A program made the translations under genes and the position numbers. Source: Blasia pusilla (taxonomy: Eukaryota). Taken from it: a DNA stretch of 64,000 nucleotides. The stretch lies in the NCBI GenBank assembly GCA_050084515.1, contig CM114271.1, positions 43,834,001-43,898,000 of the forward strand. Direction: 5' to 3'. The notes beneath the pieces were generated by a model. That model was not told the origin of the DNA, searched no databases, and worked only from the letters and a program-made list of their open reading frames with translations. Positions 1-64,000 of this stretch are shown here, one piece after another. Each line of letters begins with the position of its first letter. Position 1 is the stretch's first letter.

Positions 1-2117
1 GGTAGAACAACAAGGCCATCACATGGATTTGGGAGCTCAAGTAAGCATTTATAATCCATGTAAAGGTCATTTATCTCCAAATTTATTGCCATGATCTGTG
101 TCAAACCTGTGATGGTGGTTTTTAGATTACTCATACTAGCAGAGTCCAAGTTCCATACTATTAGAGAGGAGTCTATAAGTGATGTTGCATCAAAAAATCC
201 CTTGTGGAAGTTGTTCTACTTTTGAATAATGCTAATACGGGAGTCAACTATCGACAGTAGTTGAAGATGAAGGGGATTAATGACTAGAATTTGCCTAATA
301 TAAGAGGGTGTCATGTAGACATTATGTGATGTTCTCGGTTCTATAGTGGTACAAAGATCATAGGCATAAAACTCACTAGCTCTAGGTATAATATACTTAG
401 TGAGAAAATCGTACATAAGGCATATTATGGCTACTAAGATGCAGAGATTGTGGACATCTGGGCTTTGAGAGTGGAGTACTTTATAGTTCCACAATAACCA
501 CAACACTGCATCTGTGAAACGATGGATGAACATGTCAATTTCCACTTGGAGAGTAATTGGCCAGCAAATGGCCAATGATAGGCAATAGGTTTGCAGGCTA
601 ACCGACCTATTAGTCAAGGTGGGCCTATTTCAAGCTCTTTGCCTACAAATATGCAGGCAAGATTTTCTAAGGGTCAAGAAAGTTATGCTTCTCTTTGCAA
701 TTGTGCGAGTAGAAGAAAAAGTATTGCGTGCATGCAAAAATAGTTAAACTCTCATGTGTGCATGCATGGAACGAGCATGTTGGTCATCCATTGAATGGCT
801 CTCACTAAGGTGTTGATAAGATACAGTGTCAAATTTACCGGCTTGGAGACAAGTTGAATAAGAAATGAGATTTACATTGTATAACGTGAATGTGCATATG
901 TGTATAGCAAGCATGAAGAGTACAATATGTAGATATAAAAAGAGCAATAGTAAACAGTGAAAAGTGCAAACATCAATCAGATATGTATGGAAAGTACTTG
1001 CCTTAGTTGTGGGTGTGATTAGTGATCAAGAGATGCTTGGACACCTAAAGGGAAGACAACACATAAATTAATGTGTAGCATGCACGCACTGACCTATTGC
1101 TCTAGCAAGGAGTAGCAGTGAACATTCACAGCCTGAAAATAATAACAAGTGAAAAGTAAATTCTCGTGCTTGATGTGTGGCCGACAATAAGATAACAAGA
1201 AGACAATTGCAGGGAGAGGATACTGTACATCAAAAGCACTCAATGATTGAAAAGTGTTGGAATAAATGGTAAATCCGAAGGTAACCCTCTAATAATTTTG
1301 TCTTCATGATTAAAAAGAAGTGATAGTTAATGCACGTGAATAGTGGCGAATGTCCTCCAAAGAGTACCAAAGGGTGATTACTTTCAGGTGGATTGAATTG
1401 ACGTGAAAGTTATTACCTTTGGTCAAACTTTGGAAGAACAAATCAACTGTATCTGTTGGATTCTAGAAACTAAATAGCTAAAACAAAGAGAAGATTGGAG
1501 CCTATAATTTTTAGATATAGAATTATGTGTCTCTATCTCCTAGCATATGTATCTTGGATAGGCTGATTTCACTCCAGCTTGTTTTATCAATCCATGGGAC
1601 TAGTATCTACTTGTTGCAGTATTGGGATTCTTGAAACGTTGAGTTTCATGCATTCCATTCCATTTATTCTATACGAACTCTCGTTTAGATTTCTCTATCA
1701 CACAATTAGCAAACGTGAAGCCTTCATAAGAAGACGGTCTAATACACTCTTGCAAAAGTGCGGACTCCCTATGTCTCTCATTACTACCGATCTAAAATTG
1801 TCTCATGGGCAACGCAATTTGGAATATATGAGAACTGATGGTGGCTAGATTGAACTTTCTTATCATGCACGCTTTAAACATAATCAACAATCAAATGTGC
1901 CAGATGGCAAAAATTTTAGGCAAGACAGAATTCCAGGAAATCCCAAATGGAGCGTTTTACTACTCATTAGCGTCCACATGGCAAAAAAAAGGCCAAGGTG
2001 GGCAAAAATACTTGATCAAAGGGTAAATGGGCAACTTATGGAGCAAGAGCAGGGCCACACTTGGGATTGGATGGATTGAATAGTTTACAGTGCACCCTAA
2101 ACCGCACGATTCCAAGA

Positions 2118-2860
2118 TGTCATGGTAGATGAAGCGTAGGGCGAGATAATATCGAGGCCTTAGAGGGGTCTTGTACTCCCTTATTTTGAGAGGTTATATG
2201 TGACTTGCTCTTAGGAGGTGACGTACGAGTGTAGGTCAACCTTCTCTTTATGAGGAGTGGCAACCTTGGAGAGGTTGACCTTCTCAACCATGTATGGCTC
2301 CACTTGGACCTATAGGGTCGTGGGTTAGTTGGCAGTTGGTCTCATGAGGGGACCACATGTGTAGTTGTTAGGGAGCTAGTATGTGTGTACTGCAGGTTGG
2401 TAGTGACTTGCTAGGAGGGAGGTGACCTATGTGTACAGGTCATCTATGGAGTGCCCAGGAGGTATACCTCGGATGAAGCTCATTTGGAGCTCATCTCCTT
2501 AGGATTGCAGACCCTTGTTGGGATCTGTGATACAGTGCGGCTTGCATGTATTGACCATGGATTCTCTCTTAAAGAGTGGGCTAGGAGTGATCAACAAGGA
2601 AGATCACGCATATTTTGGGAGTCTTTGTGTACACTTTCTCTTGCTGTTACACCAGTGTGGATCTGATTCATGTATATGGCTGTTTGGATGAAGCACGATT
2701 GATTGCAGATTTCATCAAAATTTACACTGCATATGCAACTTTAATGAGGTTGTCAAGTCGTTCATATGTAGAGATGTTAGGATTCATAGCTAGATGGATC
2801 TTAGACATGTGTGTGCATAACAACATATGTATGTTGGCAGTGATGTGTATTGGCACGACA
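2118..2860 (+). mobile_element. Older solo A-B-like unit
   Basis: Starts TGTCATG, ends GATGTGTATTGGCACGACA. Flanks AAGA / AAGG (4-bp TSD with one mismatch). Confidence 0.6.
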
Positions 2861-3263
2861 AAGGCCTAAGCTATTGCTTTGATCTCTCTCATAGAACCAC
2901 AACTCAGGAGAAAAGCGAGAGGCACAAATCAGTGAAGGATCCTAAACGTTCTCCCACCCCATCTGTCTTGCGAATCTACATCGTCATACAACATACATCG
3001 CTGACATACCATACTCACATACATACATAACATAGACGAGAGCATACACAAGCACAAGTGTCCCACAACTGAAATCCATGAAAGATCTACTATCATAAAA
3101 CACGTATAAAATCACATACAATCGAGCCAAACCCACTCCACGATGGGAGAATCCAAGTCGAAGCTTGCGGGAACCACCATAGCCAAGAGCTCTACTCACT
3201 ACCAAGGCTAACTCCCAACGCAACAGGCTCAACTCGAAGAACTAACTGTTCTTTGAGTGCACT

Positions 3264-4295
3264 TGTCGCGACCCTCATAACCAAACAACACCAAATAGGC
3301 GCCAAGCGAAACATCAAAACTCAAGTGAACTCATGCTGCGAGGTTTGCGCTTTGGAGAGGCGTTTGGAAAAGTCTCTTGGAAAAGTTTAAGAGACGAAAC
3401 GCGGAACAGAGTTCTGCGTTTCATGCGTTAGTGGTCGCGACCAGGAAACCTAGACCAAACGCGAGCCAAGACTTGAGATGAGTTGAGTCTTGGGAGGTTG
3501 GTTGCCAAAGAGGTGAGAACCAGTTTCGAACACGACTAGCATTTGGGAGAATCTGACTGTGTTTAGGACCATAACCTTGAGTTCCAAGATGCGTTTGAGA
3601 CAAATAAGAGCGCGTTGGAAAGCTGATCTTGAGATGCTTCCAACGAACTAAAGATTTTAGCAAACGCATAAGTACAGGTTGAGATATTGGCCGAAAACAA
3701 TTGAGAGAGCAATCGGGTTGACGGCCAATTGGAGAGGCCCGGGTGTCTTTCCCTAAATATAGGGGGCCCGCGGAGATCCCCAGAAGTACTAGTAAGGGAG
3801 GAGTCTCTCCGAGATGTCTCGGAACACGAATCCCCACTTTGGGGCGCCAAACGGCGTTTCAGAGGCACGGGATGGAACGGGAGTTTGGCGTTGGAATTCG
3901 AAACCCAAACCTGATCCAAGGGAGTGGACTTTGTACGCCACACTTGGATTCCAACCCGAGATTCACTTTGTGCGAGTCTTGGTGAGGAACTCATTGGATG
4001 TCCATCGGACACTTGGAACGGCTAGGCGCGAAATGCCATTTTAGGTTCGTGAACTGACCAGAAAGTCTGTCCCAAGTCTTTCGAGATTTGCCCGTGTTGT
4101 AAACCGCGAAACTAGGAAGGTTGAGCTTGATGAGAGTCTGAGACGAGAACTCGGAAAGTAATCCCACTGATTGATCCAAGACTCGACTAACCAAAGTGCG
4201 TGTTTGGATGCAAATCAGCGTTGAGAGCGTGACCTACTGAACGTACGCTTCCGCAACAAACAAGATTAACGTTCAAGGAGAGTAGGCGCACGACA
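3264..4295 (+). mobile_element. ~1-kb solo LTR (family X) inserted in A2 of copy A
   Basis: TGTCGCG...GCGCACGACA, 5-bp TSD GCACT/ACACT. A2 resumes exactly after it. Homologous to 29173-30175 and 48213-49222. Strand is relative orientation only. Confidence 0.88.
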
Positions 4296-4758
4296 ACACT
4301 CCACACTATATCCTCCAACCTAAAAGCGGGCCCTACTGGAAAAGTCACCCTCAACTGAGTAACCCCCAACCCTACGTATGAAACCGCATCTCTATCTAGA
4401 CACTACGGCCCTACATAAGGTATGGCCTCTACTAGCACACTATACTCTACGACATAATCCGTATGGTCATGACAAATATCGTGCGAATCCACATTGTCAT
4501 ACAACATACATCGCTGACATACCATACTCACATACATACATACATAACATAGACGAGAGCATACACAAACACAAGCATCCCACAACTCGCCCCCCTAACT
4601 GGCGGTTAGGTCCCTCTAACTCCCAGGTAGCCCTATACATCTACTACATGCTAACACCTTTGTGGGTGCACGAATCAGAAGGTCGGGTGCTAGGTTGCCC
4701 CATTGTTAGTCGCACATATGTAATCCATATCATGCAAAGATCAAGTCATCTACCTCTC

Positions 4759-5960
4759 CTAAGTACATCGAGGACAAACCCAACTTCCAGTAGGAACAAC
4801 ATCCATACGTGGAGTCAAACACATCATGTGCCAACCCCTAGAACACCGATCACACACCAACATACCGGCTGCGTTACCAGCAGACCCACACAACATGCAC
4901 CTCAAACTAGCACGTATCATGGCTAAGCTTGGGTCAACAGTACCATCCATATTTGGAAGATGACATGGCGCACAATTATGCACATGGTCCTTCCAAACAA
5001 CTCCATCACGACCCTCCAACATGAGAACTCTAGAAGCTAACACCTCGCACACTTGTAAAATAGTGCGGCCTACCGTCACATCCAACGTTGTTGGTGCAAT
5101 CTACTGCAAATAGACATAGTCCCCCACATGGAACCTACGAATCGATGGTCGATAACCTCCTCCCCGAATGGTCGCAAACCTCAACGTATCCCTGTGTTGA
5201 GCAATGGCAAGATTCTCAAAGGCTGTTGGCATAACTCTCCGAAAGAGCTCTGCCCGCTAAGAACACACTCTCATCCACATCTCAAGGTCATCAAGGTTCA
5301 CCACCTCACTAGACTCTCGACGAATTATTGCGGGCAAGTCTGGATCTCGGCCATATAATAGAAAATAAGGTGAGAAGGAAGCCAAGGATGCTTGGCAACT
5401 GAACCTATACCCCATGGCTAACCATGGCAACTGAATATCCCAGTCTCCAAGATGCCCCTTTTGTAGGCCATACTTGCGCAATGCCCTCTTCACCGTCTGA
5501 ACCACACGCTCACCCAAACCATCCGCCTCTGGATGATCTCGAGACGTGGTCCGATGATCAATCAACGCCTTGTCACACAAGACCTGAAACTCACCCTGAA
5601 ATTGTGTACCCTGATCGGTCAGCACTTCAGCTGGTGCACCAAAATGACTAAGCACTCTATCAAGAAACGCATACGCCGTTCCCTCACATGCCTTCTCAGG
5701 TAATGCCACCAACTCAATCCACTTGGAGAAGTGCTCCACCATGACCAACACATATCGATGATGTCGTACACTCAACGGTAACGGTCTCGCAAAGTCCACA
5801 CTCCAACGATAACCCAACCCCATAATAGCCAAGGGGTGTAACTGTGGTGTAGGGGCATTGAATGATGCCCTCACCCGGTCACAAACCATTCAACGTGACA
5901 CCAACTGCTGCACCTGAGTATGTATGCCACGCCACCAATACTGATCAAGGAGTAAGCTCT
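4759..5960 (-). pseudogene. DDE integrase with C-terminal PHD finger, copy A
   Basis: ORFs 5257-5889 (integrase core) and 4759-5085 ending CMLC..MLVCDRC..WHMMC..WVCPRC (C4HC3). Confidence 0.92.
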
Positions 5961-7849
5961 ATGTACGCTTTACCCCAAAATGTCCCAACTCCTCATGGGC
6001 ATTCGCACAATGCGCTCTCTCTGAGCCAAATGCGGCACTACTCGTACTCTACCATCCTCCCACACACGGAGAATATGTGTTCCCTCCAATCGATACCTCT
6101 TAGCACGTTGAAGAACACGGTCTCGCTCCTTGGCACTCACTATGCCTGGCACCCTACTGGTCCGTAGGAAATCCAACACCAACGCATCATCATGAATATC
6201 ATGCTGATCCGTACCACCATCTCCAACCTTAGGATCTGAAGCCTGGCCATCTACCCTCTGACTAGAGTAAGATGTCATGTGGTCCTCCATACTAGAGTCC
6301 ACCCCTAACCAACATAAAAAGGCGGATGCATGCCAACCTCGTACCATCTTCTCATCAACCTCGCCATGCCATCTAGCCCCAGTTGCATCCTCTTGGCTAG
6401 TACATGGGTTCCTACTCAACCCATCAGCATCAAGGTTGGAAACTCCAGGTCTATGTACCACCTGGAAGTCATACTCCTGTAAGATAAGAGCCCACCGTGC
6501 AAGCTTCCCTGTAAGCTTGTCAGACTCCATCAACCACTTGAGTGGCTGGTGATCAGTAACAAGGGTAAACTGTGTGCCAAAAAAGTAATACCTAAAGTGT
6601 GCCACAACCCACACTACTGCCAAGCACTCTCCCTCATATGAATCAGAGCGCGACTCCATTTGCATTATTCGAACGACTTGCATAGGCCACCACAAACTCC
6701 ATGTGCTCATCATCATGTTGTGTCAACACCGCTCCAAGTCCCAACCTACTCCAATCAGTGTGTAATTGAAATGGGCGCCCTCTGATAGGTCTCCTCAAGA
6801 TAGGCGCCACCACCAACTGGGCCTTGAGCTCCACAAAAGCTCTCTCCTGATCATCTCCCTTGTGCCACTCTTGATCTGATTTCAGCAATTGGTTCAAAGG
6901 CTTTGCCATAAAACTAAATCCTTTTACATACCTCCGATAGTAGTTCGCCAATCCCATGAATGCCCGAACTCTACTCAGATCTACCGGACGCGGAATAAGT
7001 GCAATAATTTCCATTGGTACAAACAATCCTTGCCATGAGAGTTGACACCCCAAAACGATGTCTTGGCCTTGTCACTCTCCGAAATCGCCAATTGATGGTA
7101 TCGTGCCTGAAGATCCAAAGTACTGAAAATCTTTGCCTGTCCCACCACATCAAAGATCTCCTCAGGTGTAGGCATGGCATACCTATCGGCCTTGGTTTTC
7201 CGATTGATAGGACGGTAATCTCCACACATCCGCCCATCCATGTAGTTGCCATGCATATCCTTTTTAGCAGGCATGACAGTGGCTGATGCATGCTCTCCAT
7301 GCGACAACTCCACTAATCCAACCTCCAAAAGGTCCAACGTCCTACTCTGAATCAAGTCCCTCTCCATATCACTATATCGGTAGGGACGACGAAAGATTGG
7401 CATATCACTAGCCAAATCAATCCATATACGGGGTCCAACCAAAGCACCCAACTCCTTCATGCTAAAGGCAAAACAACTCCTATAAGCACGTAGGAACTGT
7501 GTCAAGCGTCGTTTCTCACCTCCCGTAAGCTTGGGCCCAAGTAATGGCTCCCAAGTCTCCTCCTTTGGCACACTAGAGGAGAGGCGATGCCATTGGCGCA
7601 CATAACCCCCTCACAAGATGGTACACCCTTAGCTATACCATCATCTGAACAAATAACTCCTCCACCAGCATGAGCAACCAACTCCACATGCCCAGCCATT
7701 ACATCCCATTTACTCCAAGGATGAAAAATACTACTCTCCTCGCCCCCAGTCGATGCCTCTACCATCCCGGTAGCCATCAAGCTCATCACAAGGGGTGGAA
7801 GACCCCTGACATAATCCGAAGTCGACATTTTTGCTCAACCATACCAAGA

Positions 7850-8800
7850 CTCAAAATCCAAGTCAAACAATTCAGGTCCATGGCTTTGACCCAACACATG
7901 ACGTCGTGAAGCCTAAAAATGGAAGCAACCGCTAACATACCAAGAGCAAATCCCATCGCACGCTCTCTCTCATCAGCGTTAGGCTCTACCAAGCCATCGC
8001 ACATGAGAATCCCATACAAGCCTGGGGACCACCTTCCTGTAGGCATGTGACGAGGAAAACTCATAAATGTGGGTAGTGCCATCCTAGGTCGCCCACACGG
8101 TTCACCACCGCCATGGGTGACCGATCAATAACCCTCACCACTGAGAAAGTCACCCAAGATCAAGATACTATCCTTGTAAGGCAAGGATCTGCCAGACCGC
8201 ATCATATGCTCGACGTAGAACCTCCCTAGGCAACAAGTTTGTCCACCACAAGCGTGGAAAATGTGCACACAAGCCAACTTGCGCTGCATCCAACAACACC
8301 GCTGGTCTAATCCAAGACCGCATCTCATGAACACTCGCCATCATCCGGGTCCGAGTGTCACCCAACAATGGAACATTCTCGAGCACGTGCTTGATGAACT
8401 GAAGATGTCGTAACACCCGTAACATCTCCCAAAACAATCGAGACCTAGGGTCGTGTAATCCCTCACCACGACCAGCGCGTGTATGACCCTGACATGGACA
8501 TCTAGCAATCACCAAATCCATAGGACCAACCCTCTCAAGGTCCTACGCCCCCAATAATGCAATGTGTGACGGCAAAGCACGCTGGTACCCACGAATAGCT
8601 GATGGCGGCAACAACTCAGAATATCTCCGCATCAACTGACCAATATGTTAGGATGAGACTCTCTCATCCTGACATATTGGTCAAAATGAGGGTTGTCTCA
8701 TCTCGCTCCACATACACGTATCTTCGCACAGGAATACCGGCCTGCAACACTACAGCCAAACTAGTGCTAATCCCACCAAAGAGATCTAACACACAAATGC
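7850..8800 (-). pseudogene. C5 cytosine DNA methyltransferase domain of copy A (frameshifted)
   Basis: VLDLFGGISTS..YVYVE (motif I/II), DLVIARCPCQG (IV), SRLFWEMLRVL, VLENV (VI), DAAQVG..HFPRLWWTN (VIII), ERERAMGF (IX). Boundaries approximate. Confidence 0.9.
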
Positions 8801-11800
8801 CCTCCGGCGGATACTGCCATACAATGGATGTAGTATCCAAAGGGGATAACCCAACTGGACCAGAAGTAGGAGTCCGCCATGAGGCCTCCTCTTCCTCGTG
8901 AGGTATAACAGCCTCACACCAAGCCTCCTACACTAGGCGATCAGCCTCCTGCCATAGTGCACAGCCTGAACTCCAAAGTGGCACATCCAACGATGAGGAT
9001 GCCATTGTTGCAAAACTAGGGACCTCCTCTACCTCCTCATGCACAGGAGAATCTATAGCAGAAAAATTACCCTCCAAAAAGTCTCCTGGCCAAGTGACTA
9101 CTCCACTAAAACCAACCACAGATGCTAACACCGTTGGGGAAGACCCTCCTAGTCGAGCCCCATAAATAAATCTCATAGGAACTTGGCTCATACGTCCATC
9201 CCCGGACTGCCAACCATGTCTTTAAGACGTTGTCTCACTCCAGTAATCCATCTGAAAACCCATCGGGTATAATACCGCTCCTCCAACTAGTACATCATAT
9301 GACTCGGCTGATGTGACCACTGCAGGTACTCCCAACCGGGAGCTATCAATCGCATGATCTGGTCTCAGCTGTACAGACAACTTCTCCCGTGTCATGAATT
9401 GAGACCTATCATTGGCTCCTCCAAGTGATGTTTGAATCTGGAATGGGCAAGGCTCAAGCTTTGACCTCTGAATACCCAAACCAATACATGCCGCCTTTCC
9501 CAACATCAAAGGTTGGGCACCAGAGTCTAACAAGACTCTATCTGGTCTATACATCTGTCCTGTAGGACTCACCTATCGGAATATCCCACTACGGTTGTCC
9601 AACATACATAATCCAAGTGTAAGCCTCTCACATAATGCATACGATCAATGGTTGGCCGGGCTGGTAATGCATCCATCTTCGCCGCTGTTGCCTGCCAAGT
9701 AGGACTGGTACTCAATGCTACATCTGACATAGAGGGTCGCTCCATCGCAACACCCTCATCCACCTCACCACGTGTAGCACTAACACCCCCACGTTCACAC
9801 AACGTGGCTGCTAGCTGAAATACAAGAGCTAAGTCAACTCCTAAAGCCATCAGCTCCGTGGCTGAAAAAAATGGGGATCCCAACACTGAAGTTGCCATCC
9901 CCAATACTGCAGTGGATGCTGCATCCGAGTCTACTACACGTGATGTAGATACCTCAGTCCCCCATCAGAGGCTCAATAGGCTGCGTAGGAACCATGGATG
10001 GAGTCCTAAGCACCTCAGACAACAAGAATGACTGGGGAAGCCTAGTCTGCCTCCTAGCCTCACCCCTCTATGGGTCCAACTCCACAGTGGCTCTGATGCT
10101 CGAGTGGCTCCTCTCGTAACTGCAGTTGATGCCTCAACTTGTGCTGCACTCGCCATATAAGAGAGATCATCCCCTCCATAAGACGTGAAAGCCCCTGCTC
10201 CCGAACTTGATCTATGCTGGATACCAACCATAGTAGCCAAATTCTGCTCCAACTGCTCAATCCTCAATCCATAGCTGACTTTATCGTAGTGGTAGGGGTA
10301 GCCATTGTAGGCTCTCCAACCACTGGTCCACCTCTACCACCCCTATCACCTCTACCACCTCGGCCTCTCGGAGCTACTCCACCACGGCCGCGGCCTGATC
10401 TCAACTCTGGATGAAGATCAAAGCAACGCTCTTGAGGATGACATGGTCTCCATAATGATCACACCTGAGTTGGGGCCGACCGAGGCCCATCCTCCAAAGT
10501 CCGTCTCCCATCCTCTTGGGGACAAAACCTCCTAACATGATCCCTCCACATCTCCAACATGACTGTCCTTGCTGCGGGGCAGCAAATGAAGGCAATAGTC
10601 TCTGCGCAAGTGTCCCTCTAGGACATGGTTGAGGCCGTGTGTACCCCCCACAACTCCCACTACTACTACCACCACCACTACTACGAGACTGTGAGGTGGG
10701 TGAACACGAGAAGTAGTAGTTGTATCCCCTCTTGAACGGATGTCACCACTCTCTCCTTCACCATGTTAAGCTCAATCTTCTCAGATAGAGCAAACACATG
10801 GGTCAATGTGGGTGAATCATCACTCATAAGAGTAGCATCACGTACCCTACGGTGCAGCTCTCTGTCCAAGATCCCATACCAAAACTCGATTGCCTGAGCC
10901 TCAATCACACCCTAGGTAACTAAATCAAGCGTTGCATAGGAGTGTATGCCTCACGAAGACTCTCACCAGTCTTTCGCTCAAATTCCTTAAGACTCCTCAA
11001 ATTCTCTGTCTTCACTCCCTTATAGTTCTTCTTCAACCTCTTGAAGAACTCTGCAACCGAGCTGAACGATGGTGGGGCACTAGTACCTCCACTAGTATCC
11101 CCACTGGTACCTCCACTGGTACCCCCACTCCAGCTCGTACTCGTACCACTCAACGTCGGGCTGGCTGGCATAGTAAGAGCACTACTACCAATACCACCAT
11201 GGATGATAGACACATAGCCTGGAGACCAATATTGTCTCCACGCCTCAATCTTAGCCTAAACTCATGATAATTATCCATGGGTGGTCCCTCCAAGTGTTGA
11301 AATAAACCCTTCCAAGCCAAGAAGGGTGTAAACAATCTGGCGTTCCGCAACATCTGCATATCACGTATCAAACTCCTGCATGAAGTCCTCCAACTCAATG
11401 GTGCCCATTGCACTCGAGTATCATCGTGGGCCCTTCATGGCCCCATATATTACATCCATGTCCCAAATCAATGGAGCTGCAACACTCGATAATAACGTAG
11501 AAGACTCGGTGTTTGGAACACCCTCGTCCTCCTCTTCATCAAAAGTCGGAAGTGGAAAAGATACCCGATACCTCAATCCACTCCATGTGAAACCACCACT
11601 GTCCGCACCATGGTCCCCAACCAGACTACCAGACTGCTCCGTGATAACCAACGCCGATGCCGCACCACCACTAAGTAACCAAGTGACGTCGATGTCGCTG
11701 TACTATTCTAGCTCTACTAGCTATGGATGTAGGCAACCTAACCTGTCATCACCACAAGAAGCCTCCCATGGTCTACTAGTTATCACTCCAACCACACTAC

Positions 11801-12913
11801 CGGTAGCACATAGGAGTAACACTACTCTGGGAATCAACGTCAACCCTAACAATGGGCGTGCAAGCAAGAAGCAACGATGGAGGGGATCCAAACACAGGAA
11901 GTCCAACAATAACCCTCCAATGGTAAATGGAAATCAAGGTAACACAATCCACCAAATGTGGCGCCCCTTGAATCCACAGAACCCACCACACAATTCTAAC
12001 GCAATAGCTACTCCGCCGCGGGTCGATGATATGCTAGTCTGACTCACAGCACCTGAAAATATCACCTGCATGGAGAGGCTACACCGTACTATGCGCTAGA
12101 GGTCCATCAACCAATAACCTGAGATGCATAAAGTGCCTAACACATCTCCGAACAACACCAAATGAGCTTCACCAGTGTGTACACTGGCACAGTTAAGAAC
12201 TCAGCAGTTAAGCGTCTACCAGGAAAAATAGCCCAAAGATGGCTGACTAGTTATGCAACACTCAAATCACAAATCCTGCAAAAACTGCCTCACGCCCAAG
12301 CTCCTTACTCTGCCTCTCACGCCCACTGGCCCCGAGATACCACGAGTTGCCTTGAAGCCTCGATTCAGATTCCCACCTCCAACATAGGCCACAAGCCACG
12401 AACATCCACGGCTGAGTACACAATCAGCCCTAACCAGATCCTACTGATCCACAATCGAAGCTACCATCGATCTACTCTAGTTCTTTGAGTGAAATCCGTG
12501 AAAGACCTATTGTCATAAAACACATATAGAATTACATACAATCAAGCCAAACCCACTCCACGATGGGAGAATCCAGGTCGAAGCTTGCGGGAACCACCAT
12601 AGCCAAGAGCTCTACTCACTACCAAGGCTAACTCCCAACGCAACAAGCTCAACTCAAAGAACTAACTATTCTTTGAGTGCACTCCACACTATATCCTCCA
12701 ACCTAAGAGCGGGCCCTACTGGAAAATCACCCTCAACTGAGTAACCCCCAACCCTATGTATGAAACCGCATCTCTACCTAGACACTACGGCCCTACATAA
12801 GGTATGGCCTCTACTAGCACACTATACTCTACGACATAATCCGTATGGTCATGACACATCTCATTGACAATTCAGACCAACAGCGACAGAGTAGTGAGGG
12901 GAGGAACACCGTT

Positions 12914-12914
<1 letters not shown>

Positions 12915-13008
<94 letters not shown>
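12915..13008. repeat. (AG)n microsatellite
   Basis: Perfect dinucleotide run. Confidence 0.99.
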
Positions 13009-13011
<3 letters not shown>

Positions 13012-14070
13012 TGCTGATGTTTAGGGTAAGTTAGAGCATGAGCGCGAGTCCAAACGGAGACACTACAAAGCCACCAACCAGATGAAACAGCGAGATGTAG
13101 AGCAAGGTAGAGTGTGATCCCATTGGCTTTTCCTCAATGTGGGCTAGAATGTGAATAGTGCACAAAAAAATGAGCGAGACTCATAGCTAGTGTAAAACTC
13201 CTTCCTTAGGGTGTAGAATGTGAAGTCGATCCTGAATGAGTAAGTGAACCCTAAACCGAACCAGAAGGTATGAATGAGAGATGGAAATGGAAGGATAAAG
13301 TAAACGGTGCACAATTGCATTAGAAGAGTATATGTGTACATGATGAAATACAAATATGATGAAAAAGCCAGAGAAGGAATAAGAAAGATTGAAGGTGACA
13401 ACACCGTGAAAAGACATAAACACTGGCGCACATCAAGCCTATCGTAGCCATGTAAACTACGGTACATCGAGAGGCAAAGAGGTTAGTCTAATGCAAGCCA
13501 TAGAGCCCGCTTCAAAGCAAACATGAGTGAAACAGAAACCGAGCAAAACAAAGGAAAACACAGCTCCAACCGCGCCATGCAATGAAGGAGAACTAAGGCC
13601 AACAATCAGGCCTATAATGAATGGGCAGCTGCTCCCGTTCATCAAATTCAGAGACCTCATGTGAGATGTCAGAAACATGTCAGAATCAAGATAAACGGTT
13701 GCCATCAGGCGGTTTTAGGTCCTCCACGTAATAATGATGAACACATGGATGTCCAGAGAGCTTAGAAAAAAATGCCGGATAGCGCTCCTAGTGAACGCAC
13801 ATGGCCTCTCCATAGTAGGTGTCACCATAAATGATCAAGAGGCAATAACCCTATTAGATCCATTTTTTACAATGGACCAACATGAGCAGTTACAACACCA
13901 ATTGGGGCGTATCTGGGCATTGGGGCTTCTAGAAGTCTAGTGCAACCTTGTATTCTAGGCACATTAGGTGCACACCAACGACCTAGGTAGAATATATCTG
14001 CAACAATAGTATTGATCGCAACACATAGTGATTTTTATACAACTTTTATCCATGAATATAAAGTTTTCAC

Positions 14071-14716
14071 TGTCACGTCTTTTAGGATAGATCGGTGAGA
14101 TCTAGTAGAGCGCCTTTGTGAGTAGTGGAGGACATGCTCACTAGGTCGAGGATGAGTTGCCGAGGCCCCGGGAAACCTGAGAGAGCAAGTTTCTCCTTCG
14201 TTTCGACACATTTGGAGCCATATTGAAGAACTTACTATTTTAAGTAGGTATTGTTTTGAGTATATGATCAAATTTCTATTTTTGGTAAGTGGCCCTTAAC
14301 CTCCTACATCATGTCAAGAGCCAAGGAGGTGACTTGGGAGCATAGGTTATCATGGAGAGAGCTTGGGGGAGGGGAGGGGTATACCTCAAGGAGAGAGAGC
14401 TTGAAAGCTCATTCTCTCTTTGTTGAACCTCTTGGCATGAGGCGGCGGAGCTATGGTCTTCCTTACCTTGTGTGTGTAACCCAAACCTCTCATTAGGAGA
14501 GTGGATTTGGTTTGACATTGAGAAAGAGATGTGAGAGTGTACACATGTGAGAACTATGGTGTTGTGAGAGAGATTGGATCTTATTTTTATTGGAGATATT
14601 TTAGTACTTCTTGTCTCGTTGTTTGGATGCCATGAGTTAGCATGGGATCGTGCATATTTATGTGTGTGTTCGGTGACAACGATGTATGTTGTGTAGCGAT
14701 GTGTATGCGCACGACA
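14071..14716 (+). mobile_element. Solo A-B unit (solo-LTR equivalent) of a related split-repeat family
   Basis: Starts TGTCAC, ends GATGTGTATGCGCACGACA like the B ends of copy B. Perfect 4-bp TSD TCAC (14067-14070, 14717-14720). Confidence 0.8.
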
Positions 14717-17700
14717 TCACCTTTGTTGCATCATTTGGCTTGTTTGATTAAAATTTTGAATATGTTGAATGGAAATATTTGTCCAGGTATGATACATTAA
14801 TTAAAATTGGAAATTATTATAATTTCCAGCCATTTTTTAGTGTTGTTGCAAGAGAATTGCAAGTCAGACTCACAAAAGGCCCATGTCCAAGTTGCAAAGC
14901 TATGAAAAAATTATAAGTCAAGTATGAGTTTGTTGCAAGCCAAGTGTAACTAGACTATGAGTGTTAGAAAAGATAACTTTTGAACCAGGTCACAATTGGT
15001 AACTGCAAGTCCAATTCTTATTTCTGCAAGTGAGTTATAAGCGAGGTTTGAGTGGTGGACTCATAAGGTCGAGCAATATTGCGACTTAACTATAACAAAG
15101 GTGCAACTTCTGAGACTTACAAAGTGGTTGCAAATATAATAACCCCAAAGAGGGATGACAAGCCAAATTTTTTAGTTGATTTTCGTCGCTTCATGCCACA
15201 CAATTGGGCATCTCAGAAAATATTCCATAGCTAAGATTTCACAATTAACTTTATGTCTAGACAGATATTTAAAGTAAAAAATATCTTCAAAGGTGGACTA
15301 ATATTAGTTACCTTCCCTTTTATCTAAGATAAGGGCCATGGCCCCCTCTCATTTCAAGCACCTTCAAGAACTCTAGGTCAATTAACCTTCATCAACCTTA
15401 TCCTCTCCAATCCATAGAGGTTAGCCAAGGAAAATCTATGCACCCAATCAAATGAGATATTCTCCGCAATTTTTTTTTCGAGGGTAGGGGCAGGAAGCTA
15501 AAATCTTTAGGGAGAAGAACTGCTATTATTGGAGGAAGTAGTGAGATTATTGAGCAATAGAGAATTAATGGACGGGAGGAGTAGGTGTTTAAGAAGAGCC
15601 TCCACTAATCTTTAAAGTCAATAGTGATGATCGTTACATGATATTTTTTGAAAACTTTTTTTTTGTCTGTAATATAGGCATGTTAACTAGTTTTTTTTAA
15701 AGGACTACTGCTTTTGCATTACGGCCCCAACTTAAAGTCCTTAATTTGTGGTTCCTTCAGAGGTGTGTGTAGAACACCATATTTTGTGCAGTCGCTCCAG
15801 AATGCTCTAGCGAATCCTTCGAGTGACGTGGACCAATAGCATTGGATGAAAAATCTGTAGGCTTAAGCGTTCCGCTCACTTGTACTAGTTGCGCGGGTTT
15901 GTATTGAAGTGTCTTTATAATGCAGACAGCGACGCCGTTGCTAGACTTGATGTATATAATCCTCCCTTGAATATTGCATTGCGTGTATTGATACAACGTC
16001 CCTTTTGTTATTTTGTGCCCATATGCATTGATTACCTTTTGTATGTTATAGAATGTAAGTTGATAACGCATTGCATCGTTCGGCGAAATGGGCAACCCGA
16101 ATGGTTCTCAAAGGATGTAGGCATTAATGTCACAATGCCATTATGTTAAAAAAATGATCTAGCAATCCGCATTACATATTTGGTTACCATCAGATTAGTA
16201 TAGTGCGTTCACCGAATTAGTATAGTATATTCAATTGTGTATCCAAATTTGTTTTTAATAAGTATCATAAATAATTTATTGTACAAAATATTGTATTCTT
16301 CTCCGTATGTCTCGTATACACTAATGTAGTGACTTCCCAGTTTGTATTGAAGACTAATATACTCTCAGATGCCTTCGACCACAAAATTGGGTGCTAGCAA
16401 TAACGCAATGTACAATTTTTTTGAATTTTTAACATTATGAGTCTCTTTTCTATTATGCTCCTTTGTAATGTAGTATCTCCCGATTTGTATTGAAGACTAC
16501 TACACTTCTATACTCTTCGATGCCTACGGCCACAAAATCGGCCCTTCTATTTTTGACCATTGTAGGTCTCTTTCCTATCTATATGCACTTATGTAATTTA
16601 CTTTGTATAGCAACATTTTCGTATTATTGTTTCTTTAATAATAAGATCCCACTTTTGGGGCCTCCACACTAGTTTAGAGATACCTCTTTGATTCACATAC
16701 TACAATGTGACAACAAGAAAATATTTTGGTAGCCTCAACAAGCTTTAAAACTGAAAACATTTGGACCACTCAATTATGTCCGATGGAGCATGGGATGCGC
16801 ACGTACTCATGTTAGTACTTGAACTCATGGTGTCTTTTTGCGGGAGTCTCCAAAGCTTAATAATTCCTTTTGTAAGTTAGTTTGTTAGATCCCAAAGTTT
16901 TAGTGGATAGTAAATTAGGGTCCCTTCTTTTGAAGCGTAAAATTTAATGGATTAAGACTTCCATCATGACAGGCATGTAGGGTCGCAAGCGTAGGGTTGT
17001 TGCGCCTATCGAACAACAACTGGAATATTCCATTGGGGTTTCTGTTGTTGTTATTTCCTCTTTGTCTTTGCTAGTTCCCCGATTTTTAACAATTGGAAAT
17101 GTGTAGTGACAAAGTCACAAAGGCTTGCACCCTGCCTCCTAGCGATGCGAATCCGGTTCAAAATCCCATTAACATACATGAGTCCCATCCGTTAGATCTT
17201 GATGATGTGGAACGTGGGGCCGGTTATTGGCTACCTCGACTATATGCGACCGGGTCTTCGGAATCATAGTGCCGTCTTAGAGCGCGATTCTATGGAATAA
17301 CTCAAATTGGCGACCCTCGTAATTACGTCAGGTCAAACACATCTTAGGCTTCATTTATTTCTGAAATGGTTGGAGTCCTTGGGTTTATAATCGGCGTCTT
17401 TAATTATTCCACTATTTTTGGACGCAAGAAATCATGGAATTGACCCCGTCTCATACGGCCAAAGTCGTATGGGACGGGGCCTATTTGGATGCTTATTATC
17501 TAATGGTTGAAATTGTGAAACCTGAATAAAATTCGCGCCCACACATATAGAGGTGCGAAATTTGCGACTTTATTACCACTATTTCCAACCAGCTCCTTAC
17601 AGGGTGCCAAGGAGCCGGCCTCATGGGACCGGGTCTTAGACGGCCGTAAGATTTGGTGAGAAGATTAGAACGCTGAGTCCAAGCGCAGCTCTCGGGACGT

Positions 17701-18129
17701 TGCTCATAGTTCGCGACTTTGATTACCGTCGCTGGGCGCTGAGTCAGGGTCGCTACTTTCGGCATTCAAGGACGGGTCGACCATACTCAAGTTATATCCG
17801 GTCGACGCTCCGGACCCACCTCAGCTGAATCTGGGATGGTCCCAAACCATCACTTTTCCCCACTTGCAATATCCTCCGCTTCACTTTACCGTAACACGGT
17901 AACACCGTTGCCTGTCCGTCCGTGCACGCTAACCCGACCTTATCCTCAACTGCTGCCTGCCACCCACGAACTGCCCGCTCTCGCACTCTCTGCTGCTGTT
18001 GTTGTTGTATATGATTTCGCTTCGGGCGTAGTTGTCTTCCGCCTCTAGTTCGGTGCGTTCTTGAAATCGATCGCTGGAACTCGTCCTCAGACTCACCATT
18101 AGATTTGAAATTCCGACGCGGTAGCAAAC

Positions 18130-20615
18130 ATGGAAGCGATTGGGAGAGTGGCAGCAGTGGACAGTTGGGCAATGAGTCCAGTCGCGGGAGTGAAGTCTTT
18201 GTTGCGATTGAATGCAGGAGCTTCGCCATCGTCGGCTGATTGTTGCACATTTCGTTCTCCTCTGGGTCTTGGAGGGAAGGCGCTATCTAGAAGAAAGAGC
18301 GCCAGACTTTCTCTTCGTTCTGCTCGTCCGAGAGGACGTTTTGTGTCTGCAGTCGACTCGTCATATGTTCCCATTTTGCAAAGGGATTCACTGTTCGAGG
18401 AAATTAACGTGCAAGAGTTGGCAGCAGAGTCTCCATCGTTGCTAGCCGAATGCTCCGACTTGGACTGGACCAAATCAGTGAATGACTTGCGTTCGGAAGC
18501 GCTTCACTCTTTGCAGTCTGCAGACTCGAGAGCTCTGAGCCTCAAGGTGCTAGAGAAAATGATGAGCACTTGGATTCATGATCGCATGGTTGAGGGAGTT
18601 AATATTCTTGATGAACAACCTTCTAGGGAAGAATCTGGATGGAGTTACGGAGATGCTGTCCAGGAACTACGATGGCGCGCCAATTTGCAGGTATGACTCT
18701 ATTTTGTCTTCCCGTGTTCACATTATTTTGACGCTTTTGAGAACAATTGTGATGATCTTGGATCTCCCTCCCTCGCCCCATGTATCTTCTGTGGTCTAAA
18801 TTGTGGCTCAGTTCGCCGATAGGCTTGAGCGAGTCATTGCGCCTCGAATGGAAGTTGGTCGGTATAGGTGTGTAATAGATGTGGTTTACTTATCTGAAAA
18901 CTGCTCGAGGAATTGTAGAGATAAGCTAAGACGGGCTCTCACCAGATCACCGATCTACTAGTTTGTGTCCACGTAATTGATTTTAGGGATGTCCACTTCT
19001 GCTAGGCAATGACAAGGCCGCTTTGCGTTGCTACAACAGTCTGTAAATTCCTAAAATGACATTCGTCAAACCCACCTTAGATTATTTTCATGACCTCGAC
19101 AGGTGGTGTAGAAATGGTCGGTCTGAGAGGCGCGTCAGAGAAGAGTTAGAGCAATGTGGGTACTGAACGTTTCGATATTCTTACAGGCAGCGCAAGAACT
19201 GGCCATGGGGGTTGATGCTTCTTTCGACTGGGAAACAGAGGCAGCTGAGCTTCATCGGAGGGTTCTTACGCATGGTGGTGCCGAGCCTCCGGATGTTTCG
19301 AAGCCAGAGCAGGGCCTGTGGCAAGCATGGGTTTGCGCTAGACAAGATATGACAAACTCTTCAGATTGGCTAGCACAAGATGTTCTGTCATCGGCCGATG
19401 CCCAAGTGGGCGTCCAAGATCTCAAACTTCTCGTGAGTATTCAGTCCCCCATGGCTCTCGCCTTTCGTTTTCGGCTTGTATCCGATCTGATGGCGTAGTG
19501 ACTTAGCACCATTGTTTTTAGCCTGGTCCATTCTCGCGTAATATCCTATTGATTTCGAAGTAGTGATTTTCTGTGTTTACTATTGTATTTTCGTCTAGAT
19601 ATTATATTAAGTTAGTTTGTTGTGCCAATGTGCTAAAGGAAGAGATTGGTAATGAAGAGAGTAAGAAATTAAAGTTCCACTCGCTCACACACGAGCGAAG
19701 ATCAGTCAGCACATTCATGAAGCAAAGTCCTTGGACCTTACACGACTGGGCGCAAAAGTGGTTTTGTTCCTGACGTTCGCTTGTTGATCGTGATAGGTTG
19801 ACAAAAAAAATGCGTCAAACGACGCACAAACGAAATCACTGAGTCTCACTTCGGATTCCAATTTCGAGGATCGTGAAATGTCTTGGTTTTCTGTAGGTGC
19901 AGCTGTAGCAACAAGCCTGGCTGTGCAGGGAACGTCGGTGATGGATGCAGTGGCCAGTGAAACAGGAATCAGTATTGAACAAAATCCAGAGTCTGCTGAA
20001 GCAGCATCACGGGCGCCTTCATGGCTTGTCCCTGCGGTGCTTGCGTTTCCTGTCTTATCATACTTCCTCTTCAACGTTTATAGAGACAAGGTGAACTTCC
20101 TGTTACGGTCCGAATGTTTCCTGAATCAAGGCAACAACCAATTTGTGACTCTTCTTCTGAGTGCTTGGATTATGCTGCTACTCTTAGTTGATCACAGTTC
20201 TTTACTACCACCGGACTGAAGTTTTCCAAGAAATGAATGTTGAGATATGTTTCTGGTTCATGCAGGTCAATCCTTATGCTAAGCTTACAGACTGGATGTT
20301 TACAGTCGTCGCGGTAGTCATCGTTGCCAACATCGTAATGATGGCCGCATGGGGGGTATGCTTTCCTACCGTATGTCGTTTCCTTGCAAGAACCATTTCG
20401 ATGCTATTGCGTTGACAAAAGGGATGTTACTGCAATATCTGATTGTAGCTGTCACTTGTAGGGTGCATCATGCTGGCAATCTCGTCGTGGTATAGACTTC
20501 GTACAATGTCACTCAGTTGGGCAGCCTATTCCATGGCACTTGTGGATCAAGTTACAGGTTCTTTTGAAGCTGACTTGGGTCCTCTGTTTGTGGCGAACAG
20601 GTGCGATTGTACTGA
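18130..20615 (+). CDS. Putative plastid-targeted membrane protein of unknown function (~401 aa, 5 exons)
   Basis: Exons 18130-18690, 19187-19432, 19797-20090, 20266-20355, 20601-20615, all GT-AG and phase 0, open to TGA. Ser/Arg-rich N-terminus and two C-terminal hydrophobic helices ending GVRLY. Confidence 0.8.
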
Positions 20616-22769
20616 GAGTGGAAATGTAGCGCGTGGTCGAGGAGCACACGTGCAGCGCAGATGGTCATGAATGTGTATTTGTACATTGCCCCCACAGATC
20701 CAAAGGGGCTCCAGGCTTCTTCTTTATACCTGCAAAGCATATATAGGAAGTTACCAGAAGAGTGTGAAGGTTAAATCTTCTCAAAACTCGTGATGCAGAT
20801 CTTCTATCAATCCCTGTGAATATCTTCAACAGACAATGTAAACCCAAGTTTGCAAGAAGGCATCATTCCTCTCGTATGGAGACAGTGTTAACGTCCTCAT
20901 AAATGGAGAGACATACTCTGAGTGAACAGCCCTCATTTCGACAGATCGTGTACATGTAAAAATAAATGTTTTCTTAAAATTCCTTACAGGATTTTGTTTT
21001 CCGACTCATGTACTGAGTCTCACATTATGAACAGTCAAGTAAACCAAATTTTCCAGTCTCCAATTCAGAGCTTTCAATAATGGGTCGTAAAGAACATGAC
21101 GTTTCCTTGTCCTGGGCATTCAAAACACGTCGTACTTCAACAAGATCTCCGCTCATTTCACAAGGATTCGAGTTCAGCACTAGGAACTGTTACACGAACT
21201 CCTCGGAGTCAAGATTTCATGTTGTTACTGACGAGCCAGAGTTCCGGCAACATATACACTCTGCAATTCTCTGAACCCGCATAGAACTTTTCTCTTAACC
21301 TTCTATCTCTCCATCTACATCGTAACCGTGAGGACTACACATTCCTACTTTCATGGCATCAATAAGTCCGGGAAGCGTACAGCGTCCACCTTTTCTGCGT
21401 CAAGCACGCCACAGCACCTTGAAGACATGAAAATGCCTTACAGATGTGGAAGCTCATCACGTCAGCTAACTATCTCTCTCCACTTTACGTAACGAATTCG
21501 AAACACGTCTGCAGCCTATTCTCTCTCGTCCATGACCCCCGCTAATCTCAAGTGACGAACCCGAAATACAACTCCTGTCTGTTAAGTGAAGTGAGTGAAC
21601 TCCTCCGGCACAAAATGAATCATTTACAAAATGGCCAGGCACATTTACCATGAGTCTTGTAAGAGCTTAGTCCTCAATAGAAAAGTACTTTCCACGTGGA
21701 AAGGACTTTTTCGTAAAGGGACATAAAAGCCATAAAAGGAGCGTCCACTTTACACGAGCTTGCTTTTCGTTTCACTCCTGCAATCTCCTTGAATTTCAGA
21801 TATAGGGCTGCCTATCCATTAGGGGCTAAGAAGAATAGTATTTTTTTCCATTAAGGGGAAAGAAGAATACTATTTCTTCCCCCTAATTTAAAAGCACTCC
21901 CTCCCTCAAAGGCAGAAAAAACCCTTGTGGAAAAGATAAGGGGAAACTCACATATTGAGATTAAACCAAAATAAACAAACTTTAGGGGAAAACAAAATTG
22001 GAATAAAATATTAGAACATGGAAAGGATTCTAGACCAAACTACATAGGCAAGCAAGGCAATAGAACACCAAACATTTGTAAGGAATGTGTTGTGCATCAT
22101 AGAGCAGTGTCGTGTCGAGAGCTTTTCTTCGAGTAAGGGTACACCTTCTAACTGCGGCAGACGTGGTTGATGCAATGTGAACTCTATAAGAAGGTTCCTT
22201 TTTTCAATACAGAATTATTATATCAACCCTCCATTCTCTCATGACAGGAATCACGAAGGGTAGTGCCGAGGCGATCACTTCTTCATAACATCGAACACCA
22301 AAATTCCTAACTATACAGTCCTTGTAAATTACTTTACGCTTGTACACAAGGAAAATAACACAACTAGTATTAACCCTACCCGAGCAGACCTATTAACATC
22401 CATGGATCGCTATATAAGAACATACAACGTACAATCCCATATCCTCCCATACGTGATAATAGGAAGAATCACCGGAGTTGGAGATTGCATGACCTGGTTC
22501 ATGAATGTCTCCCCAAAGTGGTAAACTAGATATCGAGTAAATCAATGCCTATTTACAAAGAGAATCTTCACGTGATACGGGTTAAGGAAAGGAAAAACAG
22601 GTACAACTTGTGCTCCATCCCTATCCATACTTGACGGACATCCTCTACTCTCCTCAAGAATCCATTATCTCTAATATGACTAAACTCCCCTAAGATGACC
22701 AGTCTCTCATCTCCACACATACCACAGTCTAGAAACCTCTCGAAGAATAGACCATGGTCAAGTTACACT

Positions 22770-23250
22770 CCCAAGAGGGATAATCCACTCTCATTGGAAG
22801 AGCAAGCAAGCCCCAATGCTATCCACTTGCGAGTGACACAAGAACTCAAGAAATGAAATAGAAGGTGATGAACCCTTGAAGATCCCTCCTCTTTATATAC
22901 TCACAAGGGATCCACAAGAGTACGAAATAGAGCTAATCTTATCTTGCGCCAGATGGCTTCCTCTCAAGGCTTAGCCAATCACATTTTGACACAAGTAGAT
23001 GACCTCTTATCTCTTCCAAAATATCCTCCTTTACTCACTTCATATCTTCTAAAGTACCCCAACTACCCTAGCTACCAACCAAGACTACTTTTTCTTTTCT
23101 TTCATTAATCTACCAACCCCACTACTTTACTTTTATAATCTCATGTTTGTTTTATTATCTCTTTTCCTAAATTTTGGCCCGCATAAAAGAGACATCATAA
23201 AGAGGTTTAAACATGAAAATTTTATTTTTCTAAGCTAATTTACTTAATAC
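22770..23250 (-). mobile_element. Possible decayed LTR plus leader fragment
   Basis: CCAAGAGGGATAATCCACT...AAGAGCAA resembles the chromovirus leader at 49638-49672, followed by a CTCTTTATATACT TATA context like the chromovirus LTR. Confidence 0.4.
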
Positions 23251-26200
23251 TAATAAAACTCTCACTAACACTTGATGAGAGAGAAGTTTACATAGTGGGT
23301 GATTTTACTATACGATAGTGGTGCACATACAGTGGATCAGAATGGCTCTTTACATTAGCGGGGCCTTTGAATTATGCTCCTCCTAGAACAGAAATGCCTC
23401 CTACCTAAGGTGAATACAATTCACGTCCACAAGACGTTGGAAAATGACAACTATTCACTCACACTTCAGACACATGCTATGAGTCACCATAATGACTTGC
23501 ATGTCCTATTATACCTCATGGTAGCGGATTGCTAGTGTCAATAAAGAAAGGCCACTAGTAATTAGTAACATGTTGATATCTAACAACGCTACCGCAATGA
23601 CAACCTCCATTAATAGTATCTCTATGAAACATAGGTTTATGCTTAATTAACCCTTTTGTAAGAATATTTTCCACCATATCATTGGTGTCACGATCAACTA
23701 CATGTATTAATCCCGTGTGGACCATCTCATCATTAAAATGGTCATGAATATCGATGTTTGTTTTCAATTCACTAAATCTTGTTCTATCTAACAAGGCAAA
23801 GCACTTTGGTTATCACTTTGGCTATTACAATCCTTCCTTGTTGATTCCCTATCTTACTTACAAAATTTCTTAACCTAGTTGCTTCTGTGAGAGCTCTAGT
23901 TGAAGCAATGTACTCAACTTCAATAGTGAATAAGGTAATAGATTTTTTGCTTCTTGCTTTCCCAACATATAGTCGTGTGTTTTTAATAAGAGATAGGAAC
24001 GAAAGGTTGATGTTCAATCCCCAATACTACAACTCCAATCAACATCAAAGTAACCACACAATAGTTATGAATTGCCTTTTCTAGTGTACACAAGTCCTAA
24101 GCTTGCAACCCTTTTAGATATCTAAAAATCCTTTTCATAACAACCCAATCGACTAGACCTGATTTAGCCACATATGTAGAAATCATTCTTTATGGTGGAT
24201 AGGGCGTAGGAGCCAACGGACTATCTTGAGTGTAACTTTGCCCCACCATGTCGGATGAGCTTGAGAATAGGTTCATTGTGTCAGGAACGTTATTTTTGAC
24301 AACTTTCCTGTTGAGGTCTCTCACAACCGGATGACTTGTTGACCAAGTCACCCGCCCTTGGTAACATGTGCGCGCAGGTTACCAGAAGGATAGCTATTTT
24401 TAGGGGAGGAGCCTTTTGGCTCTTCCCAACCCTATATAAGGGAGGAAGATGGCTTTCCCATCCCATCTTTCTCATGTTGGGCCATTGGAGCACCTCTCTT
24501 GTATGTGTGTGAGATAGGACTAGGGTGCTAGCGTCCGGATTCCTTGATATCATAGGGTGGACGAGGCTCGATATGCCGATGTTGATTGAGGAGTGGAGTT
24601 TTAGGCTGGGTGTGCCATTTTTCCTACTCTTTAATTTTACATGAGAAAGATGTCAGGGGGCTGGTGAAAATTCGTTGTTTGCAGGTAGATAAGCGAGTTG
24701 CCTCGGTGGGGAGCCCCTGGAGAACTAGGGTAGAGCAGTAGCATAGTGACGGACAGGAGTGCTCGGGTGTAGCACTCAAGTACAGTAGCGTTGAGAGAAT
24801 GGCGTAGTCAAAAAATGGGAAGGGGAGTATTTTGGTGCAAGAAACCATAGCCGTCGTGAGGGCAGCGAGGCTAGGTCAAGTCTAGGGTTAGGGCGTGGAC
24901 CTCCTTCCCGCATAGGGCGCGGCCCTCCCCCCTCCCCCCCCCTTTCCCCCCCTATTTCGGAACCCCCCCTGCATTAACTGCCCTGCCCATAGGGATGCGG
25001 GCCCCGTAAGTCCCCCAAGGGGCCATTAAGACCCATAGGGACATGGGCCAAGGGCCCAGTCCTTTTAGTTTCCCCCTACGTAGTAAACTTAGTTATGTGG
25101 TTCGGAGTGCCGTGGTCGGCGCTTTCCGGATGTGGTTGGTCAAAAGACGTGGTTGGGAGGGACGAAAGTGGCCGACAGGGTCGACGTGGTTGGAGGTACA
25201 GTCGACATGGTGGAGGCGCGGGTGACGTGATAGACGGGCATGGTTGTGGAGGAGTGGATGTTGACGGTGGAGTAGGTTGGTGGGCGTGATCAGGTTACCC
25301 ATTCGAGTCCCTTTTCTCGCATTTATCTTATGTGATTGAGAGTGTTGGGTATTGGGTAGTAGCTGGTGCTAGGTGGGTGGAGTAATGGTGACGAGTGTAG
25401 ACTCTTTTCATGTATAGCATGTTGGTGGATATACGGTGATTGCGGAGTAGGGGTCGCATGTATGACCCGAGAGTGTCGGTAGGTTAGGTGAGTTAGTGGG
25501 AGGCTCATGGTGAGCCTGAGTGTTGAGTGTGCGTGAGGTTGGGTGTGTCATCACGGGATTGACGTTAGCATAGGTGAACTAGTGAGGAGTGTGGGAGACT
25601 CTCCGTGAGTCTGAGTGCTTAAGTGGGTGAGACAGGGTTGTCATCATGGCGTTCTTCCAGGGTTCGGAAGAACGGGGTAGTGCCAGCAGTAGTAGTGGTG
25701 TGACACGGAGTGGAGTGAGATATCGAGGGGTTACGAGTGAGGAGCTACCGTGACAGCCATCTGTGGCTAGATCGTCATCACTAGACATCGGGTTTGGTGA
25801 TGAGATCGCAGACGGAGGCATTATCACTTGGCAGGAGATGGACGATATGGGCCATTGGGGCATGCGTTGTTTGTCGAGTGTAGTGGGCACCATCGACTTA
25901 GATGATTTTATCTCGGAGTTCGACACGTGGTGCGACTTCCCGGAGATACGGACGCCAACACGATTCAACCCTTTCATGGCATGGAAGGGGTTGTTCTAGC
26001 ACTTGGAGGGTCCTCTGATGGATGACTACATGGAGTTTCGATCACTATATTTAGTAGAGATCGATGCCTGGAGGATGTATTGGGCACCAGGGTATGTGTC
26101 CACTAGTGGTCGCGAGGCATATGATGGGATTATGAGAGGAGAGAGACCCACACCATCAGCCCGGAGATTAGATGGAGAGGAGGGCAGTGAGACTGGCAAT

Positions 26201-28559
26201 ATGGCAGAGACCTCTGGTGGTAGAGGGCCACCCAGCTTTAATCCCACAGTGGAGTTCTTACGACAGTTGGGGAAGAGCTACCAAGATGTACACACCGACA
26301 AGCTGAAGAGTCTACAGGATTTTCAGCGACGATCGGGTGAGAGTGTGAGAGAGGCATTCACGCGCATGAGGAGGTTGATCATTGCTACTTATGGAGTGAC
26401 TAAGGTGCATCAGTCCAATATTGGTATGGGGTTCTCGACCGAGAACTACAGAGGAGAGTCCGAGATGCGATGTTGATTCACACAGCGAAGCCTCCATTGA
26501 AGGTGGTCTTCAAGTTGTCTGAGCGTTTTGAGCTCAACATGAGTAAGGAGCAGGTAGTGACCGCTGGATTTTCTCGAGAGTCGATAGGTCTACGAGCGAC
26601 GGTGATTCTTTATGTGCCACAACGAGCACCTGTACCACGGGAGCGGGCCAATGTGCCCAAAGAGCAGGGCGGGTACCGTGAGCCTATGAGGCAACGACCC
26701 GTACTTGCATATGTTGCCCAACAGGGACCGATGTTGTCTTGTTGGACGTGTGGAGGGGCCCATAGGCAGACAGACTGCACACAACATGGGAGAGGACCAT
26801 GAGCGCCTCCGATTGCTCAAGAGCCACAGAGGATGGCCCCACTAGAGTATCAGTGTGACTATTGCCACAAATATGGTCACACTAGGGATAGATGTTTTGA
26901 CCTTCATCGAGAGGCACGTCCAGAGGTAGGCCGAGGGCTTGGGGGCAGTCGTACTGGAGGAGGTTGGGGGAGTTCTTCCTAGACGTGGTGCTAGAGGACC
27001 ACCACCAGCCAGAGGAGATAAAGCAGGAGCACCAGAGCTGGCACTTCTCTCACACATCGATCAGTTGGAGAAGAGGATTGCTGCCATGACGATGATGCAG
27101 CTCAGGGAAGGCACGAAGCGGCAAGCAGCTAGTGTGGCTCCAAATTCTACCTCTTACCCTGACCCGGGTGAGGATCTCGCTAGTATGGGGTTTATGTGTA
27201 GTGCAACTCAGGTTAAGGCGGTTGCAGTGGTGACTCGGGGTGTTGCAAGACGCACTGAGCCATCCAGAGGTCAAGTTGAGATTGACCCATTGTAGGAGAC
27301 CGATGGGCGGCAGGCCAAGGTTCCACAGTCATTCACATTGTTAGAGGCACTACACACACCATCGATGGTACCTCGACGACCAGCGGTGCCTACAGGTCAG
27401 GAAGGTATGTCGACGTCATGAGGAGTTGGAGTGAAAACTCCTATCTCGGCTCGAGTGGAGTCAGTGTCGACCATAGTGTTAGAGGTGGCCACCAGAGTGA
27501 GCCAGACTCCGCTATTTTCCGCCATAGAGTTTGCGACGTTGGGAGTTAGACCAGCTGAGGTGTTTTGACTGGCCGCCACATTGTGTGAGCGTGGAAAGGT
27601 GATTGCTTCTTGTTCAGAGGTAGTTGAGGAGGTGGTGGACTTGCCCTCAAAGCCGGTGCTCGAGATGTCTCCCACAGAGTCATGGCATGCGGCAGCGGCG
27701 ATGTTGGTAGATATGCCAGCTCGAACGGCCATAGAGCAAGCAGTGGTGACACCTAGAGTGGTGTTACCGGATAACCGAGTTGGAGTATTTTGCTTGGTTA
27801 GTTCGACGGGGATAATATACCACCTGGAGCGTGTCCTACTTGATTCGGGAGATCAACCCTTGATGTTAGGGAAGACGGCATGTTTAGCGTTGGGGTTACG
27901 GAAGGTCGACATTGAGCCTTGTCCCTTAATGATACAGACCTCGATTGGGGGCATGTCACCCACGCTGTATATGACTTGACAGGAAATAGTTTTCAGAGTC
28001 CAGCCAGAGCATGCGATGGATAGTGCTATGGTGCGCACACGTGCAATTATGACACCAGCTGAGTCGTACAATATGTTGGTGAGGAGTACAGTGTTATATC
28101 CCCTAGGATTCATCCTTGACTTCTGGGAGGAGACCATTGCTTCTTGGCGAGCGTGGTGGTCAAGTGACGGCCGGATGAGTCAACTACCCGTGCAGTTTGC
28201 GGGACGAGGTGGTCGATCATGAGATGAGTCTCTGACCACGTTGGCATCTTTCACATGTAGTGTTATCTGGCCAAGAGAGTTGTTGGAGGGGAACGCACAT
28301 GCGGAGGATATCCCAGTAGCGGATAGTCCCACAGAGAGACAGGCCATGGCGGGTGCCTCTTCCCATGTTGGCGAGAGCTCTTCACCATTGTGGGGTACGA
28401 CTCGAGAGCTACAGAGGAGTGCCGACGACCTTGTGAGGCAAGCGTGGAGTCATGCCTTTATCCCGGAGCAGCGAGAGTCACGTGGCGATCGAGCTCCTAG
28501 AGTGGAGACATTGACCCCACTGGATACCACACTTGTTGTGTGGCAGTGTCTAGAGGAGG

Positions 28560-30520
28560 CTGTTAGGGTGTTAGATCTCTTTGGAGGGATTAGCACCGGA
28601 TAAGCTGCAGTATTGCAGGCGGGCATACGGGTGCATTAGTACCTTTATGTGGAGAGAGATGAGATTGCGCGGCGAGTATCATTATGTCACATAACAAGAT
28701 TGATCCAAAGGTATCTTGAGTTGTTGCCGGTATCTATAGTACGGGGATATCAACATACACTACCCGCCGCGCGACATCTCTTTGGTGGGGGCACAAGATC
28801 TGGATAGAGTTAGCACCATTAATTTGGTGATTGTTGGATGGCCATGTCACGGTCATTCATCAGCTGGCCGAGGGTTTGGATTGCAGGATCCGAGGTCAAG
28901 GATATTTTGGGAGATGCTGCGAGTAGTATGACACTTGCAGGAGAGTCAGACATGTTCTCCGGCATACATTTTGGAGAACGTGCCGTTGTTGGGAGACAAT
29001 CGTGCACGTGTGATGACGAGTGTGCATCAGGTGAGGTCCTGGTTGGGACCTGCTGTGTTGTTAGATACAGCGTGAGTTGGATCACGCGCCCATTATCCAC
29101 AACTGTGGTGGATGAACTTCATACCATCAGAGGTACTGAGTCAAGCATACGATGTCCAGAAAGCACCACATATGTCGTGCGCCTACTCTCCTTGAACGTC
29201 AATCTCTAGTATTAAGGAAGCGTACGTTCAGTTGGACACGCTCTCATTGCCGACCTGCACCCAAACACGCACTCTCATTAGTCAGCTTTGGGTCAGTCAC
29301 TCATCCAACCCACCGAGTATTCTACTCAGCGTCTCATCAAGCTCAACCCTCCTTGCTTTCTAGGTTCCAAACACGGCAAGTCCTGCAAGACTTGGAACAG
29401 ACTTTCTGGTTAGTCCAGGAACCTAAAACGGCACTTACGCGCCTGGCGGTCCCAAGTGTCCAATGGACCTTGTGCGAGTTCCTAGCCGAGACCCAAGTAA
29501 TTGAGTTGCAGGTTGGAATCCAAGAGGGATGTCTAAAATCGCCTCACTAGACTTGGTTCAAGTTTTCAAGCCCAACTCCAAACTCTCGATCCGTTCCATG
29601 CCCTTGAGCCGCCCCGTGGCGCCCAAAGTGGGGTTTGAGTCCCAAACACCCTTGGAGACCTTCCCCCTTACTAGTACTTTGGGAGATCTCCAAACACCCC
29701 CTACCTTTGGAAAAAGATGGTCGAGCCCTTCATTGTGGCCCTCAACCTGATTCTACTTACAGTCGTTTTTGGGTTGTTTCTCAGCCGCTGCTTATGCGTT
29801 TTCAGAGATCTTTACTACGTTTGAACTAGCTTTCTATAAGCTTTCCAACGCGTCCTTACTCGTTCCAAACGCATCTTGGCGCTAAAAGTTATGGCCATAA
29901 ATATAGTCGGAAACTCTCAAACGCTGGTGGCGTCCCAAATCCGGATTCCTTCCTTTGGCAACCCACTTCCTAGACTTGACTCCTCTCAAGTCTTGATCCG
30001 CGTTTGGTCCAGGTTTCTCAGTCGCAACCACAACATATGAAACGCGAAGCCTCGCTTGCGTCTCGTCTCTTGTCTCTTCTTCGAGACCACTCCAACGCGC
30101 AAACCATCTTAGCGTGAGCCCGCTAATGTTCCGATGTTCTACTTTGGCACTCGGTTGGTCATGAGGATCGTGACAACATCTCATAGTGGATGCTATTTTA
30201 GGCTCAGGGCGTCGATCTCAGGTGGTGATGCGGGATGATAGACCACCGTTGGCGATGGCCAATTGGGTGGGGGAGTTGAGGGCAGCCTCACCTACGCTGG
30301 TGAGCTTCCCATCATCCCATGCCTTTCATCGGGGAGGGCCACGCATGATTTGGGATGAGGTGACCCGAGCAGTGGAGGAGCCTATTGCAGATGAGCGTGA
30401 GCGCGCCATGGGGTTTGCTATAGGTACTACGGCGGTGCCAGGTATGACTGAGGCATCCCGGAGACAGGTGTTGGGGCAGGCGGTGGACCTCACCTCTCTC
30501 ACATGGATAGTCACCCTAGG
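28560..30520 (+). pseudogene. C5 cytosine methyltransferase domain of copy B, interrupted by a solo LTR
   Basis: VRVLDLFGGISTG, LVIVGWPC, DPRSRIFWEMLRVV, YILENVP, then after the 29173-30175 insertion ERERAMGFAIGTT..RRQVLGQAVD. Confidence 0.88.
29173..30175 (-). mobile_element. ~1-kb solo LTR (family X) inserted in the MTase domain of copy B
   Basis: Reverse-complement homologue of 3264-4295. TSD ACATA/ACATC. Confidence 0.88.
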
Positions 30521-33500
30521 AATGGCTGAGGAGAGACGGATGCGAGTGTCATCCATGCCGTCACGTCCACAAGTTGGACCATTGCCTACAGGGTTTGTAC
30601 AGGCATTGGCGATTGCCGGATGAGGAGAGACAGGCACCCATGGACTTCTTGGGGCGTCGTTCGAGTGGAGAGTGCGAAGGCGGCCAGAGCAATACATGTT
30701 CATTTTTTGGATGTGGAGCATGGGGTAGGAGGTCAGAGTGGAGTGGTTGTTGCGGAGGTGGCTAGAGTTGCTACATAGCAACCAAAGCCGGAGGTTGCGT
30801 CCTCTTCGAGTGAGGTCACGATGAAGACTTGGGAGCTTGTGATAGGTCTCAAGTTGATAGGAGGAGAGCGACGGCAAGTTCATCGGTTTTTGAGAGGGCA
30901 TGTTAGTTGTTTTTCCTTCAATATGAGAGACTTGGGTACGCTGAAGGGTCTCGGTATACGGATTGAGTTGGCTAGTGATACGCCGATCTTTTGTCGACCC
31001 TACAGGTATTCTAATATGGAGCGAGCCTTGATTCAGAGTAGGAGTGAGGAATTTTGGAGGCAAGACTTGTGGAGTTATCACATGGGGAGTATGCATCCGC
31101 CACAGTCATGCCGGCGAAGAAGGATATGTATGGCAATTGGACGGATAGGGGGATGTGTGGAGATTACCGTCCTATCAACCGAAAGACGAGGTCAGACGTA
31201 CTCGGTTAGGGGTCGCCCATTCCAGTTACATACGGATTGGAGCATGTTGGGTCTAGGAGCAGTGCTTACTTATAGAGATGACAAGGAGAGGGAGTTCATT
31301 TTGGATTACGCAAGCCGATCAAACAATATTGCAGAGGCAAAGCACAAGTCCTACAAGGGAAAGTGCTTGGCTGCAGTGTGGGCCGTGGCACAATTTAGGT
31401 GCTATTTATTCGGTAACCCTTTAATACTTATCACTGATCATCAGCCGTTGAGGTGGTTGATGGAGTCCGACAAGCTTACGGAAAAGCTTGCCATGTGGGC
31501 TCTATTACTACAGGAGTATGAGTTTGAGGTGGTTCATAGGCCAGGTCGGGCTGAACTAGGATGCGGATGGATTGAGTCGTAACCCATATCCGAGTCAGAG
31601 AGACCACACAGGAGAGAAGATGGCACGGAGAGAAGATGGTGCCTGGTTGGCATGCATCTGCTTATCTTTGTTGGTTGACTATGGTAGGTCAGCCATAGGT
31701 GATGACTCTAGTGGTGGATTTGGATGATGAGTCTTTGGATCCGAGATCAGTGAGGAGGCGACGGGTGGTCGTGATATCCATGACGACGTGGAGGTTATGG
31801 AGTTCTTGCGCACTAGCGTCATAACGAGCATAGTGAGTGTTAGGGAGCGGGATTGGATCCTACAGAGAGCTAGGAGGTTCAGGTGGGAGGGGACTCATAT
31901 TTTGCGGGTATGGGGAGATGGTAGGATACGAATGGTACCTCATCCTTCCCAACAAGCATGTGTAGTATGACATGCCTATGAGGAGTTGGGGCATTTTGGA
32001 GTAAAGCGTACTTACAGCTTACTCCAAGTTGAGTATTGGTGGCGCGGCATGCATATTGGGGTAGAGCAATTAGTGGCCAGATATTTGGTATGTGAGTGCG
32101 AGTATCCTTCAATGCTCCCACTCCGCACTTACATCCTTTTCCGATTATGGGTTTAGGTTATTGGTGGAGTTTAGACTTTGCAAGACCTTTGCCATTGACG
32201 GGGCATCATCATAGGTACATTTTGGTCATGGTGGAGCATTTCTCCAAGTGGATAGAGTTGGTGGCACTATCGGACAAGGCAAGCAAGGGAACAACTTATG
32301 CGTTTCTAGATCGTGTGCTTAGTCACTTTGGTGCACTGGCGGAGGTATTGACTGACAAGGGTACCAAGTTCAGGGGCGAGTTTCAGGCCTTGTGTGATCA
32401 GGTGCTGATAGATCACCGCACCACGTCCACAGATCATCCTGAGGCGGATGGATTGGCGAAGAAAGTAGTACAGATGGTGAAGAGAGGATTACGTAAGTAT
32501 GGCTTGCAGTGGGGACAGTTGAGGGAGTGAGACCTACAGTTGCCATGGTTGGCTATGGGTTATCGCTTTAGTAGACATGCATCTTTGGCGTCATTTTTAC
32601 CGTACTTTTTGCTCTTCGGGAGAGATCCAGATTTACTTGCAGCTATTCGACGTGACATGGCGGAGGTGTTAGATCTTGATGATCCAGATGTGTGGGTATA
32701 AGCGTGTTCTCATATGGCGGAGATTTTTCGTAGAGTCATGCCTATGGCCTTTGAGAACTTGGCTATTGCTCAACATAGAGATACATTGAGGTACGCGACC
32801 ATTCGTGGAGGAGGTTATCGTCCAAGGATTAGGAGGTTTCATCCTGGAGATTACGTGTATTTACAATAGGCGGCATCCACGACCCTAGATATCACTGCAT
32901 GGCGCACAATCCTACGTGTGCACGAGGTATTACCGACCGAAGTCCTCTTGTTGGAGGGACGGGATGGTATGGTTTGGAAGGATCATGTGCATAATTGTGC
33001 GCCATGTCATCTTCTGAACGTAGACGGGATAGTGGATCCGAGCTTGGTAGTGGTACCTGCAGGCTTGAGGTGTATGTTGTGCGGATCTACGAGGGGTGCA
33101 GCCACCATGTTGGTATGTGATGGTTGTTCTCAGGGGTGGCAAATGTCATGTTTGACCCCCCCCCCTCCTTCTTGATGTAGTTCTCACATGACAATGGATG
33201 TGTCTGAGATGTATATAGGGTAGTAGGTCATGTCAGAGAGATATGATATTGTCTATCTGGAGTTAGGGAGATCCAACTGCCAGCTAGGGGGGCGGTTGTG
33301 TGATCTCCATATATATGTATGAGTTGATTTCTGTACATGTGTGGATCTACCCGTGTGTGGGGAAGATCAGTGTTGTGTGATGTAGATGTGACCAGCGATG
33401 TATGTTGTATAGCGATATGTATGCGCACGACAGTTGTCACATCTGAGTAGCCGATAGGCCGAGATCTATCGTGGATAGGGCGTAAGAGCCAGCGGAGTAT

Positions 33501-36500
33501 CTTGAGTGTAACTTTGTCCCACGGTGTCGGATGAGGTTGAGGATAGGTTCATTGTGTTAGGAAGGTTTTTTCTGATAACTTTCCTGTTGAGGTATTTCAC
33601 AACCGGGTGACTTGTTGACCAGGTCACCCGCCCCTAGTAACCTGTGCATGTAGGTTACCAAGAGGATAGCTTTTTTTAGGGGAAGAGCCTTTTGGCTCTT
33701 CCCAACCCTATATAAGGGAGGAAGATGGCTTTCCCAAGCCATCATTCTCATGTTGGGCCATTGGAGCACCCGTCTTGTATGTGTGTGAGATAGGACTAGG
33801 GTTTTAGCATCTAGGTTCCTTGATAGCGTAGGATGGACAAGGCTCGATATGTCGATGTAGATTGAGGAGTGGAGTTTTAGGCTGGGTGTGCTATTTTTAT
33901 TACTCTTTAATTTTGTTGGTGATCTCTATGTATATGTATGAGTTGATTTTTGTACATGTGTGGATCTACCAGTATGTGGGGAAGATCGGTGTTGTGTGGT
34001 GTAGATGTGACCAGGGATGTATGTTGTGTAGCGATATATATGCGCACGACAACCTTTCTACCTAGTGGGAGTGAGGTGAATGACCATGTGTTATTCAACC
34101 TCATAGATTCAAGCTCTTGTTCAATTTCATCCTTACAGTGAAATGCTTGCTAGCCAAAGAGAGCTTCTTTATAGGTCTTAGGTTCTTTAATATGGACATG
34201 CTTCTCTCATTGACTCAATAATCCATGAGTAAACTTCTCCTTCTCTAGATTCCTAGGGAGTGACTCTTAATGGGCTACATCATATTTCTGCAATAGACTT
34301 GAAACCCTTTTACATCTTCTTGTTCCAACACTTGCTTATGTTGGATTTTTATTGTTGGACTCTATTGAACAATTTTTGGCTTCATCTAAACTTGTTTCAG
34401 TACAACATCAAGAAATGTGTTATTTTTTGGAATCATAATAACATTCGTACTCGTGCTTGGAGAAGAAGGAATTAGTGCAAAAGCTTTACATCCAAAACTT
34501 TTAATGTGATTAAGAACTAGAGGGTCTTTGTGCCAAATCTCATAAGACGTTTTATGACCCTCCTCAACCCTTTTTGGTGCTCACGTTGGAAATATGTTTT
34601 GGAAGTTTTTTGCTCTTACTATCAATTCTCTATGCCTATAAGCCTTTCCAAGACTTCATTGTTCTAGCATTACAAGTATACTACAAGTCGAAGTTTTACT
34701 TTTCCTCTAAGTTACTCCATTATGTTATGGAGTGCGGGGGATTGGAAATTGAAATCGGTGGAAAGATATTCTCCTCCATTATCACATCTTATCAAATTCT
34801 ATTTTTTCTCCCTCACTGGTTGTCTACTAGAGTTCTTATAATAGAAACTTATGAAATACTTTGGATTTCTGCTTTAAAAGATACTTAAAAAAATCATCTA
34901 TGAAAGTTAAGAAATATCTTGCTCTGCTATATGCACATGTGTTTAAGAGTCCACAAACATCATAATGTACTAAGCCAAGACCATCTTCAGCCCTCTTACC
35001 ACCATCTTTGGGGAATTTTTCCCTTACTTGCTTTAATTGGATGGATGCGGTGCAAATAGGAAAGTCATCAATGTCTACTCCCTTGTTTTTGAAATGCTAT
35101 GAGTCTGTCTTGGCTGATGTAGTAGAGTTTCTCATGTCATAATCCATCATTAGTTGTTATAGGGAGAACAATGACGTCCTTGCATGTTGATTTTTTGCTT
35201 GATTGCTAAGGTGTTATGGATTCACCTAATATATACAACTTGTTCTTTGATCTACGAATTGCTATTTTTACTTCAACTTTGTTGTTGAAGGTATAACACG
35301 ATTCTTGATTGTGATGTGTCCTTTTACTTGATCAAATTGATCCACTAAGAATTAATTCCTCTTTAGACTACAAACAAACAACACATTCTGGGATAATAGT
35401 TTATACTCCATTCAACAACGTACTTGATGCACACCGATTGCATTCCTTGAATAAACAAGGTTGTTTCATCTCCCACATACACCATTGATCGCTTATTTAT
35501 ATAACTAGCTTGAAACCTGGTAAATGTGTTGAGGTCATGAGCCATATGTTGAGTAGCTCCTACATCCTCATACCAAGTTATATCTGGAGTACTCAAGAAA
35601 ATTAGGGTTGTTTCATAGACTATATAGCCCTAGACTCTTACTAGAGTCTACCTCTATAGCTTTGGACTTAGCTAGAGAGGCAGAGTTATAGTAAGTAAGG
35701 CAATAAAAACAACATATATCTGTAAGGAATGTGATATGCAACGTAGAGAGATGACAATATCTCTTTAAAGACCTGGGGCCTCTAGATTGTGCCCTTCCTA
35801 GAATAGGATCTTATCGTACACAAAGCAAACGAAATTCATGTCCAAAAGTATTGAGTCACTAACAAGTGACATCTGTCACTGACACATTTGACACATATGT
35901 TGTGAGTCAACAGAATGACGTACCTTGCAAACACATTTGTGTGTCAATTGCAAGCTCAGTGCTAGTCGTCATAGTTACAGTGACAAAACTGTTGTTCATA
36001 CTTGCAATTTTTTTTGTTTTGCGGGAGGGGGAGGGTGTGAAGTCAGAATGGAGTCATACAAAGTGGATAGACATTAATTGGCAGTCGCAACATACTAGCA
36101 AAGTAGTTTCTCTTGGCCAAAATGGACTCAAAACGGAGGCGTGTTAATACCTCAATCCCTTATTGTGAAAAGCCTCTAGAGATGAAGAATGGGCCCATAG
36201 GTTGGTGAAAAGGAAAATAAGGATGATTCATTGGTAAATGAGATACCGACACTAGTCAAAGGAAGATCCACTTGCTATTAGAAGGAAATTAGAAGGAACC
36301 ACTTTAGATAAGGGTATATGAAGCTATTCTTTCCATATTATGCTTATCCTTCAATATATCAAAGAGGATGAGAGGTGTTAAGAAACATTTCTACCTTGGG
36401 TTTCCTTAGAAGACGTCTCAATGAATGGGCAAGTATGGTAATAATTATTGTGGTGTAAGAGCGTGTGTTAGATGGCTCATCCGTGACTAAGAAATATAGA

Positions 36501-37163
36501 GCCTCAATATAGACGTAGGATTAGGATATATTGAGGGGACAAAAAATGGTACCTTCTTTTTTGTGGTCAAGAATTGATTACCTACATTTTTTGCATGTGT
36601 GTGAACTTGCACCTTGAACAATAGAGCTGGCGACATTGATGGGATGTATGATCTCTACGTTATGTACTATTAAGACTAAGAGGCTCCTCCTAAGAATGAA
36701 AGTTCATACTTACTAAAAGAAGTGAAGCCTTCTAAAAGAAGAAAAGGTCACGTAACATAGCCAAGTGTATTGCATGCGCAGACAATGTAATACTAGTAAG
36801 TCCTCAACAAGTAATCATTCATGCGTTTCAGCTTAGCCATGGTGCGTTGTAATCTTAACGTGGCCTTACAATTGCAGCAACTTTAACAATGATCACTAGA
36901 ATAGAAGAGCAAGAGTGAATTAACAAATTTCGTCAAATTGACTTATGTAGAAAATGACTCTCCACCATTCATATGAAGAGTGCCTACGAAGAAGAAATTT
37001 ATGGTTAACGACTCCTGTCAAAGGGTACTCTCCTCCATGCAAACATTTACGCATGTTCTTCCCATCCTAACTTTATTTCTTCTTCCCACCTTTGAATTGT
37101 GGGAGACGCCAGTGTTAAAAATCCACTTAGTGGTAATCACGTTTCTTTAGGTATTGCTGATAT

Positions 37164-37444
37164 TAGGGGGTATCAAAGATCGGGCTATCCGGGATTTTAG
37201 GTTTCCCCCAGATCTTTTTACCCGGGGTTTCGCCCGATCCCAAACGGGTAGCTTGCCATCTTCCCGCTTTGGCGTCCCGAGAAGGCCGTTTTGTTTTCTT
37301 TCCGGATATCTTACTTGGAATCAAGGATTGAAAAAGTCTGCCGTAAAACTCCCACCCCCTCCCCTTCCGGAAGTAACCCGGATGGCTTTCCAAGTCGGTC
37401 TCCCTCCGGGCGATTCCGGATATGCCTGTTTATGACACCCCCTA
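37164..37444. mobile_element. hAT-like MITE
   Basis: Terminal inverted repeats TAGGGGGTATCA / TGACACCCCCTA (1 mismatch) and many internal CCGG/CCCG motifs. No 8-bp TSD visible. Confidence 0.5.
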
Positions 37445-38136
37445 TTGTCTCTCATGTTGATGGGTTTTCAATCACCCGCTTTCTATTGAAGACATGATAG
37501 TGTCAAATATCATGGTTTCAATATGATATTTGACACTGAATACTCTTTATCGCCGGAATTGGTACACCGCGAATAAAAGATACCGGGAGTCTAAGGACCG
37601 TAAGAGGTCGAGCATGGGCCAAGTGGCCGGAACTCGGAGCTCCTTTGATTCTAACGTAGCCTAGCCTCACCGAGTCTTTCAAGACGTCTTGAACCAAATG
37701 GGAAAACAAACTAAGTGTCACACGATTGCCAGGAATAGGACAGGGTTTATGTGAGATTGTTTCTTGGAAATTGTATAGCAATCACTAGGCTTTCGCCAAA
37801 GGTTACTGTGAGGCCGAGCTTAGAAAGAGCGAGGCTTCAACGCGAGCAAGATGATCCGCGCGCTGAAGATTTTCTGGTGAAGCTAATGCTGCCGTTGTCG
37901 CACACAGCTGGTGTTTATCTTCTGTTTGTTTGAAAGCTTATAATGTGGGGTTTTGAGGGTTTGGGATTCCACAGGATTGCAATGACTAAATTTGGAGTTT
38001 TAATTGTAGGATACATCCGGATATGTTCGATACTAGTGTAAGGCCGGATTTTGAACTTGTCCATGAATTGGGATCTGTGTAGTGTCGGCTGAAGTTTGGA
38101 GGAGTGGATTGAGAAATCCGCGTCTTTTTGGACAAC

Positions 38137-40166
38137 ATGACGGATCGGGAAGATGAAAGGCGGCGTACAAAGCCTGAGACAGATAAGGCTGTCGCTGGTT
38201 GGGGTTCAGCAATCGTTGCTGGTTTCATTGCTGCGGCTTTTGTGAGTTACGAACACCTCGTGAAGTCGGATGTGAGATCTTAGGGCCCCATTCTGATGAC
38301 TGAGCGAAAGATACCTCTCTGCAATTGACGGTGCTTTTGAGATTTCCGTGACTATTCATGCAACTGAAGAGTTTTCCGCGAAAAACTCCTCTGGCTATTG
38401 TGGAGTAGACTTGGATCTTCGTGTGCGTTAGAAAGGTGGCGGGGACATGCCTGGCTAGTCTGCCAGCTAGTGCGGATAAGGTTCTTGAACAAATCGAGTA
38501 GTAACGACCAGTAGGTTTCAGATTGGACTCCCTTAGTTATGCCAAATTTAATTATATAAATCAATCGGGTAAGTTAACATGTCCCGGTCATAAGACCTTC
38601 ACTTGTTGCGCTGCATATTGCAGTGAATCTAAACCTATACGTGGTCAGTTTATGCTGCCGGGCCTTCTCAGTAGGGCTGAAGGGTATGGAGGGAAGACCC
38701 TGAGAGTTTTATTGTTCAAGATTCCATGGCCTAGGGTGGCACCAGTCTCGTGGACAGTGTTAGGGTTTCGTAATGCATATGGTAAGTTGTGAAAATCTGT
38801 CTTCCCGGGAATCCATTGGGCTGAAACTTTTTAGCTTAGAGCATGGACTCAGGAGATTCTGTGAGTGCGACCGTTATTTATTGAACAACTAGGCCACTGT
38901 CATGTTGAGCGGACTTGGATTCTGAACTTGTTATTTTGGTGTAGATTGGGAATGTGATTTCGCTACGGCGCCGTCTTGTGAACTTTCACAGGACAAGTAC
39001 CCAGGTACCTAATTAACCTCTCCTCCAAATACGCCAGATTTTGTTTCAGATTTTGCACTGATAGTTCAGGCAAGCGAAGTCAAATAGCTCAAAGTGTACT
39101 TCAATGTGAGCTACAGCAATCACGGTTGCCAGAGCTAGCATGGTTAAGTCTTCGCCTGACTCTGAAGAAGAGTGATCAAGTTTATCACAACCAGTTCATG
39201 TCACTGCTAGAGTCTACTTTTTCTTGGCTAATAAGTAATCTTCCACTATGTTGTGGTGGAAGGGCAACAGGTCAAGGCCTGGTGGAAGTTCAAGACAAGA
39301 CACCAATTTTCACGGACAGAATGCTGGTTCTCAGCACCAGTCTCGTAGACCACAGCAGGAGCAGCAGCAGCAGCAAACTTGGTCCTCCTTCTATGTGGAT
39401 GAAGCTGAAGCTAGGCGCTTGTGGAATGACCATGTGCAGGAAATGGTATATAGGAGCTTGAATCCTCAATTACTATAAACATCCAAGGCATCTTCACAGC
39501 TTTTGAATTGGGAAGTTTTCAGGATGTGCCCATCTAGCTTCATCTTCAGGATAGTTATGAAAGCTTGTGGGGTGAATGCAATGGTTCAGCTAGAAATATG
39601 TTTAGTGTGGCTTTTCTTTGAGAAGTAGATCCCTCAGAAAAAGTGTTCTGCATTTCATCCAAAGCTACTCGTCCCATTTGGATAGACCACCTTTTTTCCA
39701 TTTGTGTTTCTCACACTCAATATTTCCCTTGTTTCAGGAGCGCATCAGGCGAAGACAGGAGGCCTTTGACCGCGAGAAAATGAGATACAAGAGGAATTAT
39801 GAGTCTTGGCAAGAGCGCCATGGTGACAAATGGGAGTGGAAGTGGCATGGAAATAGATGGGAGTGGCAGGGTGAAGCTGAACGTCGCAGAGCAGAGGAAG
39901 GACAAAACGATTGGTGGCGTGATGCTCAAGGGCAGAAGAGCAGAGGTCAGTCGCAACCTTCAACCAGAGTTAATTCAGCACATTATGCTGCTCTGGGTCT
40001 TGATGCTTCCAGACTTCAACCATACACTGATGCAGAAATTAAGGCTGCTTTTCGTGCAAAAGCCCTGGAGTTCCATCCTGACCAGAACCAACATGATAAA
40101 GCTGAAGCACATAAGAAATTTCAGCAGATAATGGATGCGTACAATGCATTGCGAAAGTCCAAATAG
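38137..40166 (+). CDS. DnaJ-domain protein with N-terminal TM segment and C-terminal J domain
   Basis: Exons 38137-38241, 38945-39004, 39065-39105 (uncertain), 39271-39445, 39738-40166. J domain HYAALGL..EIKAAFRAKALEFHPDQN..KFQQIMDAY. Confidence 0.85.
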
Positions 40167-43100
40167 GATTTTTAGAAGTTTATCTTGGTTGCCTACACTT
40201 GGTTTTGGATCTACTCAAGTAGTAACCTTCATTGTCATGTGGATATCCAGATTATGTGCAATTGCTTGACAGTAAATCTCTTACAATATGTTCTTTAGCA
40301 GTAGGAAACTGTTTTTGCCCAACATCCCAAAGATCACAGGTTATGATGTACTGATATTTAGTGGCAGCAGACTAGTTAATACTACAAGGTCAAAACTAGG
40401 CCTAACCCTCACTTTGTTCTTGAAAATAAATGACAAATGGCTCAGGGGTCTGAGTTGCACAAAGTGTGCTATAGCCTTCCAGATAATGCCTTTTTCATAA
40501 TGTGGTCTCTCCGCCAATCAGTCAGGGAGAGGAAGATAATGTAAACAGCCTAAAAGTATTTTATAGGCATTGACTTTGGTAATGTTCCATCCTCAATTGG
40601 CACTGAGGCAGAAGACAATGAATGTTGAGGACTTGGATCGTCAAGTCTGGCAACTGACAGGATTATCATTTAAACCTCTGTTACTTCATCTGTGCTTGAC
40701 TGCTACCCTCTGTACTGGTTACCTTTCCAGGGATTGCAAACAGAGCACTCTTCCATTTCTCCTCTTGTTGGATGAAGGATGTTTTCATTGATACCCTCCA
40801 TTTCAATGATAAGCATGCATAAATCTAAATCCTGCACCCACAGCATGTGGTTTCTTTCCCTCTCTGAAGGACATGGTGCTCTATCCTCCTAGAATAGAAG
40901 ATTTTCTGTTGACTAGGAATCTTCAAGGTTGTGTTGTAGAAGTGCATTTTGGTGAAATCAGTTGTTGCACTCGAGTCTTCTGGGAAGGTGTAGCCCACGC
41001 CCCCCAATGTCTTGCCACAAGCGACACCAAATGACAACCGAATCAATGTGGCAGTGATATGAACTTGTTGAGGCCCCTGAACTTTTGTATTGCAATTTTA
41101 ATACCATGTTAGAGAGTTCGTTTGGAGTTGACCGTTTGGCCTTCTGGTGCGAATTCACGTTTTTGATGAGTGCACTAGTCAATAGAAGTCTCATCGTCAT
41201 CTTTGTGCGGGGAAGATTGCTAAGGAGAAGCATATCTTGCCTTTGCTTTCTGACCATATACTTTGAGACTGGGTCAGATTGAGGATGGAGGGCACAATCC
41301 ATCCTCAATCTGATCCTCAATATGTGTGCAAAACGTGGATTTGGGAGGGGGTGACCACGTTCTCGATGACAACCCTTTTGATGAAATCAGATGGATAGAG
41401 GAGGGAGGCTTGGATTTTGGAGGAAAGAGTTTGGCGGCTTGCATGTCAAACATGGTGGTTGCAAAGTCCTGACTAAGAATCTCTTTGAAAGATTTCTGAG
41501 ACCATGTTCGCACATTTTGCATATGGGATATCGATACCAGTTTGCTTTCGAGAGCCCACCTGCACTAGATAATGCAGATAAGTGGGTCCAAGTTTGGGAA
41601 ATTACATTACTAGTGTAGATCCCATACCTAATAGTCAAGTTGACATTTCCTTTGACCTTATATAGGGGCATGCATGAGCCGCGCATGGGTTGATAACTTA
41701 TGTACACAAAATCAGATTTCAAAGTAAAGGAGAACTTCCTTAATTACCCACTCTCATATCCCTAAAGTCCAGTTGAAATGCAATAAATGGGGAGAGAAAG
41801 TGTATTGGCAATTAGTGATGCTTTGATTTAGTAATATAGATGCTGTGTGTCAAGCTAAGGGGCTTTGGTGTAGTGAGAACTTATCCTCCCTTCCCCTAAT
41901 AGTATAAACAGATTAAGAGGGGATAGTTTCCTGATTTTCAAATGCCTCCTTGCTTGGCAAATGATATCTTCACTAAAACAAAGTTTTCATAGCATGGGGT
42001 AGCAAGAATGTCCTTAAAAGTAATGCGTCTATCCACGACTGCTATTCATTTGCTTGAAAGAGCTCCGTTGTAGTTTTCATGTTGTCATAAGCCCCCCAAG
42101 GCACTTCCATAGGGTTTCAAGTGTTATCGAACATGAGTTTTTTTTGGAGCGTTTTCAACAATCTCTTTAGAATCCAACTATTGTGGAGAGAAAGTGTAGA
42201 GAAAGTGGAGAGAAAGTGGAGAGAAATGTTTGATCAAACTCTTTCAAGTCATAGCCATCATCCGCCATGATGGGATCAAGATTCATGTTTTGCTTTTGCA
42301 ACTCATTTTGGCTAGTGAGACTCTGACAAGTTCCATCTTGTTGTGACCCCGCTAGAGCTCTAATGTTCTGTGTCGGTGCGCATTTGGTTATAAGAGTTGC
42401 AATAGTATCACAAATTCATGCTACTATTATAGTAATTCAAGTAGCTCTGAGAGTGATCAAATCACAAAGAGGCAGGGTTAAGTTAAATGCATATGTGGGG
42501 ATTGACAAGTGATAGGCCATCATTCTCTAATCATGAAGGTTTTCAGAGGCACTTCATATACCATTGGTATTTCCTAGAAAATCAGTTGCACCTATCGACG
42601 ACATAAAAATGTTATCATTATGAGGAGTTGGAGACACGACTAGAAATTATCAAAATTCTACGATGTATTGGTAGGAAGTAGAGTAATACAACCCTTTGGT
42701 TTTATCCTTGATTTTCGGGAGGAATCGATTGTCTATTGAATAGGATGACAATCAAATGAGCTAATAATCACACAAATGATATGGGTGTGTTGACATCACA
42801 ATGACTCCGAGAGACTCCTATGTTGGCTTAGTTGGAGTTAATATCGAGTAAGTTGTTGGGGGTGGCTATTTCGGCGTGTCAAGATCCATTAAATTCAACC
42901 ATAGATTTGGTGGCAGTGGGAGTTTGACTACTAGAGGTGCTTTGACTAGCCACCATGCTTTGTGAGCGTAGAAAGATTATTGCCTCTTGCACAAAGATAA
43001 TTGGTGAGGAGATGGTAGATATGCCATACTCTATTGCAAATTGACGATTATGACATCATGTAACTCTTCAACTCACGGAACCACTCTAGAGTTGCTCAAA

Positions 43101-46100
43101 GTTAGAATGCTCTCAAGGCCTCTCCTCTTCCTTTATATACTTAGAGATAGGTACAATAAAGATAAATTAACTCTACCTATCCTTATGCCACATGTCCTAC
43201 TCTCATAGTATGAGCGGATCTTCTTTGGAGTCTAATGTCCTAACCTCATCTTCCTCAACCTCATCCTTATCTTCCTTTCACCAACTTATGGCCCTACTCT
43301 CATCTTTATCTCATGTATCTTGTATTTTCTCTATTTGGTTGATTCTTTCCCATTTATGCGCTTCATGTCATAGATTCTAACTTAACTATGACTAACAAAA
43401 GATGGTTACAAACCTCCCACCATTTAAGACACAACGTCCTCGTTGTGAGAACTTTCAAACTCTTGCCAAGTTGGCTGAGGGTTCCCATGTGGCCTCAAAT
43501 AGTGGATATCATTTCCTTTGGACCAAATATTCAACTCGTTGGTGATGAGCTCCTCGAGTGCGTTTCTTTAAGATACATTCCACTTCAAATTCTTTATGAT
43601 CTCCGATTATTTGAGGTAGTGGTGGAGTGACAATATTGTCCTTAAATCTCTCAGAGCATGGAATAAACGGTCGAAGAAGAGAGATATGAAACAAAAGATG
43701 GAATTTCATATGCATTGGTAGGTCTAGCTTATACGCCACAGCGCCCACTTTTTGTAGGATAGTGAAAGACCCAATATAGCGAGGATTAAGCTTACGAACT
43801 CTTAATAATGATAAATTGGTTGTTGCTAACCAAACCTTGTCCCCTTCAAAAACTCGACATCTCGACGATGAGCATCTACATATTTTTGTCGATTTTGGGC
43901 AATAGCCAACTTCTCCTTAGCAAGTTGAACCCCTTTCTGAATCTGGTCCACAAACTCATTAACCGCAGCTACCTTTGTAGGTTTGCTCAGACTTTTCCCT
44001 ATTCGAGTGAGACTAGAAGGAATTGAAGGATGCTCGTCATGCATTAAAAAGAACAGTGCGGTCTTAGTGGAAGAGTTCATGGAGTTATTGTATGAGAACT
44101 CTACTAAGGGTAACAATGAGTCATATCCTTGTTGATCCTCCAATGTTAAGGCGCGTAGCATATTCGCAATGGTACGGTTGGCCCTTTCAATTTGTCCATC
44201 AGTTTGAGGATGATAAGCTGTAGACATGGCTAGTTTAGTTTGGATCAATCCGAATAAAGTCTTCCAAAATAAACTCGTGAAATGAGTTCCCCTATCACTG
44301 ATGAGCACTTTAGGAAGACCATGATGGACAAAGACTGTCTCGATATAGATCCTAGCCAACTCTGGTGTAGTCACAGTCTTCTTGGTTGGACAAAGGTATA
44401 TCATCTTGCTTAGTGTATCCACAAAGACCACAATAGAGTCATATCCCGTGATCGTACATGGTAGCTCACAAACAAGATCCATAGTGAGTTGTTCCCAACG
44501 TTTTTGAGGTATTGGGATCGTCTCCAATAATCCTGCTAGTTTTGTATTACTAGCCTTGATTTGTTGACAAATCCTACAACTTCTTACATATACGTCAACA
44601 TCTTATCTCATTTTGGGCCAATAGTATGCCCATTGTAATCCTTCTAAGGTTTTTTCAGCTCCCATATGAGCCGCAATGATTGTGTCGTGAGCTTCAAACA
44701 ATACTTTAGTGCGTAATTGTGGATCTTGGGGGATCCATACTTTACCTTTATGGAAAACCAATCCTTGAGCCTTGTATACTCCGTTGGCATGAATAGCAAC
44801 TCCAATTTCTTCATCCTCCTTTGTGGCTTTGGATAACTTTTTCCACCAACTAGAATGAATCTCCACTTCATATATGTTATTCATCTGTGGTATACGAGTC
44901 AAGGCGTCTGCCAACTGCTTCTTTCTTCCACATAGACAATTTTCATCATGAATTATTATCGCCATTCTGCCCATCGAATTTGACGTTTGGAGAGCTCCTT
45001 TTGGGACTCTAAGTAGACCAAGGGCTTGTGATCAATCTCCACCACAAACTCCTTATCGCCCAAGTAATGTTTCCAATGCTTGGTTGCCAACACAATAGCA
45101 AGTTCTTCTCGCTCAGTTGTATGGTAGTTTAGCTCCGTTGGCAATAGCTTGCGGGAAAAGAAGGCAATAGGATGCCATCCATCCTCCCATTCTTCTTGTA
45201 GTACTCCTCCAATGCTAGTACTTGAAGCATCTATGGCCAACTTGATGGGTCGATTAGGATTATACCACTTCAAAATAGGGGTTTTGATGAAGGCATCCTT
45301 TAATGATTGAAAAGAAATCTCTTGTGATGTGCCTGAATTCCATTTTTTTCCTTTCCCTAGTAAAGTTGTTAAGGATTGTGCAATTTGAGCAAAACCTTTG
45401 ACAAATCTTTGATAGAATCCTGTTAACCCTAGAAAACTCTTCAATTGAGTTTGATCCTTAGGTGCACTCCATTTTTGGATCCCTTCTACCTTCTCACTGA
45501 TCACTTGAATACCTTTTGCGTTTATTAGACGCCCTAGATAATCAACTTTTGTCTTATTAAACTCACATTTTGAAGTTTTAGCATACAACTCATTATCTCT
45601 TAGGATTTGAAGGACTTCTCGTAGATGATTTATATGCTCCTCTATCGTTTTACTATAGACTAAGATATCATCTAAGAATACAATGACAGACTTGTCTAAA
45701 TATGGACGAAATATATCATTCATTAGGCCCATAAAGGTTGTAGGTGCATTAGTAAGACCAAATGGCATGACTAAGTATTCAAAGTGTCCATACCTAGTAC
45801 AAAAAGCGGTCTTGTGCACATCTTCATCCGCAATTCAAATTTGGTTGTAGCCGCAGCGAAGGTCAAGTTTGGTGAAGTATTTTGCTCCTGGTAGTTGGTC
45901 GAACAAATCATCCACTCTTGGTAATGGATTTTTTTTTGACTGTTTGTTGATTCAGTGCTCGATAGTCGATATAGAGTCGCATGCTTCCATCCTTCTTTTT
46001 CAAAAAAAGGACAGGGGCTCCATATGGCGAGACGGTTGGTTGGATGAAGCCTTTCTGCAACATCTCCTCCACTTGGGCTTTGCATTCTTCTAATTCTCTT

Positions 46101-47832
46101 GGAGCTAAGCGGTAAGGAGCCGGTGGTGTGCTTCCTAGAAGGACCTCAATCTTGTGGTCTACCCTCCGTTTGGGTGGTAACCCTGATGGTAAATCATTTG
46201 GGAATACATCTTTGTATTCCTCCAATACTTCTCTCAACTCGTCTCGTACCTCTGAATATTTTTTCAAACCACAAATATCTATTATTAACTCTAGGAAATA
46301 TACATCTTGATGTTTGATGGTGGTTTTTCCTATTAAATTTAGGGGTAGCGTTCTAGGACATGATCTGACTCTATCTCCGTAAAGCTTCCACTCTCGGGTC
46401 TTCACGATTTTTTCTCTCCAATCTACCTCTGGATTATACTGTTCCATCCAAGGCATTCCGAAGATAACATCATAACGTGCTAACCTAATGATCTTTATCT
46501 CCAACTCTTCCAGATACTTTCCTATCCTCAACTCTTCCCTTCGAGGAAGCTTCTCAATCTTTTCTCTTTGCCCGTTTGGTAATTCTACCTCTTCTTTTTT
46601 ATCCCACTCTAAAGCTAAGCCTAATTTCATAGCTATGGCTCTTGAAAGGAAGTTTTCTATTGCCCCAAGATCAATCAATACTCTAACTTGGGATCCTTCT
46701 ACTTCCCCATCTATAACAATGAGACGTGTTTCTCCTCTCTTCAAACCATTTACCTCCACATGCTTGTGTCGACCCTCGCCCTCCTTTTGTTAGAACCAGT
46801 GTATCCACGAGGCGCGATTATTGGTGGTTGGCGTTTCCTTGAGGTCCGCCTTCTTCGTCATCTTCCTACATGTGTCCTCTTTCAAGATGATTAAGGGGGC
46901 AAAGATATGGCCTATTTCCGAGCCTACGAAGACGATAACTCATGGCTATATGACCGTATCTACCATACTCAAAACATTGGCATGCATCTCTTCGAACTTC
47001 GAATTCTCTCCCTCCTCTAGGAACTCTGACCCCGTCGATTCGAGGAGCAATCCCTTATATGTTGGGGTTCTGATCTCTCTCCATTGGCACCCTTCCATTA
47101 TACCTTCGTGGCGCATAATCATCCCGTGCTCGAAGGTTACCCAACTCCATGGGTGTGGGTCCGTAGTGGTTGTTCATGGAAGCAACCTCCTCTCCTCCTC
47201 CTTCGTACACATTTATCATATGTTGGGCACATGCGATTGCTTCATTGATATCTTTTGGGTTATCTCGAATCACCTCTTGACGCACCTTCCTCTTCAAACC
47301 TCTCTTAAACAGATCAAGAGCTTCTAGCCCACTCATGTCGCGGATTTGTATCTGCAAGTCACGAAACTCTTTGATGTAGTCCTTCATAGTGCCTTTGTGC
47401 TCTAGTCGCCATAATTTCATTCTAGCATTGAGGATTGGATCCACAGCTTAGAAATTTTGCAAAAGCCCTTGCTTCATTCCGCTCCATGTGATTTGTTGAG
47501 TTGTTTCAATCAAGGATCTCTCCCATCCTTGATACCATGTCAATGCTTAATCGATTAACCAAGATCTTACGAACATTCCTACAATATGATCATCAATGTT
47601 GAAAAGGGATAAATGGATTTGCATCCGAGTGATCCAACCCTCTAATACCCCCATGGTTCGACTTCCTTTGTACCTTGCATGCCTTTCTCATTTTCAATAT
47701 CAATGATGCTTGAGCATTCATCTCCATTACTCTTTGTGCTGCTTGGGCCTCCAATGCTCGTGCCCTTAAGGTTTCTTCACTCTCCCCAGAAGTCACGACA
47801 CTCGTGGTTTCCGTCTCCATCCCACCTATCGG

Positions 47833-47932
<100 letters not shown>

Positions 47933-48212
47933 TTCTGACCGAAGCAACTTCTTGCGCTAATTCTTGGACTTGGTTTTGACTTTGATCAAATGCAACTCTC
48001 AACTCTCTCAATTCACAAATCATATCCCTCAAAATTTCTTCCATGATCGCTCCGACTTTCCCCTTACCCTTTACTATCACTCTAATATAAGATCAAGATA
48101 TCCACCGCCAATTTCGCACAATAGAGACTACAAAAGGCAATATTGACGCAATGACTTCATCATAATACTCTTGACCAAACTTCCTCACCATAAACTCTCT
48201 ATATGCTATTTT

Positions 48213-49222
48213 TGTCACGGCCCTCATGACCAAACAAGTGCCAAAGCGGAACATCGGAATATTAGCGGGCTCACGCTAAGATGGTTTGCGCGTTGGAGTG
48301 GTCTCGAAGAAGAGACAAGAGACGGGGCGCAAGAGAGGCTTCGCGTTTCAGATGTTGTGGTCGTGACTGAGAAACCTTGACAAAACGCGGAACAAGACTT
48401 AAAAGGAGTTGAGTCTAGAAAGTGGGTTGCCAAAGGAAGGAATCCGGATTTGGGACGCCACTAGCGTTTGAGAGTTTCCGAATGTATTTATGGCCATAAC
48501 TTTTAGCGCCAAGATTCGTTTGGATTGAACAAGGATGCGTTAGAAGGCTTATGGAAAGCCAATTCAAACGTACTAAAGATCTCTACAAATGCATAAGCAG
48601 TGGCTGCAAACGCATAACAACCCGGGAACGACTGTAAGTAGAGTCGGGTTGAGGGCCACAATGAAGGGCCCGACCCTCCTTTTCCAAAGGTGGAGGGTTA
48701 TTGGAGAACCCCAGAAGTACTAGCAAGGGGGAAGCTCTCCAAGAGTGCTTGGAACTCGAACCCCACTTTGGGCGCCACGGGGCGGCTCAAAGGCATGGAA
48801 CGGATCGAGAGTTTGGGATTGGGTTGGAAAACCTGAACCAAGTCTATGGAGGCGATTTTAGACATCCCTCTTGGATTTCACCCCGCGATTCAATTACTTG
48901 GGTCTCGGTTTGAAACTCACAAGAGGTCCGTTGAAAAATTGGGATCGCTAGGCGCGCAAGTGCTGTTTTAGGTTCCTAGACTAATCAGGAAGTTTGTTCC
49001 AAGTCTTGAAGGACTTGCCATGTTTTGGAAACTAGGAAGTAAGGAAGGTTGAGCTTGATGAGATGCCGAGTTGAGAACTTGGTGGCTTGGAACTCTGGTT
49101 GGTCCAGACCTGACTAACAAGAGTGCGTGTTTGGATGCAGATCGGCGATGAGATCGTGTCCTACTGAACGTACGCTTCCGCAACAATAAAGATTGACGTT
49201 CAAGGAGAGTAGGGGCGCAAAA
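48213..49222 (+). mobile_element. ~1-kb solo LTR (family X) inserted in the 5' UTR of the chromovirus
   Basis: TGTCACGG start, eroded 3' end, TSD ATTTT/ATTTT. High similarity to the other two copies. Confidence 0.85.
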
Positions 49223-49670
49223 ATTTTAGGTTGACAAACCACATGGAATATACATCGAGTGTTAAAAAATACTTGTGGGGGCCTATTCAAATCCATTCCC
49301 CATATCTCCTCTAAAACAATATATAAATATTGCAATCCTACACACGATCATATGTAACAATAGGGAGGATCACAAGATAGCGAGACTCCATCACTTGCGT
49401 CATGAAAACTTCACCAAAGTAATATACGAGGTATCTCGTGAACCAGTGTCTATCTACATATAAGAGTTTGATGGTGAACGGATTAAGAAACGGGAAATTA
49501 TGAGCCACTCTCGCTCCCCCTCCCTCCATTACCTGCAAAAAAGCCCTTCCCCCTTACTCTACTTGCAGCTCAATAGCCACTGCCAGCCTCTAACAACCTA
49601 TCTACTCTAAACAGTATATCATTACTTGGTCATCCTTCCAAGAGGGGTAATCCACTTTCGTTGCAAGAGC

Positions 49671-49688
49671 AACCTTGCTCTGATACCA
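49671..49688 (-). promoter_or_regulatory. Primer binding site for initiator tRNA-Met
   Basis: TGGTATCAGAGCAAGGTT on the minus strand, 1 nt after the 5' LTR. Confidence 0.92.
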
Positions 49689-51796
49689 TTGTAACTCTCC
49701 AACTCACGGAACCACTCTAGAGTTGCTCAAAGGTAGAATGCCCTCAAGGCCTCTCCTCTTCCTTTATATACTTAGAGATAGGTACAATAAAGATAAATTA
49801 ACTCTACCTATCCTTATGCCACATGTCCTATTCTCATAATATGAGAGGATCTTCTTTGGACTCTAATGTCCTAACCTCATCTTCCTCAACCTCATCCTTA
49901 TCTTCCTTTTCACCAACCTATGGCCCCATTCTCATCTTTATCTCATGTATCTTGTATTTTCTCTATTTGATTGATTCTTTCCCATTTATGCGCTTCATGT
50001 CATAGATTCTAACTTAACTATGACTAACAAAGGATGGTTACACATCATTAAAGCTATATGATGTGATGGTAGGGACTATAGTGTTGAATCTCCTTGGGTT
50101 CATCCTTGACGTTTTGGAGGAAACGGTTGGCTATTGGCCACGATGGCAATCAAGTGATAGTTCAATGAGCCAACTACCCATTTGATTTATTGGGCGCAGT
50201 GGTGGTCCATGACGAGATAACGTGACCATATTGGAAACATTCAATAGTAGTATTAGATAATCAAGAGAGTTTTTGGAGGGGAACGCTCATGCCGAGGATA
50301 TCCCTATAGAGATACAAATCATGGTGGGTGTTTCTTCCCATGGTGCCAATACCTCGTCATCATTGTAGGGTACCAATGTTCATTTGTAGGGAAGTGCACA
50401 TGAGCTTATTAGGTAGGGGTGGAGCCATACCTTTGTGCTAGAGTAGAAAAAGTCATGTGATAGTTGCGCGTATCGAGTAGTGATCTTAGAAAAACTCCAA
50501 TTCCATATGATTTGAAAATTTGGAGGTTGCCTTCCTTCATAGAGTCAAACTTGAACTATATCCCTAATTTTGAGAGAAAAATCTTACACATACCAGGTCC
50601 CAAAAATAGTTTCAAGCTCAACATATAGACCATATGATGAAAAAGGAGCTTAATATTTTTCAAGAAAAATTTCTTGGTCTTTTTTAGACAAAATTTTGTA
50701 GGATATCCTTTTTCATGGCATTATGCTATACCTAAAATTTTCAAAGTAAATTACCATAGAGGTCAGCTCAAAAAATTCATAAGAGAATTTAAAATGTGAG
50801 CTACTAGAAATAGAAATAATTTTGTAGTCCAAAGAATCATACAAAATCCTCGCAAATTATTGGATTTATGAGCCAAAAAATATGTTTTAGGGGTGAGGGA
50901 ATCTAAGTGCAACTTTTGTGAATCACTAAGTCTTAGAATCATACGCTAGTGGGGATCTGAGAGACAAGTTGTGATTTTAGTTCAAAAGGAGGATAAACCT
51001 TTGTGATAAGAACCAAGGCAAAAACTTAACTAGCTCTCTAAGGCAAGCGTCTAGTCAAGGACTAGTGGTTAGGGAGTCAACATAAACGATAGTGCCATGA
51101 GACAAGTGACAAAATGCAACTGGCAACAAGACCAATCACAAGATGGAAATGCCAAGAGGTAATATGGATAGTTAGCCATGAGACATATGAAATAAGAGAT
51201 AAGAGGTCAAGAGAAATATTGATAGTTAAGATATGGCAAGGATGCCCATGAGACTCTACAAAGTCACCTTAGTTCTAAACTAGCCAAATGTGGGGAGTTG
51301 GGAGTTGTCAACGATGTTTGGGTCGAGGGCGACAAATAAAGGCGCAAAGTTGATACTTGGAAGGGGGAGGAGGCCTAAAGAATCTCTTTAGTACCTTCTA
51401 ATTTGTTGCTTGTGCAAAGCATAGAACTATTATGAAATTAAAAATGAAGAAAAGAAATCTTCCCTTTCCTCCTCCTTTCACTCGCCCATCCCTTCCTCCT
51501 CTCCCCTCCCCTCTTTCTTCCTCCCCTTAACTTAACTCCCTCCCTTAAAATTTCAATAGAGAAATCCTTACGAGACAGACCTAGAGCTAGGACAAGGCAA
51601 GTATCAACAATAGGAGGGCCACTTCTACAAACCCCTCCTCTATTAATTGTATAGATAGGGGGGGAGGGAGGAAACTCTCCCTCTCTACCCTATGACTCCT
51701 TGGATCAAGAGTTGATCACATTTTTTGTTTGTTTGTGTTTCAAGTTATGAGCTCATAAACCTTTGGATACACCTTGAGAAATTAGCTATTGTTCTA

Positions 51797-54700
51797 TGTC
51801 GTGCGAATCCACATCGTTGACATACCATACTCACATACATACATAACATAGACGAGAGCATACACAAACACAAGTGTACCACAACTGAAATCCGTGAAAG
51901 ATCTACTGTCATAAAACACAAATAGAATCACATACAATCGAGCCAAACCCACTCCACGATGGGAGAATCCAGGTCGAAGCTTGCGGGAACCATCATAGCC
52001 AAGAGCTCTACTCACTACCAAGGCTAACTCCCAACGCAATAGGCTCAACTCAAAGAACTAACTTTTCTTTGAGTGCACTCCATACTATATCTTCCAACCT
52101 AAGAGCGGGCCCTACTGGAAAAGTCACCCTCAACTGAGTAACCCCCAACCTTATGTATGAAACCGCATCTCTACCTAGACACTACGGCCCTACATGAGGT
52201 ATGGCCTCTACTAGCACACTATACTCTACGACATAATCCGTATGGTCATGACAATTGTCGTGCGAATCCACATCGTCATACAATATAGATTGCTGACATA
52301 CCATATTCACATACATACATACATAAAATATACGAGAGCATACACAAACACAAGTGTACCACAACTCGGCCCCCTAAGTGACGGTTAGGTCCCTCTAACT
52401 CCCAGGTAGCCCTATACATCTACTACATGCTATACATCTTCTTGGGTGCACGAATCAGAAGGCCGGGTGCTAGGTTGCCCCATCGTTAGTCTCCTATGTG
52501 TAATCCATATCACGCAAAGATCAAGTCATCTACCTCTCCTAAGTACATCGAGGACAAACCCACCTTCCAATAGGAACAACATCCATACGTGGAGTCAAAC
52601 ACATCATGTGCCAACCCCTAGAACACCGATCACACACCAACATACGGGCTGCGTTACCAGCAAACCCACACAACATGCACCTCAAGCTAGCACGTATCAT
52701 GGCTAAGCTTGGGTCAAGAGTACCATTCACATTTGAAAGATGACATGGTGCACAATTACGCACGTGGTCCTTCCAAACAACTCCATCACGACCCTCGAAC
52801 ATGAGAACTCCAGAAGCTAACATCTCGTGCACTCGTAAAATAGTGCGGCCTGCCGTCACATCCAATATTGTCCATGCAATCTGCTGCAAATAGACATAGT
52901 CCCCCACATGGAACCTACGAATCGATGGTCGATAACCTCCACCCCGAATGGTTGCATACCGCAAAGTATCCCTGTGTTGAGCAATGGCAAGATTCTCAAA
53001 GGCTGTTGGCATAACTCTACGAAAGAGCTCTGCCTGCTGATAACACACTCTCATCCACATCTCTGGGTCATCAAGGTTCACCACCTCACTAGACTTCCGA
53101 CGAATTGCTGCGGGCAAGTCTGGATCTTGGCCGTATAACTGAAAATAAGGTGAAAAGGAAGCCAAGGATGCTTGGCGATCGAACCTATACCCCATGGCAA
53201 ACCATGGCAAATCGAATATCCCAATCTCCAAGATGCGCGTCAGAGGCCATACTTGCGCAATGCCCTCTTCGCCGTCCTGAACCACACGCCAGCCAAACCA
53301 TCCGCCTGGATGATCTCGAGACGTGGTCCGATGATCAATCAACGCCTTGTCACACAAGACCTGAAACTCACCCTAAAACTCTGTACCCTGGTCGGTCAGC
53401 ACTTCAGCTGGTGCACCAAAATGACTAAGCACTCTATCAAGAAACGCATACGCCGTTCCCTCACATGCCTTGTCAGGTAATGCCACCAACTCAATCCACT
53501 TGGATAAGTGCTCCATCATGACCAACACATATCGATGATTTCGTACAGTCAACAGTAACGGTCTCGCAAAGTCCACACTCCAACGATAACCCAACCCCAT
53601 AATAGCCAAGGGGTGTAATTGTGGTGTAGGGGCATTGAATGATGCCCCCATCCGGTCACAAACCATACAACGTGACACCAACTGATGCACCTGAGTATGC
53701 ATGCCACGCCACCAATACTGACCAAGGAATAAGCTATACGTACGCTTTATCCCAAAATGTCCCAACTTCTCATGGGCATTTGCACAATTCGCTCTCTCTG
53801 AGCCAAATACGGCACTACTCGTACTCTACCATCCCCCCACACACGGAGAATATGTGTTCCCTCCAATCGATACCTCTTAGCACGTTGAAGAACACGGTCT
53901 CGCTCCTTGGCACTCACTATGCCTGGCACCCTACTGGTCCGTAGGAACTCCAACACCAACGCATCATCATGAATATCACGCTGATCCGTACCACCATCTC
54001 TAACCTTAGGATCTGAAGGCTAGCCATCTACCCTCTGACTAGAGTAAGATGTCATGTGGTCCTCCATACTAGAGTCCCCTAACCAACATAAAAAGGCGGA
54101 TGCATGCCAACCTCGCACCATCTCCTCATCAACCTCGCCATGCCATCTAGCCCCAGTTGCATCTTCTTGGCTAGTACATGGGTTCCTACTCAACCCATCA
54201 GCATCAAGGTTGGAAACTCTAGGTCTATGTACCACTTGCAAGTCATACTTCGTTAAGATAAGAGCCCACCATGCAAGCTTCCCTGTAAGCTTGTCAGACT
54301 CCATCAACCACTTGAGCAGCTGGTGATCAGTAACAAGGGTAAATTGTCTGCCAAACAAGTAACACCTAAAGTGTGCCATAGCCCACACTACTGCCAAGCA
54401 CTCTCCCTCATATGAACTGTAGCGTGACTCTGCTGCATTATTCGAACGACTTGCATAGGCCACCACAAACTCCATGTGCTCATCATCATGTTGTGTCAAC
54501 ACCGCTCCAAGTCCCAACCTACTCCAATCAATGTGTAACTGAAATGGGCGCCCTCTGATAGGTCTCCTCAAGATAGGCGCCGCCACCAATTGGGCCTTGA
54601 GCTCCACAAAAGCTCTCTCCTAATCATCTCCTCAGTGCCACTCTTGATCTGATTTCAGCAATTAGTTCAAAGGCTTTGCCATAGCACTAAATCCCTTCAC

Positions 54701-57700
54701 ATACCTCTGATAGTAGTTCGCCAATCCCATGAATGCCCGAACTCTGCTCACATCTACCGGACGCAGAATAAGTGCAATAGCCTCCACCTTTGCTTGCTGA
54801 ACTCCCAAACCACCTAGATAGATCACATGACCCAAGTGCTCAACATCCTCATGGAAGAACTTACACTTCCTGGATGCAAACGTAGACCATGAGCTTTCAA
54901 CCGCTCAAACATAATCTGCAAATGTATCTGATGCTCCTCCACCGTGTTACTGAATACCAAGATATCATCAATGTAACACCGAACAAAATCCAACCCTGCT
55001 AGGATCCTGTCCATCACTCTTTGAAACTCGGCAGGTACATTCTTCAACCCAAAGGGTCAGAATTTCCACTGGTACAAACAATCCTTGCCATGAGAGTTGA
55101 CACCCCAAAATGCTGTCTTGGCCTTGTCACTCGCCCGAATCGGCAATTGATGGTATCCTGCCCGAAGATCCAAAGTACTGAAAATCTTTGCCTGTCCCAC
55201 CACATCAAAGATCTCCTCAGGTGTAGGCATGGCATACATATTGGCCTTCGTTTGCCGATTCATAGGAAGGTAATCTCCACACATCCGCCTATCCGTGTAG
55301 TTGCCATGCATATCCTTTTTAGCAGGCATGACAGTGGCTGATGCATACTCTCTATGCAACAACTCCACTAATCCACCCTCCAAAAGGTCCAACGTGCTAC
55401 TCTGAATCAGGTCCCTCTCCATATCACTATATCGGTAGGGACGACGGAAGATTGGCGTATCACTAGCCAAATCAATCCGTATACCGAGTCCAACCAAAGC
55501 ACCCAACTCCTTCATGCTAAAGGCAAAACAACTCCTATAAGCACGTAGGAACTGTGTTAAGCGTCGTTTCTCACCACTCGTAAGCTTGGGCCCAAGTAAT
55601 GGCTCCCAAGTCTCCTCCACTGGCACACTAGAGGGAGAGGATGATGCCATTGGCTGCTATGCAACCCCCTCACAAGATGGTACACCCTTAGCTACACCAT
55701 CATCTGAGCAAATAATTCCTCCACCAGCATGAGCAACCAACTCCACATGCCCAGCCATAACATCTCATTTACTCCAAGGATGCAAAATACTACTTTCCTC
55801 GGCCCCAGCCGATGCCTCTACCATCTCGGTAGCCATCGAACTCATTACAAGGGGTGGAAGACCCACAAACATAGTCCGAAGTCGACGCTGCTCGGCCATA
55901 CCAAGACTCAAAATCCAAGTCAAACAATTCAGGTCCATGGCCTAACCCAACACATGACGTCGTGAAGCCTTAGAAATGGAAGCAACCGCTATCACGCCAG
56001 TAGCAAATCCCATTGCACGCTCTCTCTCATCAGCGTTAGGCTCCACCAACTGTCGCACATGAGAATTCCAAACAAGCCCGGGACCACCTTCCTATAGGCA
56101 TGTGACGAGGGAAAACTCATAAATTTGGGTAGTGCCATCCTAGGCTGGCCCACACAGTTCACCACTGCCATGGGTGACCGATCAATAACCCTCACCACTT
56201 GAGAAAGTCGCCCAGTATCCAAGATACTATCCACTGTAAGGCAAGGATCCTGCTGCAGTGCATCATATGCTCGACGTAGAACCTCCCTAGGCAAAAAGTT
56301 TGTCCACCACAAACGTGGACGATGTGCACGCGAGCCAACTCGCGCTGCATCCAACAACACCGCTGGTCCAATCCAAGACCGCACCTCATGAACACTCGCC
56401 ATCATCCGGGTCCAAGTGTCACCCAACAATGGAACATTCTCTAGAATGTAAGCTGGAGCATGTGCCTGATGAACCCGAAGATGTTGTAACACCCGTAACA
56501 TCTCCCAAAACAATCGAGACCTAGGGTCGTGTAATCCCTCATCACGACTAACACGTGTATGATCCTGACATGGCCATCCAGCAATCACCAAATCCACAAG
56601 ACCAACCCTCTCAAGGTCCTCCGCCCCCAACAATGCAATGTGTGACGGCAAAGCACGTTGGTACCCACAAATAGCTGATGGCGGCAACAACTCAGGATAT
56701 CTCCGCATCCACTGACCAATATGTCGGGATGAGACTCTCTGGGCCGTTTCATCTCATTCCACATACACGTTTCTCCGCATAGGAATATCGGCCTGCAACA
56801 CTGCAGCCAAACCAGTGCTAATCCCACCAAAGAGATGTAACACACAAATGCCCTCCGGCGGATACTGCCATACAATGGGTGTAGTATCCAAAGGGGATAA
56901 CCCAACTGGACCAGAAGTAGGAGTCCGCCATGGGGCCTCCTCTTCCTCGTGAGGTATAACAACCTCACACCAAGCCTCCTGCACCAGGCGATCAGCCTCC
57001 TGCCGTAGTGCACCGCCTGAACTCCAAAGTGGCACATCCAACGATGAGGATGCCATTGCTGCAAAACTAGGGACCTCCTCTACCTCCTCATGCACAGGAG
57101 AATCCATAGCATAAACATTACCCTCCAAAAAGTCTCTTGGCCAAGTGACTACTCCACTAAAACCAGCCACAGATGCTAACACTGTTGGGGAAGAACCTCC
57201 TGGTCGAGCCCCATAAATAAATCTCACAGGAACTTGGCTCATACGTCCATCACCGGACTACCAACCAGATCTATAAGATGCTGTCTCAGTCCAGTAATCC
57301 ATCTGAAAACCCATCGGGTACAATACTGCTCCTCCAACTAGTACATCATACGACTCGGATGATGTGACCACTACAGGTACTCCCAACCGGGAGCTATCAG
57401 TCGCATGATCTGGTCTCAACTGTACAGAGAACTTCTCCCGTGTCATGAATTGAGACCTATCATTGGATCCTCCAAGTGATGTTTGAATCTAGAATGGGCA
57501 AGGCTCAAGCTCTCACCTCCGAATACCCAAACCAATACATGCCGCTTTTCCCAACATCAAAGGTTGGGCACCCGAGTTTAACAAGACTCTATCTGGTCTA
57601 TACACCTGTCCTGTAGGACTCACCAATCGGAATATCCCACTCCGGTTGTCCAACATACATACACCAGGTGTAAGCCTCTCATGATCAATGGCTAGCCGGG

Positions 57701-60700
57701 CTGGTAATGCATCCATCTTTGTCGCTGTTGCCTGCCAAGTAGCATTGGTACTCAATGCTATACCTAACATAGAGGGTTGCTCCACTGCAACACCCTCATC
57801 CACCTCAGCTTGTGTAGCAGTAACACCCCCACGTTCCCACAACGTGGATGCTAGCTGAAATACAAGAGCTAAGTCAACTCCTAAAGCCATCAGCTCCGTG
57901 GCCGAAAACAATGGAGATCCCAACACTGAAGTTGCCATCCGCAATATTGCACTCGATGCTGCATTCGTGTCTACTACACGCAATGTAGATGCCTCAGTCC
58001 CCACTGTCGGCTCAATAGGCTACGTAGGAACCATGGATGGAGTCCTAAGCACCTCAGACAACAAGAATGACTGGGAAAGCCTAGCCTGCCTCCCAGCCTC
58101 ACCCCTCTGTGGGTCCAACTCCAGAGTAGCACCACGTGGCTTTGACGCTCGAGTGGCTCCTCTCGTAACTGCAGCTGATGCCTCAACCTGTGCTGCACTT
58201 GCCATATAAGAGAGATCATACCCTCCATAAGAGGTGGAAGCCCCTACTCCCAAACCTGATCTAAGCTGGATACTAGCCATAGTAGCCAACTTTTGCTCCA
58301 ATTGCTCAATCCTGGCAGCCATAGCTGACTCTGTCGTAGTGGTAGGGGTAGCCACTGTAGGCTCTCCAACCACTGGTCCACCTCTACCATCCCTACCACC
58401 TCTACCACCTCGGCCTCTCGGAGCTACTCTACCACGGCCGCGGCCTGATCTCAACTCTGGATGAAGATCAAAGCAACGCTCTCGAGGATGAGCTCGTCTC
58501 CCGCAATGATCACACTGAGTTGGGCCGGACTGAGGCCCGTCCTCCAAAGTCCATCTCCCATCCTCTTGGGGACAAAACTTCCTAACATGATTACCTCCAT
58601 ATGTCCAACATGACTATCCTTGCTGCGGGGCAGCAAATGAAGGCAATGGTCTCTACGCAAGTGTCCCTCTAGGACCTGACTGAGGTCGTGTGTATCCCCC
58701 ACGACTCCCACTACTACTACAACACTGTGAGATGGGCTGCTGAACACGAGAAGTAGTAGTTGTATCCCTACTTGATGCGGATGTCACCACTCTCTCCTTC
58801 ACCATGTTAAGCTCAATTTTCTCAAATAGAGCAAACACATAAGTCAATGTGGGTGAACCATCACTCATAAGAGTAGCATCACGTACCCTGCGGCGCAACT
58901 CTCTATCCAAGATCCCATACCAAAACTGGATTGCCTGAGCCCCGTCACACCCTGGGTAACTCAAATCAAGCGTCGCATACGAGTGTATGCCTCACGAAGA
59001 CTCTCACCAGTCTTTCGCTCAAATTCGTGAAGACTCCTCAACTTCTCTGTCTTCACTCCCTGATAGTTCTTCTTCAACCTCTTGAAGAACTCTGCAACTG
59101 GGTTGAACGATCGTGGGGCACTAGTACCTCCATTGGTATCCCCACTCCGGCTCGTACTCGTACCACTCAACGTCCGGTTGGTTGGCATAGTAAGAGCACT
59201 ACTACCAATACCACCATGGGTCATAGACACATAGCTTGGAGACCAATATTGTCTCCACGCCTCAATCTTAGCAACATGGTCCTTCCTAAACTCATGGTAA
59301 GCATCCATGGGTGGTCCCTCCAAGTGCTGAAACAACCCCTTCCAAGCCAAGAAGGATGTAAACAACGTGGCATTCCGCAACATCTGCATATCACACCACG
59401 TATTAAACTCCTGCATGAAGTCCTCCAACTCAATGGTGCCCACTACACCGAGTATTGTCGTGGGCCCTTCATGGCCGCATATATCCCGTCCATGTCCCAA
59501 ATCAATGGAGCTGCAACACTCGATAACAACGTAGAAGACTCGGTGTTTGGAACACCCTCGTCCTCCTCTTCATCAACCGTCGGAAGTGGAAAAGGTAGCC
59601 GAGACCTCAATCCAATCCGTGTGAAACCACCACTGTCCGCACCACGTTCCCCAACCAGACCACCAGACAGCTCCGTGATGACCAACGCCGATGCCGCACC
59701 ACCACAAATTACCACCACTAAGTAACCAAGTGACGTCGATGTCGTTGTACTATTCTAGCTCTACTAGCTATGGGTGTAGGCAACCTAACCTGTCAGCACC
59801 ACAAGAAGCCTCCCACGGTCTACTCGTCATCACTCCAGCCTCACTACCGGTAGCACACAGGAGTAATACTACTCTGGAAATCAGCGTTAACCCTAACAAT
59901 GGGCGCGCAAGCAAGAAGCAACGATGGAGGAGATCCAAACACAGAAGTCCAACAACAATCCTCCAATCGCAAATGGAACTCAAGGTAACACAATCCACCA
60001 AACGTGGCGCCCCCTGAATCCACAAAACCCACCATACAATTCTAACGCAATAGCTACTCCGCCGCGGGTCGATGACATGCTAATGGGACTTGCAGCACCT
60101 GAAAATATCACCTGCATGGAGAGGCTACACCGTACTATGCGCTAGAGGTCCATCAACCAAAAAACTTGAGATGCATAAAGCGCCTAACACATCTCCGAAT
60201 AACACCAAATGAGCTACACCAGTGTGTACACTAGCATAGTTAAGAACTCAGCAGTTAAGCTCTAGGAAGAATAGCCCAAATATGGGTGACCAGTTATGCA
60301 ACACTCAAATCAAAAATCCTACAAAAACTGTCTCACGCCCAAGCAAGCAAGCAAGCTTGCTTGCTTGCTCCTTGCTCCTTACTCCGCCTCTCACGCCCAC
60401 TTGCCCCGAGCTACCACCAGTTGCCTCGGAGCCTCAAAACGCCGAGACATGCCCCGTTCGCCATGCTTCGCTATGGAGAGAGGCCCAACCAGGGCGCCCC
60501 CAACGGGATAGGCATCTCCAACAACGAATGAGTCACCAACCAACCAGCCCCTCCGATCCGCTGTCCGCCATAGCCAGACCTTGAGCTAGTCCGCAAAATT
60601 TTGATTAGCAATTACTGCACAAATCCTCAACCAAAATTGAATCTGTTTCAACCAGAGTTCAATTGACCACCATAGCTATCTCTCCACAAAAAATCAGCTA

Positions 60701-61554
60701 CAACCAAGCTCTGTACTCCGAGCTAAAAATCAGACAAACTTGTTGTCCATACACCTCCAGAATCGCATATCCGACAGCGCTTCTGCCCAAATTCATGCAC
60801 GCAGAAATCCGCAACGCTCCACACACTCGAGCAGATAGCTTCACATGAGATCACAATACAAGTAGCAATAGGAACCTCTCACCTGATTTGGATGAACTTC
60901 AACAGAGCTTCCGCACTCCAAGCTCTCCACATCTGAAAACGGTTGAACACGAACCAGAATCTTCAATCCTTGATAACTTCCAACTCCCTTGACAAAATCC
61001 GGCGATCTAAAGCGCATTGGAAAGCTCTCAGCAAGGCGCTTCTTTCCCAACCAACCACATACCAGATTCCCACCTCCAACATAGGCCACAAGCCACGAAC
61101 ATCCACGGCTGAGTACACAATCAGCCCTAACCAGATCCTACTGATCCACTATCGAAGCTACCATCGATCTACTCTAGTTCTTTGAGTGAAATCCGTGAAA
61201 GACCTACTGTCATAAAACACAAATAGAATCACATACAATCGAGCCAGATCCACTCCACGATGGGAGAATCCAGGTCGAAGCTTGCGGGAACCACCATAGC
61301 CAAGAGCTCTACTCACTACCAAGGCTAACTCCCAACGCAACAAGCTCAACTCAAAGAACTAACTGTTCTTTGAGTGCACTCCATACTATATCCTCCAACC
61401 TAAGAGCGGGCCCTATTGGAAAAGTCACCCTCAATTGAGTAATCCCCAACCCTATGTATGAAACCGCATCTCTACCTACACACTACGGCCCTACATAAGG
61501 TATTGCCTCTACTAGCACCCTATACTCTACGACATAATCCGTATGGTCATGACA
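51797..61554 (-). mobile_element. Split-direct-repeat DNMT/PHD gypsy-type retrotransposon (copy C, most complete, same subfamily as A)
   Basis: A1 61187-61554, PPT 52366-52377, B1 52256-52365, A2 51886-52253, B2 51797-51885. gag 58020-59500 with CCHC knuckles and RGG, protease ~57250-57600, MTase 55900-56860, RT with YIDD 54823-55650, RNase H 54020-54607, integrase+PHD 52539-53765. About 16 differences in 368 bp between A1 and A2 by manual count. Confidence 0.95.
55900..56860 (-). pseudogene. C5 cytosine DNA methyltransferase domain of copy C (DNMT3-like motif order)
   Basis: ICVLHLFGGISTGLAAVLQA..YVE; DLVIAGWPCQD; DPRSRLFWEMLRVL; YILENVP; DAARVGSRAHRPRLWWTN; motif IX/X region after frameshifts. 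Confidence 0.92.
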
Positions 61555-62457
61555 ACTCCGTCCTAGGTGATTGACATCACGAGAGAGGCTGAAGGTCAGA
61601 GGACAAGTTTCCTTACGGGAAGAATATGCACCTCAGGAGACTCGGTACTTACGCCAATGTGACTTGGTTTCGATCAGGTCTCCATGTGACTAGGTCCCCA
61701 TGTTTGCACACTCACTTCTCCAATCAAAGTGCGTGGCCAAGAAGATTTATATGATATGAGGAGGGTTTCTCAAACCCCTTCCTCTTTTAATCATATAGAT
61801 ATATATGGCTCTTCCTAGTTTTGCATGAGTGTAGAAGTGATGAACTAATTTAACCCTTTATTATTGAATTTAATTTACCCAGTTATTAATCTCTTACATC
61901 AAGCGAGCGATCTCCAATTGTTTCTCTCTCGTAACTAGCGATGTAACGAAATTCGTTAAGGTTTATTAATTATACAGCTTTCACGGACTACTTTTGAAGC
62001 TTCGGGGCTGCCAGTTGGCAGCAAGCCAGCCTCAGAAAGAGGGCAGCGATCCACATACCGTCAATCCCATTTGCACTTATTCTTCTACATGGTGCTTGGA
62101 TTTCAATTCTGCGTCGCGTTTGAAATTTCTCACGCGGAAGTTATGTGGCGTACGTTACTTTCGTGCTCGAGAGTTTTGAACTCACCTGCCTTGGAATTGA
62201 ACTTGCTCTGGAAGAAAAATGGAAGTGGCATCGGAACTCTTTACGGGCTTCAGTGAGCCTGAATCTTTTGAGACGAGACGGTTGAGATCGGTGTGAACCA
62301 TACTCAAAATTTGGCGCGGGCTCATGAGAGTTTGCAGCTGAGACTGAGACTACAGAGGTTTTATTGTGGGCGTCCCGGAAAGCGGCCGTGTGTGGTACTG
62401 AAAGAACACCGCATTTTCTTAAATTTTCCCCACAATTTGTCGACAAGTTTCATTGCA

Positions 62458-63883
62458 ATGGCCACACTCGAACCAGGAATTGCAGTTTTGTCCTCGTCGA
62501 ACGGAATTTCACAGAGATCGCACGGACTTGCCGTGACAGCGTTGCCTTCTCGAACCAGTTCATTCTTCCGGCGCGTCGTTCACCTTCAGACTCGAGGGGT
62601 CGAACAGCTGATGGTGGGAATGAAAGACCATGGCCGTCGGAAAAGATCAACGCGTGGATACGATAGCGTTATAGCTGGACTGGAGCAATTCTCCTCTGAT
62701 GATTTCCAAGTGGAACGTCTGCTTTCGACTTACGGCTACATCAATGTCTCCAGGTGATTTCTTTGACTCGGTCCTTCCCACAAAGCCGAATTGGCCTCTT
62801 CTAAGCTTCTGCTCTAGTGCGTAGCTCATTTTGATCTCTCTTGTGCACTCAGGCGAGCTCCACGGCTTACATTGATCAATGCGTCCTTTCTCTTTTCTTC
62901 CTTCTTCTCGCAGTGACTTTGAGAAGAGTAAATTCGATTCGAATGTGGATAACCTTTCTTTTTTCCCTGCCTTGATTGCGACGACGTTGTTGCTGAGAAG
63001 GAAATCGGATTTGATAATTCAGTAAGAATTATGTATGTGATGTGGTGGAGGGAAACGTAATACGTCGAGTCTTCTTGTGGACAATCGGATCTACGAGACA
63101 GCGAAGATAGCTTTGTGGTGGGGTACTAGAGATCGCCGCGCATTTACCAGGGGATCCACTTTGCTTCAGTGCCTTGTTTTGGAATTCTCAGACTCAATTG
63201 CGTCGATTTTAGAGTGCGATGTGTTCTGGAAATTTCTCCTTAGCGCTGGAAGTAGAGTACAGTCAAAGGTCGTCTATTCAATTTGAATTAATTTTTAACG
63301 AATTTACTAAATTCCGATGGAGACCGTGAGTCAAGTAAGTGAGACGATAACTTCATGGACGAACTCACTCGTAGGAAAGAATTGAACTTTTAATTAGATC
63401 CGGGCCGTGTTGGATTATCTTCTTAGTTGCTCTCATGCCCCGGGAATGTGGAGACTAACTTTGGATTTTCCGACGCTGTTTCTCTTTCAGAGATTCTAGC
63501 TCTTAGGGGTTCATGTCTTTCCCCAATATGAGCAGCTTGTCAGCTATTTTTTTCAAACTGTTGGAGTGTCCCTTGTATTGGTTTTATCCCCCAGGCCTTA
63601 TTCCCCTTTTTTTTATTTAATATAGTTTTACAGTTTTCTTCATGAGGTCTATTTCTCTGTGTTCTGTTCGATATAAAGGTGGTTACTTCATTATGACTCG
63701 CCAGTTTCCAGGCAATCAATTAAAAGACTACTAATGAGGTCAAATTGATTTTCCTTGCAGCTATGTAGGGCCCCAACCTAGGAACGGATTGGGAGGCCTT
63801 GAGAACCTGGCAGCTGGTTTGGATCGGAGAGATATGAATCAAATGAGTGGAATACAAATGGGCGAGGGAGGTGTTCAAACGAG
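62458..63883 (+). CDS. 5' exons of a putative plastid-targeted protein, possibly protein-kinase-like. Continues beyond the window
   Basis: Exons 62458-62753 and 63761-63883 join in phase 2 (YGYINVSSY..MGEGGVQTR). Transit-peptide-like N-terminus. The kinase-like call is from recall only; no kinase motif lies in the window. Confidence 0.6.
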
Positions 63884-64000
63884 GTGCTTGGAAACTCTGT
63901 CGTGTCTTTTTGTAGCTATGCTTCTATATTGGAGACATCCCCTTTTGGTTTAGACAGCACTAAATTTTATTTCCTGTTTGGTGTTTTCTATCCCTTCCTC

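Follow-up and report, generated by a model that had tools for sequence, protein, structure and literature searches.

Conserved complementarity between the RNA 5' end and the primer binding site points to Tf1-like self-priming in a split-repeat, methyltransferase-containing Ty3/gypsy family of Blasia pusilla

Priming of reverse transcription by the 5' end of the element's own RNA has reportedly been shown experimentally for Tf1, and is said to be predicted for the Tf1/sushi relatives and TAR copia. As described in PMC7175516, the first 11 bases of Tf1 RNA pair with its primer binding site (PBS), RNase H cutting after base 11; two additional helices beside the PBS duplex form a "pretzel" structure according to bioRxiv 2022.12.06.519325. 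In plants, self-priming was predicted, as described in PMC6317226, for Tcn1, a chromovirus that occurs in non-seed plants, and for TAR, a copia element; for SM-Tcn1, the accessible text of PMC2864245 reports that none was found. On the other hand, KnitGypsy-Dnmt3 of Klebsormidium nitens is described in PMC5890265 as combining Gypsy domains, a DNA methyltransferase (DNMT) and DIRS-like repeats, and Gypsy-DNMT3 elements are also named in the accessible part of bioRxiv 2026.05.21.726589. The accessible text and supplements of PMC5890265 contain nothing on priming, target site duplications (TSDs), a PHD finger or repeat formation in KnitGypsy-Dnmt3. Priming is not addressed in the accessible parts of these two Gypsy-DNMT3 sources; most subscription papers and Repbase lay outside the search, so that an earlier mention is possible.

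The window analyzed in this study is a stretch of 64,000 nucleotides of the B. pusilla genome (GCA_050084515.1, contig CM114271.1, positions 43,834,001 to 43,898,000 of the forward strand), and all positions refer to its first letter. A 9.9-kb Ty3/gypsy element was found at 24191-34051 (+) with the layout A1-PBS-internal-PPT-B1-A2-B2 (PPT, polypurine tract). Repeat A1 (24191-24638, +), consisting of part of U3, R and U5, was 89% identical to A2 (33435-33914, +) over 448 bp, and was truncated at its 5' end, with approximately the first 32 nucleotides missing; relatives begin with TGTCACAT. The PPT, TAGGGGGGCG (33285-33294, +), is followed by repeat B1 (33295-33432, +), which begins with GTTG and ends with GCACGACA. 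The internal B/A junction, GACA-GT-TGTC (33429-33438, +), holds both integrase-end motifs of the element termini: TGTC at the start and GACA at the end of relatives. The spacer between these motifs was GC, GT, AC or AT (the window junction and L031-L060), variants that are consistent with CHG deamination, acting on one strand or the other, having eroded a palindrome, GACAGCTGTC. Repeat B2 (33915-34051, +) closes the element, and the A2/B2 junction was read as joined cDNA ends.

The gag-pol region (25859-33172, +) is broken, and encodes a gag region, C5 DNA methyltransferase (ending at 29177), reverse transcriptase (RT), RNase H, rve integrase and a PHD finger. The methyltransferase was assigned to PF00145 in subfamily A, and a matching domain was found in the window element by tblastn and translation. 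No Chromo domain was hit at the integrase C-terminus, where the PHD finger sits, and no tyrosine recombinase was found by Pfam in the ORF pieces scanned; the rve integrase and 4-bp TSDs were present instead. When 40 5' ends were compared with their 3' regions, 24 pairs were usable: the 4-bp TSD was exact in 15, contained one mismatch in 5, and did not match in 4. One B/A junction pattern, which omits most of subfamily A, gave 1412 matches in the host genome (390 Mb, 26 contigs). The closest named proteins were from Marchantia, Calypogeia, Sphagnum, Klebsormidium and Closterium; an atlas search with P0001 gave only unnamed clusters, at under 0.9. The window copy itself is decayed: pol contains stops, approximately 200 codons of the RT core are gone, a 1-kb solo LTR is inserted, and A1 and A2 differ as described above. 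The mechanism discussed below therefore applies to the family, and not to this copy.

Several other features were noted in the window. Two subfamily-A elements, at 2966-12856 (-) and 51797-61555 (-), were 89-94% alike, and the former has an extra B/A junction piece near 2966-3263, set off by a nested solo LTR. The order of pol was gag region-DNMT-RT-RNaseH-integrase-PHD (DNMT pieces at 55995-56753 (-) and 28560-29177 (+)); in P0027 (of P0027-P0029), the methyltransferase lies between RNase H and integrase, suggesting that the domain moved or was gained twice. Three solo LTRs of approximately 1 kb from another family, at 29173-30178 (-; the unrelated insertion in pol), 48212-49216 (+) and 3263-4289 (+), are each nested in another retroelement; their ends (TGTCACG...GCGCACGACA) are much like those of the split-repeat elements, and a 5-bp TSD is probable. 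The pol insert was considered as a fifth subfamily and set aside, having neither the TATA box nor the primer geometry, together with the probable 5-bp TSD. A DnaJ-domain ORF piece (39606-40166, +) is probably a host gene exon, and two CT/GA microsatellites of approximately 90 bp are located at 12915-13009 and 47837-47928.

The initial annotation, made from the sequence alone, had proposed a tRNA-independent, Tf1-like self-priming signal in this element, and its coordinates were exact: the PBS ACATGAGAAAGATG (24639-24652, +) is the perfect reverse complement of CATCTTTCTCATGT (24464-24477, +; followed by TG), as confirmed by a 14/14 inverted match in self-BLAST, and the latter, the predicted self-primer and RNA 5' end, begins 31 nt past the start of TATATAA (24433-24439, +), a TATA box found in most subfamily-B copies. 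The absence of a TGG-type tRNA PBS also held: a stretch of 12 nt around the A1 end contained no TGG. Dinucleotide resampling of A1 (3000 sequences) yielded complements to the 20 nt that follow A1 of at most 11 nt (vs 14 nt observed). The end of A1 was assigned to 24638, before ACA, because A2 ends with TTTT and is then followed by GTTG, and a clean TTATTTTT/GTTGTGTGATC junction was counted in 475 copies of the genome. The primer of the window element is thus probably 13 nt from A24465 (14 nt if from C24464), covering ACA. The transcription start used here is a predicted one because RNA-seq gave no mapped start.

RNA folding was consistent with this pairing: 24464-24700 gave a z value of -2.95 (0/200 shuffles as good) with both sites paired, and the mean probability for the 13 primer:PBS pairs was 0.84 when folded from 24465. 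In one subfamily-C copy, the primer paired elsewhere, and the pair probability was 0.03. An upstream arm (24442-24452, +) is able to form a hairpin with the primer sequence: -14.8 kcal/mol in the window copy (22/200 shuffles as good) and -22.4 kcal/mol in L003 (0/200), the numbers of shuffles as good being 0/200, 13/200 and 16/200 in subfamily A, subfamily C and the metagenome locus L263, respectively. Transcripts contain this arm only as part of A2, the 3' copy, or when they start upstream. Since it is too close to the TATA box for the RNA 5' end, its effect would be to hide the primer sequence of the 3' copy or to inactivate RNA that starts upstream. A U5 stem adjoining the PBS (24584-24636, +; approximate limits) was found in subfamily B only (8/200 shuffles as good), and was not significant in subfamily A, subfamily C or L263. 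A helix corresponding to the Tf1 pretzel leader was unsupported in the four sequences folded: 83, 50, 22 and 17 of 200 shuffles as good.

The proposed independence from tRNA was supported by a search against 45 distinct host tRNA sequences with 18 anticodons, obtained from 50 of 63 Rfam hits and containing no Met tRNA: the longest match to the PBS was 6 nt in subfamilies A and B and 8 nt in subfamily C. No TGG was present at the start of the PBS in any of the three subfamilies. A pattern search for Met and Ile tRNAs gave matches at the chance level (9 vs 13 in the control). Given these chance-level matches and the tRNA set without Met, half-tRNA-Met or -Ile(AAU) is formally still allowed as the primer. 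An ordinary Ty3/gypsy element elsewhere in the window (43059-50042, -), the 352-bp LTRs of which are 96% identical and which retains pieces of protease, RT, RNase H and integrase, has a TGG-type PBS, TGGTATCAGAGC (49677-49688), one base past the LTR, the usual initiator-Met site.

The initial annotation had placed the signal in subfamily B, and it is not confined to that subfamily: the same geometry was found in three subfamilies with different sequences, indicating a property of the whole lineage. In subfamily B, the pair ATCTTTCTCATGT/ACATGAGAAAGAT was perfect in 25 of the 30 copies that matched best (spacer of 160-162 nt); in subfamily A, AGTTCTTTGAGT/ACTCAAAGAACT was perfect in 26 of 30 copies (spacer of 161 nt). 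The pair of subfamily C, ATTCTCTCTTTGT/ACAAAGAGAGAAT, occurred in all 19 5' copies among 54 loci (6 perfect, 11 with one mismatch and 2 with two mismatches; spacer of 160-166 nt). The subfamily-A elements of the window have their self-primer and PBS at 61349-61360 (-) and 61176-61187 (-) and at 12652-12663 (-) and 12479-12490 (-), respectively. In all three subfamilies, the first base of the paired stretch is an A that follows a pyrimidine, with the T of a TATA-like motif 31-33 nt upstream of it; the stretch ends with GT, which is then followed by TG. A distance of 31-33 nt past the TATA box is the usual position of plant transcription start sites. The subfamily-A pair was also detected in 16 of 80 metagenome loci found via the DNMT domain (5 perfect), and two of the metagenome loci, L263 and L308, have the full split-repeat layout with the TSDs AAGG and CATA, respectively. 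Since the copies of each subfamily were picked by similarity to a single query, conservation within subfamilies (0.997 in the primer columns vs 0.978 in the remaining R-U5) is weak evidence. By contrast, the entire paired sequence differs from one subfamily to the next while its geometry stays constant, and this is strong comparative evidence for self-priming.

The A/B junctions provided information on both ends of the cDNA. In all three subfamilies, plus-strand DNA starts directly after GGGGGGCG, which puts the beginning of B2 at the start of the plus strand and the end of A2 at that of the minus strand. Since A ends before ACA in subfamilies B and C and before AC in subfamily A, the primer lengths would be 13 and 12 nt, respectively. 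The junction was clean in 703 copies of subfamily A, in addition to the 475 copies of subfamily B, and the remaining junctions were examined for remnants. In subfamily A, four loci with different flanks retained a PBS copy ending in ...GAACT (12 nt), and no locus had a copy extending 2-32 nt beyond it; shorter remnants were also found, and all four full-primer loci were solo A-B units and not full elements. In subfamily B, the PBS copy of L164 ended in ...GAAAGAT (13 nt) plus filler, 9 nt were kept in L163, L162 was ambiguous, and single A, ACA and ACAT remnants occurred; L229, L230 and L232 contained the PBS and 35-140 nt of the leader, with short common words at the join. In subfamily C, L389 showed the A end, exactly a 13-nt PBS copy, the PPT and the B start, and is a case of both primers left in place.

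A sharp end at 13 nt had been predicted beforehand for subfamily C, and this was only partly seen: three of the 17 matches were inverted-U3 products, and the other 14 ended between approximately 6 and 24 nt, with one unambiguous and one compatible end at 13 nt; the leader of this subfamily is itself repetitive. In L390 and L391, the PBS is followed by U3 sequence of the element in reverse complement (29 and 54 nt, respectively), which requires that the primer and PBS sites pair during copying, either as an extended RNA primer or as a DNA fold-back. Copies with a common rare junction were no closer to each other than random pairs (distances at the 76th-89th percentile), which indicates that the junction forms anew each time. 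Inherited junction lineages were not evident by distance, except in the neighboring copies L151 and L152 (G000:C1:15.33 Mb), solo A-B units 1.3 kb apart and 98% alike, with the common junction ACA+GTTG and different TSDs. Overall, A2/B2 has the properties of a junction at which cDNA ends were freshly joined, in most cases cleanly. These junction copies of primer length, together with the covariation across the three subfamilies, supported the Tf1-like reading of the initial annotation.

Transcription was assessed in three raw-read runs from fragmented libraries on L018, a subfamily-A copy and not the window copy. Sense RNA was detected through PPT-B1-A2 and through A1-PBS in the three runs, and the read depth decreased approximately three- to sevenfold across A2; some reads spanned A into B. 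No pile-up of read ends was found at the predicted starts (1138 and 1565/6) in the three runs, and the sole "begin" peak was at 1105 in one run. This is a weak test of the start site because the libraries were fragmented and reads from A2 cover the same sequence. As separate observations, 943-1417 of L018 was sense-transcribed in all three runs at a depth of up to 150-220, and some reads jumped back from 1261 to 973 within A.

Based on these sequence comparisons, we consider it likely that the family uses Tf1-like self-priming with a primer of 12-13 nt including ACA; the signal in the split-repeat methyltransferase family is real and probably functional. RNA polymerase II would start approximately 32 nt past the TATA box, and the first 12-13 nt of the RNA, the complementarity of which is conserved, would pair with the PBS 160-161 nt downstream. 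The RNA would then be cut past the paired stretch at GU/UG, a context conserved at the predicted site, probably by the RNase H of the element as in Tf1, and the cut RNA would prime minus-strand DNA at the end of repeat A. With plus-strand DNA beginning after GGGGGGCG at the start of B, as seen in the junctions, normal strand transfers would give an ordinary linear cDNA, B-A-internal-B-A. The two cDNA ends may then be joined to form the A/B junction, a step that we regard as moderately likely, and the DDE integrase would insert the product at the internal GACA-nn-TGTC of the 5' copy, giving A-internal-B-A-B with a 4-bp TSD. The end structure of the elements was directly observed, and joining may have come before or after insertion. 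The end-joining model also allows the mirror layout A-B-A-PBS-internal-B, found in one element with the TSD AAGT (L075/L123, G000:C2:41.50 Mb). A symmetric two-LTR circle was favored on the basis of this element, and was then weakened: it predicts both permutations, whereas A-B-A-PBS was found once vs 340 PPT-B-A-B, meaning that the choice of the integration site is strongly biased. Separately, L009/L096 is an A-internal-B element with the TSD ACCA, and L004, L014, L018 and L135 directly abut a GACA end belonging to another member of the family, a hint that insertion may occur beside the ends of elements already present.

Other explanations of the inverted repeat were considered. AT-rich flanks often contain inverted repeats of 10-13 nt, and chance complementarity might thus have sufficed; however, none of the 3000 shuffles reached 12 nt, and the position and spacer recurred in three subfamilies with different sequences, by which this explanation was refuted, its residual probability being negligible. 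The inverted repeat may alternatively act as DNA, by fold-back of the plus-strand strong-stop product, or as a packaging helix closing the leader, while the minus strand is primed by another molecule, for example a small RNA of the host or half of a tRNA outside the set. The inverted-U3 products of L390 and L391 fit a DNA fold-back equally as well as an extended RNA primer, the tRNA set is incomplete (45 sequences and 18 anticodons, without Met), and the start site was unmapped by RNA-seq. Nevertheless, we regard this as improbable: three unrelated PBSs need three host primers, each matching its own site at TATA+32, the PBS copies kept in subfamily A end on the base predicted as +1, and the PBS of the LTR element at 43059-50042 is of the ordinary TGG type.

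Replication in the manner of DIRS/Ngaro, with an RNA running from A1 to B2, circle closure templated by the B1-A2 junction, and PBS- and PPT-like signals that are relics, appears slightly less probable still. A-coding-B-A-B is the DIRS layout as given in PMC5890265, some reads cross A into B, and the 340:1 asymmetry is better suited to a templated route than to a symmetric circle. On the other hand, the integrase is of the rve type and the TSDs are 4 bp long, the A/B junction variants are not inherited as lineages and some keep the primer and PPT, the decrease in read depth across A2 is as expected if most RNAs end there, and the duplex was kept through a complete turnover of its sequence. Tf1-like self-priming remains the preferred reading. 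Extending it further, we tentatively propose, with somewhat less than even confidence, that the streptophyte Gypsy-DNMT3 elements may be a self-priming lineage with an integration route of its own, in which an LTR-type cDNA made from a self-primer and a PPT has its integrase ends shifted inside the LTR, the cDNA ends are joined (by a circle or post-insertion repair), and insertion at the GACA-nn-TGTC of the 5' LTR gives DIRS-like repeats without a tyrosine recombinase. In this proposal, a choice of 340:1 between two identical sites needs a mark, and strand-specific methylation by the element's own DNMT would be a candidate, since the two sites have the old and new strands in the opposite arrangement.

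Compared with described systems, the terminal layout A-coding-B-A-B is shared with DIRS, PAT and Ngaro, but these integrate by a tyrosine recombinase, whereas the present element combines a PPT and a PBS with a DDE integrase and 4-bp TSDs. Phygy, a non-chromovirus of Physcomitrella, is likewise a bryophyte Ty3/gypsy element of approximately 8-10 kb with a 4-bp TSD; however, 81% of Phygy elements carry a PBS for tRNA-Trp, and the target is NCGN. Neither feature was found here, and Phygy was ruled out by the PBS and target site. Troyka, described in PMC12440569 as having CG...CG termini and a 3-bp TSD, was ruled out by the TG...CA termini and 4-bp TSD. Tcn1 and TAR have ordinary LTRs, and neither DNMT nor PHD is mentioned for them in the accessible text of PMC6317226.

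The closest counterpart in structure was KnitGypsy-Dnmt3, as far as it is described in PMC5890265, with Gypsy RT, RNase H and DDE integrase, a C5 methyltransferase in pol, and A-coding-B-A-B repeats. In a small RT tree, which included no labelled Tf1, sushi or Tcn1 sequence, P0042 of K. nitens, which is not equated with KnitGypsy-Dnmt3, was sister to the clade of the element (support of 90/87). In comparison with KnitGypsy-Dnmt3, junctions in the Blasia genome number well above one thousand, and Marchantia, Calypogeia and Sphagnum also have homologues. Since each A/B junction records both cDNA ends of an insertion, thousands of genomic copies reveal how long the primer is, where the PPT is cut and which errors occur in joining, with no need for an active element. 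The model for the origin of the split repeats bears on an oddity that has stood since 2018, a Gypsy element with DIRS-type repeats. Such elements may be easily missed, or assigned wrong boundaries, by tools expecting two equal terminal LTRs and a tRNA PBS.

In terms of priming, the PBS lies directly past the 5' repeat and is complementary to the RNA 5' end, and RT-RNaseH-integrase is of the Ty3 type, as in Tf1/Tf2 and Tf1/sushi elements (described in PMC7175516); as in Tf1/sushi, the PBS had no match among the 45 host tRNAs (Met absent). In contrast to the 11 nt described for Tf1, the primer here is predicted to be 12-13 (14) nt and to cover ACA; the side helices described for the Tf1 pretzel are unsupported, while the upstream arm can mask the 3' primer copy. 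The PHD finger in place of a chromodomain, the DNMT in pol, and the split repeats with internal integrase ends differ from Tf1/sushi elements, leaving membership in that group unsupported. If the present reading is true, a large lineage from non-seed plants, which differs in the length and boundary of its primer, would be added to the self-priming elements; the element appears to work like Tf1 and fits the Gypsy-DNMT3 type.

Follow-up and report, generated by a model that had tools for sequence, protein, structure and literature searches.

Split terminal repeats in integrase-encoding gypsy-type retroelements of Blasia pusilla and a candidate permuted integration cycle

How does a retroelement that encodes an integrase come to carry, inside every integrated copy, what looks like a junction between the two ends made by its reverse transcriptase (RT)? 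According to the textbook view of LTR retroelements, integrase uses the very ends that RT produces, and LTR-LTR circles are dead ends. The question is raised by positions 33901-33925 of a 64-kb window (the whole stretch of Blasia pusilla DNA analyzed here), which read tactctttaatttt/gttggtgatct, where the slash marks the junction (33914/33915) of two repeat units, A2 and B2, of a decayed retroelement.

Repeat layout and coding content of the three copies

Self-comparison of the window revealed three decayed retroelement copies of 9.3-9.9 kb that fall into two families (Table 1). Copies A and C lie on the minus strand and share 90-96% identity; copy B lies on the plus strand and is alignable to them in pol only (~72% identity), the A units of the two families not aligning. 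The order of units is A1-PBS-internal-PPT-B1-A2-B2 in all three (PBS, primer site; PPT, polypurine tract), with ~8.5 kb of decayed coding sequence inside. The split direct repeats A1...B1A2B2 that are typical of the DIRS order are therefore present, and two identical full LTRs around the internal region are not, the 5' end having A only and the 3' end B-A-B in each copy. Sensitive BLAST searches with each unit against the whole window gave no B unit 5' of A1 in any copy, and returned the expected copies only, plus one 45-nt fragment at 14673-14716. The identities of A1 to A2 and of B1 to B2 are 89.2 and 92.7% in copy B and 95.7 and 96.6% and 95.9 and 93.4% in the other two; that the two values are similar within each copy is expected if the four units came from two LTRs that were identical at insertion.

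As an internal control, the window also offers a gypsy element of conventional build (43059-50042) with twin LTRs (LTR-int-LTR), TGTAAC...GTTACA ends and a 5-bp target site duplication (TSD), CATCA. Two kinds of additional candidates were rejected: a fourth A/B joint at 14380-14716, because only its last 45 nt match B and the score of the part upstream is reached by 202/300 and 273/300 shuffles, and three nested ~1.03 kb TG..CA units considered as solo A-B, because they have no alignment to A or B and no internal repeats.

Table 1. Positions of the three copies, their repeat units and their domains in the window
Feature	Position	Strand	Details
Copy A	2964..12856	-	A1 12856-12490; PBS from 12490/12489; B1 4586-4477; NN 4476-4475
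Copy A, 3' units		-	A2 4474-3070, split by nested unit 3264-4296; B2 3069-2964
Copy A, domains		-	DNMT, RT, RNase H, rve, PHD
Copy A, TSD GATG, left copy	12857..12860	-	exact 4 bp
Copy A, TSD GATG, right copy	2960..2963	-	exact 4 bp
Copy B, A1	24194..24638	+	5'-truncated, without the first 35 nt found in A2
Copy B, A1 motifs		+	TATATAA 24433-24439; primer-complement CATCTTTCTCATGT 24464-24477
Copy B, PBS ACATGAGAAAGATG	24639..24652	+	self-priming (predicted), directly after A1
Copy B, internal region	24639..33294	+	decayed pol: RT_RNaseH 30779-31579, rve 32096-32527, PHD 32870-33172
Copy B, nested ~1 kb unit	29173-30176	+	inside internal region
Copy B, PPT AGGGGGGCG	33286..33294	+	directly before B1
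Copy B, B1	33295..33432	+	ends ...GCGCACGACA
Copy B, B1/A2 junction	33429..33438	+	GACA-GT-TGTC
Copy B, A2	33435..33914	+	starts TGTCAC, ends TAATTTT
Copy B, A2/B2 junction	33914..33915	+	last base of A next to first base of B
Copy B, B2	33915..34051	+	right integrated end ...CGACA, then Copia flank
Copy C	51797..61554	-	A1 61554-61187; PBS from 61187/61186; PPT 52377-52366
Copy C, 3' units		-	B1 52365-52256; NN 52255-52254; A2 52253-51886; B2 51885-51797
Copy C, domains		-	DNMT 55995-56753; RT 54826-55656; RNase H 54023-54619; integrase 53376-53825; PHD within 52542-53372

The coding content was determined by a Pfam scan of the stop-to-stop ORFs, 133 in total on both strands of the three copies. 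Copies A and C contain RVT_1, RT_RNaseH, Integrase_H2C2 and rve in that order, plus a C-terminal PHD and, upstream of RT, a piece of a C5 DNA_methylase; in the decayed copy B the Pfam matches were limited to RT_RNaseH, rve and, weakly, PHD, with none to DNA_methylase. The DDE integrase signal (rve) is thus found in all three copies, and none of the 133 ORFs matched the tyrosine recombinase model (Phage_integrase, E<=0.01). Of 887 candidate proteins compared with the RNase H ORF, 323 matched at E<=1e-10; its named matches are led by liverworts (Calypogeia fissa 80%, Marchantia polymorpha 78% and Riccia sorocarpa 76%, the M. polymorpha relative carrying a DNMT domain), and Closterium and Klebsormidium nitens are also represented, the K. 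nitens proteins being 54-61% identical and not necessarily the published KnitGypsy-Dnmt3 elements. The upstream ORF has 30 relatives at E<=1e-5, including Sphagnum fallax and many Marchantia proteins. Intact relatives have the domain order DNMT-RT-RNase H-integrase-PHD, with ~900 aa upstream of DNMT that have no Pfam match, and the methylase of one Marchantia relative, P0125, matches DNMT3A/3B structure chains. We assign the three copies to a Ty3/gypsy-type lineage whose pol includes a DNMT3-like methylase along with a DDE integrase that ends in a PHD finger; the named relatives closest to this lineage come from liverworts, a moss and Klebsormidium.

Two sets of ends

The junctions of the repeat units were compared in all three copies as follows: at A2/B2 the two units abut directly with zero bases gained or lost, the last base of A is the one that precedes the primer site, and the first base of B the one that follows the G-rich polypurine tract. 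In copy B the match of A1 (24194-24638) to A2 (33470-33914) stops at ...TAATTTT, A1 continuing with A (24639) and A2 with G, and the match of B1 (33295-33432) to B2 (33915-34051) starts at GTTG, preceded by the final G of the tract in B1 and by T in B2. Because the bases just outside differ, both boundaries are unambiguous in this copy. Copies A and C read GGATTTCA/GTTGTGG at A2/B2, GGATTTCA/CTCAAAGAACTA where A1 meets the PBS, and GGGGG(G/C)CGA followed by GTTGTGG where the PPT meets B1. The A before each of these junctions is shared by the 13-nt PBS complement (below) with the ends of unit A and of the PPT, so in these two copies the joint is either exact or one base off, as set by the position of the RNase H cut. 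A zero-gap coincidence of this kind in two families whose pol regions are ~72% identical and whose A units cannot be aligned is far more than chance would give, and it supports the interpretation of A2/B2 as the head-to-tail joint of the U5 end and U3 start of an RT-defined LTR that consists of B+A.

A preliminary description of this junction had called it a blunt join of the RT-defined ends, with the sequences GATTTCA/GTTGTGG in copies A and C and TAATTTT/GTTG in copy B, and the junction table bears this out: the PBS-preceding base meets the PPT-following base in all three copies. The same description held that these ends lack conserved TG..CA, which is correct only for the CA of copy B. B begins with GTTG (TG at bases 3-4) in every copy, and the A unit terminates in CA in two copies, A and C, the exception being copy B with TTTT; the A/B joint of families A and C itself reads CA-GT-TG and might also be recognized by integrase. 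Joining by host NHEJ had been suggested there, with small indels predicted at A2/B2 and not at B1/A2. None of the three A2/B2 joints has one, whereas the central dinucleotide of B1/A2 varies (AT, TT and GT); NHEJ thus gains no support from these three old copies, which are too few to decide the matter.

The primer site of copy B is exactly complementary to a segment within its own A1 (Table 1). The complement measures 13 nt in copies A and C and 14 nt in copy B. Its sequence differs between the families, and its distance to the end of A is 161-162 nt throughout; in 2000 shuffles of A1 the observed complement was never reached for any copy. It is preceded by a TATA-like motif 30-31 nt upstream, and predicted leader RNAs fold with their 5' end paired to the PBS (z-scores -2.5 and -2.7), although this pairing is partly a product of construction because we chose the RNA start. 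The complementarity is an observation; the transcription start and the priming itself are predictions from sequence. The primer site adjoins the 5' repeat and the PPT adjoins the 3' repeat, which is the gypsy arrangement; the roles given to both are putative readings of the sequence.

The integrated ends lie at A1 on the left and B2 on the right and have the form TGTC...GACA; copies A and C read TGTCATGACC...GCACGACA, and copy B reads ...GCGCACGACA on the right. Copy A is bracketed by an exact 4-bp TSD, GATG, a match with a chance probability of 1 in 256 at fixed positions. The flanks of copy C have no TSD (GAGT or GGAG versus TAGA), so one is present in one of the two copies that retain both edges. 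Copy B gives no TSD because its left edge is a deletion, A1 lacking its first 35 nt. The Copia remnant that surrounds copy B is without its RT segment at the insertion: Pfam identifies SH3_retrovirus and Pol_BBD in the right flank and nothing in the left, and, as judged by Copia motifs in the translations, the RT part appears to be missing. TSDs at the RT-defined ends, which the preliminary description named as the observation that would contradict it, are seen in none of the three insertions within the window.

The B1/A2 junction reads GACA-AT-TGTC in copy C, GATA-TT-TGTC in copy A and GACA-GT-TGTC in copy B, that is, CA-NN-TG with inverted arms like a retroviral circle junction, and this palindrome would mark the site where the encoded integrase acts. 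The last ~40 nt of B are 82-84% identical between the families and are the sole conserved portion of the repeats (neither A nor the remainder of B can be aligned), and such conservation would fit an integrase-binding end. The suggestion that the cDNA ends are ligated without involvement of integrase is not supported, since a DDE integrase is encoded and B1/A2 is a GACA-NN-TGTC palindrome. The TG..CA ends and the copy A TSD are found away from the A2/B2 joint.

A proposed permuted cycle and its alternatives

In each copy the ends made by RT and those used for integration are offset, and a joined intermediate therefore looks to be part of the normal cycle of this integrase-bearing element. We consider it rather probable that the cycle is permuted, with RT-defined ends joined head to tail and integrase opening the B/A palindrome of the PBS-side LTR, as follows: The transcript would begin ~30 nt past the TATA box in A1, and its first 13-14 nt would fold onto the site after A1 and prime the minus strand, as in Tf1, with the plus strand presumably initiated at the G-rich tract before B1. 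Standard strand transfers would then give a linear cDNA B-A-internal-B-A with an LTR of B+A, whose left end is GTTG... and whose right end is ...TTTCA in families A and C and ...ATTTT in family B. Head-to-tail joining of these ends, in its simplest form as a 2-LTR circle, would create the A/B joint, and candidates for the joining agent are a host end-joining ligase and an end-to-end jump by RT. Integrase would cut GACA-NN-TGTC at the B/A of the LTR beside the primer site, after CA on both strands, which would give a permuted linear A-internal-B-A-B with recessed CA-3'OH ends, to be inserted via a 4-bp staggered cut. In the integrated copy the TG..CA at the left of A1 and the right of B2 would be the two halves of the opened site, B1/A2 its uncut twin, and A2/B2 the retained U5/U3 joint, so that RT-made and integration ends would be offset by one B unit.

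The integrated layout is that of a 2-LTR circle (LTR = B+A) opened at the B/A of the PBS-side LTR. Established retroviral strand transfer with the PBS after A1 and the PPT before B1 yields only B-A-internal-B-A, and by reasoning we constructed no RT-only path to A-int-B-A-B. A circle had been called obligatory in the preliminary description; head-to-tail joining is supported by our analysis, and a circle is likely, yet it is not strictly needed, since a head-to-tail concatemer or an RT end-to-end template switch gives the same joint. The exclusive use of the PBS-side B/A site could reflect survival of replication-competent products. The poly(A) site, the RNase H cuts, the joined intermediate and the integrase cleavage are all putative, and the model is drawn from three old decayed copies in one window, which holds none of the predicted dead ends (A-int-B, A-B-A-int-B and non-solo A-B units) and is too small to judge by them. 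The cleavage of 2-LTR circles by foamy-virus integrase is a precedent (the part of Delelis et al. 2005, PMC1180852, that we consulted).

Several other explanations of the layout must be weighed, and the nearest differs from the permuted cycle only in how the joint is made: on completing the U5 end, RT would switch to the start of U3, on its own cDNA or on a second one, with no need of a host ligase or closed circle, and integration would be permuted as before. We think this unlikely. In its favor, all three joints are exact with no indel, copies A and C allow a one-base overlap (A), and no ligase is identifiable in the sequence (including the stretch upstream of DNMT in the intact relatives), but the jump must stop or be cut precisely at the B/A site and direct evidence for it is absent. 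Precise 2-LTR joints are also common NHEJ products in retroviruses. Alternatively, the joint could be inherited instead of being formed anew in each cycle, a long transcript into B2 being copied in DIRS/Ngaro-like fashion with the internal B1-A2 restoring the missing ends. The B unit is rich in TG/TA and might contain poly(A) signals, and the layout matches the "A-coding region-B-A-B" given for the DIRS order in the consulted part of PMC5890265; with a PBS after A1 and a PPT before B1, however, strand transfers should never copy the RNA tail beyond A2, and we regard inheritance of the joint as distinctly improbable.

The split direct repeats A1...B1A2B2 would by themselves also suit a tyrosine-recombinase element of the DIRS/Ngaro/PAT type that integrates by site-specific recombination of a circle. 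The complete lack of Phage_integrase matches, the DDE integrase in all three copies, the TG..CA ends, the 4-bp TSD of copy A and the DNMT-RT-RH-IN-PHD order of the intact relatives make this highly improbable. It is scarcely credible, too, that ordinary LTR retrotransposons were rearranged (by 5' LTR truncation and tandem duplication of B) or misassembled to the same effect: the left edge of copy B is truly deleted, but the layout recurs in three copies of two families with different sequences and flanks, the copy A TSD brackets A1...B2, and Klebsormidium relatives are reported with the same layout (PMC5890265, as far as its consulted part goes).

If the permuted cycle is confirmed, these elements would be a natural system for integrase cleavage of internal palindromes, split direct repeats would be seen to arise with either type of integration enzyme, and bryophyte and charophyte annotation would be affected, since LTR finders that expect two equal LTRs would mis-call such elements. 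The chances are about even that, across the whole Gypsy-Dnmt3 lineage of streptophyte algae, liverworts and mosses, a 2-LTR form joined head to tail is obligatory for integration, with a palindromic att site inside the LTR and each copy circularly permuted with its U5/U3 joint kept. Were that so, the circle-junction model of integration, abandoned for retroviruses, would have a working example in nature, and the lineage would be a convergent counterpart to the split repeats of tyrosine-recombinase retroelements.

Relation to known systems

The window element is of the kind called KnitGypsy-Dnmt3, a type reported once before, in Klebsormidium. For KnitGypsy-Dnmt3 of Klebsormidium nitens the legend of Figure 4c gives a DIRS repeat structure with gypsy domains (de Mendoza et al. 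2018, PMC5890265), and as far as that source was available the two share a DNMT3-type methylase in the pol frame, gypsy-type domains and DIRS-like repeats; they differ in that the closest named relatives of the window element are in liverworts (76-80%), plus a moss for the upstream ORF. The accessible portions of the text and supplementary text of that paper contain no integration mechanism, primer site, PPT, terminal sequences or TSD. In the literature on integrase-encoding elements with split repeats or permuted LTRs we found only this figure-legend remark, and no account of the end-offset anatomy.

With the DIRS-order elements (Ngaro, PAT and VIPER, and SymbioDIRS-Dnmt3) the window element shares the A1-internal-B1-A2-B2 arrangement, in which the internal B1/A2 corresponds to the joined termini, and the implied joined or circular intermediate. 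Those elements use a tyrosine recombinase, whereas a DDE integrase, TG..CA ends and the 4-bp TSD of copy A are found here; to our knowledge, DIRS-order elements make no TSD. Tf1 is known for self-priming. Like Tf1/sushi and Tcn1-clade elements, the window element has a primer site complementary to the predicted transcript start and not to a tRNA, but those elements, as described in the sources consulted in part, have the conventional LTR-int-LTR organization. Self-priming has been predicted for plant gypsy elements of the Tcn1 clade (the consulted part of Neumann et al. 2019, PMC6317226).

The remaining comparison is with the retroviral 2-LTR circle, which resembles the proposed intermediate in its head-to-tail LTR-LTR joint and in the CA-NN-TG palindrome as a possible integrase substrate. 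Retroviral 2-LTR circles are generally held to be by-products, and their junction was reportedly put forward as an integrase substrate by Panganiban and Temin in 1984. The palindrome of the retroviral circle is the LTR-LTR joint itself, whereas in the elements described here it lies inside the LTR (at B/A), and all integrated copies retain the LTR-LTR joint uncut.

Edges of the split-repeat copies and an isolated B-unit match

Copy B, a split-repeat gypsy-type retroelement, was inserted within a decayed Copia polyprotein. Both the RT segment of that polyprotein and the first 35 nt of the element's A1 repeat unit are absent, which indicates that a deletion has occurred at the left edge of copy B. 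Copy C, which with copy A belongs to a separate split-repeat family, has clean TG..CA ends (flanks at 51797 and 61555), no target-site duplication was found in these flanks, and its B2 unit has a 21-nt gap when compared with its B1. A short stretch that matches the right-hand end of the B unit in copy B's family stands by itself, with no alignable sequence upstream of it. Long CT/AG dinucleotide repeats are present at 12915-13008 and 47838-47928, one of which adjoins the left flank of copy A.

Features located in the window
Feature	Positions	Strand	Remarks
C5 cytosine methylase piece (DNMT3-like), copy C	55995-56753	-	pol frame, upstream of RT
C5 cytosine methylase piece (DNMT3-like), copy A	8171-8542	-	pol frame, upstream of RT
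Isolated match to B-unit right end, copy B's family	14673-14716	+	45 nt, 91%; end is GCGCACGACA
Conventional Ty3/gypsy element	43059-50042	-	LTRs 352 bp; 5-bp TSD CATCA
Nested ~1.03 kb TG..CA unit in copy A's A2	3264-4296	+
Nested ~1.03 kb TG..CA unit in copy B interior	29173-30176	-
Nested ~1.03 kb TG..CA unit in conventional gypsy element	48212-49215	+
Decayed Copia polyprotein around copy B	~23500-24190 and 34052-36000	-	copy B inserted within

Nested units and neighboring sequences

The three nested units have termini (TGTCRCG...GCGCACGACA) that are similar to those of the split-repeat elements, and they are flanked by the repeats CACT, ATGT and ATTTT, with one additional base in two cases. 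None of the three has internal repeats or aligns to the A or B units. The conventional Ty3/gypsy element encodes protease, RT, RNase H, integrase and SH3_Tf2-1 domains and has a primer site that reads like tRNA-Met. A DnaJ-domain ORF (E 1.4e-13) at 39606-40163 (+) may belong to a host gene lying among the transposons.

The methylase domain and its upstream region

Copies A and C both carry pieces of a DNMT3-like DNA methylase. The ~900 residues upstream of the methylase gave no Pfam match in the intact Marchantia and Sphagnum relatives (P0125, P0127, P0136 and P0121), some of which are labeled CCHC-type or gag in their source. The domain order in intact database relatives is methylase, RT, RNase H, DDE integrase and PHD.

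Follow-up and report, generated by a model that had tools for sequence, protein, structure and literature searches.

In the textbook account, what LTR retrotransposons and retroviruses integrate is a linear cDNA that terminates at the ends of its LTRs, circular forms being dead ends, and a circle-precursor pathway for retroviruses was once proposed and then abandoned. According to the portions of two reports available to us, the integrases of foamy virus and HIV-1 cleave the palindromic LTR-LTR junction of 2-LTR circles (PMC1180852, PMC1905944). The described element closest to the one presented here in domains and layout is KnitGypsy-Dnmt3 of Klebsormidium nitens, whose repeats are called 'the same as that of a DIRS retrotransposon' in a figure legend giving the order A-coding-B-A-B (de Mendoza et al. 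2018, PMC5890265). The available text of that article gives no termini, target duplications, primer sites or mechanism, although its supplements may hold more. A second element, Gypsy-7a_cRei of Chlamydomonas, is a gypsy element with a PHD finger and an integrase, drawn with 'LTR subparts' and naturally active in laboratory strains, as far as the accessible part of the paper goes (Craig et al. 2022, PMC9940879). Within the searchable literature, to which subscription journals, Repbase and supplements do not belong, the legends of 2018 and 2022 were the only records of a gypsy/integrase element with split direct repeats. The initial annotation of our locus, which took its architecture to be undescribed, was therefore mistaken on this point: judging from the available 2018 text, the layout is already in print without a mechanism, and what the element from the liverwort Blasia pusilla adds is a mechanism that can be tested.

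The DNA analysed, hereafter the window, is a stretch of 64,000 nucleotides of Blasia pusilla (GenBank assembly GCA_050084515.1, contig CM114271.1, positions 43,834,001 to 43,898,000). At 51797-61554, it contains a decayed gypsy-type retrotransposon with end repeats arranged as A...B-A-B rather than as two equal LTRs (Table 1). Read in the sense direction, on the minus strand, the order is A1 (368 bp), primer binding site (PBS), internal region, polypurine tract (PPT), B1 (110 bp), 2 bp, A2 (368 bp) and B2 (89 bp), with the termini TGTCATG...CACGACA. A1 and A2 are identical at 352 of 368 positions, and B1 and B2 at 86 of 89 aligned positions, plus one 4-bp and one 17-bp indel. These two indels make the BLAST figure of 78% for B1 and B2 misleading, and the idea that the B copies are not renewed together, which was built on this figure, was dropped. 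We propose that the A2-B2 join (51885/51886) is an end-to-end joint of cDNA.

Table 1. Features of the three retrotransposon copies (window coordinates)
Feature	Position	Strand	Remarks
Element 51797-61554			
B2, terminal copy	51797..51885	-	17-bp deletion relative to B1
A2	51886..52253	-	second A copy
2-bp spacer of palindromic B-NN-A junction (GACA-AT-TGTC)	52254..52255	-	proposed internal integrase site
B1, internal copy of short repeat	52256..52365	-	ends CACGACA
Polypurine-type tract, sense TTAGGGGGCCGA	52366..52377	-	directly 5' of B1
Internal region	52378-61174	-	between PPT region and primer site
Remainder of integrase and C-terminal PHD finger	52539..53372	-	PF00628, E 6.6e-10
Integrase zinc-binding domain and start of rve core	53373..53825	-	Pfam matches
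RNase H domain	54020..54619	-	RT_RNaseH, E 8e-34
Reverse transcriptase fragment	55057..55656	-	weak RVT_1 match; homologous to RT of copies 2964-12856 and 24191-34051
C-5 cytosine DNA methyltransferase domain within pol	55992..56753	-	PF00145, E 2.3e-8
gag-like ORF fragment	58961..59569	-	weak Retrotrans_gag match, E 0.006, below Pfam cut-off
Putative primer binding site, sense CTCAAAGAACTA	61175..61186	-	directly 3' of A1
A1, sole repeat at 5' end	61187..61554	-	sense start TGTCATG = integrase end
Second copy	2964..12856	-	same family and layout
B2 of second copy	2964-3069	-	
A2 of second copy	3070-3263 plus about 4297-4474	-	
B1 of second copy	about 4477-4587	-	
A1 of second copy	12490-12856	-	
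Copy of related family	24191..34051	+	about 70% DNA identity, same layout
A1 of related copy	about 24191-24638	+	
Primer site of related copy	24639-24652	+	
PPT of related copy	33283-33294	+	
B1 of related copy	33295-33432	+	
Spacer of related copy		+	GT
A2 of related copy	33435-33914	+	
B2 of related copy	33915-34051	+	

All three copies in the window have the A1...B1-NN-A2-B2 layout, and the coordinates 51797-61554 given in the initial annotation are exact. A perfect 4-bp target duplication, CATC at 2960-2963 and 12857-12860, borders the copy 2964-12856. No duplication surrounds the copy 51797-61554, flanked by TCTA and ACTC. In the related copy 24191-34051, the 5' tip of A1 is not homologous. 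Nested insertions are common within the window: a foreign insert of 1033 bp lies at 3264-4296 inside the copy 2964-12856, and another at about 29178-30179 inside the copy 24191-34051. These 1-kb inserts were absent from all metagenome loci retrieved, and they may perhaps be solo A-B units of another family.

Coding remnants of the element 51797-61554 lie on the minus strand, as do 14 of its 22 ORFs of at least 100 aa. Their pol order is RT - RNase H - DDE (rve) integrase, as in Ty3/gypsy, with Pfam matches to Integrase_H2C2 (E 1e-12) and rve (E 2e-9). In longer relatives, RVT_1, RNase H and rve fall within a single protein, and homologues exist in which PF00145, RT, RNase H and rve belong to the same protein. 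A tyrosine recombinase (Phage_integrase, at E up to 0.01 or 0.1) found no match in 20 scanned ORFs of at least 100 aa from both strands, two further plus-strand ORFs of this length being outside the scan. Likewise, precomputed domains showed PF00589 in none of the 120 relatives listed, while rve was present. The earlier assignment to DDE-integrase gypsy elements lacking a tyrosine recombinase thus holds within this scope. The closest named protein matches come from Marchantia polymorpha (70-72%, against 45-48% for K. nitens); the proteomes of liverworts and mosses seem to contain many methyltransferase-carrying members. Every copy examined is decayed.

Beyond the window, our sample was one metagenome scan with 80 related loci. 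The B1-junction-A2 arrangement was found in 31 distinct elements, three of them the window copies and 28 further loci. Twenty-five end at B; among the 28 further loci, three contigs stop inside A2, and the B2 of one (L021) is interrupted by an insertion. The 5' end carries A only and the 3' end B-A-B in all nine long-form elements with both ends visible, and two equal terminal LTRs, the usual Ty3/gypsy feature, are absent from the window copies and the long-form elements. All B1-NN-A2 elements start with TGTCA and end with GACA. Nearly half of the copies have a shorter A-internal-B form, which the initial annotation did not mention. Fourteen elements could be tested for target duplications: eight are flanked by perfect 4-bp duplications around A-start...B-end, two more match at three of the four positions, and four, including 51797-61554, have none. 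With a chance expectation of 1/256 for each, the binomial probability of eight in 14 is 1.6e-16. The duplicated sequences are unrelated between elements. Overall, the expectation that the layout is family-wide and accompanied by 4-bp duplications was borne out, and we conclude that the split layout is common to a whole group of elements in mosses and liverworts.

Such a survey also bears on the possibility that the layout is accidental, i.e., that a conventional element with A as its LTR came to lie beside a B sequence, that a solo repeat was nested or placed in tandem, or that the assembly is at fault. The frequency of nested insertions in the 64-kb window would favour an origin of this kind. 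Nevertheless, the layout recurs in 31 distinct elements belonging to at least four diverged families on independent contigs; since these metagenome loci are many, independent and diverged, it is not a product of chance. Moreover, the duplications flank the start of A1 and the end of B2, not A2, B2 ends with the conserved integrase terminus, and the divergences of the A and B pairs within an element are correlated (see below). We regard an accidental layout as scarcely credible.

The position of the reverse-transcription signals is the next point to consider. Of 58 scanned loci that extend at least 250 bp past the match (the count includes L017 and L043, since found to be duplicates), 51 have a G-run immediately before B1, in agreement with the PPT placed there by the initial annotation. 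Immediately downstream of A1, 12-16 nt form a perfect complement to a site within A; this holds in four families, whose primer sequences are unrelated, and complementarity of at least 10 nt was present in 10 of 11 elements. In the element 51797-61554, the primer site is complementary to 12 nt at A position 194-205, a motif found in A1 at 61350-61361. Three of the four families have a TATA-like motif about 30 nt upstream of the site inside A. The primer site was correctly placed before; it is not a tRNA site but a predicted self-primer site of the Tf1 type, covarying in four families. Together, the PPT and the primer site delimit a B-A LTR and not the integrated ends, as previously suggested: the integrase ends (TGTCA...GACA) sit at the palindromic B-NN-A junction inside this LTR.

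RNA reads from three raw-read runs with the same species label span the whole element in the orientation expected of sense RNA. They are biased towards the 3' side and extend across B1 and the junction into A2, in favour of the model set out below. Read 3' ends pile up at 52093 (A2 position 161), which lies 33 nt upstream of position 194, where the transcript is predicted to start; this counts against the model, and the reads leave the transcript start and R unplaced because they are not assignable between A1 and A2.

The repeats of one element resemble each other in a way that is informative about replication. Over nine elements, A1/A2 and B1/B2 identities are correlated (Spearman 0.78, p 0.013). 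The best match of B1 among 16 is the B2 of its own element in seven of 15 cases, and the own A2 ranks 1, 1, 2 and 4 of 16 as a match of A1. Both pairs of one element carry the same copy-specific variants, and the alignment contains no fixed B1-specific or B2-specific difference. Columns that seemed specific for A1 or A2 trace to the mix of sub-lineages, A1 and A2 of a single element being in agreement. Both repeat pairs therefore appear to be renewed at each insertion.

Equally telling is the A2|B2 joint, which differs between copies by zero to four bases matching the PBS or one base matching the PPT. Among 15 aligned copies of one family, it is exact in six, while the others have +A (one), +AT (four), +ATTC (one), +A+G (one), +T (one) or a two-sided deletion (one, L049); a 16th copy, L073, has +ATT. 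The additions +A, +AT and +ATTC are the first bases of the PBS, and the G of +A+G is the last base of the PPT. In the family of 51797-61554, the joint occurs with or without the CGA that separates the G-run from B. Such variability seems to resemble that of circle junctions or joined cDNA ends and supports a model in which the ends were joined. On a tree of 31 copies, the joint variants had no phylogenetic signal (10 changes, against 7-10 in shuffles), and neither had the spacer NN, which would be inherited under the model; this absence has little power because the tree is star-like, with 18 of 28 inner branches below 80. The two spacer positions vary in seven and five of 15 copies. We dropped the idea that NN is made anew at each insertion, as both positions are cytosines in CAG/CTG context. 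In the same alignment, cytosines of this kind mutate as often as those of CpG (mean transition frequency 0.19 vs 0.175, with 0.078 in other contexts), and the two NN positions have frequencies of 0.47 and 0.27.

These observations help to weigh a DIRS/PAT/Ngaro-like replication, in which a near full-length RNA, from A1 to B2, would be copied colinearly, the internal B1-A2 junction being a mere template that restores both ends and a DDE integrase replacing the tyrosine recombinase. The repeat layout is identical to that of PAT-like and Ngaro elements, judging from the available parts of the sources (PMC7192593; PMC5890265 legend), and a single permutation would follow naturally. Yet, separately inherited joints and repeat copies would then be predicted, whereas the joint varies by primer-derived bases, and B1/B2 and A1/A2 share copy-specific variants without paralogue-specific differences. 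The PPT and the self-primer site also stand exactly where an LTR-type mechanism requires them, 4-bp duplications are found, and a recombinase is absent from the 20 scanned ORFs. We consider such a replication very unlikely.

The explanation that we find best, and on balance probable, is a Ty3/gypsy-type LTR element whose reverse-transcription repeat and integrase repeat are out of register and whose cDNA ends are joined. The layout, termini, duplications, covarying primer site, PPT position, variable joint, repeat-pair identity and sense transcription being directly evidenced, what we infer from them is that the ends are joined, by host end joining or by the reverse transcriptase, that a closed circle forms, that the integrase makes the cut, and in which order joining and cutting take place. 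The RNA would start inside A1, traverse the internal region, the PPT, B1 and the B-NN-A junction, and reach into A2. Minus-strand synthesis would be primed just after A1 by the 5' end of this RNA itself, as in Tf1, and the G-rich PPT would prime the plus strand at the start of B; with primers at these places, the linear cDNA would be [B-NN-A]-internal-[B-NN-A]. The terminus formed by A, which sometimes keeps a few bases derived from the primer, would then be joined to the terminus formed by the start of B, and this would make the A|B joint. In the upstream LTR, the rve integrase would cut both strands of the palindromic GACA-NN-TGTC junction, each 3' of CA, and the resulting A-internal-B-NN-A|B molecule would be inserted with a 4-bp target duplication. 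The absence of a duplication from four of the 14 elements and the decay of all copies examined weigh against the explanation. Short A-internal-B copies might arise if both junctions are cut (or from a one-LTR form), or by later deletion between B1 and B2. Median terminal branches of short and long forms are equal (0.052 vs 0.053, p 0.95), so age is uninformative on the origin of the short form.

The initial annotation had proposed a 2-LTR circle. Its joined ends are favoured by the joint bases matching the PBS and PPT, but the symmetry of a circle is not borne out. As the two B-NN-A junctions of a closed 2-LTR circle are identical, A-B-A-internal-B should be equally common; this permutation was found in none of the 15 elements with a visible 5' end (nine long, six short). 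Constant use of the upstream junction speaks against the circle model, which does not account for it. Keeping this in mind, one may suppose that the LTR is out of register in the same way but that no free closed circle forms. Either the integrase would cut the upstream-LTR junction on linear cDNA and hold the new ends, the original ends being joined before or after strand transfer, or the reverse transcriptase, on reaching the end of A, would jump to the start of B and so make the joint. Such routes can be one-sided, which could explain opening at the upstream LTR only, and the primer-derived extra bases fit ligation of untidy ends or template switching. On paper, though, one can equally well imagine the mirror image of this reaction at the downstream LTR, and the two-sided deletion in L049 looks more like end joining than template switching. 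We hold a route free of circles to be rather unlikely, if worth keeping in view.

Returning to joined cDNA ends in an out-of-register LTR, we might extend this scenario to a green-lineage clade of DDE-integrase gypsy elements (bryophytes, Klebsormidium, perhaps Chlamydomonas) that must join their cDNA ends, through an intermediate of the 2-LTR-circle type, before integration, with a palindrome inside the LTR as the integrase site; we rate this a little short of an even chance. What makes the group of interest is that many independent insertions have their integrase-type ends, with duplications, within the LTR defined by reverse transcription, and that genomic copies preserve within the element the variable joint of what would be the true cDNA ends. 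If the scenario is true, each long integrated copy carries a fossil circle junction, while the dead A-internal-B copies, which are abundant, stem from one-LTR forms or doubly cut molecules. The circle-precursor pathway would have here a natural and obligatory case, and the split layout of PAT and Ngaro would be seen as the product of LTR-type reverse transcription combined with an internal attachment site, no matter which enzyme performs the insertion. Confirmation would mean that these elements need end joining to complete their life cycle, which could tie them to host DNA repair. Since LTR-finding software expects two equal LTRs, it is likely to mis-annotate the group, methyltransferase-carrying members included.

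Finally, we would like to compare the Blasia element with the known systems. It shares with KnitGypsy-Dnmt3 a gypsy-type pol with an internal cytosine methyltransferase domain and the order A-coding-B-A-B; this likeness is one of domains and layout, and the best named protein matches are from Marchantia polymorpha, not K. nitens. For Gypsy-7a_cRei, compared by the available description, B would be only 8 bp, and an 8-bp copy before the right LTR is not stated there. With PAT-like and Ngaro elements (DIRS order), the Blasia element has in common that the direct repeats are split (A1-internal-B1-A2-B2) and that the internal B1-A2 junction corresponds to both ends joined; those elements have a tyrosine recombinase and no staggered-cut duplication, whereas ours has rve, TG...CA ends and 4-bp duplications. 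As in the self-priming Ty3/gypsy elements Tf1 and sushi, the 5' repeat is directly followed by a site complementary to the first bases predicted for the transcript. The two LTRs of Tf1-type elements are equal, unlike the end repeats of the Blasia element. The proposed DDE-integrase cut at an internal palindrome of element ends, giving processed ends, recalls, and has a precedent in, the activity of foamy-virus and HIV-1 integrases. In retroviruses, however, the circle joint and the palindrome are one and the same, and the route has at most an accessory role, while in the Blasia element, each LTR contains the palindrome, the circle-type joint (A|B) is located elsewhere and kept after integration, and the route would be obligatory.

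Self-comparison of the window showed that the gypsy-type element at 51797-61554 (the focal copy) and copy 1 at 2964-12856, both on the minus strand, are two copies of one element, 89-97% alike. A relative with ~70% DNA identity, the third copy, lies on the opposite strand at 24191-34051. Their direct repeats are split into modules A and B in the order A-internal-B-NN-A-B, where NN is a 2-bp spacer; this comparison confirmed the A...B-A-B layout that the initial annotation had described for all three copies. In the focal copy (14 of its 22 ORFs of at least 100 aa are on the minus strand), A starts with TGTCATG and B ends with CACGACA in the sense orientation, so that inverted TG...CA ends bound the unit as a whole and a palindrome (GACA-AT-TGTC) forms where B1, spacer and A2 meet internally. 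Copy 1 has all of these parts plus a perfect 4-bp duplication, CATC, and no target duplication was found at the flanks of the focal copy; the third copy has the same set of parts, with quite different sequences. B2 of the focal copy bears a private 17-bp deletion (51811-51829 versus 52270-52286), which shows in the RNA read table as a joint that 'goes back 476'; the 17 bases are present in reads and contigs of other copies.

Features of the split-repeat elements and their surroundings (window positions unless stated otherwise)
Feature	Position	Strand	Remark
A1	61554 down to 61187	-	368 bp
Primer site	61186-61175	-	12 nt, after A1
Internal coding sequence, decayed	between primer site and G-rich tract	-	8.8 kb
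G-rich tract (PPT)	52377-52366	-	before B1
B1	52365-52256	-	110 bp
Spacer of B1-A2 junction	between B1 and A2	-	2 bp
A2	52253-51886	-	
B2	51885-51797	-	89 bp
Cytosine-5 DNA methyltransferase domain, focal copy	55992-56753	-	within pol
Same domain, copy 1	8018-8665	-	within pol
Same domain, third copy	28767-29177 and 30180-30341	+	within pol
1.0-kb unit	3264-4296	+	in A2 of copy 1
1.0-kb unit	about 29178-30179	-	in methyltransferase of third copy
1.0-kb unit	48212-49225	+	in fourth element
Primer-complementary stretch, window family and L005	A position about 193		
Same, third copy	A position 305		
Same, ATACATG family	A position ~164		
Same, L036	A position 159		
Short-form elements	L041, L042, L044-L046, L059, L061, L063-L065, L068, L070, L072, L077, L078; L002, L004, L007, L008, L010, L011, L025, L030; L020, L031		n = 25

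On the sense strand, Pfam matched RNase H (8e-34), a C-5 cytosine methyltransferase, the integrase zinc domain and rve core and a C-terminal PHD finger, with weak gag and RVT_1 matches. Twenty ORFs of at least 100 aa, from both strands of the focal copy, were scanned without a match to a tyrosine recombinase (the scan left out two plus-strand ORFs of at least 100 aa, 53093-53428 and 53154-53480), in agreement with the earlier reading of a DDE-integrase element. Relatives of the integrase-PHD ORF carry RT, RNase H, rve and PHD within a single protein; the best named ones come from Marchantia polymorpha (72%), followed by Calypogeia, Klebsormidium (45-48%) and volvocine algae (~40%). The methyltransferase domain in pol is common to all three window copies, and its ORF has many matching proteins in the proteomes of Marchantia polymorpha, Calypogeia fissa and Sphagnum. 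These affinities point to a liverwort, or another bryophyte, as the probable host.

Other sequences are found nearby. Three 1.0-kb units, 70-86% alike, have TGTC...GACA ends of the same kind as the main element, and two are flanked by a 4-bp duplication, with an additional base on the GACA side. Possibly they are solo A-B units belonging to a different family; the fetched metagenome loci contained none. A fourth, more distant gypsy-like element occupies 43059-50042. Its direct repeats (43059-43410 and 49690-50042) are 352 bp long and 96% alike, and its minus strand resembles RT/integrase at 44279-45951 (27-44% aa). A further fragment is found at 50150-50365, and a (GA)n microsatellite at 12915-12960, ~60 bp past the end of copy 1.

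A metagenome scan with the integrase-PHD alignment returned 80 loci, from which ten duplicates and then two more (L017 = L002, L043 = L031) were set aside. Loci were classed by comparing each with itself and with reference modules for A and B, the three window copies being counted in. B1-NN-A2 was present in 31 distinct elements, including three whose contig ends within A2 (L015, L035, L080) and one with B2 broken by an insertion (L021). The other 25 of the 56 distinct elements had a short form, A-internal-B, in which B is directly followed by unrelated, copy-specific flank. Long and short forms numbered 19 and 15 in the large family whose B begins with ATACATG, eight (six loci and two window copies) and eight in the window's own family, and two and two in the L036 family; the third copy and L018 represent one element each, in the long form only. 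Wherever the 5' side was visible (nine long and six short elements), it read flank|A1-primer site, A-B-A being found at this end in none of the 15. No B-A...B-A element was seen among the metagenome loci and window copies.

Perfect 4-bp target duplications bounded eight of 14 testable elements, against a chance of 1 in 256 each (probability 1.6e-16). Among long forms they were perfect in copy 1, L005, L036 and L038, matched at three of four bases in L049 and L075, and absent from L034 as from the focal copy; among the six short forms with both ends visible, they were perfect in L002, L004, L044 and L078 and absent from L031 and L063. Both forms were therefore inserted, or at least bounded, by a 4-bp staggered cut at the A start and B end, which is the signature of a DDE integrase. 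Short forms are interspersed with long ones on the tree, with equal terminal branch lengths. They may have arisen by cutting of both junctions, from a one-LTR intermediate or by later B1 x B2 deletion; their duplications and branch lengths fit all three origins alike. On small numbers, the last 13 nt of internal B1 are nearly unchanged (three changes in the 15-locus alignment; about nine in 18 copies once three more had been aligned by eye). In terminal B2 the corresponding 13 nt differ at ~16 places over 14 copies, CpG sites accounting for most of them, and A1 starts look more altered than A2 starts.

The boundaries of reverse transcription lie elsewhere. In four families, the 12-16 nt directly 3' of A1 are perfectly complementary to a stretch within A, the primer sequences being unrelated between families. 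Tf1-type self-priming predicts such covariation, which sets the U5 boundary where A ends. A TATA-like motif lies ~30 nt upstream of the complementary stretch in three of the four families; the window family has a weak one and L005 none. Of the 58 scanned loci that extend 250 bp or more past the match, 51 have a run of at least five G in the stretch after the integrase (a count including L017 and L043, later found to be duplicates). This run adjoins B1, with CGA between them in the window's family. Given these positions of primer site and PPT, ordinary reverse transcription must give a B-NN-A LTR, the register assigned by the initial annotation, and the integrated ends sit inside it, at the NN junction.

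How could such ends arise? Reverse transcription would yield [B-NN-A]-internal-[B-NN-A] cDNA, whose two ends would be joined into an A|B joint; integrase would cut the palindromic junction in the upstream LTR. The product, A-internal-B-NN-A|B, would have processed CA ends with a 2-nt overhang and be inserted with a 4-bp duplication. A joint remade at each insertion from two cDNA ends should be untidy, while an inherited one should vary no more than the sequence around it. In the ATACATG family, where A ends in TTCA, the primer site begins with ATTC and B with ATACATG, the A2|B2 joint of 15 aligned copies was exact in six, +AT in four, and +A, +ATTC, +A+G (G being the last PPT base), +T and a two-sided deletion in one each; a sixteenth copy had +ATT. 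The additions are successive primer-site bases, as would result if a few primer ribonucleotides were left on the minus strand at plus-strand completion. In the window's family, three copies have the joint A|GTTGTGG and two have A|ATTGTGG, and in two others it contains the CGA that separates B1 from the G-run. Elsewhere in the 744-column alignment, copies vary in length mostly within homopolymer runs. Joint variants differ between sister copies without clustering (10 changes versus 7 to 10 in shuffles), a weak test on a star-like tree.

Repeat pairs also appear to be renewed together. Within elements, A1/A2 identity correlates with B1/B2 identity (Spearman 0.78, p 0.013, nine elements); an element's own B2 was the closest of 16 to B1 in seven of 15 cases (median rank 3), and its own A2 ranked 1, 1, 2 and 4 of 16. 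No columns of the alignment separate B1 from B2; A1-specific versus A2-specific columns were only apparent, reflecting sub-lineages. Such identity fits LTR-type copying of A and B from one template and disfavours colinear copying of the DIRS kind, which would pass on the members of a pair independently.

We therefore lean towards the joined-ends model of the initial annotation as the simplest account of layout, termini, joint and renewal data; a closed circle, the joining agent and the order of steps are inferred parts of it. The variable joint and pair renewal add evidence for it, but a closed circle carries two identical junctions, and the other permutation was found in none of 15 elements, so that some one-sided step is needed. 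The main rival, which we consider rather unlikely, is built on such a step, for example template switching or a cut at the upstream junction that precedes or accompanies end joining, and would account for the missing permutation. Overall, new evidence favours the mechanistic reading without proving it, and the asymmetry is left unexplained.

Reads from three raw-read RNA runs under one species label, shared with data sets that contain part of the stretch, were placed on the element at 90% likeness, giving ~4100-4550 per run across its whole length. The first mate was nearly always on the plus strand, which indicates minus (sense) strand RNA, given usual stranded libraries. Depth rises from ~6-35 in the 5' third to 130-186 across the integrase-PHD part and goes on through B1 and the junction into A2, where the 3' ends of 26-29 molecules per run fall at 52093 (A2 position 161); beyond it, depth drops to about one third and fades toward the A2 end. 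As position 161 lies upstream of the predicted transcript start at 194, RNAs ending there would lack a terminal repeat, and read-through RNAs alone could be templates; reads were not assignable between A1 and A2. Two further RNA joints skip 1004 bases at 53011-54016, with nine other letters between (16-46 reads per run), and 6478 bases at 52929-59408 (5-6 reads per run). Internally deleted, probably non-autonomous relatives are thus transcribed.

Finally, several known systems bear comparison. PAT-like and Ngaro elements have the same layout but a tyrosine recombinase, as far as PMC7192593 describes them. Precedents for integrase cleavage at such a palindrome come from foamy virus and HIV-1, according to PMC1180852 and PMC1905944. 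The active Chlamydomonas element Gypsy-7a_cRei, with integrase and PHD finger, is drawn with LTR subparts in PMC9940879, its left LTR without the last 8 bp of the right one; judging from that description, this difference may represent the same offset on a smaller scale. In the openly accessible literature searched, we found no further description of a split-repeat element with an integrase, or of how one works, beyond KnitGypsy-Dnmt3 of Klebsormidium, a name occurring in no other paper, and methyltransferase-carrying elements of such kind are described from Klebsormidium only. One figure legend of PMC5890265 gives its layout, gypsy domains and methyltransferase, and the accompanying passages give no mechanism, termini or duplications. 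With the window element, a kind already noted in print gains a new member, from a bryophyte.

Follow-up and report, generated by a model that had tools for sequence, protein, structure and literature searches.

Two of the three Ty3/gypsy-type retrotransposon copies in the window (the whole 64,000-nucleotide stretch of Blasia pusilla DNA that was analysed) carry an integrase open reading frame (ORF) ending in a real in-frame PHD finger. The reading that we favor, with a probability of roughly 55%, is that this finger is the integrase C-terminal PHD of a streptophyte element of the Gypsy-DNMT3 kind, and that it would tether integration to chromatin in which histone H3 is unmethylated at K4. The three copies, named A, B and C, are all dead. 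Their fingers were located as follows.

52545..52679, minus strand: PHD finger of copy C (Pfam PF00628, E 6.6e-10; translation; AlphaFold2 pLDDT 91-96)
4765..4899, minus strand: PHD finger of copy A, intact C4HC3 (Pfam PF00628, E 1.6e-10, 41.3 bits)
33071..33166, plus strand: decayed PHD finger of copy B (Gln in place of the His; early stop codon; final Cys pair in another frame)

The minus-strand frame 52539-53825 of copy C encodes the integrase, then LRCMLCGFAGNAARMLVCDRCSRGWHMMCLTPRMDVVPIGRWVCPRCT and a stop. The finger lies within the interval 52539-52690 singled out by an earlier sequence-only reading, and is directly followed by one Thr and the stop codon. It is of the C4HC3 type with a Gly two residues before the His, and its translated end, RWVCPRC, contains the conserved Trp two residues before Cys7. 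PF00628 matched residues 232-276 of the 277-aa ORF at 52539-53372 with 39.3 bits, against a cut-off of 24. The AlphaFold2 model of this finger was confident and superimposed on solved PHDs with an rmsd of 0.6-1.4. The C4HC3 finger that the sequence-only reading placed at the integrase C-terminus is therefore present in copies A and C; in copy B, where that reading had also placed it, it is no longer an intact C4HC3. There, the sequence runs into a stop after CLTPPPPS, the W-x-C-x-x-C end lies in a different frame, and the Pfam match is partial (profile positions 1-32 of 47) and below the cut-off at 22.5 bits.

Since all three window copies are broken and the finger of copy B has decayed, the feature could be a relic without function, or a Cys/His pattern that arose by chance in dead copies. 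This is hardly credible: the Pfam scores in copies A and C are well over the cut-off, the model is of high confidence, and 221 of 240 relatives, some as distant as 34-40% identity, retain all eight zinc ligands. Of the 120 best homologues, 115 have PF00628 listed, and the full C4HC3 was found in 111 of the 120 listed homologues and in 110 of 120 further cluster representatives. A family alignment of 38 sequences shows no variation at seven of the eight zinc ligands, at the Trp before Cys7 or at the Pro of the preceding loop; the eighth ligand and the Gly two before the His are nearly invariant. The Trp two residues before Cys7 was found in 105 of 111 relatives. The finger is deeply conserved and is no chance match.

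Among named proteins, those of Marchantia polymorpha and Calypogeia fissa come closest (70-73% identity), and Klebsormidium proteins stand at 44-48%; the host of the elements is probably a liverwort. At E<=1e-30, 292 representative clusters make up a large green-lineage integrase-PHD clade, and the integrase-PHD of the window falls into one tree with volvocine and Haematococcus proteins. The clade has two main branches, chlorophyte-like and streptophyte-like. In 55 of 111 relatives the PHD has more than 200 aa behind it, as is usual in the chlorophyte-like branch, whereas it is terminal in the window copies. The integrase-PHD fusion is not new; it defines a large, old clade of the green lineage, with algal and bryophyte members.

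The PHD directly adjoins the C-terminal barrel of the integrase, which is the place of the chromodomain in chromoviruses. The earlier suggestion that it replaces a chromodomain is borne out as a positional statement only. Chromodomain PF00385 gave no match at E<=0.01 in the integrase-end ORFs of copies A, B and C. Moreover, of the best 150 cluster representatives, 145 have a match that extends to query residue 273 or further and so takes in the PHD, and therefore no chromodomain-bearing sister group was revealed among these 150. A search for the nearest PHD-less lineage in the ESM Atlas (P0004 residues 150-1030, PHD clusters excluded) returned generic Gypsy Pol clusters only.

The finger belongs to long elements whose domains and terminal repeats were mapped in the three copies.

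51797..61554, minus strand: whole element, copy C, A1-internal-B1-A2-B2 (self-BLAST and terminus mapping; domains by tblastn with P0018 and P0124)
61187..61554, minus strand: repeat A1 of copy C, 5' end, starting TGTCATGACC (95.7% identical to A2 over 369 bp)
58473..58514, minus strand: gag CCHC zinc knuckle of copy C (motif scan; tblastn with P0124)
55888..56849, minus strand: Dnmt3-like cytosine-5 methyltransferase (MTase) of copy C (Pfam PF00145, E 2.3e-8)
54871..55608, minus strand: reverse transcriptase (RT) of copy C (tblastn with P0018 residues 446-697, 49% identity; weak Pfam RVT_1)
54023..54619, minus strand: RNase H of copy C (Pfam PF17917, E 8.4e-34)
52680..53825, minus strand: integrase of copy C, with H2C2 zinc domain, rve core, SH3-like C-terminal barrel and linker of about 25 aa (PF17921, E 9.7e-13; PF00665, E 2.3e-9)
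52256..52365, minus strand: repeat B1 of copy C (terminus mapping)
51886..52253, minus strand: repeat A2 of copy C (self-comparison)
51797..51885, minus strand: repeat B2 of copy C, 3' end, ending CGCACGACA (terminus mapping)
2964..12856, minus strand: whole element, copy A (90-96% identical to copy C)
9516..9530, minus strand: retropepsin-like LDSGA motif of copy A, candidate protease active site (motif RVLLDSGAQPLML)
7846..8644, minus strand: Dnmt3-like module of copy A (tblastn; Pfam PF00145, E 2.1e-8)
24191..34051, plus strand: whole element, copy B, on the A1..B1-A2-B2 plan (exact 5' terminus uncertain)
28767..30518, plus strand: Dnmt3-like module of copy B (tblastn pieces 28767-29147 and 30261-30518)

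The domain order is gag-CCHC-(protease)-Dnmt3-like MTase-RT-RNase H-integrase-PHD. The order of Pol, with RT, RNase H and a DDE/rve integrase, together with a CCHC gag, places the elements in the Ty3/gypsy type; no Pfam match was obtained for the protease, which is visible solely as the conserved LDSGA motif, kept in 8 of the 9 Marchantia-type proteins examined. Copy C contains in-frame stops (one of them in the integrase, at 53373-53375) and frameshifts. Its gag region, at about 58943-59493, gave a weak Retrotrans_gag match, and its integrase barrel corresponds to the beta strands at residues 159-209 of the AlphaFold2 model. The A2 repeat of copy A is interrupted by a nested insert at 3264-4296. 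Copy B belongs to an older, different family, with about 72% nucleotide identity to copy A; its A1 and A2 repeats are 89.3% identical.

The terminal repeats are split: copies A, B and C show the arrangement A1..B1-A2-B2 and not two equal LTRs. In copy C, a purine-rich, PPT-like stretch, AGGGGGCCGA, stands just before B1, and the palindrome GACAATTGTC lies at the B1-A2 junction. B2 was considered as flanking DNA, and this was rejected, as B2 follows A2 in all three copies of two families. No primer binding site was identified, and the window contains no tRNA gene. The termini are TG...CA. Copy A is flanked by a target duplication of 4-5 bp, (A)GATG, none being evident in copy C, and a related solo insert has CACT on both flanks. 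From these termini and target duplications, insertion is of the integrase type. Assignment to the DIRS retrotransposons, which have a tyrosine recombinase in place of a DDE integrase, was rejected: rve and Integrase_H2C2 are present, and so are target duplications.

The sequence-only reading had proposed a methyltransferase in the same element, and a Dnmt3-like module was indeed found in copies A, B and C. In copy C it shares the frame of the RT and retains the motifs PCQ, ENV and AHRPR; its best solved relatives are DNMT3B and DNMT3A (E 2e-8). In copy B, a nested insert of about 1 kb (29173-30176) interrupts the module. Among chlorophyte-like members, 31 of the 34 with at least 450 aa upstream of the integrase have the module between RNase H and integrase; three members with enough sequence have no module and keep the integrase region, and part of the module is visible in 10 shorter rows. 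Streptophyte-like members have it N-terminal of the RT, as seen in three of the four rows reaching more than 820 aa upstream, in the three window copies and in the Marchantia proteins P0121 and P0125. Near-full modules retain the catalytic Cys in 38 of 43 cases and the EN motif in 39 of 43. P0057, P0065, P0075 and P0084 have lost the catalytic Cys or the EN motif, with the PHD intact. The Dnmt3-like module and the PHD are thus co-inherited through both main branches. PF00145 is listed in merely 6 of 120 homologues, which might suggest a PHD older than and independent of the MTase; this idea was rejected, since a family-specific HMM finds modules that Pfam misses.

The closest published elements are KnitGypsy-Dnmt3, or Gypsy-DNMT3 (de Mendoza 2018, PMC5890265), which likewise have a Dnmt3-like MTase with its key motifs inside the Gypsy Pol ORF. 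Their repeat arrangement is described as DIRS-like (legend of Fig. 4c, PMC5890265), and A1..B1-A2-B2 in the three window copies is comparable. The domain order and the DIRS-like split repeats therefore indicate that the window elements are relatives of KnitGypsy-Dnmt3. They differ in the host, which is here probably a liverwort; identity is 44-48% with Klebsormidium proteins and 70-73% with the liverwort proteins. The word PHD is absent from the main text and three supplement files of PMC5890265 (figures apart). Gypsy-DNMT3 is named again in a recent preprint (available text of 10.64898/2026.05.21.726589).

The class of the finger was assessed from its residues, its solved relatives and its modelled fold. 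PHDs that read H3K4me3 (ING/BPTF/TAF3 type) have a cage Trp two residues before the zinc-binding His. As the sequence-only reading had stated, this position is a Gly in the window (SRGWH in copies A and C); of 221 family fingers, 205 have Gly there and none has Trp. The finger has no methyl-lysine aromatic cage and does not belong to the H3K4me3-reading subclass. In the accessible part of the AIRE study (Org 2008, PMC2261226), the cage elements of ING2 and BPTF are replaced by D297 and the small A317, and the aromatic cage is absent from K4me0-reading PHDs.

A PDB sequence search returned 131 sequences at E<=1. The best 60 of these include CHD4, KMT2C/D, DPF2/3, ATXR5, PHF12, KDM5A/B and WSTF, as well as PHF21A/BHC80, BAZ2A/B, KAT6A/B, UHRF1/2 and AIRE; ING, BPTF and TAF3 are not among these 60. 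PHD-only matches in Foldseek included the ATXR5 PHD-H3 structure, BAZ2A with an unmodified H3K4 peptide, DPF3b, MOZ and BHC80. The highest target TM-score among single-PHD matches was that of ATXR5 with unmodified H3 (5vab; TM 0.84 by target, rmsd 0.9 over 49 columns, 43% identity). Judged by sequence and modelled fold, the finger most resembles solved readers of the unmodified H3 N-terminus; this agrees with the type proposed by the sequence-only reading.

In the available text on ATXR5 (Bergamin 2017, PMC5499861), the K4me0 pocket is narrow and formed by main-chain carbonyls and Leu37, A1 is held by Pro60 and Gly62, and R2 by Asp41 and Asp44. In phmmer, positions 4-52 of copy A pair with 4-52 of 5vab, and this match is therefore probably ungapped. 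On this alignment, the finger appears to retain the Pro-x-Gly loop, the Asp after Cys3 and the hydrophobic beta-1 strand of ATXR5; copy C has VPIGRW for the loop and CDRC for the Asp. One of the two R2-binding Asp residues would be a Ser in the window finger. The acidic K4 contact of the AIRE D297/BHC80 type is absent from copies A and C, which have a Leu two residues before Cys1, and the position is acidic in 1 of 111 relatives. However, ATXR5 uses main-chain carbonyls, and therefore an acidic contact to K4 is not universal among K4me0 readers.

The finger could bind something other than K4-unmethylated H3 and still tether or regulate the integrase. Candidate ligands are the H3 tail whatever its K4 state, in which case the finger would be a general nucleosome anchor, or else the tail of H4, a lysine in an acylated context or a host factor that is not a histone. 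The best sequence matches of copy A are the PHDs of KMT2C/D, and another PHD of MLL3/4 binds histone H4 (available text of PMC6318328). UHRF1, also matched, was solved with both unmodified and K4me3 peptides, as well as with PAF15 and Stella peptides (entry titles); a cage-less PHD therefore need not discriminate between K4 methylation states. Besides the missing acidic residue before Cys1, the window fingers lack the acidic patch after Cys2: they have no acidic residue between Cys2 and Cys3, where 78 of 111 relatives have 2-4. Against another ligand stand the match to ATXR5 with unmodified H3 and the conservation of the Pro-x-Gly-x-Trp loop and the Asp after Cys3, which correspond to H3 and R2 contacts of ATXR5; in the 38-sequence alignment, the loop Pro is invariant and the loop Gly and the Asp nearly so. 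We regard a different ligand as rather unlikely.

Targeting to H3K4-unmethylated chromatin, as deduced from residues and relatives of the finger, is plausible. After reverse transcription, the integrase-PHD in the pre-integration complex would bind the free N-terminal tail of H3, on nucleosomes without K4 trimethylation, and integration would be tethered to non-promoter, silent or TE-rich chromatin. The logic would be that of the chromovirus chromodomain, via a different histone mark. Chromoviruses also carry a histone reader behind the integrase barrel, which is presumed to steer them away from genes (Gao 2008 as cited; available part of PMC3350952); they differ in the reader, which is here a cage-less PHD, with no PF00385. 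Chromodomain-guided integration, and the idea of a like role for TE-borne PHDs, are described in PMC6673714, PMC9940879 and 10.1101/2021.11.30.470311.

PHD-bearing Gypsy elements are known from Chlamydomonas: REM1 (Perez-Alegre 2005, as presented in citing papers) and Gypsy-7a_cRei (PMC9940879). Compared by description, they share with the window elements a PHD in the Gypsy Gag-Pol, for which the authors suggest targeted insertion. Among 86 new insertions of Gypsy-7a_cRei, intergenic ones were 2.6x more frequent than expected (PMC9940879). The activity of this element in laboratory strains of Chlamydomonas makes the idea of targeting directly testable. It also resembles the window elements in that the end of the right LTR is missing from the left one, by 8 bp in Gypsy-7a_cRei and by the whole B part here; its domain legend shows no MTase. 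The sequence-only reading had also cited the insertion of copy B into another TE. The right flank of copy B supports this, but the support is confined to that flank, and TE-in-TE nesting in the window can stem from post-insertion selection.

The finger might instead serve the Dnmt3-like MTase of the element, and not (or not only) the integrase. It would then bring the MTase to K4-unmethylated nucleosomes or gate it, possibly while Pol is still uncleaved, and the new copy or its vicinity would become methylated. The pairing of PHD and MTase throughout the clade, the retention of most catalytic motifs and the Dnmt3 type of the MTase speak for such a coupling; shared ancestry alone, however, can give co-occurrence. 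Moreover, the two domains are separated by RT, RNase H and integrase in the streptophyte-like branch or by integrase alone in the chlorophyte-like branch, and the MTase does not occupy the same place in the two branches. The retropepsin-like DSGA motif is present, and therefore Pol is probably cleaved. The three chlorophyte-like members without the module keep their integrase region. Furthermore, the four relatives that lost catalytic motifs kept the PHD. In the tethering reading, the MTase would be no obligatory partner of the PHD but another epigenetic module of the lineage, under its own selection. Altogether, we consider the coupling quite unlikely.

In DNMT3, the ADD is a composite GATA-like and PHD domain that lies beside the MTase and autoinhibits it. 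DNMT3A/3B/3L are similar to the window product in that a Dnmt3-type catalytic domain and a cage-less zinc-finger reader of the H3 N-terminus occur in one product. The sequence-only reading had proposed a mimicry of this ADD-MTase logic: both modules do occur in one element, but the finger is a plain PHD about 1100 residues from the MTase. No ADD was found beside the MTase; only PF00628 and NSD-type PHD models match, and no DNMT3 or ATRX ADD is among the 60 PDB matches listed. The plain PHD, the gap, the RT, RNase H and integrase within it and the protease motif make the analogy loose, and an ADD-like coupling of PHD to MTase is speculative.

Another parallel is offered by the PHD-SET proteins ATXR5/6 of plants (PMC5499861, available text), in which a single protein combines a K4me0 reader with a writer of heterochromatin; that writer, however, is an H3K27 methyltransferase of a cellular protein. 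The same text reports that the related ATXR5 PHD binds its own catalytic domain and lowers the Km for the cofactor, and that it adds little to nucleosome binding and tunes the catalytic domain. This fits the coupling of reader and writer and speaks against tethering. The accessible part of de Mendoza 2018 (PMC5890265) further reports that retrotransposon DNMTs perform de novo CG methylation. One might also suppose that the PHD and the MTase act as a unit, as a co-inherited cassette in which the PHD would place the complex on K4-unmethylated nucleosomes and the MTase, gated or positioned by the PHD, would methylate the new copy. The co-inheritance of this cassette is observed here; its joint action is a proposal, which we rate as improbable. 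If true, a transposon would here carry its own version of the logic known from DNMT3 (ADD-MTase) and ATXR5 (PHD-SET). EpiLTRs, as described in the available text of 10.64898/2026.05.21.726589, are also LTR retrotransposons with a chromatin reader and DNA methyltransferase(s). They differ from the window elements in combining a chromodomain with an adenine MTase and a cytosine MTase, the latter being the sister of DNMT4 rather than a Dnmt3-type enzyme, and they belong to different lineages (Cymbomonas, Euglena).

Gypsy elements with PHD fingers have been published before, and so have Gypsy-DNMT3 elements; the finding is therefore less novel than first thought. The window adds a liverwort-type member to the Gypsy-DNMT3 elements. 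The clade links the Gypsy PHDs of Chlamydomonas with the Gypsy Dnmt3 capture of Klebsormidium, and in the literature searched neither this connection nor the PHD-Dnmt3 pairing across both branches was found in print. Reader and writer thus travel together in one clade that holds both. Transposon-borne chromatin readers and DNA-methylation writers illustrate that mobile elements use the host epigenome and do not merely suffer it. If the PHD does steer integration, integrases would have, next to the chromodomain, a second natural tether that reads histones.

CpG observed/expected ratios were 0.57-0.68 in the copies and 0.33-0.9 in some flanks. Some flanks are depleted at least as strongly as the copies, and the depletion therefore says nothing specific on self-methylation.

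The family is alive, and sense-strand family RNA exists. Three RNA runs of the same species were mapped on copy C, divided into 30 bins: 4289, 4117 and 4553 reads matched at >=90% identity (that is, at least 90%), over all 30 bins. First mates were almost exclusively on the plus strand, which in most stranded libraries indicates sense-strand element RNA. Just 25-31 reads per run were >=99% alike, and the RNA therefore comes mainly from copies other than copy C. RNA 3' ends piled up at position 52093 in A2, with 26-29 molecule ends per run.

Self-comparison of the window revealed three elements of ~9.8 kb each, referred to as copies A, B and C. Copies A and C are 90-96% identical, and copy B represents a separate family with ~72% identity to A. 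The elements and the PHD (C4HC3 zinc finger) domains of A and C lie as follows.

2964-12856, minus strand: copy A (self-comparison)
about 24191-34051, plus strand: copy B (self-comparison)
51797-61554, minus strand: copy C (self-comparison)
52545-52679, minus strand: PHD of copy C (PF00628), residues 232-276 of the 277-aa ORF 52539-53372
4765-4899, minus strand: PHD of copy A, the same finger as in C (PF00628, E 1.6e-10)

Translation of the minus-strand frame at 52539-53825 in copy C gave a retroviral-type integrase, followed by a linker of ~25 residues, ...LRCMLCGFAGNAARMLVCDRCSRGWHMMCLTPRMDVVPIGRWVCPRCT and a stop. Pfam detected the finger at E 6.6e-10 (39.3 bits; cut-off 24), and Integrase_H2C2 and rve were called in the ORF just upstream. 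The PHD observation of the sequence-only reading is thus confirmed. The finger, claimed for all three copies, is an intact C4HC3 in A and C but decayed in B, where Gln replaces the zinc-binding His, a stop comes next and the final Cys pair is in a different frame; this copy matches only profile positions 1-32 of 47 of PF00628, with a score under the cut-off.

Mapping of intact relatives onto the copies, together with Pfam, gave the domain order: gag with a CCHC knuckle, retropepsin-like LDSGA motif, cytosine-5 methyltransferase (MTase), RT, RNase H, integrase and PHD. Copy A contains the LDSGA motif, as do 8 of the 9 Marchantia-type proteins that were inspected; Pfam detected no protease. The nearest solved structures to the MTase ORF of copy C are DNMT3B and DNMT3A (E 2e-8), and motifs PCQ, ENV and AHRPR are retained. 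A Dnmt3-like module was found in all three copies, bearing out the proposal that PHD and MTase are encoded in the same element.

In PHD fingers that read H3K4me3, a cage Trp sits two residues before the zinc-binding His. This residue is Gly in copies A and C, as had been noted, and in 205/221 family fingers; Trp was found in 0/221. A PDB sequence search returned 131 matches, the best 60 of which were all cage-less fingers (CHD4, KMT2C/D, DPF2/3, ATXR5, PHF12, KDM5A/B, WSTF, PHF21A/BHC80, BAZ2A/B, KAT6A/B, UHRF1/2, AIRE, ORC1b and others), led by KMT2C/D; ING, BPTF and TAF3 were absent from these 60. A copy A query gave the same picture. In the AlphaFold2 model of the 277-aa ORF, built from a 45-row alignment, the predicted finger had a pLDDT of 91-96, and the SH3-like barrel preceding it was also confident. 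Foldseek matches to single PHDs included ATXR5 with bound H3 (rmsd 0.9, 49 columns, 43% identity), BAZ2A with an unmodified H3K4 peptide, DPF2/DPF3b, MOZ/MORF, UHRF1 and BHC80. Sequence matches and predicted fold therefore both support the proposed assignment of the PHD to the cage-less, unmodified-H3-tail class rather than to the H3K4me3 class.

For the whole model (52542-53372), the top Foldseek matches were the Tudor+PHD proteins PHF1, MTF2 and UHRF1 TTD-PHD, over ~130 columns with an rmsd of about 15. The predicted integrase C-terminal barrel and PHD resemble such proteins in domain make-up, but not in geometry.

Bergamin et al. 2017 (PMC5499861) describe K4me0 reading by ATXR5 through a narrow pocket of main-chain carbonyls and Leu37, with Pro60 and Gly62 holding A1, and Asp41 and Asp44 holding R2. 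Mapping onto 5vab (copy A 4-52 against 4-52, probably ungapped) suggests that the Pro-x-Gly loop and the Asp following Cys3, which are invariant or nearly so across the family, are retained in the window finger, and that Met and Val would lie on the beta-1 strand and Ser at the second Asp of ATXR5. AIRE-PHD1, according to Org et al. 2008 (PMC2261226), lacks the ING2/BPTF aromatic cage, with D297 and the small A317 taking the place of its elements. The D297 position holds Leu, with no acidic residue, in the window fingers. The window copies lack acidic residues between Cys2 and Cys3, where 78/111 relatives have 2-4, and a different MLL3/4 PHD binds histone H4 (PMC6318328). The missing acidic residues, the lead of KMT2C/D and the H4 reading of this other MLL3/4 PHD argue against clean K4me0 reading. 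We infer that the PHD may have a targeting function and may be coupled to the MTase.

Querying with the integrase-end ORF of copy C retrieved 165 proteins at E<=0.001. Among the best 120 of these, PF00628 was present in the precomputed Pfam column for 115, and a complete C4HC3 was found by pattern in 111. The best named matches included Marchantia polymorpha (72% identity), Calypogeia fissa (50-66%) and Klebsormidium nitens (44-48%); Haematococcus, Pleodorina, Volvox and Tetrabaena matched at about 38-43%. In an exhaustive search through 1.84 billion cluster representatives, 292 reached E<=1e-30 and 912 reached E<=1e-10. The alignment reached query residue 273 or beyond in 145 of the 150 best representatives, and the full finger was found in 110/120 new ones. 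With the MTase ORF as query, proteins of Marchantia polymorpha (17 of 30 matches), Calypogeia and Sphagnum showed 58-71% identity, and a distant match was found in Closterium. From these matches, the window's host is probably a liverwort.

A FastTree analysis of integrase plus PHD (123 rows; outgroup, the window's other Gypsy element; SH-like support only; one long-branch warning, P0079) separated two branches. The three window copies fall in the streptophyte-like branch (46 rows, support 95) with the rows from Klebsormidium, Calypogeia and Marchantia; A and C are sisters that adjoin Marchantia P0002. The chlorophyte-like branch (75 rows, support 99) includes the volvocine and Haematococcus rows. 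In 55/111 homologues (e.g. P0057, P0065, P0071, P0104), the PHD is followed by a tail of >200 residues, in most cases 250-430. This tail is typical of the chlorophyte-like branch; in the four homologues checked, it had no Pfam match.

PF00145 was recorded for 6 of the best 120 of the 165 homologues, a count from which the MTase might be taken for a late add-on. This was ruled out by a family HMM built from 14 modules, which found modules widely; Pfam fails to detect most of them. In the PF00145 members, the ~600-aa stretch between RNase H and integrase can be aligned over its whole length with most of the long chlorophyte-like members. Among chlorophyte-like rows with >=450 aa upstream of the integrase, the HMM placed the module between RNase H and integrase in 31/34, the exceptions being P0060, P0088 and P0111; 10 shorter rows contain a partial module. 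In the streptophyte-like branch this position was occupied in 0/26 rows with >=450 aa upstream. There the module lies N-terminal of RT in three of the four rows reaching >820 aa upstream (P0018, P0079 and P0022, not P0020), and also in the window copies and Marchantia P0121 and P0125. Modules of the two architectures match each other at E about 1e-31 and have the consensus C-terminal motif ePnadErEramGy.tG.T in common, which suggests that a single MTase capture was followed by relocation within the polyprotein. The catalytic Cys is present in 38/43 near-full modules and EN in 39/43. In P0057 (Pleodorina), P0065, P0075 and P0084 (Tetrabaena), all volvocine-type, the MTase-like module persists but its catalytic Cys or ENV motif is lost, and the PHD is intact; such loss may explain the absence of an MTase from the domains given for Chlamydomonas Gypsy-7a_cRei. 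Many near-full chlorophyte-like modules (P0035-P0118) carry E-C-Q or A-C-Q in motif IV instead of the usual P-C-Q.

PHD fingers have already been published for Gypsy and other TEs: the PHD is "a common accessory domain" of C. reinhardtii TEs (PMC8557442), Gypsy-7a_cRei has one and may target its own insertions (PMC9940879), TE-PHD fusions have been surveyed (10.1101/2021.11.30.470311), and Ginger1 transposases, relatives of Gypsy integrases, can terminate in a PHD (PMC2836005). Streptophyte Gypsy-DNMT3 elements have likewise been published (PMC5890265, PMC12344493 and 10.64898/2026.05.21.726589). The last source also describes reader-plus-writer "EpiLTRs", whose reader is a chromodomain. Full-text searches yielded neither a link between PHD and Gypsy-DNMT3 nor a report that the MTase module occurs throughout the PHD-Gypsy elements of chlorophytes; they did not cover figures, Repbase, the Craig 2021 thesis or bioRxiv supplements, which may hold either. 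The element is a liverwort-type addition to an already known kind, and what merits further study is that PHD and Dnmt3-like module are paired across the clade.

Stops or frameshifts occur in every copy, and repeat-pair identity is 95.7% for C, about 96% for A and 89.3% for B; all three are old, dead insertions. They are bounded by split repeats.

51797-52365 and 61187-61554: split repeats, copy C
2964-4586 and 12490-12856: split repeats, copy A
24191-24638 and 33295-34051: split repeats, copy B

Instead of two equal LTRs, all three copies follow the plan A1-internal-B1-A2-B2. The element ends are TGTCATGACC... and ...CGCACGACA, with a target duplication of 4-5 bp at copy A. TG..CA bounds both repeat parts, 2-nt spacers (CA-GT-TG and CA-AT-TG) occupy the A2-B2 and B1-A2 junctions, and the palindrome GACAATTGTC is found at the B1-A2 junction of copy C. 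A PPT-like purine run precedes B1, from which ordinary LTR reverse transcription is expected to yield [B A]-internal-[B A]; the origin of B2 is unexplained by this route. The split repeats match the DIRS-like repeat structure that de Mendoza et al. 2018 (PMC5890265) attribute to KnitGypsy-Dnmt3, together with the domains of a Gypsy element.

Three RNA-seq runs from the same species gave 4289, 4117 and 4553 reads at >=90% identity to copy C, covering all 30 bins. First mates fell almost only on the plus strand (depths about 20-180 vs 0-17), an orientation that in most stranded libraries denotes sense-strand RNA of the element. Only 25-31 reads per run were >=99% alike to copy C, and most of the RNA thus derives from other copies: the PHD-MTase family is transcribed, and transcription is not assigned to the window copies themselves. 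Molecule ends piled up at 52093, inside A2 of copy C. Two RNA junctions (copy C coordinates) are transcripts of internally deleted family members: 53011-54016 (16, 29 and 42 reads per run), whose two sides are separated by 9 other letters in two or more of the three runs, and 52929-59408 (5, 5 and 6 reads), a deletion type that retains the gag start and the integrase-end/PHD part.

The window is rich in TEs, and three ~1-kb inserts were also found.

43059-50042, minus strand: further Ty3/gypsy element, 352-bp LTRs, 96% identical
34389-35629, minus strand: decayed Copia-like Pol (Pol_BBD E 2.2e-7; weak SH3_retrovirus E 0.0018)
39606-40163, plus strand: DnaJ-domain open frame (E 1.4e-13)
3264-4296, plus strand: ~1-kb insert 1, inside the repeat of copy A
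29173-30176, minus strand: ~1-kb insert 2, inside the MTase of copy B
48212-49213, plus strand: ~1-kb insert 3, inside the PHD-less Gypsy element

The further Gypsy element encodes a Ty3 capsid, protease, RT, RNase H, integrase and an SH3_Tf2-1 end, with no PHD, chromodomain or MTase match. The DnaJ frame probably represents a host-gene exon lying between TEs. Copy B had been thought to be inserted into another TE; the Copia-like remnant lies 0.3-1.6 kb to its right, but nothing was detected on its left, so only one flank agrees. The TE-rich setting fits integration into silent chromatin and fits equally well the survival of insertions in gene-poor DNA, between which three copies do not decide.

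The ~1-kb inserts all sit within other LTR elements and are 73-87% identical to one another. They begin TGTC(G/A)CG.. and have the same kind of termini (TGTC...CGACA); inserts 1 and 2 terminate in GCGCACGACA, and the end of insert 3 is decayed. CACT is present on both sides of the insert in copy A. These inserts resemble solo "A+B" repeats from a related family.

Follow-up and report, generated by a model that had tools for sequence, protein, structure and literature searches.

An integrase attachment site probably lies inside a hidden LTR in split-repeat Gypsy elements of Blasia pusilla that encode a cytosine methyltransferase

The 64,000 nt of Blasia pusilla contig CM114271.1 analysed here (positions 43,834,001 to 43,898,000, hereafter the window) contain three related elements of around 10 kb, termed copies C, A and B, each of which has its repeats in the split order A1..B1-A2-B2. 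Self-comparison indicates that copy A is approximately 90%, and copy B approximately 70%, similar to copy C, and that in all three a 12-mer lies between B1 and A2, in which sequences resembling the two ends of the element are joined through two extra nucleotides. This raises the question of what function an internal version of the joined termini might serve, and whether the two bases at its centre are arbitrary or fixed. The features on which the argument depends are the following.

51797..61554, minus strand: copy C, whole element A1-internal-B1-att-A2-B2, with degenerate ORFs
61187..61554, minus strand: copy C repeat A1, with left terminus TGTCA, TATA-like box, predicted start and R-U5, and end TTTCA
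61350..61361, minus strand: copy C predicted self-primer (the transcript's first bases), 29 nt past the TATA-like box
61175..61186, minus strand: copy C predicted self-priming PBS, directly after A1, a 12-nt perfect complement of 61350-61361
55995..56753, minus strand: copy C C-5 cytosine DNA methylase (PF00145), between the protease region and the RT
54023..55656, minus strand: copy C RT (YIDD motif) and RNase H region, with stops and frameshifts
52542..53825, minus strand: copy C integrase (H2C2, rve core) and C-terminal PHD finger, from Pfam
52366..52377, minus strand: copy C polypurine (G) tract, PPT, directly upstream of B1
52256..52365, minus strand: copy C repeat B1, putative 5' part of a hidden LTR, from repeat comparison
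52249..52260, minus strand: copy C candidate internal att site CGACA-AT-TGTCA, comprising the end of B1, the spacer (52254-52255) and the start of A2
51886..52253, minus strand: copy C repeat A2, with the A2/B2 joint, a proposed cDNA end-to-end joint, at 51886/51885
51797..51885, minus strand: copy C repeat B2, around 21 nt shorter than B1, with right terminus CGACA
2964..12856, minus strand: copy A, of the same subfamily as copy C, with a 4-bp target duplication (12857-12860 / 2960-2963)
12479-12489, minus strand: copy A predicted PBS, after A1
4470..4481, minus strand: copy A candidate internal att site CGATA-TT-TGTCA, from direct reading and pattern match
24191..34051, plus strand: copy B, of the other subfamily, 5'-truncated
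24464-24476 and 24640-24652, plus strand: copy B predicted self-primer and predicted PBS, from complementarity
33285-33294, 33295-33432, 33435-33914 and 33915-34051, plus strand: copy B PPT, B1, A2 and B2, from repeat comparison
33428..33439, plus strand: copy B candidate internal att site CGACA-GT-TGTCA, from direct reading and pattern match

Pfam searches of 42 frames in the window identified, in order, a C-5 DNA methylase, RT-RNase H, integrase H2C2, rve and a C-terminal PHD. The long open frames of a related locus, L008, encode an Asp protease, DNA methylase, RT, RH, H2C2, rve and PHD, and L073 has a similar series lacking a methylase match; the PF00145 domain is present in L008 as well as in copies C and A. 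The 42 window frames, which derive from degenerate copies, and eight frames of L008 and L073, which are long and open, gave no match to a tyrosine recombinase family. The D, D and E positions of the integrase are nearly invariant among 25 aligned relatives, and both the PR-RT-RH-IN order of pol and the DDE integrase are those of Ty3/gypsy elements, with the whole element reading gag-PR-DNMT-RT-RH-DDE integrase-PHD. Named protein relatives occur in the liverworts Calypogeia, Riccia and Marchantia, in Sphagnum, in Klebsormidium and Closterium, and in chlorophytes, with a Klebsormidium protein (P0061, 57%) among the integrase-PHD matches; no relative was found in the viral contigs searched. Family members were also present within contigs filed under bacterial and archaeal bins (L081-L086), which probably represent algal or plant contamination. 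In five distant members (L049, L053, L064, L074 and L075), around 1 kb of coding-like sequence seems to continue past the PHD; judged by eye on the DNA, this may be an adenine-methyltransferase-like domain, similar to one in the available text of a DAM-LTR preprint (10.64898/2026.05.21.726589).

All three junction 12-mers reported in the initial annotation are present on the expected strands, that of copy C ending at 52260 and not, as given there, one base further on. The pattern CGAYANNTGTCA matches the window three times, against a mean of 0.19 matches per shuffle, and three matches were reached in 0 of 100 shuffles. As this pattern was derived from the same three copies, the stronger test is the position of each match: all three sit exactly at the B1/A2 boundary, and there is no fourth anywhere in the 64 kb. 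The two halves had been equated with the genomic termini, which is correct at both ends of copy C (TGTCA at 61554, CGACA at 51797), at the left end of copy A (TGTCA at 12856; its right end, AGACA at 2964, has one change) and at the single visible terminus of copy B (CGACA at 34051), the 5' end of which is truncated such that its A1 starts at around position 33 of A, at 24191. The spacer was said to be absent at the termini; this is evident in copy A, where the 4-bp duplication abuts the element. Copy C is preceded by GT and has no target duplication (flanks gagt on the left, taga on the right). Outside the junction the subfamilies have indeed diverged, as blastn aligns repeat A of copy B with neither of its counterparts in copies C and A, and similarity within repeat B is confined to its final 40 nt or so (82-87%).

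To judge by these sequences, the 12-base junction is very probably the integrase att site of a retrotransposon. The best reading remains the one first proposed, in which the quasi-palindrome is the integrase substrate and would undergo a staggered cut after each CA; cleavage at these positions is suggested by the DDE integrase, the TG..CA termini, the 4-bp target duplications, the fixed 2-nt spacing and the end of one aberrant copy described below.

Whether the spacer is variable, as had been suggested on the basis of the three window copies, was addressed using the best 80 of 479 confirmed metagenome loci and nine loci from genome bins, which by their content are probably eukaryotic contaminants, together with sequencing reads aligned to the window. 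Many of the metagenome contigs stop short of the repeats; a terminal B is present in 49 of the 80, representing 38 insertion sites when distinguished by their 3' flanks. A tally of intact junctions that includes the three window copies, with identical duplicates merged and two orthologous pairs kept double because they differ, gave a spacer of 2 nt in 31 of 31, these loci coming mostly from few, similar samples and two families and hence not constituting a broad survey. At one further site, L026, a deletion spans the junction. The larger copy set called for in the initial annotation therefore upholds both the spacing and the conservation of the junction. The spacer itself is GC in 17 cases, AC in six, AT and GT in three each, and TT and TC in one each, such that GC and its C>T/G>A decay products account for 29 of 31, with TT and TC needing a transversion. 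Each base of the spacer in CA-GC-TG is a CHG cytosine when read on the appropriate strand, and their decay (16/62) does not differ from that of CHG sites in repeat A (49/254; p=0.29). At two orthologous insertions (L052/L058 and L070/L066), one sample has GC where the other has AC, from which it follows that the spacer changes after insertion. We infer that the spacer is GC at insertion and decays thereafter through deamination of methylated cytosines at CHG sites, in place of the variability originally claimed.

Sequencing runs labelled as coming from the window organism (X1, X2, X3 and X21, the last consisting of RNA reads) also contain the GC form. G and C at 52254/52255 reach whole contig depth in X3, around 90% of it in X2, and 25% and 16% respectively in X1; they are the commonest letters at each position in the RNA reads of X21 (G 63/126, C 101/126). 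Spacer indels were absent from the differences listed between these runs and the window. Distant members, with 46-47% identity across the integrase-PHD region, retain the core palindrome CA-GC-TG (L073, L075, L083 and L084), which extends to a perfect 20 bp in L083 and to 16 bp in L084, and the spacer is GC in all four of L081-L084. The spacer is thus fixed in length and conserved in sequence. A separate idea, that it is carried into the flank in the manner of a coupling sequence, was not supported, as GC starts just 4 of 38 right flanks and duplicated flanks leave no room for it.

The sequences around the repeats suggest where the att site lies relative to the LTR. A G-rich polypurine tract occurs directly 5' of B1 in all 29 B1 starts examined, and all families inspected, the distant members included, have a G-tract at 50-180 nt 5' of the junction. 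Following A1 there is no tRNA-like site; instead there is a complement to a stretch 26-32 nt past the TATA-like box in A, of 12 nt in copies C and A, 13 in copy B, 11 in L001, 16 in L014, 15 in L042, 15-16 in L008 and 13 in L081. This predicted self-priming pairing of 11-16 nt recurs in five sequence families (C/S1, S2, B, L008/L081 and, more weakly, L084), with the letters differing between families and the pairing kept. A match of at least 11 nt was found at 6 of 12 A1 ends tested, the other six having decayed, and an 11-nt match arose at only 2 of 3200 random positions; no convincing site was identified in L073, L075 or L083. The first bases of the predicted RNA fold onto the PBS (z -2.5). 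The RNA reads, which are stranded, extend over B1, the junction and A2 to the position of B2, where they could stem from the near-identical B1. They did not locate the transcript start or 3' end, and a cluster of 32 read starts at 52093 in X21 was not assignable to a transcript end. A deletion in L029/L079 runs from the end of the PHD to around position 177 of A2, near the predicted transcript start.

In ordinary LTR chemistry, PBS and PPT signals set the ends of the cDNA, here the start of B and the end of A. With a PPT before B1 and a PBS after A1, the LTR would be B-GC-A and the cDNA [B-GC-A]-internal-[B-GC-A]. B-GC-A is therefore likely to be a single hidden LTR with the att site inside it, only one complete unit of which is present per integrated element (A..B-GC-A-B), as opposed to the two terminal LTRs of the canonical structure. 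Lying between the PPT and PBS boundaries, and copied through RNA, B1/A2 is probably not the joint formed on circularisation, contrary to its initial description as a 'circle junction'.

The ends of integrated copies differ from those set by these signals. Among ten elements with both ends available, six have an exact 4-bp duplication (window copy A, L004, L006, L014, L031 and L038), and in L001 and L042 three of the four bases match; window copy C has none, and L056 has an imperfect 8-bp duplication instead. The duplications flank A1 and B2, not the PPT/PBS-defined LTR ends. Their presence beside TG..CA termini is as in Ty3/gypsy elements, and their varied sequences, along with the loss of the spacer, fit DDE strand transfer. 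The A2/B2 joint is less precise than the att site, departing from its commonest form at 9 of 21 sites (window copy B, for which there is no modal form, being omitted), whereas the att spacing departs at 1 of 30 (p=0.0007). Extra bases at the joint correspond to the start of the PBS (AT in L057 and L069, ATT in L076) or to the end of the PPT (CGA in L018 and L021), and such imprecision would be expected if the joint were formed anew in each cycle. A2/B2 is thus likely to be the true end-to-end cDNA joint. In L040 (3361-3878), A2 is followed by a full copy of the PBS and then by the first half of A in inverted orientation, the end of which coincides exactly with the CA of the inverted att (TGACA). 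This probably arose through fold-back of the PBS tail and subsequent cutting at the inverted att, an end at CA being as expected if the integrase cuts at a sequence and not at a DNA end.

Not all copies extend this far, as 20 of 38 sites end at the first B, without A2-B2, and the five of these with a visible 5' end are all A-internal-B; the permuted form A-B-A-internal-B was seen in none of the five. One A-internal-B copy, L056 (2351 and 11410), lies within another LTR, where its 8-bp duplication adjoins a left flank with GC as its last bases. In L081, L082 and L008, the PBS begins with the same five bases as B (seven with the preceding CA), and in S2 with the same two; in the former family, this microhomology may guide end joining.

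The explanation we favour, at a probability of roughly 0.6, is that the att site has moved inside the LTR, such that the cDNA is joined end to end, CA^GC^TG is cut on both strands and both resulting ends integrate. Transcription would start in A1, and the RNA would prime itself after A1 in the manner of Tf1, as the covarying complementarity suggests. Standard LTR chemistry would then prime the plus strand at the G-tract before B1, giving linear [B-GC-A]-internal-[B-GC-A], the ragged ends of which would be joined head to tail, in a 2-LTR circle or a concatemer, to generate the A/B joint. The DDE integrase would cut CA-GC-TG of the upstream LTR after CA on both strands, producing two standard ends with recessed CA-3'OH and 2-nt 5' overhangs. 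Opened at the upstream palindrome, an end-joined molecule would give exactly A-internal-B-GC-A-B, and strand transfer would account for the outcome visible in the genome: TG..CA termini, no spacer and a 4-bp duplication. For copies with only A-internal-B, the proposed origins are 1-LTR circles, linear cDNA cut twice, and recombination of B with B at a later stage. Passage through an end-joined intermediate is somewhat favoured over its absence. The ragged ends of the cDNA are a plausible reason for the inward move of the att site.

The intermediate is the component most open to challenge. Two equal att sites on a circle should also yield A-B-A-internal-B, so its absence from the five informative copies counts against a circle and leaves a bias for which the favoured explanation has no account. 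It would be accommodated if no end-joined circle were formed and, instead, RNA running through A2/B2 gave rise, via template switches on the A and B repeats, to an over-long linear cDNA with an att near each end that integrase trims; the A2/B2 joint would then be inherited, with the att and its cutting as in the favoured explanation. That B1, the junction, A2 and the B2 position are all covered by RNA reads is in keeping with this, subject to the origin of the B2 reads, as is the finding that 12 of 21 joints have the modal form, with two copies sharing +AT, so that the joint may be inherited. Trees of 21 and 19 copies are star-like and do not separate inheritance of joint variants, and in heavily decayed copies B2 is nearest to its own B1 in 5 of 10 and 1 of 7, a weak test. 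The PPT before B1 and PBS after A1, however, set the cDNA ends at the start of B and end of A, and PBS or PPT bases occur within the joint variants. Furthermore, minus-strand synthesis begun at the PBS transfers, in LTR chemistry, to R in A2, from where the downstream B2 cannot be copied. Overall, the linear alternative seems unlikely, while being the most serious of those considered.

The other alternatives concern the junction or the architecture. Were B1/A2 remade in each cycle with two arbitrary bases, like the spacers or coupling sequences of IS3/IS30-type circles, and then cut by integrase, the three different spacers of the window would be explained, as would TT and TC, which are not simple decay products of GC; this is improbable given the recurrence of GC in 17 of 31 junctions, in all four of L081-L084 and across families at 46% identity, its predominance in X3, X2 and the RNA reads, and the GC/AC differences between orthologous insertions. 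Still less probable is a DIRS/Ngaro-type mechanism, in which an encoded or borrowed tyrosine recombinase recombines the junction with the target: the order A..B-A-B is that described for DIRS-order elements (PMC5890265), but the scanned frames contain no match to a recombinase family, the DDE triad is conserved, and the elements have varied 4-bp duplications and TG..CA ends. Finally, the structures might be by-products of ordinary LTR elements rearranged after insertion, by nesting or recombination, or mis-assembled, as the B-ended half or so of resolved loci (20/38) and the collapsed circular assemblies of L073 and L081 could suggest. This is the least credible of the four, since the duplications adjoin A1 and B2 and not the PPT/PBS-defined ends, the order recurs in many loci and families, including L082, in which the B repeats of A..B-A-B are 100% identical, and it has been published for Klebsormidium (PMC5890265).

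Split direct repeats are also characteristic of Ngaro, PAT and TOC1 elements, in which the internal junction equals the joined termini and a tyrosine recombinase is used. The window family shares the order A1..B1-A2-B2 and the internal junction with these, and differs in having a DDE integrase, a protease region and 4-bp duplications. A PHD finger is present in REM1, a Gypsy element of Chlamydomonas. Another green-lineage Gypsy element, Gypsy-7a_cRei of Chlamydomonas, has a PHD before the integrase and left and right LTRs with subparts, with neither a split order nor an internal att stated in the passages of the preprint that describe it (bioRxiv 2022.06.16.496473). The closest published architecture is that of KnitGypsy-Dnmt3 from Klebsormidium nitens, described as having Gypsy domains and 'repeats the same as a DIRS retrotransposon' (de Mendoza et al. 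2018, PMC5890265). Both it and the window elements combine Gypsy pol, a cytosine methyltransferase and DIRS-like A..B-A-B repeats, and by these features they belong together; with no recombinase found in the scanned frames, and DDE and 4-bp duplications present, the window elements are not members of the DIRS order. The split-repeat Gypsy/methyltransferase architecture is hence already published, and that article's passages on the element and three supplementary text files contain nothing on the junction, target duplication, PHD or mechanism.

As regards priming, Tf1/Sushi and plant Tcn1 elements are self-priming, with a PBS complementary to sequence after the TATA box (PMC6317226), and the window elements likewise have no tRNA-like PBS, a PPT and a DDE integrase, along with a predicted self-complementary PBS. 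Tf1 cDNA is reported to retain single-stranded tails (PBS around 50%, PPT around 20%), which fits the extra bases at A2/B2 (PMC11042837). However, these relatives are LTR-internal-LTR elements with att at the LTR ends, whereas the termini of the window elements come from a site inside the LTR, and a PHD was matched in place of the chromodomain of Tcn1-type chromoviruses. Precedents for the proposed cut come from retroviruses: in vitro, HIV-1 integrase cuts an LTR-LTR palindrome after CA on both strands, the DDE triad being needed (PMC1905944), and foamy virus integrase cuts a palindromic LTR-LTR junction to leave a 2-nt 5' AT overhang, the geometry predicted here (PMC1180852); cleavage of retroviral 2-LTR circle junctions is also described in PMC4372172. 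In retroviruses, though, it is the joining of cDNA ends that creates the palindrome, and circles lie off the main path, whereas in the window elements the palindrome is genome-encoded within the LTR and apparently the sole att. By analogy, we propose that the element works like a self-priming Ty3/gypsy element, with an integrase acting as retroviral integrase does on a 2-LTR junction.

LTR elements and retroviruses integrate via the ends of linear cDNA, 2-LTR circles being mostly regarded as dead ends or a reserve. This usual scheme cannot yield the structure observed, as the integrated ends differ from those defined by the PBS and PPT. It is evenly balanced whether, in a lineage of LTR retrotransposons found from chlorophyte-like algae through to mosses and liverworts, an end-joined 2-LTR circle is obligate and integration proceeds by a restriction-like cut at a genome-encoded palindrome in the LTR. 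If so, it would be a natural case, on the main path, of the circular-precursor model once proposed for retroviruses; split direct repeats could arise from ordinary LTR chemistry through relocation of the att, and this would be a testable account of how Ngaro/PAT elements acquired that order. No description of an internal att, a hidden self-priming LTR or an end-joining route was found in titles and the opening parts of abstracts, a scope that lay outside Repbase, theses, subscription journals and supplements, and PMC3783388 contained none of the terms looked for. The proposed route would account for an architecture noted without a mechanism in 2018, and the family provides a short, defined substrate (CA-GC-TG, in a palindrome of up to 20 bp) and near-intact copies for studies of junction cleavage. 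This abundant bryophyte and algal repeat family will be overlooked or wrongly annotated by LTR finders that depend on two terminal LTRs.

The window contains several other repeats. Three related solo-LTR-like inserts of around 1 kb are found at 3264-4295, 29173-30175 and 48213-49222, the first interrupting A2 of copy A and the second lying inside copy B. Each is flanked by a 5-bp duplication, exact in one case and with one mismatch in the other two; this, together with the fact that only their terminal bases resemble A or B, rules them out as solo A-B units. On the right they terminate in GCGCACGACA, as repeat B does, and on the left they start TGTC(A/G)CGA, a hint that capture of an LTR-LTR junction from such a family may have given rise to the internal att. 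The third insert is contained in a canonical Gypsy element at 43059-50042 (minus strand; protease, RT, RH and integrase), the LTRs of which are around 353 bp long and 96% identical, with the duplication CATCA. At 14673-14716, a lone stretch of 44 nt that ends in CGACA matches the last part of repeat B in copy B's subfamily and is by its sequence the decayed right terminus of a further copy, and a fragment at 50061-50459 is 67% similar to the protease-to-methylase region of copy B. At 39606-40166, on the plus strand, a frame with a DnaJ domain (PF00226) is probably an exon of a host gene.

Follow-up and report, generated by a model that had tools for sequence, protein, structure and literature searches.

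The 64,000-nucleotide stretch of DNA analysed here (the window) contains members of a single Ty3/gypsy family, three insertions and one fragment, in which a DNA methyltransferase (DNMT) domain is embedded in the polyprotein. Copy 3, the best-preserved DNMT-bearing copy, occupies 51797..61555 on the minus strand; self-blastn, repeat alignment and end sequences give it the arrangement A1-internal-B1-A2-B2, and in tblastn it is collinear with the related proteins P0112, P0116 and P0143. Copy 1, at 2964..12856 on the minus strand, shares a subfamily with copy 3 and is flanked by a GATG target-site duplication, its A2 repeat being interrupted at 3264-4296 by an insertion of about 1 kb. A second subfamily is represented by copy 2, at 24191..34051 on the plus strand, which has both B1 and B2, A repeats that are 89.3% identical, and a degraded 5' end. 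A fourth element of this family is represented by a fragment at 50042..50459 on the plus strand, which corresponds to sequence immediately preceding the DNMT. The polyprotein order of the family is gag(CCHC)-protease-DNMT-RT-RNaseH-integrase-PHD, and the window's three copies are old, inactivated Ty3/gypsy LTR retrotransposon insertions.

Coding regions of the best-preserved copy

All coding parts of copy 3 lie on the minus strand. The gag region with its CCHC zinc knuckle (58020..59569) was located by tblastn with residues 1-610 of P0112; the CCHC is visible in relatives, and the Retrotrans_gag match in copy 3 is weak, under the Pfam cut-off. The protease region (57513..58019) is an open reading frame (ORF) whose active site now reads LLNSGAQP (about 57570-57590), a decayed form of the LLDSGAQP with which it aligns in relatives. 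Pfam detected no protease in this window ORF, even at E<=1, and places Asp_protease_2 at the matching position in P0334, P0312, P0277, P0285 and P0397. Reverse transcriptase (RT; 54868..55656) was recognized by tblastn with P0116 and P0126, its RVT_1 match being weak and likewise under the cut-off. RNase H (54020..54619; RT_RNaseH, PF17917, E 8.4e-34) is followed by an integrase (52716..53825) with an H2C2 zinc finger (PF17921, E 9.7e-13) and an rve DDE core (PF00665, E 2.3e-9), and by a PHD finger at the integrase C-terminus (52542..52715; PF00628, E 6.6e-10). The order RT-RNaseH-integrase, with a DDE integrase, as established by Pfam and tblastn, is that of Ty3/gypsy elements. No Phage_integrase match, the sign of a tyrosine recombinase, occurred among the ORFs scanned, a set that left out some small ORFs, and the only integration domains that Pfam finds in intact relatives are rve and Integrase_H2C2.

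The nearest solved PHD fingers in the PDB are those of CHD4, KMT2C/D, DPF2/3, ATXR5, KDM5A/B, PHF21A, UHRF1 and AIRE, most of which read unmodified H3K4 or H3R2. Chromoviruses, Ty3/gypsy elements whose integrase bears a chromodomain, resemble the window family in carrying a histone-tail reader at the C-terminus of a DDE integrase; the window family differs in that the reader is a PHD finger and that a DNA methyltransferase is also aboard.

Terminal repeats and mode of integration

In copy 3 the 5' LTR-like repeat, A1 (61187..61555, minus strand), runs from TG to CA and is 95.7% identical to the 3' LTR-like repeat, A2 (51886..52253, minus strand), both being delimited by self-blastn, repeat alignment and end sequences. 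Directly upstream of A2 lies the short repeat B1 (52256..52365, minus strand), which ends in ...GCACGACA and is followed by 2 nt (AT) and then by A2, and directly downstream of A2 a second B, B2 (51797..51885, minus strand), forms the 3' end of the copy; the homology of copies 1 and 3 in self-blastn runs through B2. The block B1-A2-B2 is present in 3/3 copies and in both subfamilies, with no B after A1. While the A repeats have TG...CA ends and identities of 95.7%, 95.9% and 89.3%, the extra B at the 3' end means that these are not plain LTRs. A target-site duplication is found at only one of the three copies, the GATG of copy 1. Together with the rve domain, this duplication supports integration by a DDE integrase as the probable route.

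A joint in RNA and DNA reads leading from 52286 to 51811 ('goes back 476') was considered as an LTR-LTR circle junction and rejected, because on one side it involves no more than 75 letters, the exact length of B2, and B1 nearly duplicates B2. A variant of B is present in sister copies, and the B1/B2 duplication accounts for the joint.

A methyltransferase domain between protease and reverse transcriptase

A first-pass annotation of the same DNA had proposed a retrotransposon-encoded C5 DNA methyltransferase at 55900-56860. The domain is real, and its computed span on the minus strand, 56879-55804, lies near the proposed one; in copy 3 the C5 cytosine methyltransferase domain (PF00145) thus covers 55804..56879, with its extent set against the intact Marchantia relative P0112. 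It is situated inside a Ty3/gypsy pol, as judged from the Pfam matches to RT_RNaseH, Integrase_H2C2, rve and PHD and from the terminal repeats. The position between protease and RT that the annotation had given is borne out by tblastn over the window and by the order CCHC-PR-DNMT-RT-RNaseH-INT in P0334, P0183 and P0391, all intact relatives, and collinear tblastn matches confirm a common pol position in all three copies and both subfamilies. A Pfam search for DNA_methylase, which the annotation had put forward as a check, returned a match above the cut-off on the window ORF at 55992-56753 of the minus strand (E 2.3e-8; score 34.3 bits, cut-off 22; profile positions 62-156 of 324), and relatives score up to 58 bits.

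Motifs I, IV, VI, VIII, IX and X had been reported in linear order, and they are seen so in copy 3, with IX and X past a frameshift. (The names I, IV, VI and VIII follow standard C5-methyltransferase naming.) The minus-strand frame at 56754-57257 ends with motif I, LFGGISTG, and the adjoining minus-strand frame at 55992-56753 contains AGWPCQ (IV), ENV (VI) and RPRLWWTN (VIII), while motifs IX (ERERAMGF-like) and X (LG*AMD) come past the frameshift near 56070-56091. The GWPCQ wording that had been given for motif IV stands for copy 3 only (AGWPCQ), since copy 1 reads ARCPCQ and copy 2 VGWPCH.

None of the three domains is intact. The DNMT of copy 3 is interrupted by a TGA stop at 56751-56753, by the frameshift just mentioned and by a TAG stop within motif X, a total of two in-frame stops and one frameshift. 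In copy 1 the domain (about 7742..8825, minus strand) is heavily decayed, with many stops and frame changes, and in copy 2 (28535..30611, plus strand) it is split into 28535-29177 and 30180-30611 by a nested unit of about 1 kb at 29179-30176, with four in-frame stops and one frame change; both domains are collinear with the Marchantia PR-DNMT-RT-RNaseH protein P0116. Stops, frameshifts and the insertion leave no open frame for the enzyme in the three window copies. Since all three are broken, they are, judging from their reading frames, incapable of a working enzyme, and this locus makes none.

Relationship to DNMT3

The annotation had likened the domain to DNMT3 rather than to the circularly permuted DRM, and several comparisons agree with this. 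Searched with phmmer, the window domain finds its best PDB chains in DNMT3B/3A (E 2e-8), followed by HaeIII (4e-3) and DRM2 (0.08). The family profile (profile A2) ranks DNMT3A (1.1e-22), DNMT3B (4e-21) and DNMT3C (9e-21) ahead of DRM (3e-11 to 1e-8), HaeIII (6e-9), HhaI (1e-6) and DNMT2 (1.7e-3), and DNMT1 is absent from its PDB matches at E<=0.01. On DNMT3A the profile aligns in three collinear stretches (motif I, motifs IV-VIII and motifs IX-X), and the arginines of motif VIII and the region of motifs IX-X fall on DNA-facing parts of DNMT3A. An AF2 model of the relative P0007 (pLDDT 74.7, pTM 0.80) gave only DNMT3A/3B/3C as top Foldseek matches (E 3.6e-17; target-normalised TM up to 0.80), DNMT3A and 3B leading. 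The model is poor in the target-recognition region (pLDDT <50 at residues 265-303), so that substrate and sequence context are not readable from it. Taken together, the PDB ranking and the predicted fold support a non-permuted, DNMT3-type, presumably SAM-dependent C5 cytosine methyltransferase domain.

The cellular DNMT3A/3B/3C of animals and the DNMT3 of plants share the linear motif order and are the best match in sequence and fold. Unlike them, the window domain is embedded in a polyprotein and is accompanied by no PWWP or ADD domain in a Pfam scan of window ORFs and full polyproteins; it reads GWPCQ instead of GSPCN and LGQAMD instead of LGRSWS, and the target-recognition region of the family is longer and poorly modelled. 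DRM2 belongs to the same broad Dnmt3-related group, and the family profile finds it at E 1e-8 to 3e-11; it is, however, circularly permuted, and the C-terminal part of its chain aligns with no more of the profile than positions 31-157, whereas the window domain is collinear with DNMT3A.

Distribution of related elements

At E<=1e-30, relatives were collected as 537 cluster representatives. Relatives fall into two clades, each with its own arrangement: type I, PR-DNMT-RT, in streptophytes (Klebsormidium, Closterium, Marchantia, Calypogeia, Sphagnum and the window), and type II, RNaseH-DNMT-INT-PHD, in chlorophytes. In trees built from element relatives only, without host DNMT3 or DRM sequences, the split between PR-DNMT-RT and RH-DNMT-INT has an SH-like support of 98 (155 rows) and an SH-aLRT support of 97 (44 rows). 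Profile, fold and tree were all derived from natural intact relatives, not from the reconstructed consensus that the first-pass annotation had envisaged. The window belongs to a 10-row clade with Marchantia, Calypogeia and Sphagnum (support 100 in the 44-row tree), within which the DNMT domains of Marchantia, Sphagnum and the window are unexpectedly close, at 73-74% identity, and form a trichotomy.

Members from K. nitens and Closterium were recognized by the names of representatives, a protein word search having listed no Klebsormidium. The K. nitens protein GAQ93235.1 (P0277) reads CCHC-PR-DNMT, lies on the window's side of the split supported at 97-98, and is 34% identical to copy 3 over 283 residues (E 5e-40); from its species, architecture and description, it is probably one published copy of KnitGypsy-Dnmt3. 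Many type I ORFs stop soon after the DNMT, giving gag-PR-DNMT proteins of 1230-1430 residues, and annotated Marchantia proteins such as P0112 and P0119 have open gag-PR-DNMT frames with all motifs. Annotated and apparently undiscussed proteins of this kind occur in Marchantia, Calypogeia, Riccia and Sphagnum. In the literature searched we found no description of DNMT-bearing retrotransposons in bryophytes, although such sequences may already figure among the trees and tables that accompany PMC5890265 and PMC12344493.

Selective constraint on the DNMT

That the methyltransferase is a stable component of the element, as had been proposed, is upheld by two observations. Comparison of copy 3 with copy 2, which represent the two subfamilies, yields dN/dS values of 0.16 over 135 codons and 0.15 over 83 codons, while wrong-frame controls yield 0.77 and 1.22; these ratios are rough, as the inter-subfamily dS of about 1.5 is near saturation. 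Within the subfamily of copies 1 and 3 dN/dS is neutral, at 0.81 and 1.01. Among relatives with full domains, the catalytic Cys (IV), Glu (VI) and Arg (VIII) are kept together in 37/41 of type I and 193/194 of type II, or 230/235 overall. Conservation was counted by alignment column in place of regular expressions, because many relatives read ENT and GWEC, and the literal 'ENV', found in 93/235, is misleadingly low as a motif count. By column, the Phe of motif I is kept in 40/41 type I and 158/194 type II domains, the Cys of motif IV in 40/41 and 194/194, the Glu of motif VI in 41/41 and 194/194, and the first Arg of motif VIII in 38/41 and 193/194. These data show a DNMT that has evidently been under long-term purifying selection across the family. 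For the family as a whole, neither a missing HMM or structural match, nor a neutral dN/dS, nor a dead catalytic site, the findings that the annotation had named as fatal to its claim, is what we observe.

Transcription and CpG content

Three RNA runs placed 1777, 1549 and 1866 reads on copy 3, with the first mate almost always on the plus strand. Of these, 1746, 1524 and 1837 are only 95-99% alike to copy 3 and so come from sister copies, which are transcribed in sense. CpG content bears no footprint of extra self-methylation: the observed/expected ratio is 0.57-0.68 in the DNMT elements, not lower than in their neighbours (0.62 in the adjacent DNMT-less LTR element and 0.50-0.93 in other parts of the window).

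Discussion

Retrotransposon-borne DNMT3 genes have been published for dinoflagellates and one charophyte alga (PMC5890265), and the precedent that the first-pass annotation had cited, dinoflagellates and charophyte algae, matches this report, in which the charophyte is Klebsormidium (de Mendoza 2018, PMC5890265). In KnitGypsy-Dnmt3 of Klebsormidium nitens, a Dnmt3-type, non-rearranged DNMT is situated in a gypsy Pol with the A-coding-B-A-B arrangement found in DIRS elements; its Ka/Ks is < 0.2, its copies group with DNMT3 in the published phylogeny, and its acquisition was ascribed to 'the K. nitens lineage' (de Mendoza 2018, PMC5890265). The window family is alike in having a DNMT in a gypsy Pol, the A-coding-B-A-B order, purifying selection (0.15 here) and a side of the tree shared with GAQ93235.1. 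Unlike KnitGypsy-Dnmt3, which is known from a charophyte host, it resides in a bryophyte-like host, its window copies are decayed, and its integrase bears a PHD finger, a word absent from the text of PMC5890265. Domain order, DNMT clade and repeat arrangement together support placing the window family, in all probability, in the same streptophyte lineage as KnitGypsy-Dnmt3. SymbioDIRS-Dnmt3 of Symbiodinium, regarded by its authors as an independent acquisition and shown in yeast to carry out de novo CG methylation (PMC5890265), likewise has a Dnmt3-type DNMT in a retrotransposon Pol and the A-coding-B-A-B order. It differs in the DIRS tyrosine recombinase, as opposed to the DDE (rve) integrase and target-site duplication of the window elements.

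The type II gypsy elements of green algae (RT-RNaseH-DNMT-INT-PHD; named hosts Haematococcus, Scenedesmus, Chromochloris and Cymbomonas), for which we found no description in the literature searched, share with the window family a homologous DNMT with the idiosyncratic motifs GW(P/E)CQ, RxRxxWTN, ERExxxG(F/Y) and LGxxxDLN as well as an integrase-PHD tail. In contrast to the window family, their DNMT follows RNase H and precedes the integrase, instead of standing between protease and RT; they form a separate clade (support 97-98), and 121/194 have Glu where the PC motif has Pro. The split between the two types and the conserved PHD partner suggest that the family may be much older and wider than the two published cases.

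We think it rather likely that the window holds dead gypsy copies of the KnitGypsy-Dnmt3 lineage with a DNMT3-type domain, and that live copies elsewhere use this domain to methylate their own cDNA or insertion; methylation of the element's own cDNA or integration site would be the likeliest role of the enzyme. In live copies the DNMT would be translated with Gag-Pol, and the protease would either free it or leave it fused. The enzyme might then accompany the reverse-transcription or integration complex and methylate cytosines in the new cDNA, or in the newly inserted copy and the DNA around it. Through its PHD finger the integrase could tether the complex to histone H3 tails, probably ones unmethylated at K4, so that PHD and DNMT would form a DNMT3-like reader-plus-writer pair owned by the element.

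A real and selected enzyme might instead have a substrate other than the element's DNA, such as RNA (genomic RNA or a tRNA primer, in the manner of DNMT2), or might serve to bind nucleic acid while particles assemble or reverse transcription proceeds. The isolated DNMT domain of KnitGypsy-Dnmt3 gave no DNA methylation in yeast, and RNA methylation has been raised for a LINE-borne DNMT, although the authors consider the yeast failure inconclusive, human DNMT3B having failed too (de Mendoza 2018, PMC5890265). The lack of extra CpG depletion agrees with this reading, as do the many type I ORFs that end after the DNMT, which would mean a Gag-like stoichiometry in particles. This substrate change nevertheless seems unlikely to us, given that DNMT3A/3B match the family far better than DNMT2 does (1.1e-22 against 1.7e-3) and that the motif VIII arginines and motifs IX-X align with the DNA-facing parts of DNMT3A. 

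We would give little credence to an anti-silencing role, in which the domain serves as a decoy for host DNMT3 partners or chromatin sites, or lays down a 'gene-body-like' CG pattern that diverts non-CG silencing. DNMT3 proteins are oligomeric, and DNMT3A/3L and 3A/3B3 assemblies head the list of structural matches; moreover, silent copies in K. nitens carry CHG and CHH methylation and active gene bodies CG methylation (PMC5890265), so that a CG-only writer could mimic genes. A pure decoy, however, has no need of the Cys, Glu and Arg kept in 230/235 full domains, and the window copies have decayed as any silenced element does. It is also quite improbable that the DNMT is a relic in this host, one that no longer matters after entry by descent or horizontal transfer and whose signature of selection was left in a previous host. 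None of the three copies is alive, copies of one subfamily diverge neutrally, and the 73-74% identity among Marchantia, Sphagnum and the window, with its trichotomy, leaves room for transfer. Yet a dN/dS of 0.15 at a dS of about 1.5 within one window implies that selection acted during the diversification of the bryophyte clade, Marchantia P0112 and P0119 keep open gag-PR-DNMT frames with all motifs, and transcripts arise from sister copies.

Returning to self-directed methylation, we can also sketch a broader proposal, which we put forward tentatively and regard as doubtful. One ancient PHD-integrase gypsy lineage would extend across green plants, with a DNMT3-derived DNMT in two Pol positions (PR-DNMT-RT in streptophytes, RNaseH-DNMT-INT in chlorophytes) and replication through a DIRS-like A-B-A-B junction combined with a DDE integrase; it would have lasted into land plants and still be transcribed in bryophytes, and the PHD finger as reader of unmodified H3K4 and the DNMT as writer would constitute a transposon-owned module for de novo methylation of its cDNA or of the site where it lands. 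If this were true, part of the 5mC over such elements would be written by the elements and not by the host.

Conclusions

As far as the literature searched extends, this kind of DNMT-bearing gypsy element was known before only from a freshwater green alga; the host here is bryophyte-like. The window, along with the proteins of Marchantia, Calypogeia, Riccia and Sphagnum, indicates that the lineage reached bryophytes. The points that these elements open for study are the activity and substrate of the enzyme, the role of the PHD finger, and DDE integration of an element with an A-B-A-B arrangement. Marchantia is genetically tractable, which would make the role of these enzymes testable in a land plant.

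A DNMT3-type methyltransferase within a Ty3/gypsy element

The first-pass annotation had placed a retrotransposon-borne C5 DNA methyltransferase (DNMT) at 55900-56860, between protease (PR) and reverse transcriptase (RT) and at a common pol position in three element copies, and both the domain and its setting are borne out. The interval lies on the minus strand within a 9.8-kb element (copy 3), where two adjoining frames with one TGA (56751-56753) between them translate, when joined, as ...LFGGISTG...YVE*DE...AGWPCQD...ILENVPL...RPRLWWTN...; beyond a frameshift at about 56070-56091, reading resumes with ...EPNADERERAMGF... and ...LG*AMDLNCLTW... (motifs IX and X, interrupted by a TAG stop). 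Compared with P0112, an intact Marchantia relative, the domain extends over 56879-55804 (minus strand). The 253-residue open reading frame (ORF) of copy 3 itself matches PF00145 (E 2.3e-8, 34.3 bits; Pfam cut-off 22 bits), and the solved-structure sequences closest to the window domain are DNMT3B and DNMT3A (E 2e-8), followed by HaeIII (4e-3) and DRM2 (0.08).

With full-length relatives as tblastn queries, the order gag(CCHC)-PR-DNMT-RT-RNaseH-INT-PHD is collinear in all three copies, located at 2964-12856 (copy 1, minus strand), 24191-34051 (copy 2, plus strand) and 51797-61555 (copy 3, minus strand). A Pfam run on nine ORFs of copy 3 recovered RT_RNaseH (8.4e-34), Integrase_H2C2 (9.7e-13), rve (2.3e-9) and a C-terminal PHD finger (6.6e-10), together with weak RVT_1 and Retrotrans_gag matches under the Pfam cut-off; three of the nine, the protease region among them, had no Pfam match. 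The window protease is visible only as LLNSGAQP, which reads LLDSGAQP in relatives, and intact relatives have a Pfam aspartyl-protease match at the corresponding place.

The kind of METHYLTRANSFERASE was assessed by searching PDB sequences with a profile (alignment A2) built from 11 natural relatives. DNMT3A (E 1.1e-22), DNMT3B (4e-21) and DNMT3C (9e-21) ranked ahead of DRM (3e-11 to 1e-8), HaeIII (6e-9), HhaI (1e-6) and DNMT2 (1.7e-3). DNMT3A aligns with the family profile in three collinear stretches, namely motif I, motifs IV-VIII and motifs IX-X, whereas the DRM match is confined to the portion at DRM's own C-terminus. An AlphaFold2 model of the relative P0007 (mean pLDDT 74.7, pTM 0.80; pLDDT below 50 at residues 265-303, the presumed target-recognition stretch) finds its best Foldseek matches in the PDB in DNMT3A, 3B and 3C (E 3.6e-17, target-normalised TM up to 0.80). 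The profile ranking, the collinear DNMT3A stretches and the Foldseek matches identify the predicted domain as DNMT3-type and not permuted, in agreement with the initial reading of its motifs.

Decayed copies of a conserved domain

The DNMT domain is broken in all three copies: two in-frame stops plus one frameshift interrupt it in copy 3; copy 2 combines four stops and one frame change with a nested unit, about 1 kb long (29179-30176); and in copy 1 stops and frame changes are numerous. Only copy 3 keeps motif IV intact. The two LTR-like repeats (repeat A) of each copy are 95.7% (copy 3), 95.9% (copy 1) and 89.3% (copy 2) identical, and dN/dS between copies 3 and 1, which belong to one subfamily, is 0.81 and 1.01, values that indicate neutral decay within the subfamily. 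Judged by their sequences, the window copies are old, dead insertions.

Between subfamilies (copy 3 versus copy 2), the DNMT dN/dS is 0.16 (135 codons) and 0.15 (83 codons), ratios that are rough because dS is near saturation, against 0.77 and 1.22 in wrong-frame controls on the identical DNA in two frames. Across 235 full-length DNMT domains (41 type I, with PR-DNMT-RT order, and 194 type II, with RNaseH-DNMT-INT-PHD order), the catalytic motif IV Cys, the motif VI Glu and the first motif VIII Arg occur together in 37 of the 41 and 193 of the 194. Glu takes the place of Pro in the catalytic 'PC' dipeptide (giving GWEC) in 121/194 algal type II and 7/41 type I domains, and ENV becomes ENT in 107/194 type II domains, with the Cys and Glu themselves retained in these variants. 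A regular-expression motif count was discarded as too low, since GWEC and ENT are common among relatives. Together, the between-subfamily ratios and the retained catalytic trio uphold the earlier suggestion that the DNMT is a lasting component of the family.

Relatives and two architectures

Protein searches returned 111 relatives of similar length and 37 longer ones, a profile search of proteins returned 124 longer relatives, and an exhaustive profile search gave 537 cluster representatives at E<=1e-30. Named relatives include the liverworts Marchantia polymorpha, Calypogeia fissa and Riccia sorocarpa, several Sphagnum species, Klebsormidium nitens (GAQ93235.1), two Closterium strains, and the algae Scenedesmus, Haematococcus, Chromochloris and Cymbomonas. 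Among 366 DNMT-matching proteins, 118 have the order RT-DNMT-INT-PHD and 71 are partial forms compatible with it, 14 have DNMT-RT(-INT), and 163 show the DNMT as sole domain.

The trees cover DNMT domains of the window and its relatives. FastTree separated 155 DNMT domains into 24 and 131 rows (SH-like support 98); the 24 comprise every DNMT-before-RT row (5), the window and gag-PR-DNMT proteins, and the 131 comprise every RT-then-DNMT row (98) and every DNMT-then-INT row (16). A quick IQ-TREE tree of 44 rows, with the two short rows P0035 and P0128 left out, gave the same two-way split (support 97). On the window's side of this tree, K. nitens is followed by a Closterium clade and then a 19-row clade; inside the latter, ten rows including the window, Marchantia, Calypogeia and Sphagnum form a group with support 100, in which window, Sphagnum and Marchantia form a trichotomy. 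Every streptophyte named above belongs to type I, and every chlorophyte named belongs to type II. GAQ93235.1 has a CCHC-PR-DNMT architecture and shares 34% identity with copy 3 across 283 residues (E 5e-40).

The DNMT domains of Sphagnum (a moss), Marchantia (a liverwort) and the window are 73-74% identical, which is close for hosts long separated; either slow evolution or transfer between bryophytes may account for this identity.

Terminal repeats and related units

Repeat A is LTR-like (TG...CA); it measures 448 nt in copy 2 and 369 nt in each of the other two, and lies at the 5' end (A1) and near the 3' end (A2) of every copy. Because a repeat B of about 90-140 nt, terminating in GCACGACA, stands on both sides of the 3' A, the layout is A1-internal-B1-A2-B2 in all three copies and both subfamilies, with a conserved non-B leader after A1 and two nucleotides between the end of B1 and the start of A2. 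A GATG duplication surrounds copy 1 exactly outside the A1 start and B2 end; no target-site duplication was seen in the flanks of copy 3, and copy 2 has a degraded 5' end. Where B1 meets A2, the sequence resembles the end of the element joined to its start; a junction-templated intermediate may be how such ends are regenerated in an element whose integrase is of the DDE type.

In the figure legends of de Mendoza 2018 (PMC5890265), 'A-coding region-B-A-B' is described as typical of DIRS elements, and KnitGypsy-Dnmt3 as combining a DIRS-type repeat structure with gypsy domain content. The A-B-A-B layout is common to KnitGypsy-Dnmt3 and the window element and forms a second, independent link between them.

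A candidate for the primer-binding site, 23 nt downstream of A1 and not immediately adjacent to it, is TGGTAGCTTCGA. The A1-to-gag stretch of about 1.6 kb (59570-61186, minus strand) holds no ORF of at least 150 aa and is about 89% alike between copies 1 and 3. Three units of about 1 kb, 70-86% alike, lie within A2 of copy 1 (3264-4296, plus strand), the DNMT of copy 2 (29179-30176, minus strand) and a DNMT-less LTR element (48212-49216, plus strand). They begin TGTC(A/G)CG... and finish ...GCGCACGACA, termini that are those of the DNMT element (A start, B end), and their flanks repeat 5 bp perfectly (ATTTT) at one copy and match at 4/5 positions at the two others. They probably belong to a related family, either as solo 'A-B' remnants or as non-autonomous relatives.

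The DNMT-less element (43059-50042; LTRs 43059-43410 and 49690-50042, 96.3% identical) resembles gypsy RT/RNaseH and integrase at about 43805-45951 of the minus strand. Its LTR adjoins a 400-bp fragment of a fourth DNMT-family element (50042-50459, plus strand), 67% alike to copy 2 and spanning the stretch between protease and DNMT; no continuation was found at the far side of the LTR element. Of 10 non-TE ORFs scanned, just one gives a clear host-gene signal, a DnaJ (J-domain) match at 39606-40166 (plus strand; PF00226, E 1.4e-13) whose look-alikes in Atlas are streptophyte J-domain proteins. The host is probably a bryophyte.

Expression

Three RNA-seq runs bearing the species label of the best-matching DNA run, of each of which 6-12% was read, yielded 1777, 1549 and 1866 reads distributed over the full length of copy 3, with a depth of about 12-42 over the DNMT bins. 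The first mate is on the plus strand in nearly all of them, which in most stranded libraries means RNA of the minus strand; if the library is of this type, the RNA is the element's sense strand. Only 31, 25 and 29 reads per run are at least 99% alike to copy 3, so the transcripts come from sister copies and not from this locus. At 53011-54016, 14-32 reads per run jump 1004 bases with 9 other letters (AAGTTCTCA) inserted; the jump does not look like an intron and shows that transcribed sister copies have a replaced or deleted stretch spanning the RNase H-integrase boundary.

Discussion

In live copies, the DNMT would be produced as part of Gag-Pol; the ORF stops soon past the DNMT in many type I relatives and runs as a single ORF through integrase in others, and with such production and ORF structure the enzyme could enter the particle or integration complex. 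Retention of the SAM-binding and catalytic residues argues that catalysis is what selection keeps. The likeliest substrate would be the element's own new DNA or its landing site, following de Mendoza 2018 (PMC5890265). Against this reading stand that paper's yeast test of the K. nitens domain, which yielded no methylation and which its authors call inconclusive, and the CpG ratios. CpG observed/expected is 0.57-0.68 in the DNMT elements, a depletion no greater than that of the neighbouring DNMT-less LTR element (0.62) or elsewhere in the window (0.50-0.93).

The PHD finger of the integrase resembles those of CHD4, KMT2C/D, DPF2/3, ATXR5, KDM5A/B, PHF21A, UHRF1 and AIRE. Most of these PHD fingers recognise histone H3 whose tail lacks methylation at K4 or R2, and the ADD domain of cellular DNMT3 reads that chromatin state as well. 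Given this likeness and shared preference, the element may own both a reader (PHD) and a writer (DNMT).

Later papers mention Gypsy-DNMT3 of 'streptophytes', and an opinion paper holds transposon-encoded methylases to be absent from land plants 'such as tracheophytes'. The Marchantia DNMT3 papers searched do not mention DNMT-bearing elements, and no description of such elements in bryophytes was found in the accessible literature, whose supplements may hold more. The kind of element is already known from KnitGypsy-Dnmt3 (PMC5890265), of which the window element is a further case, in a land-plant host; the difference between streptophytes and chlorophytes in the place of the DNMT within Pol, and its conserved PHD partner, may be new observations.
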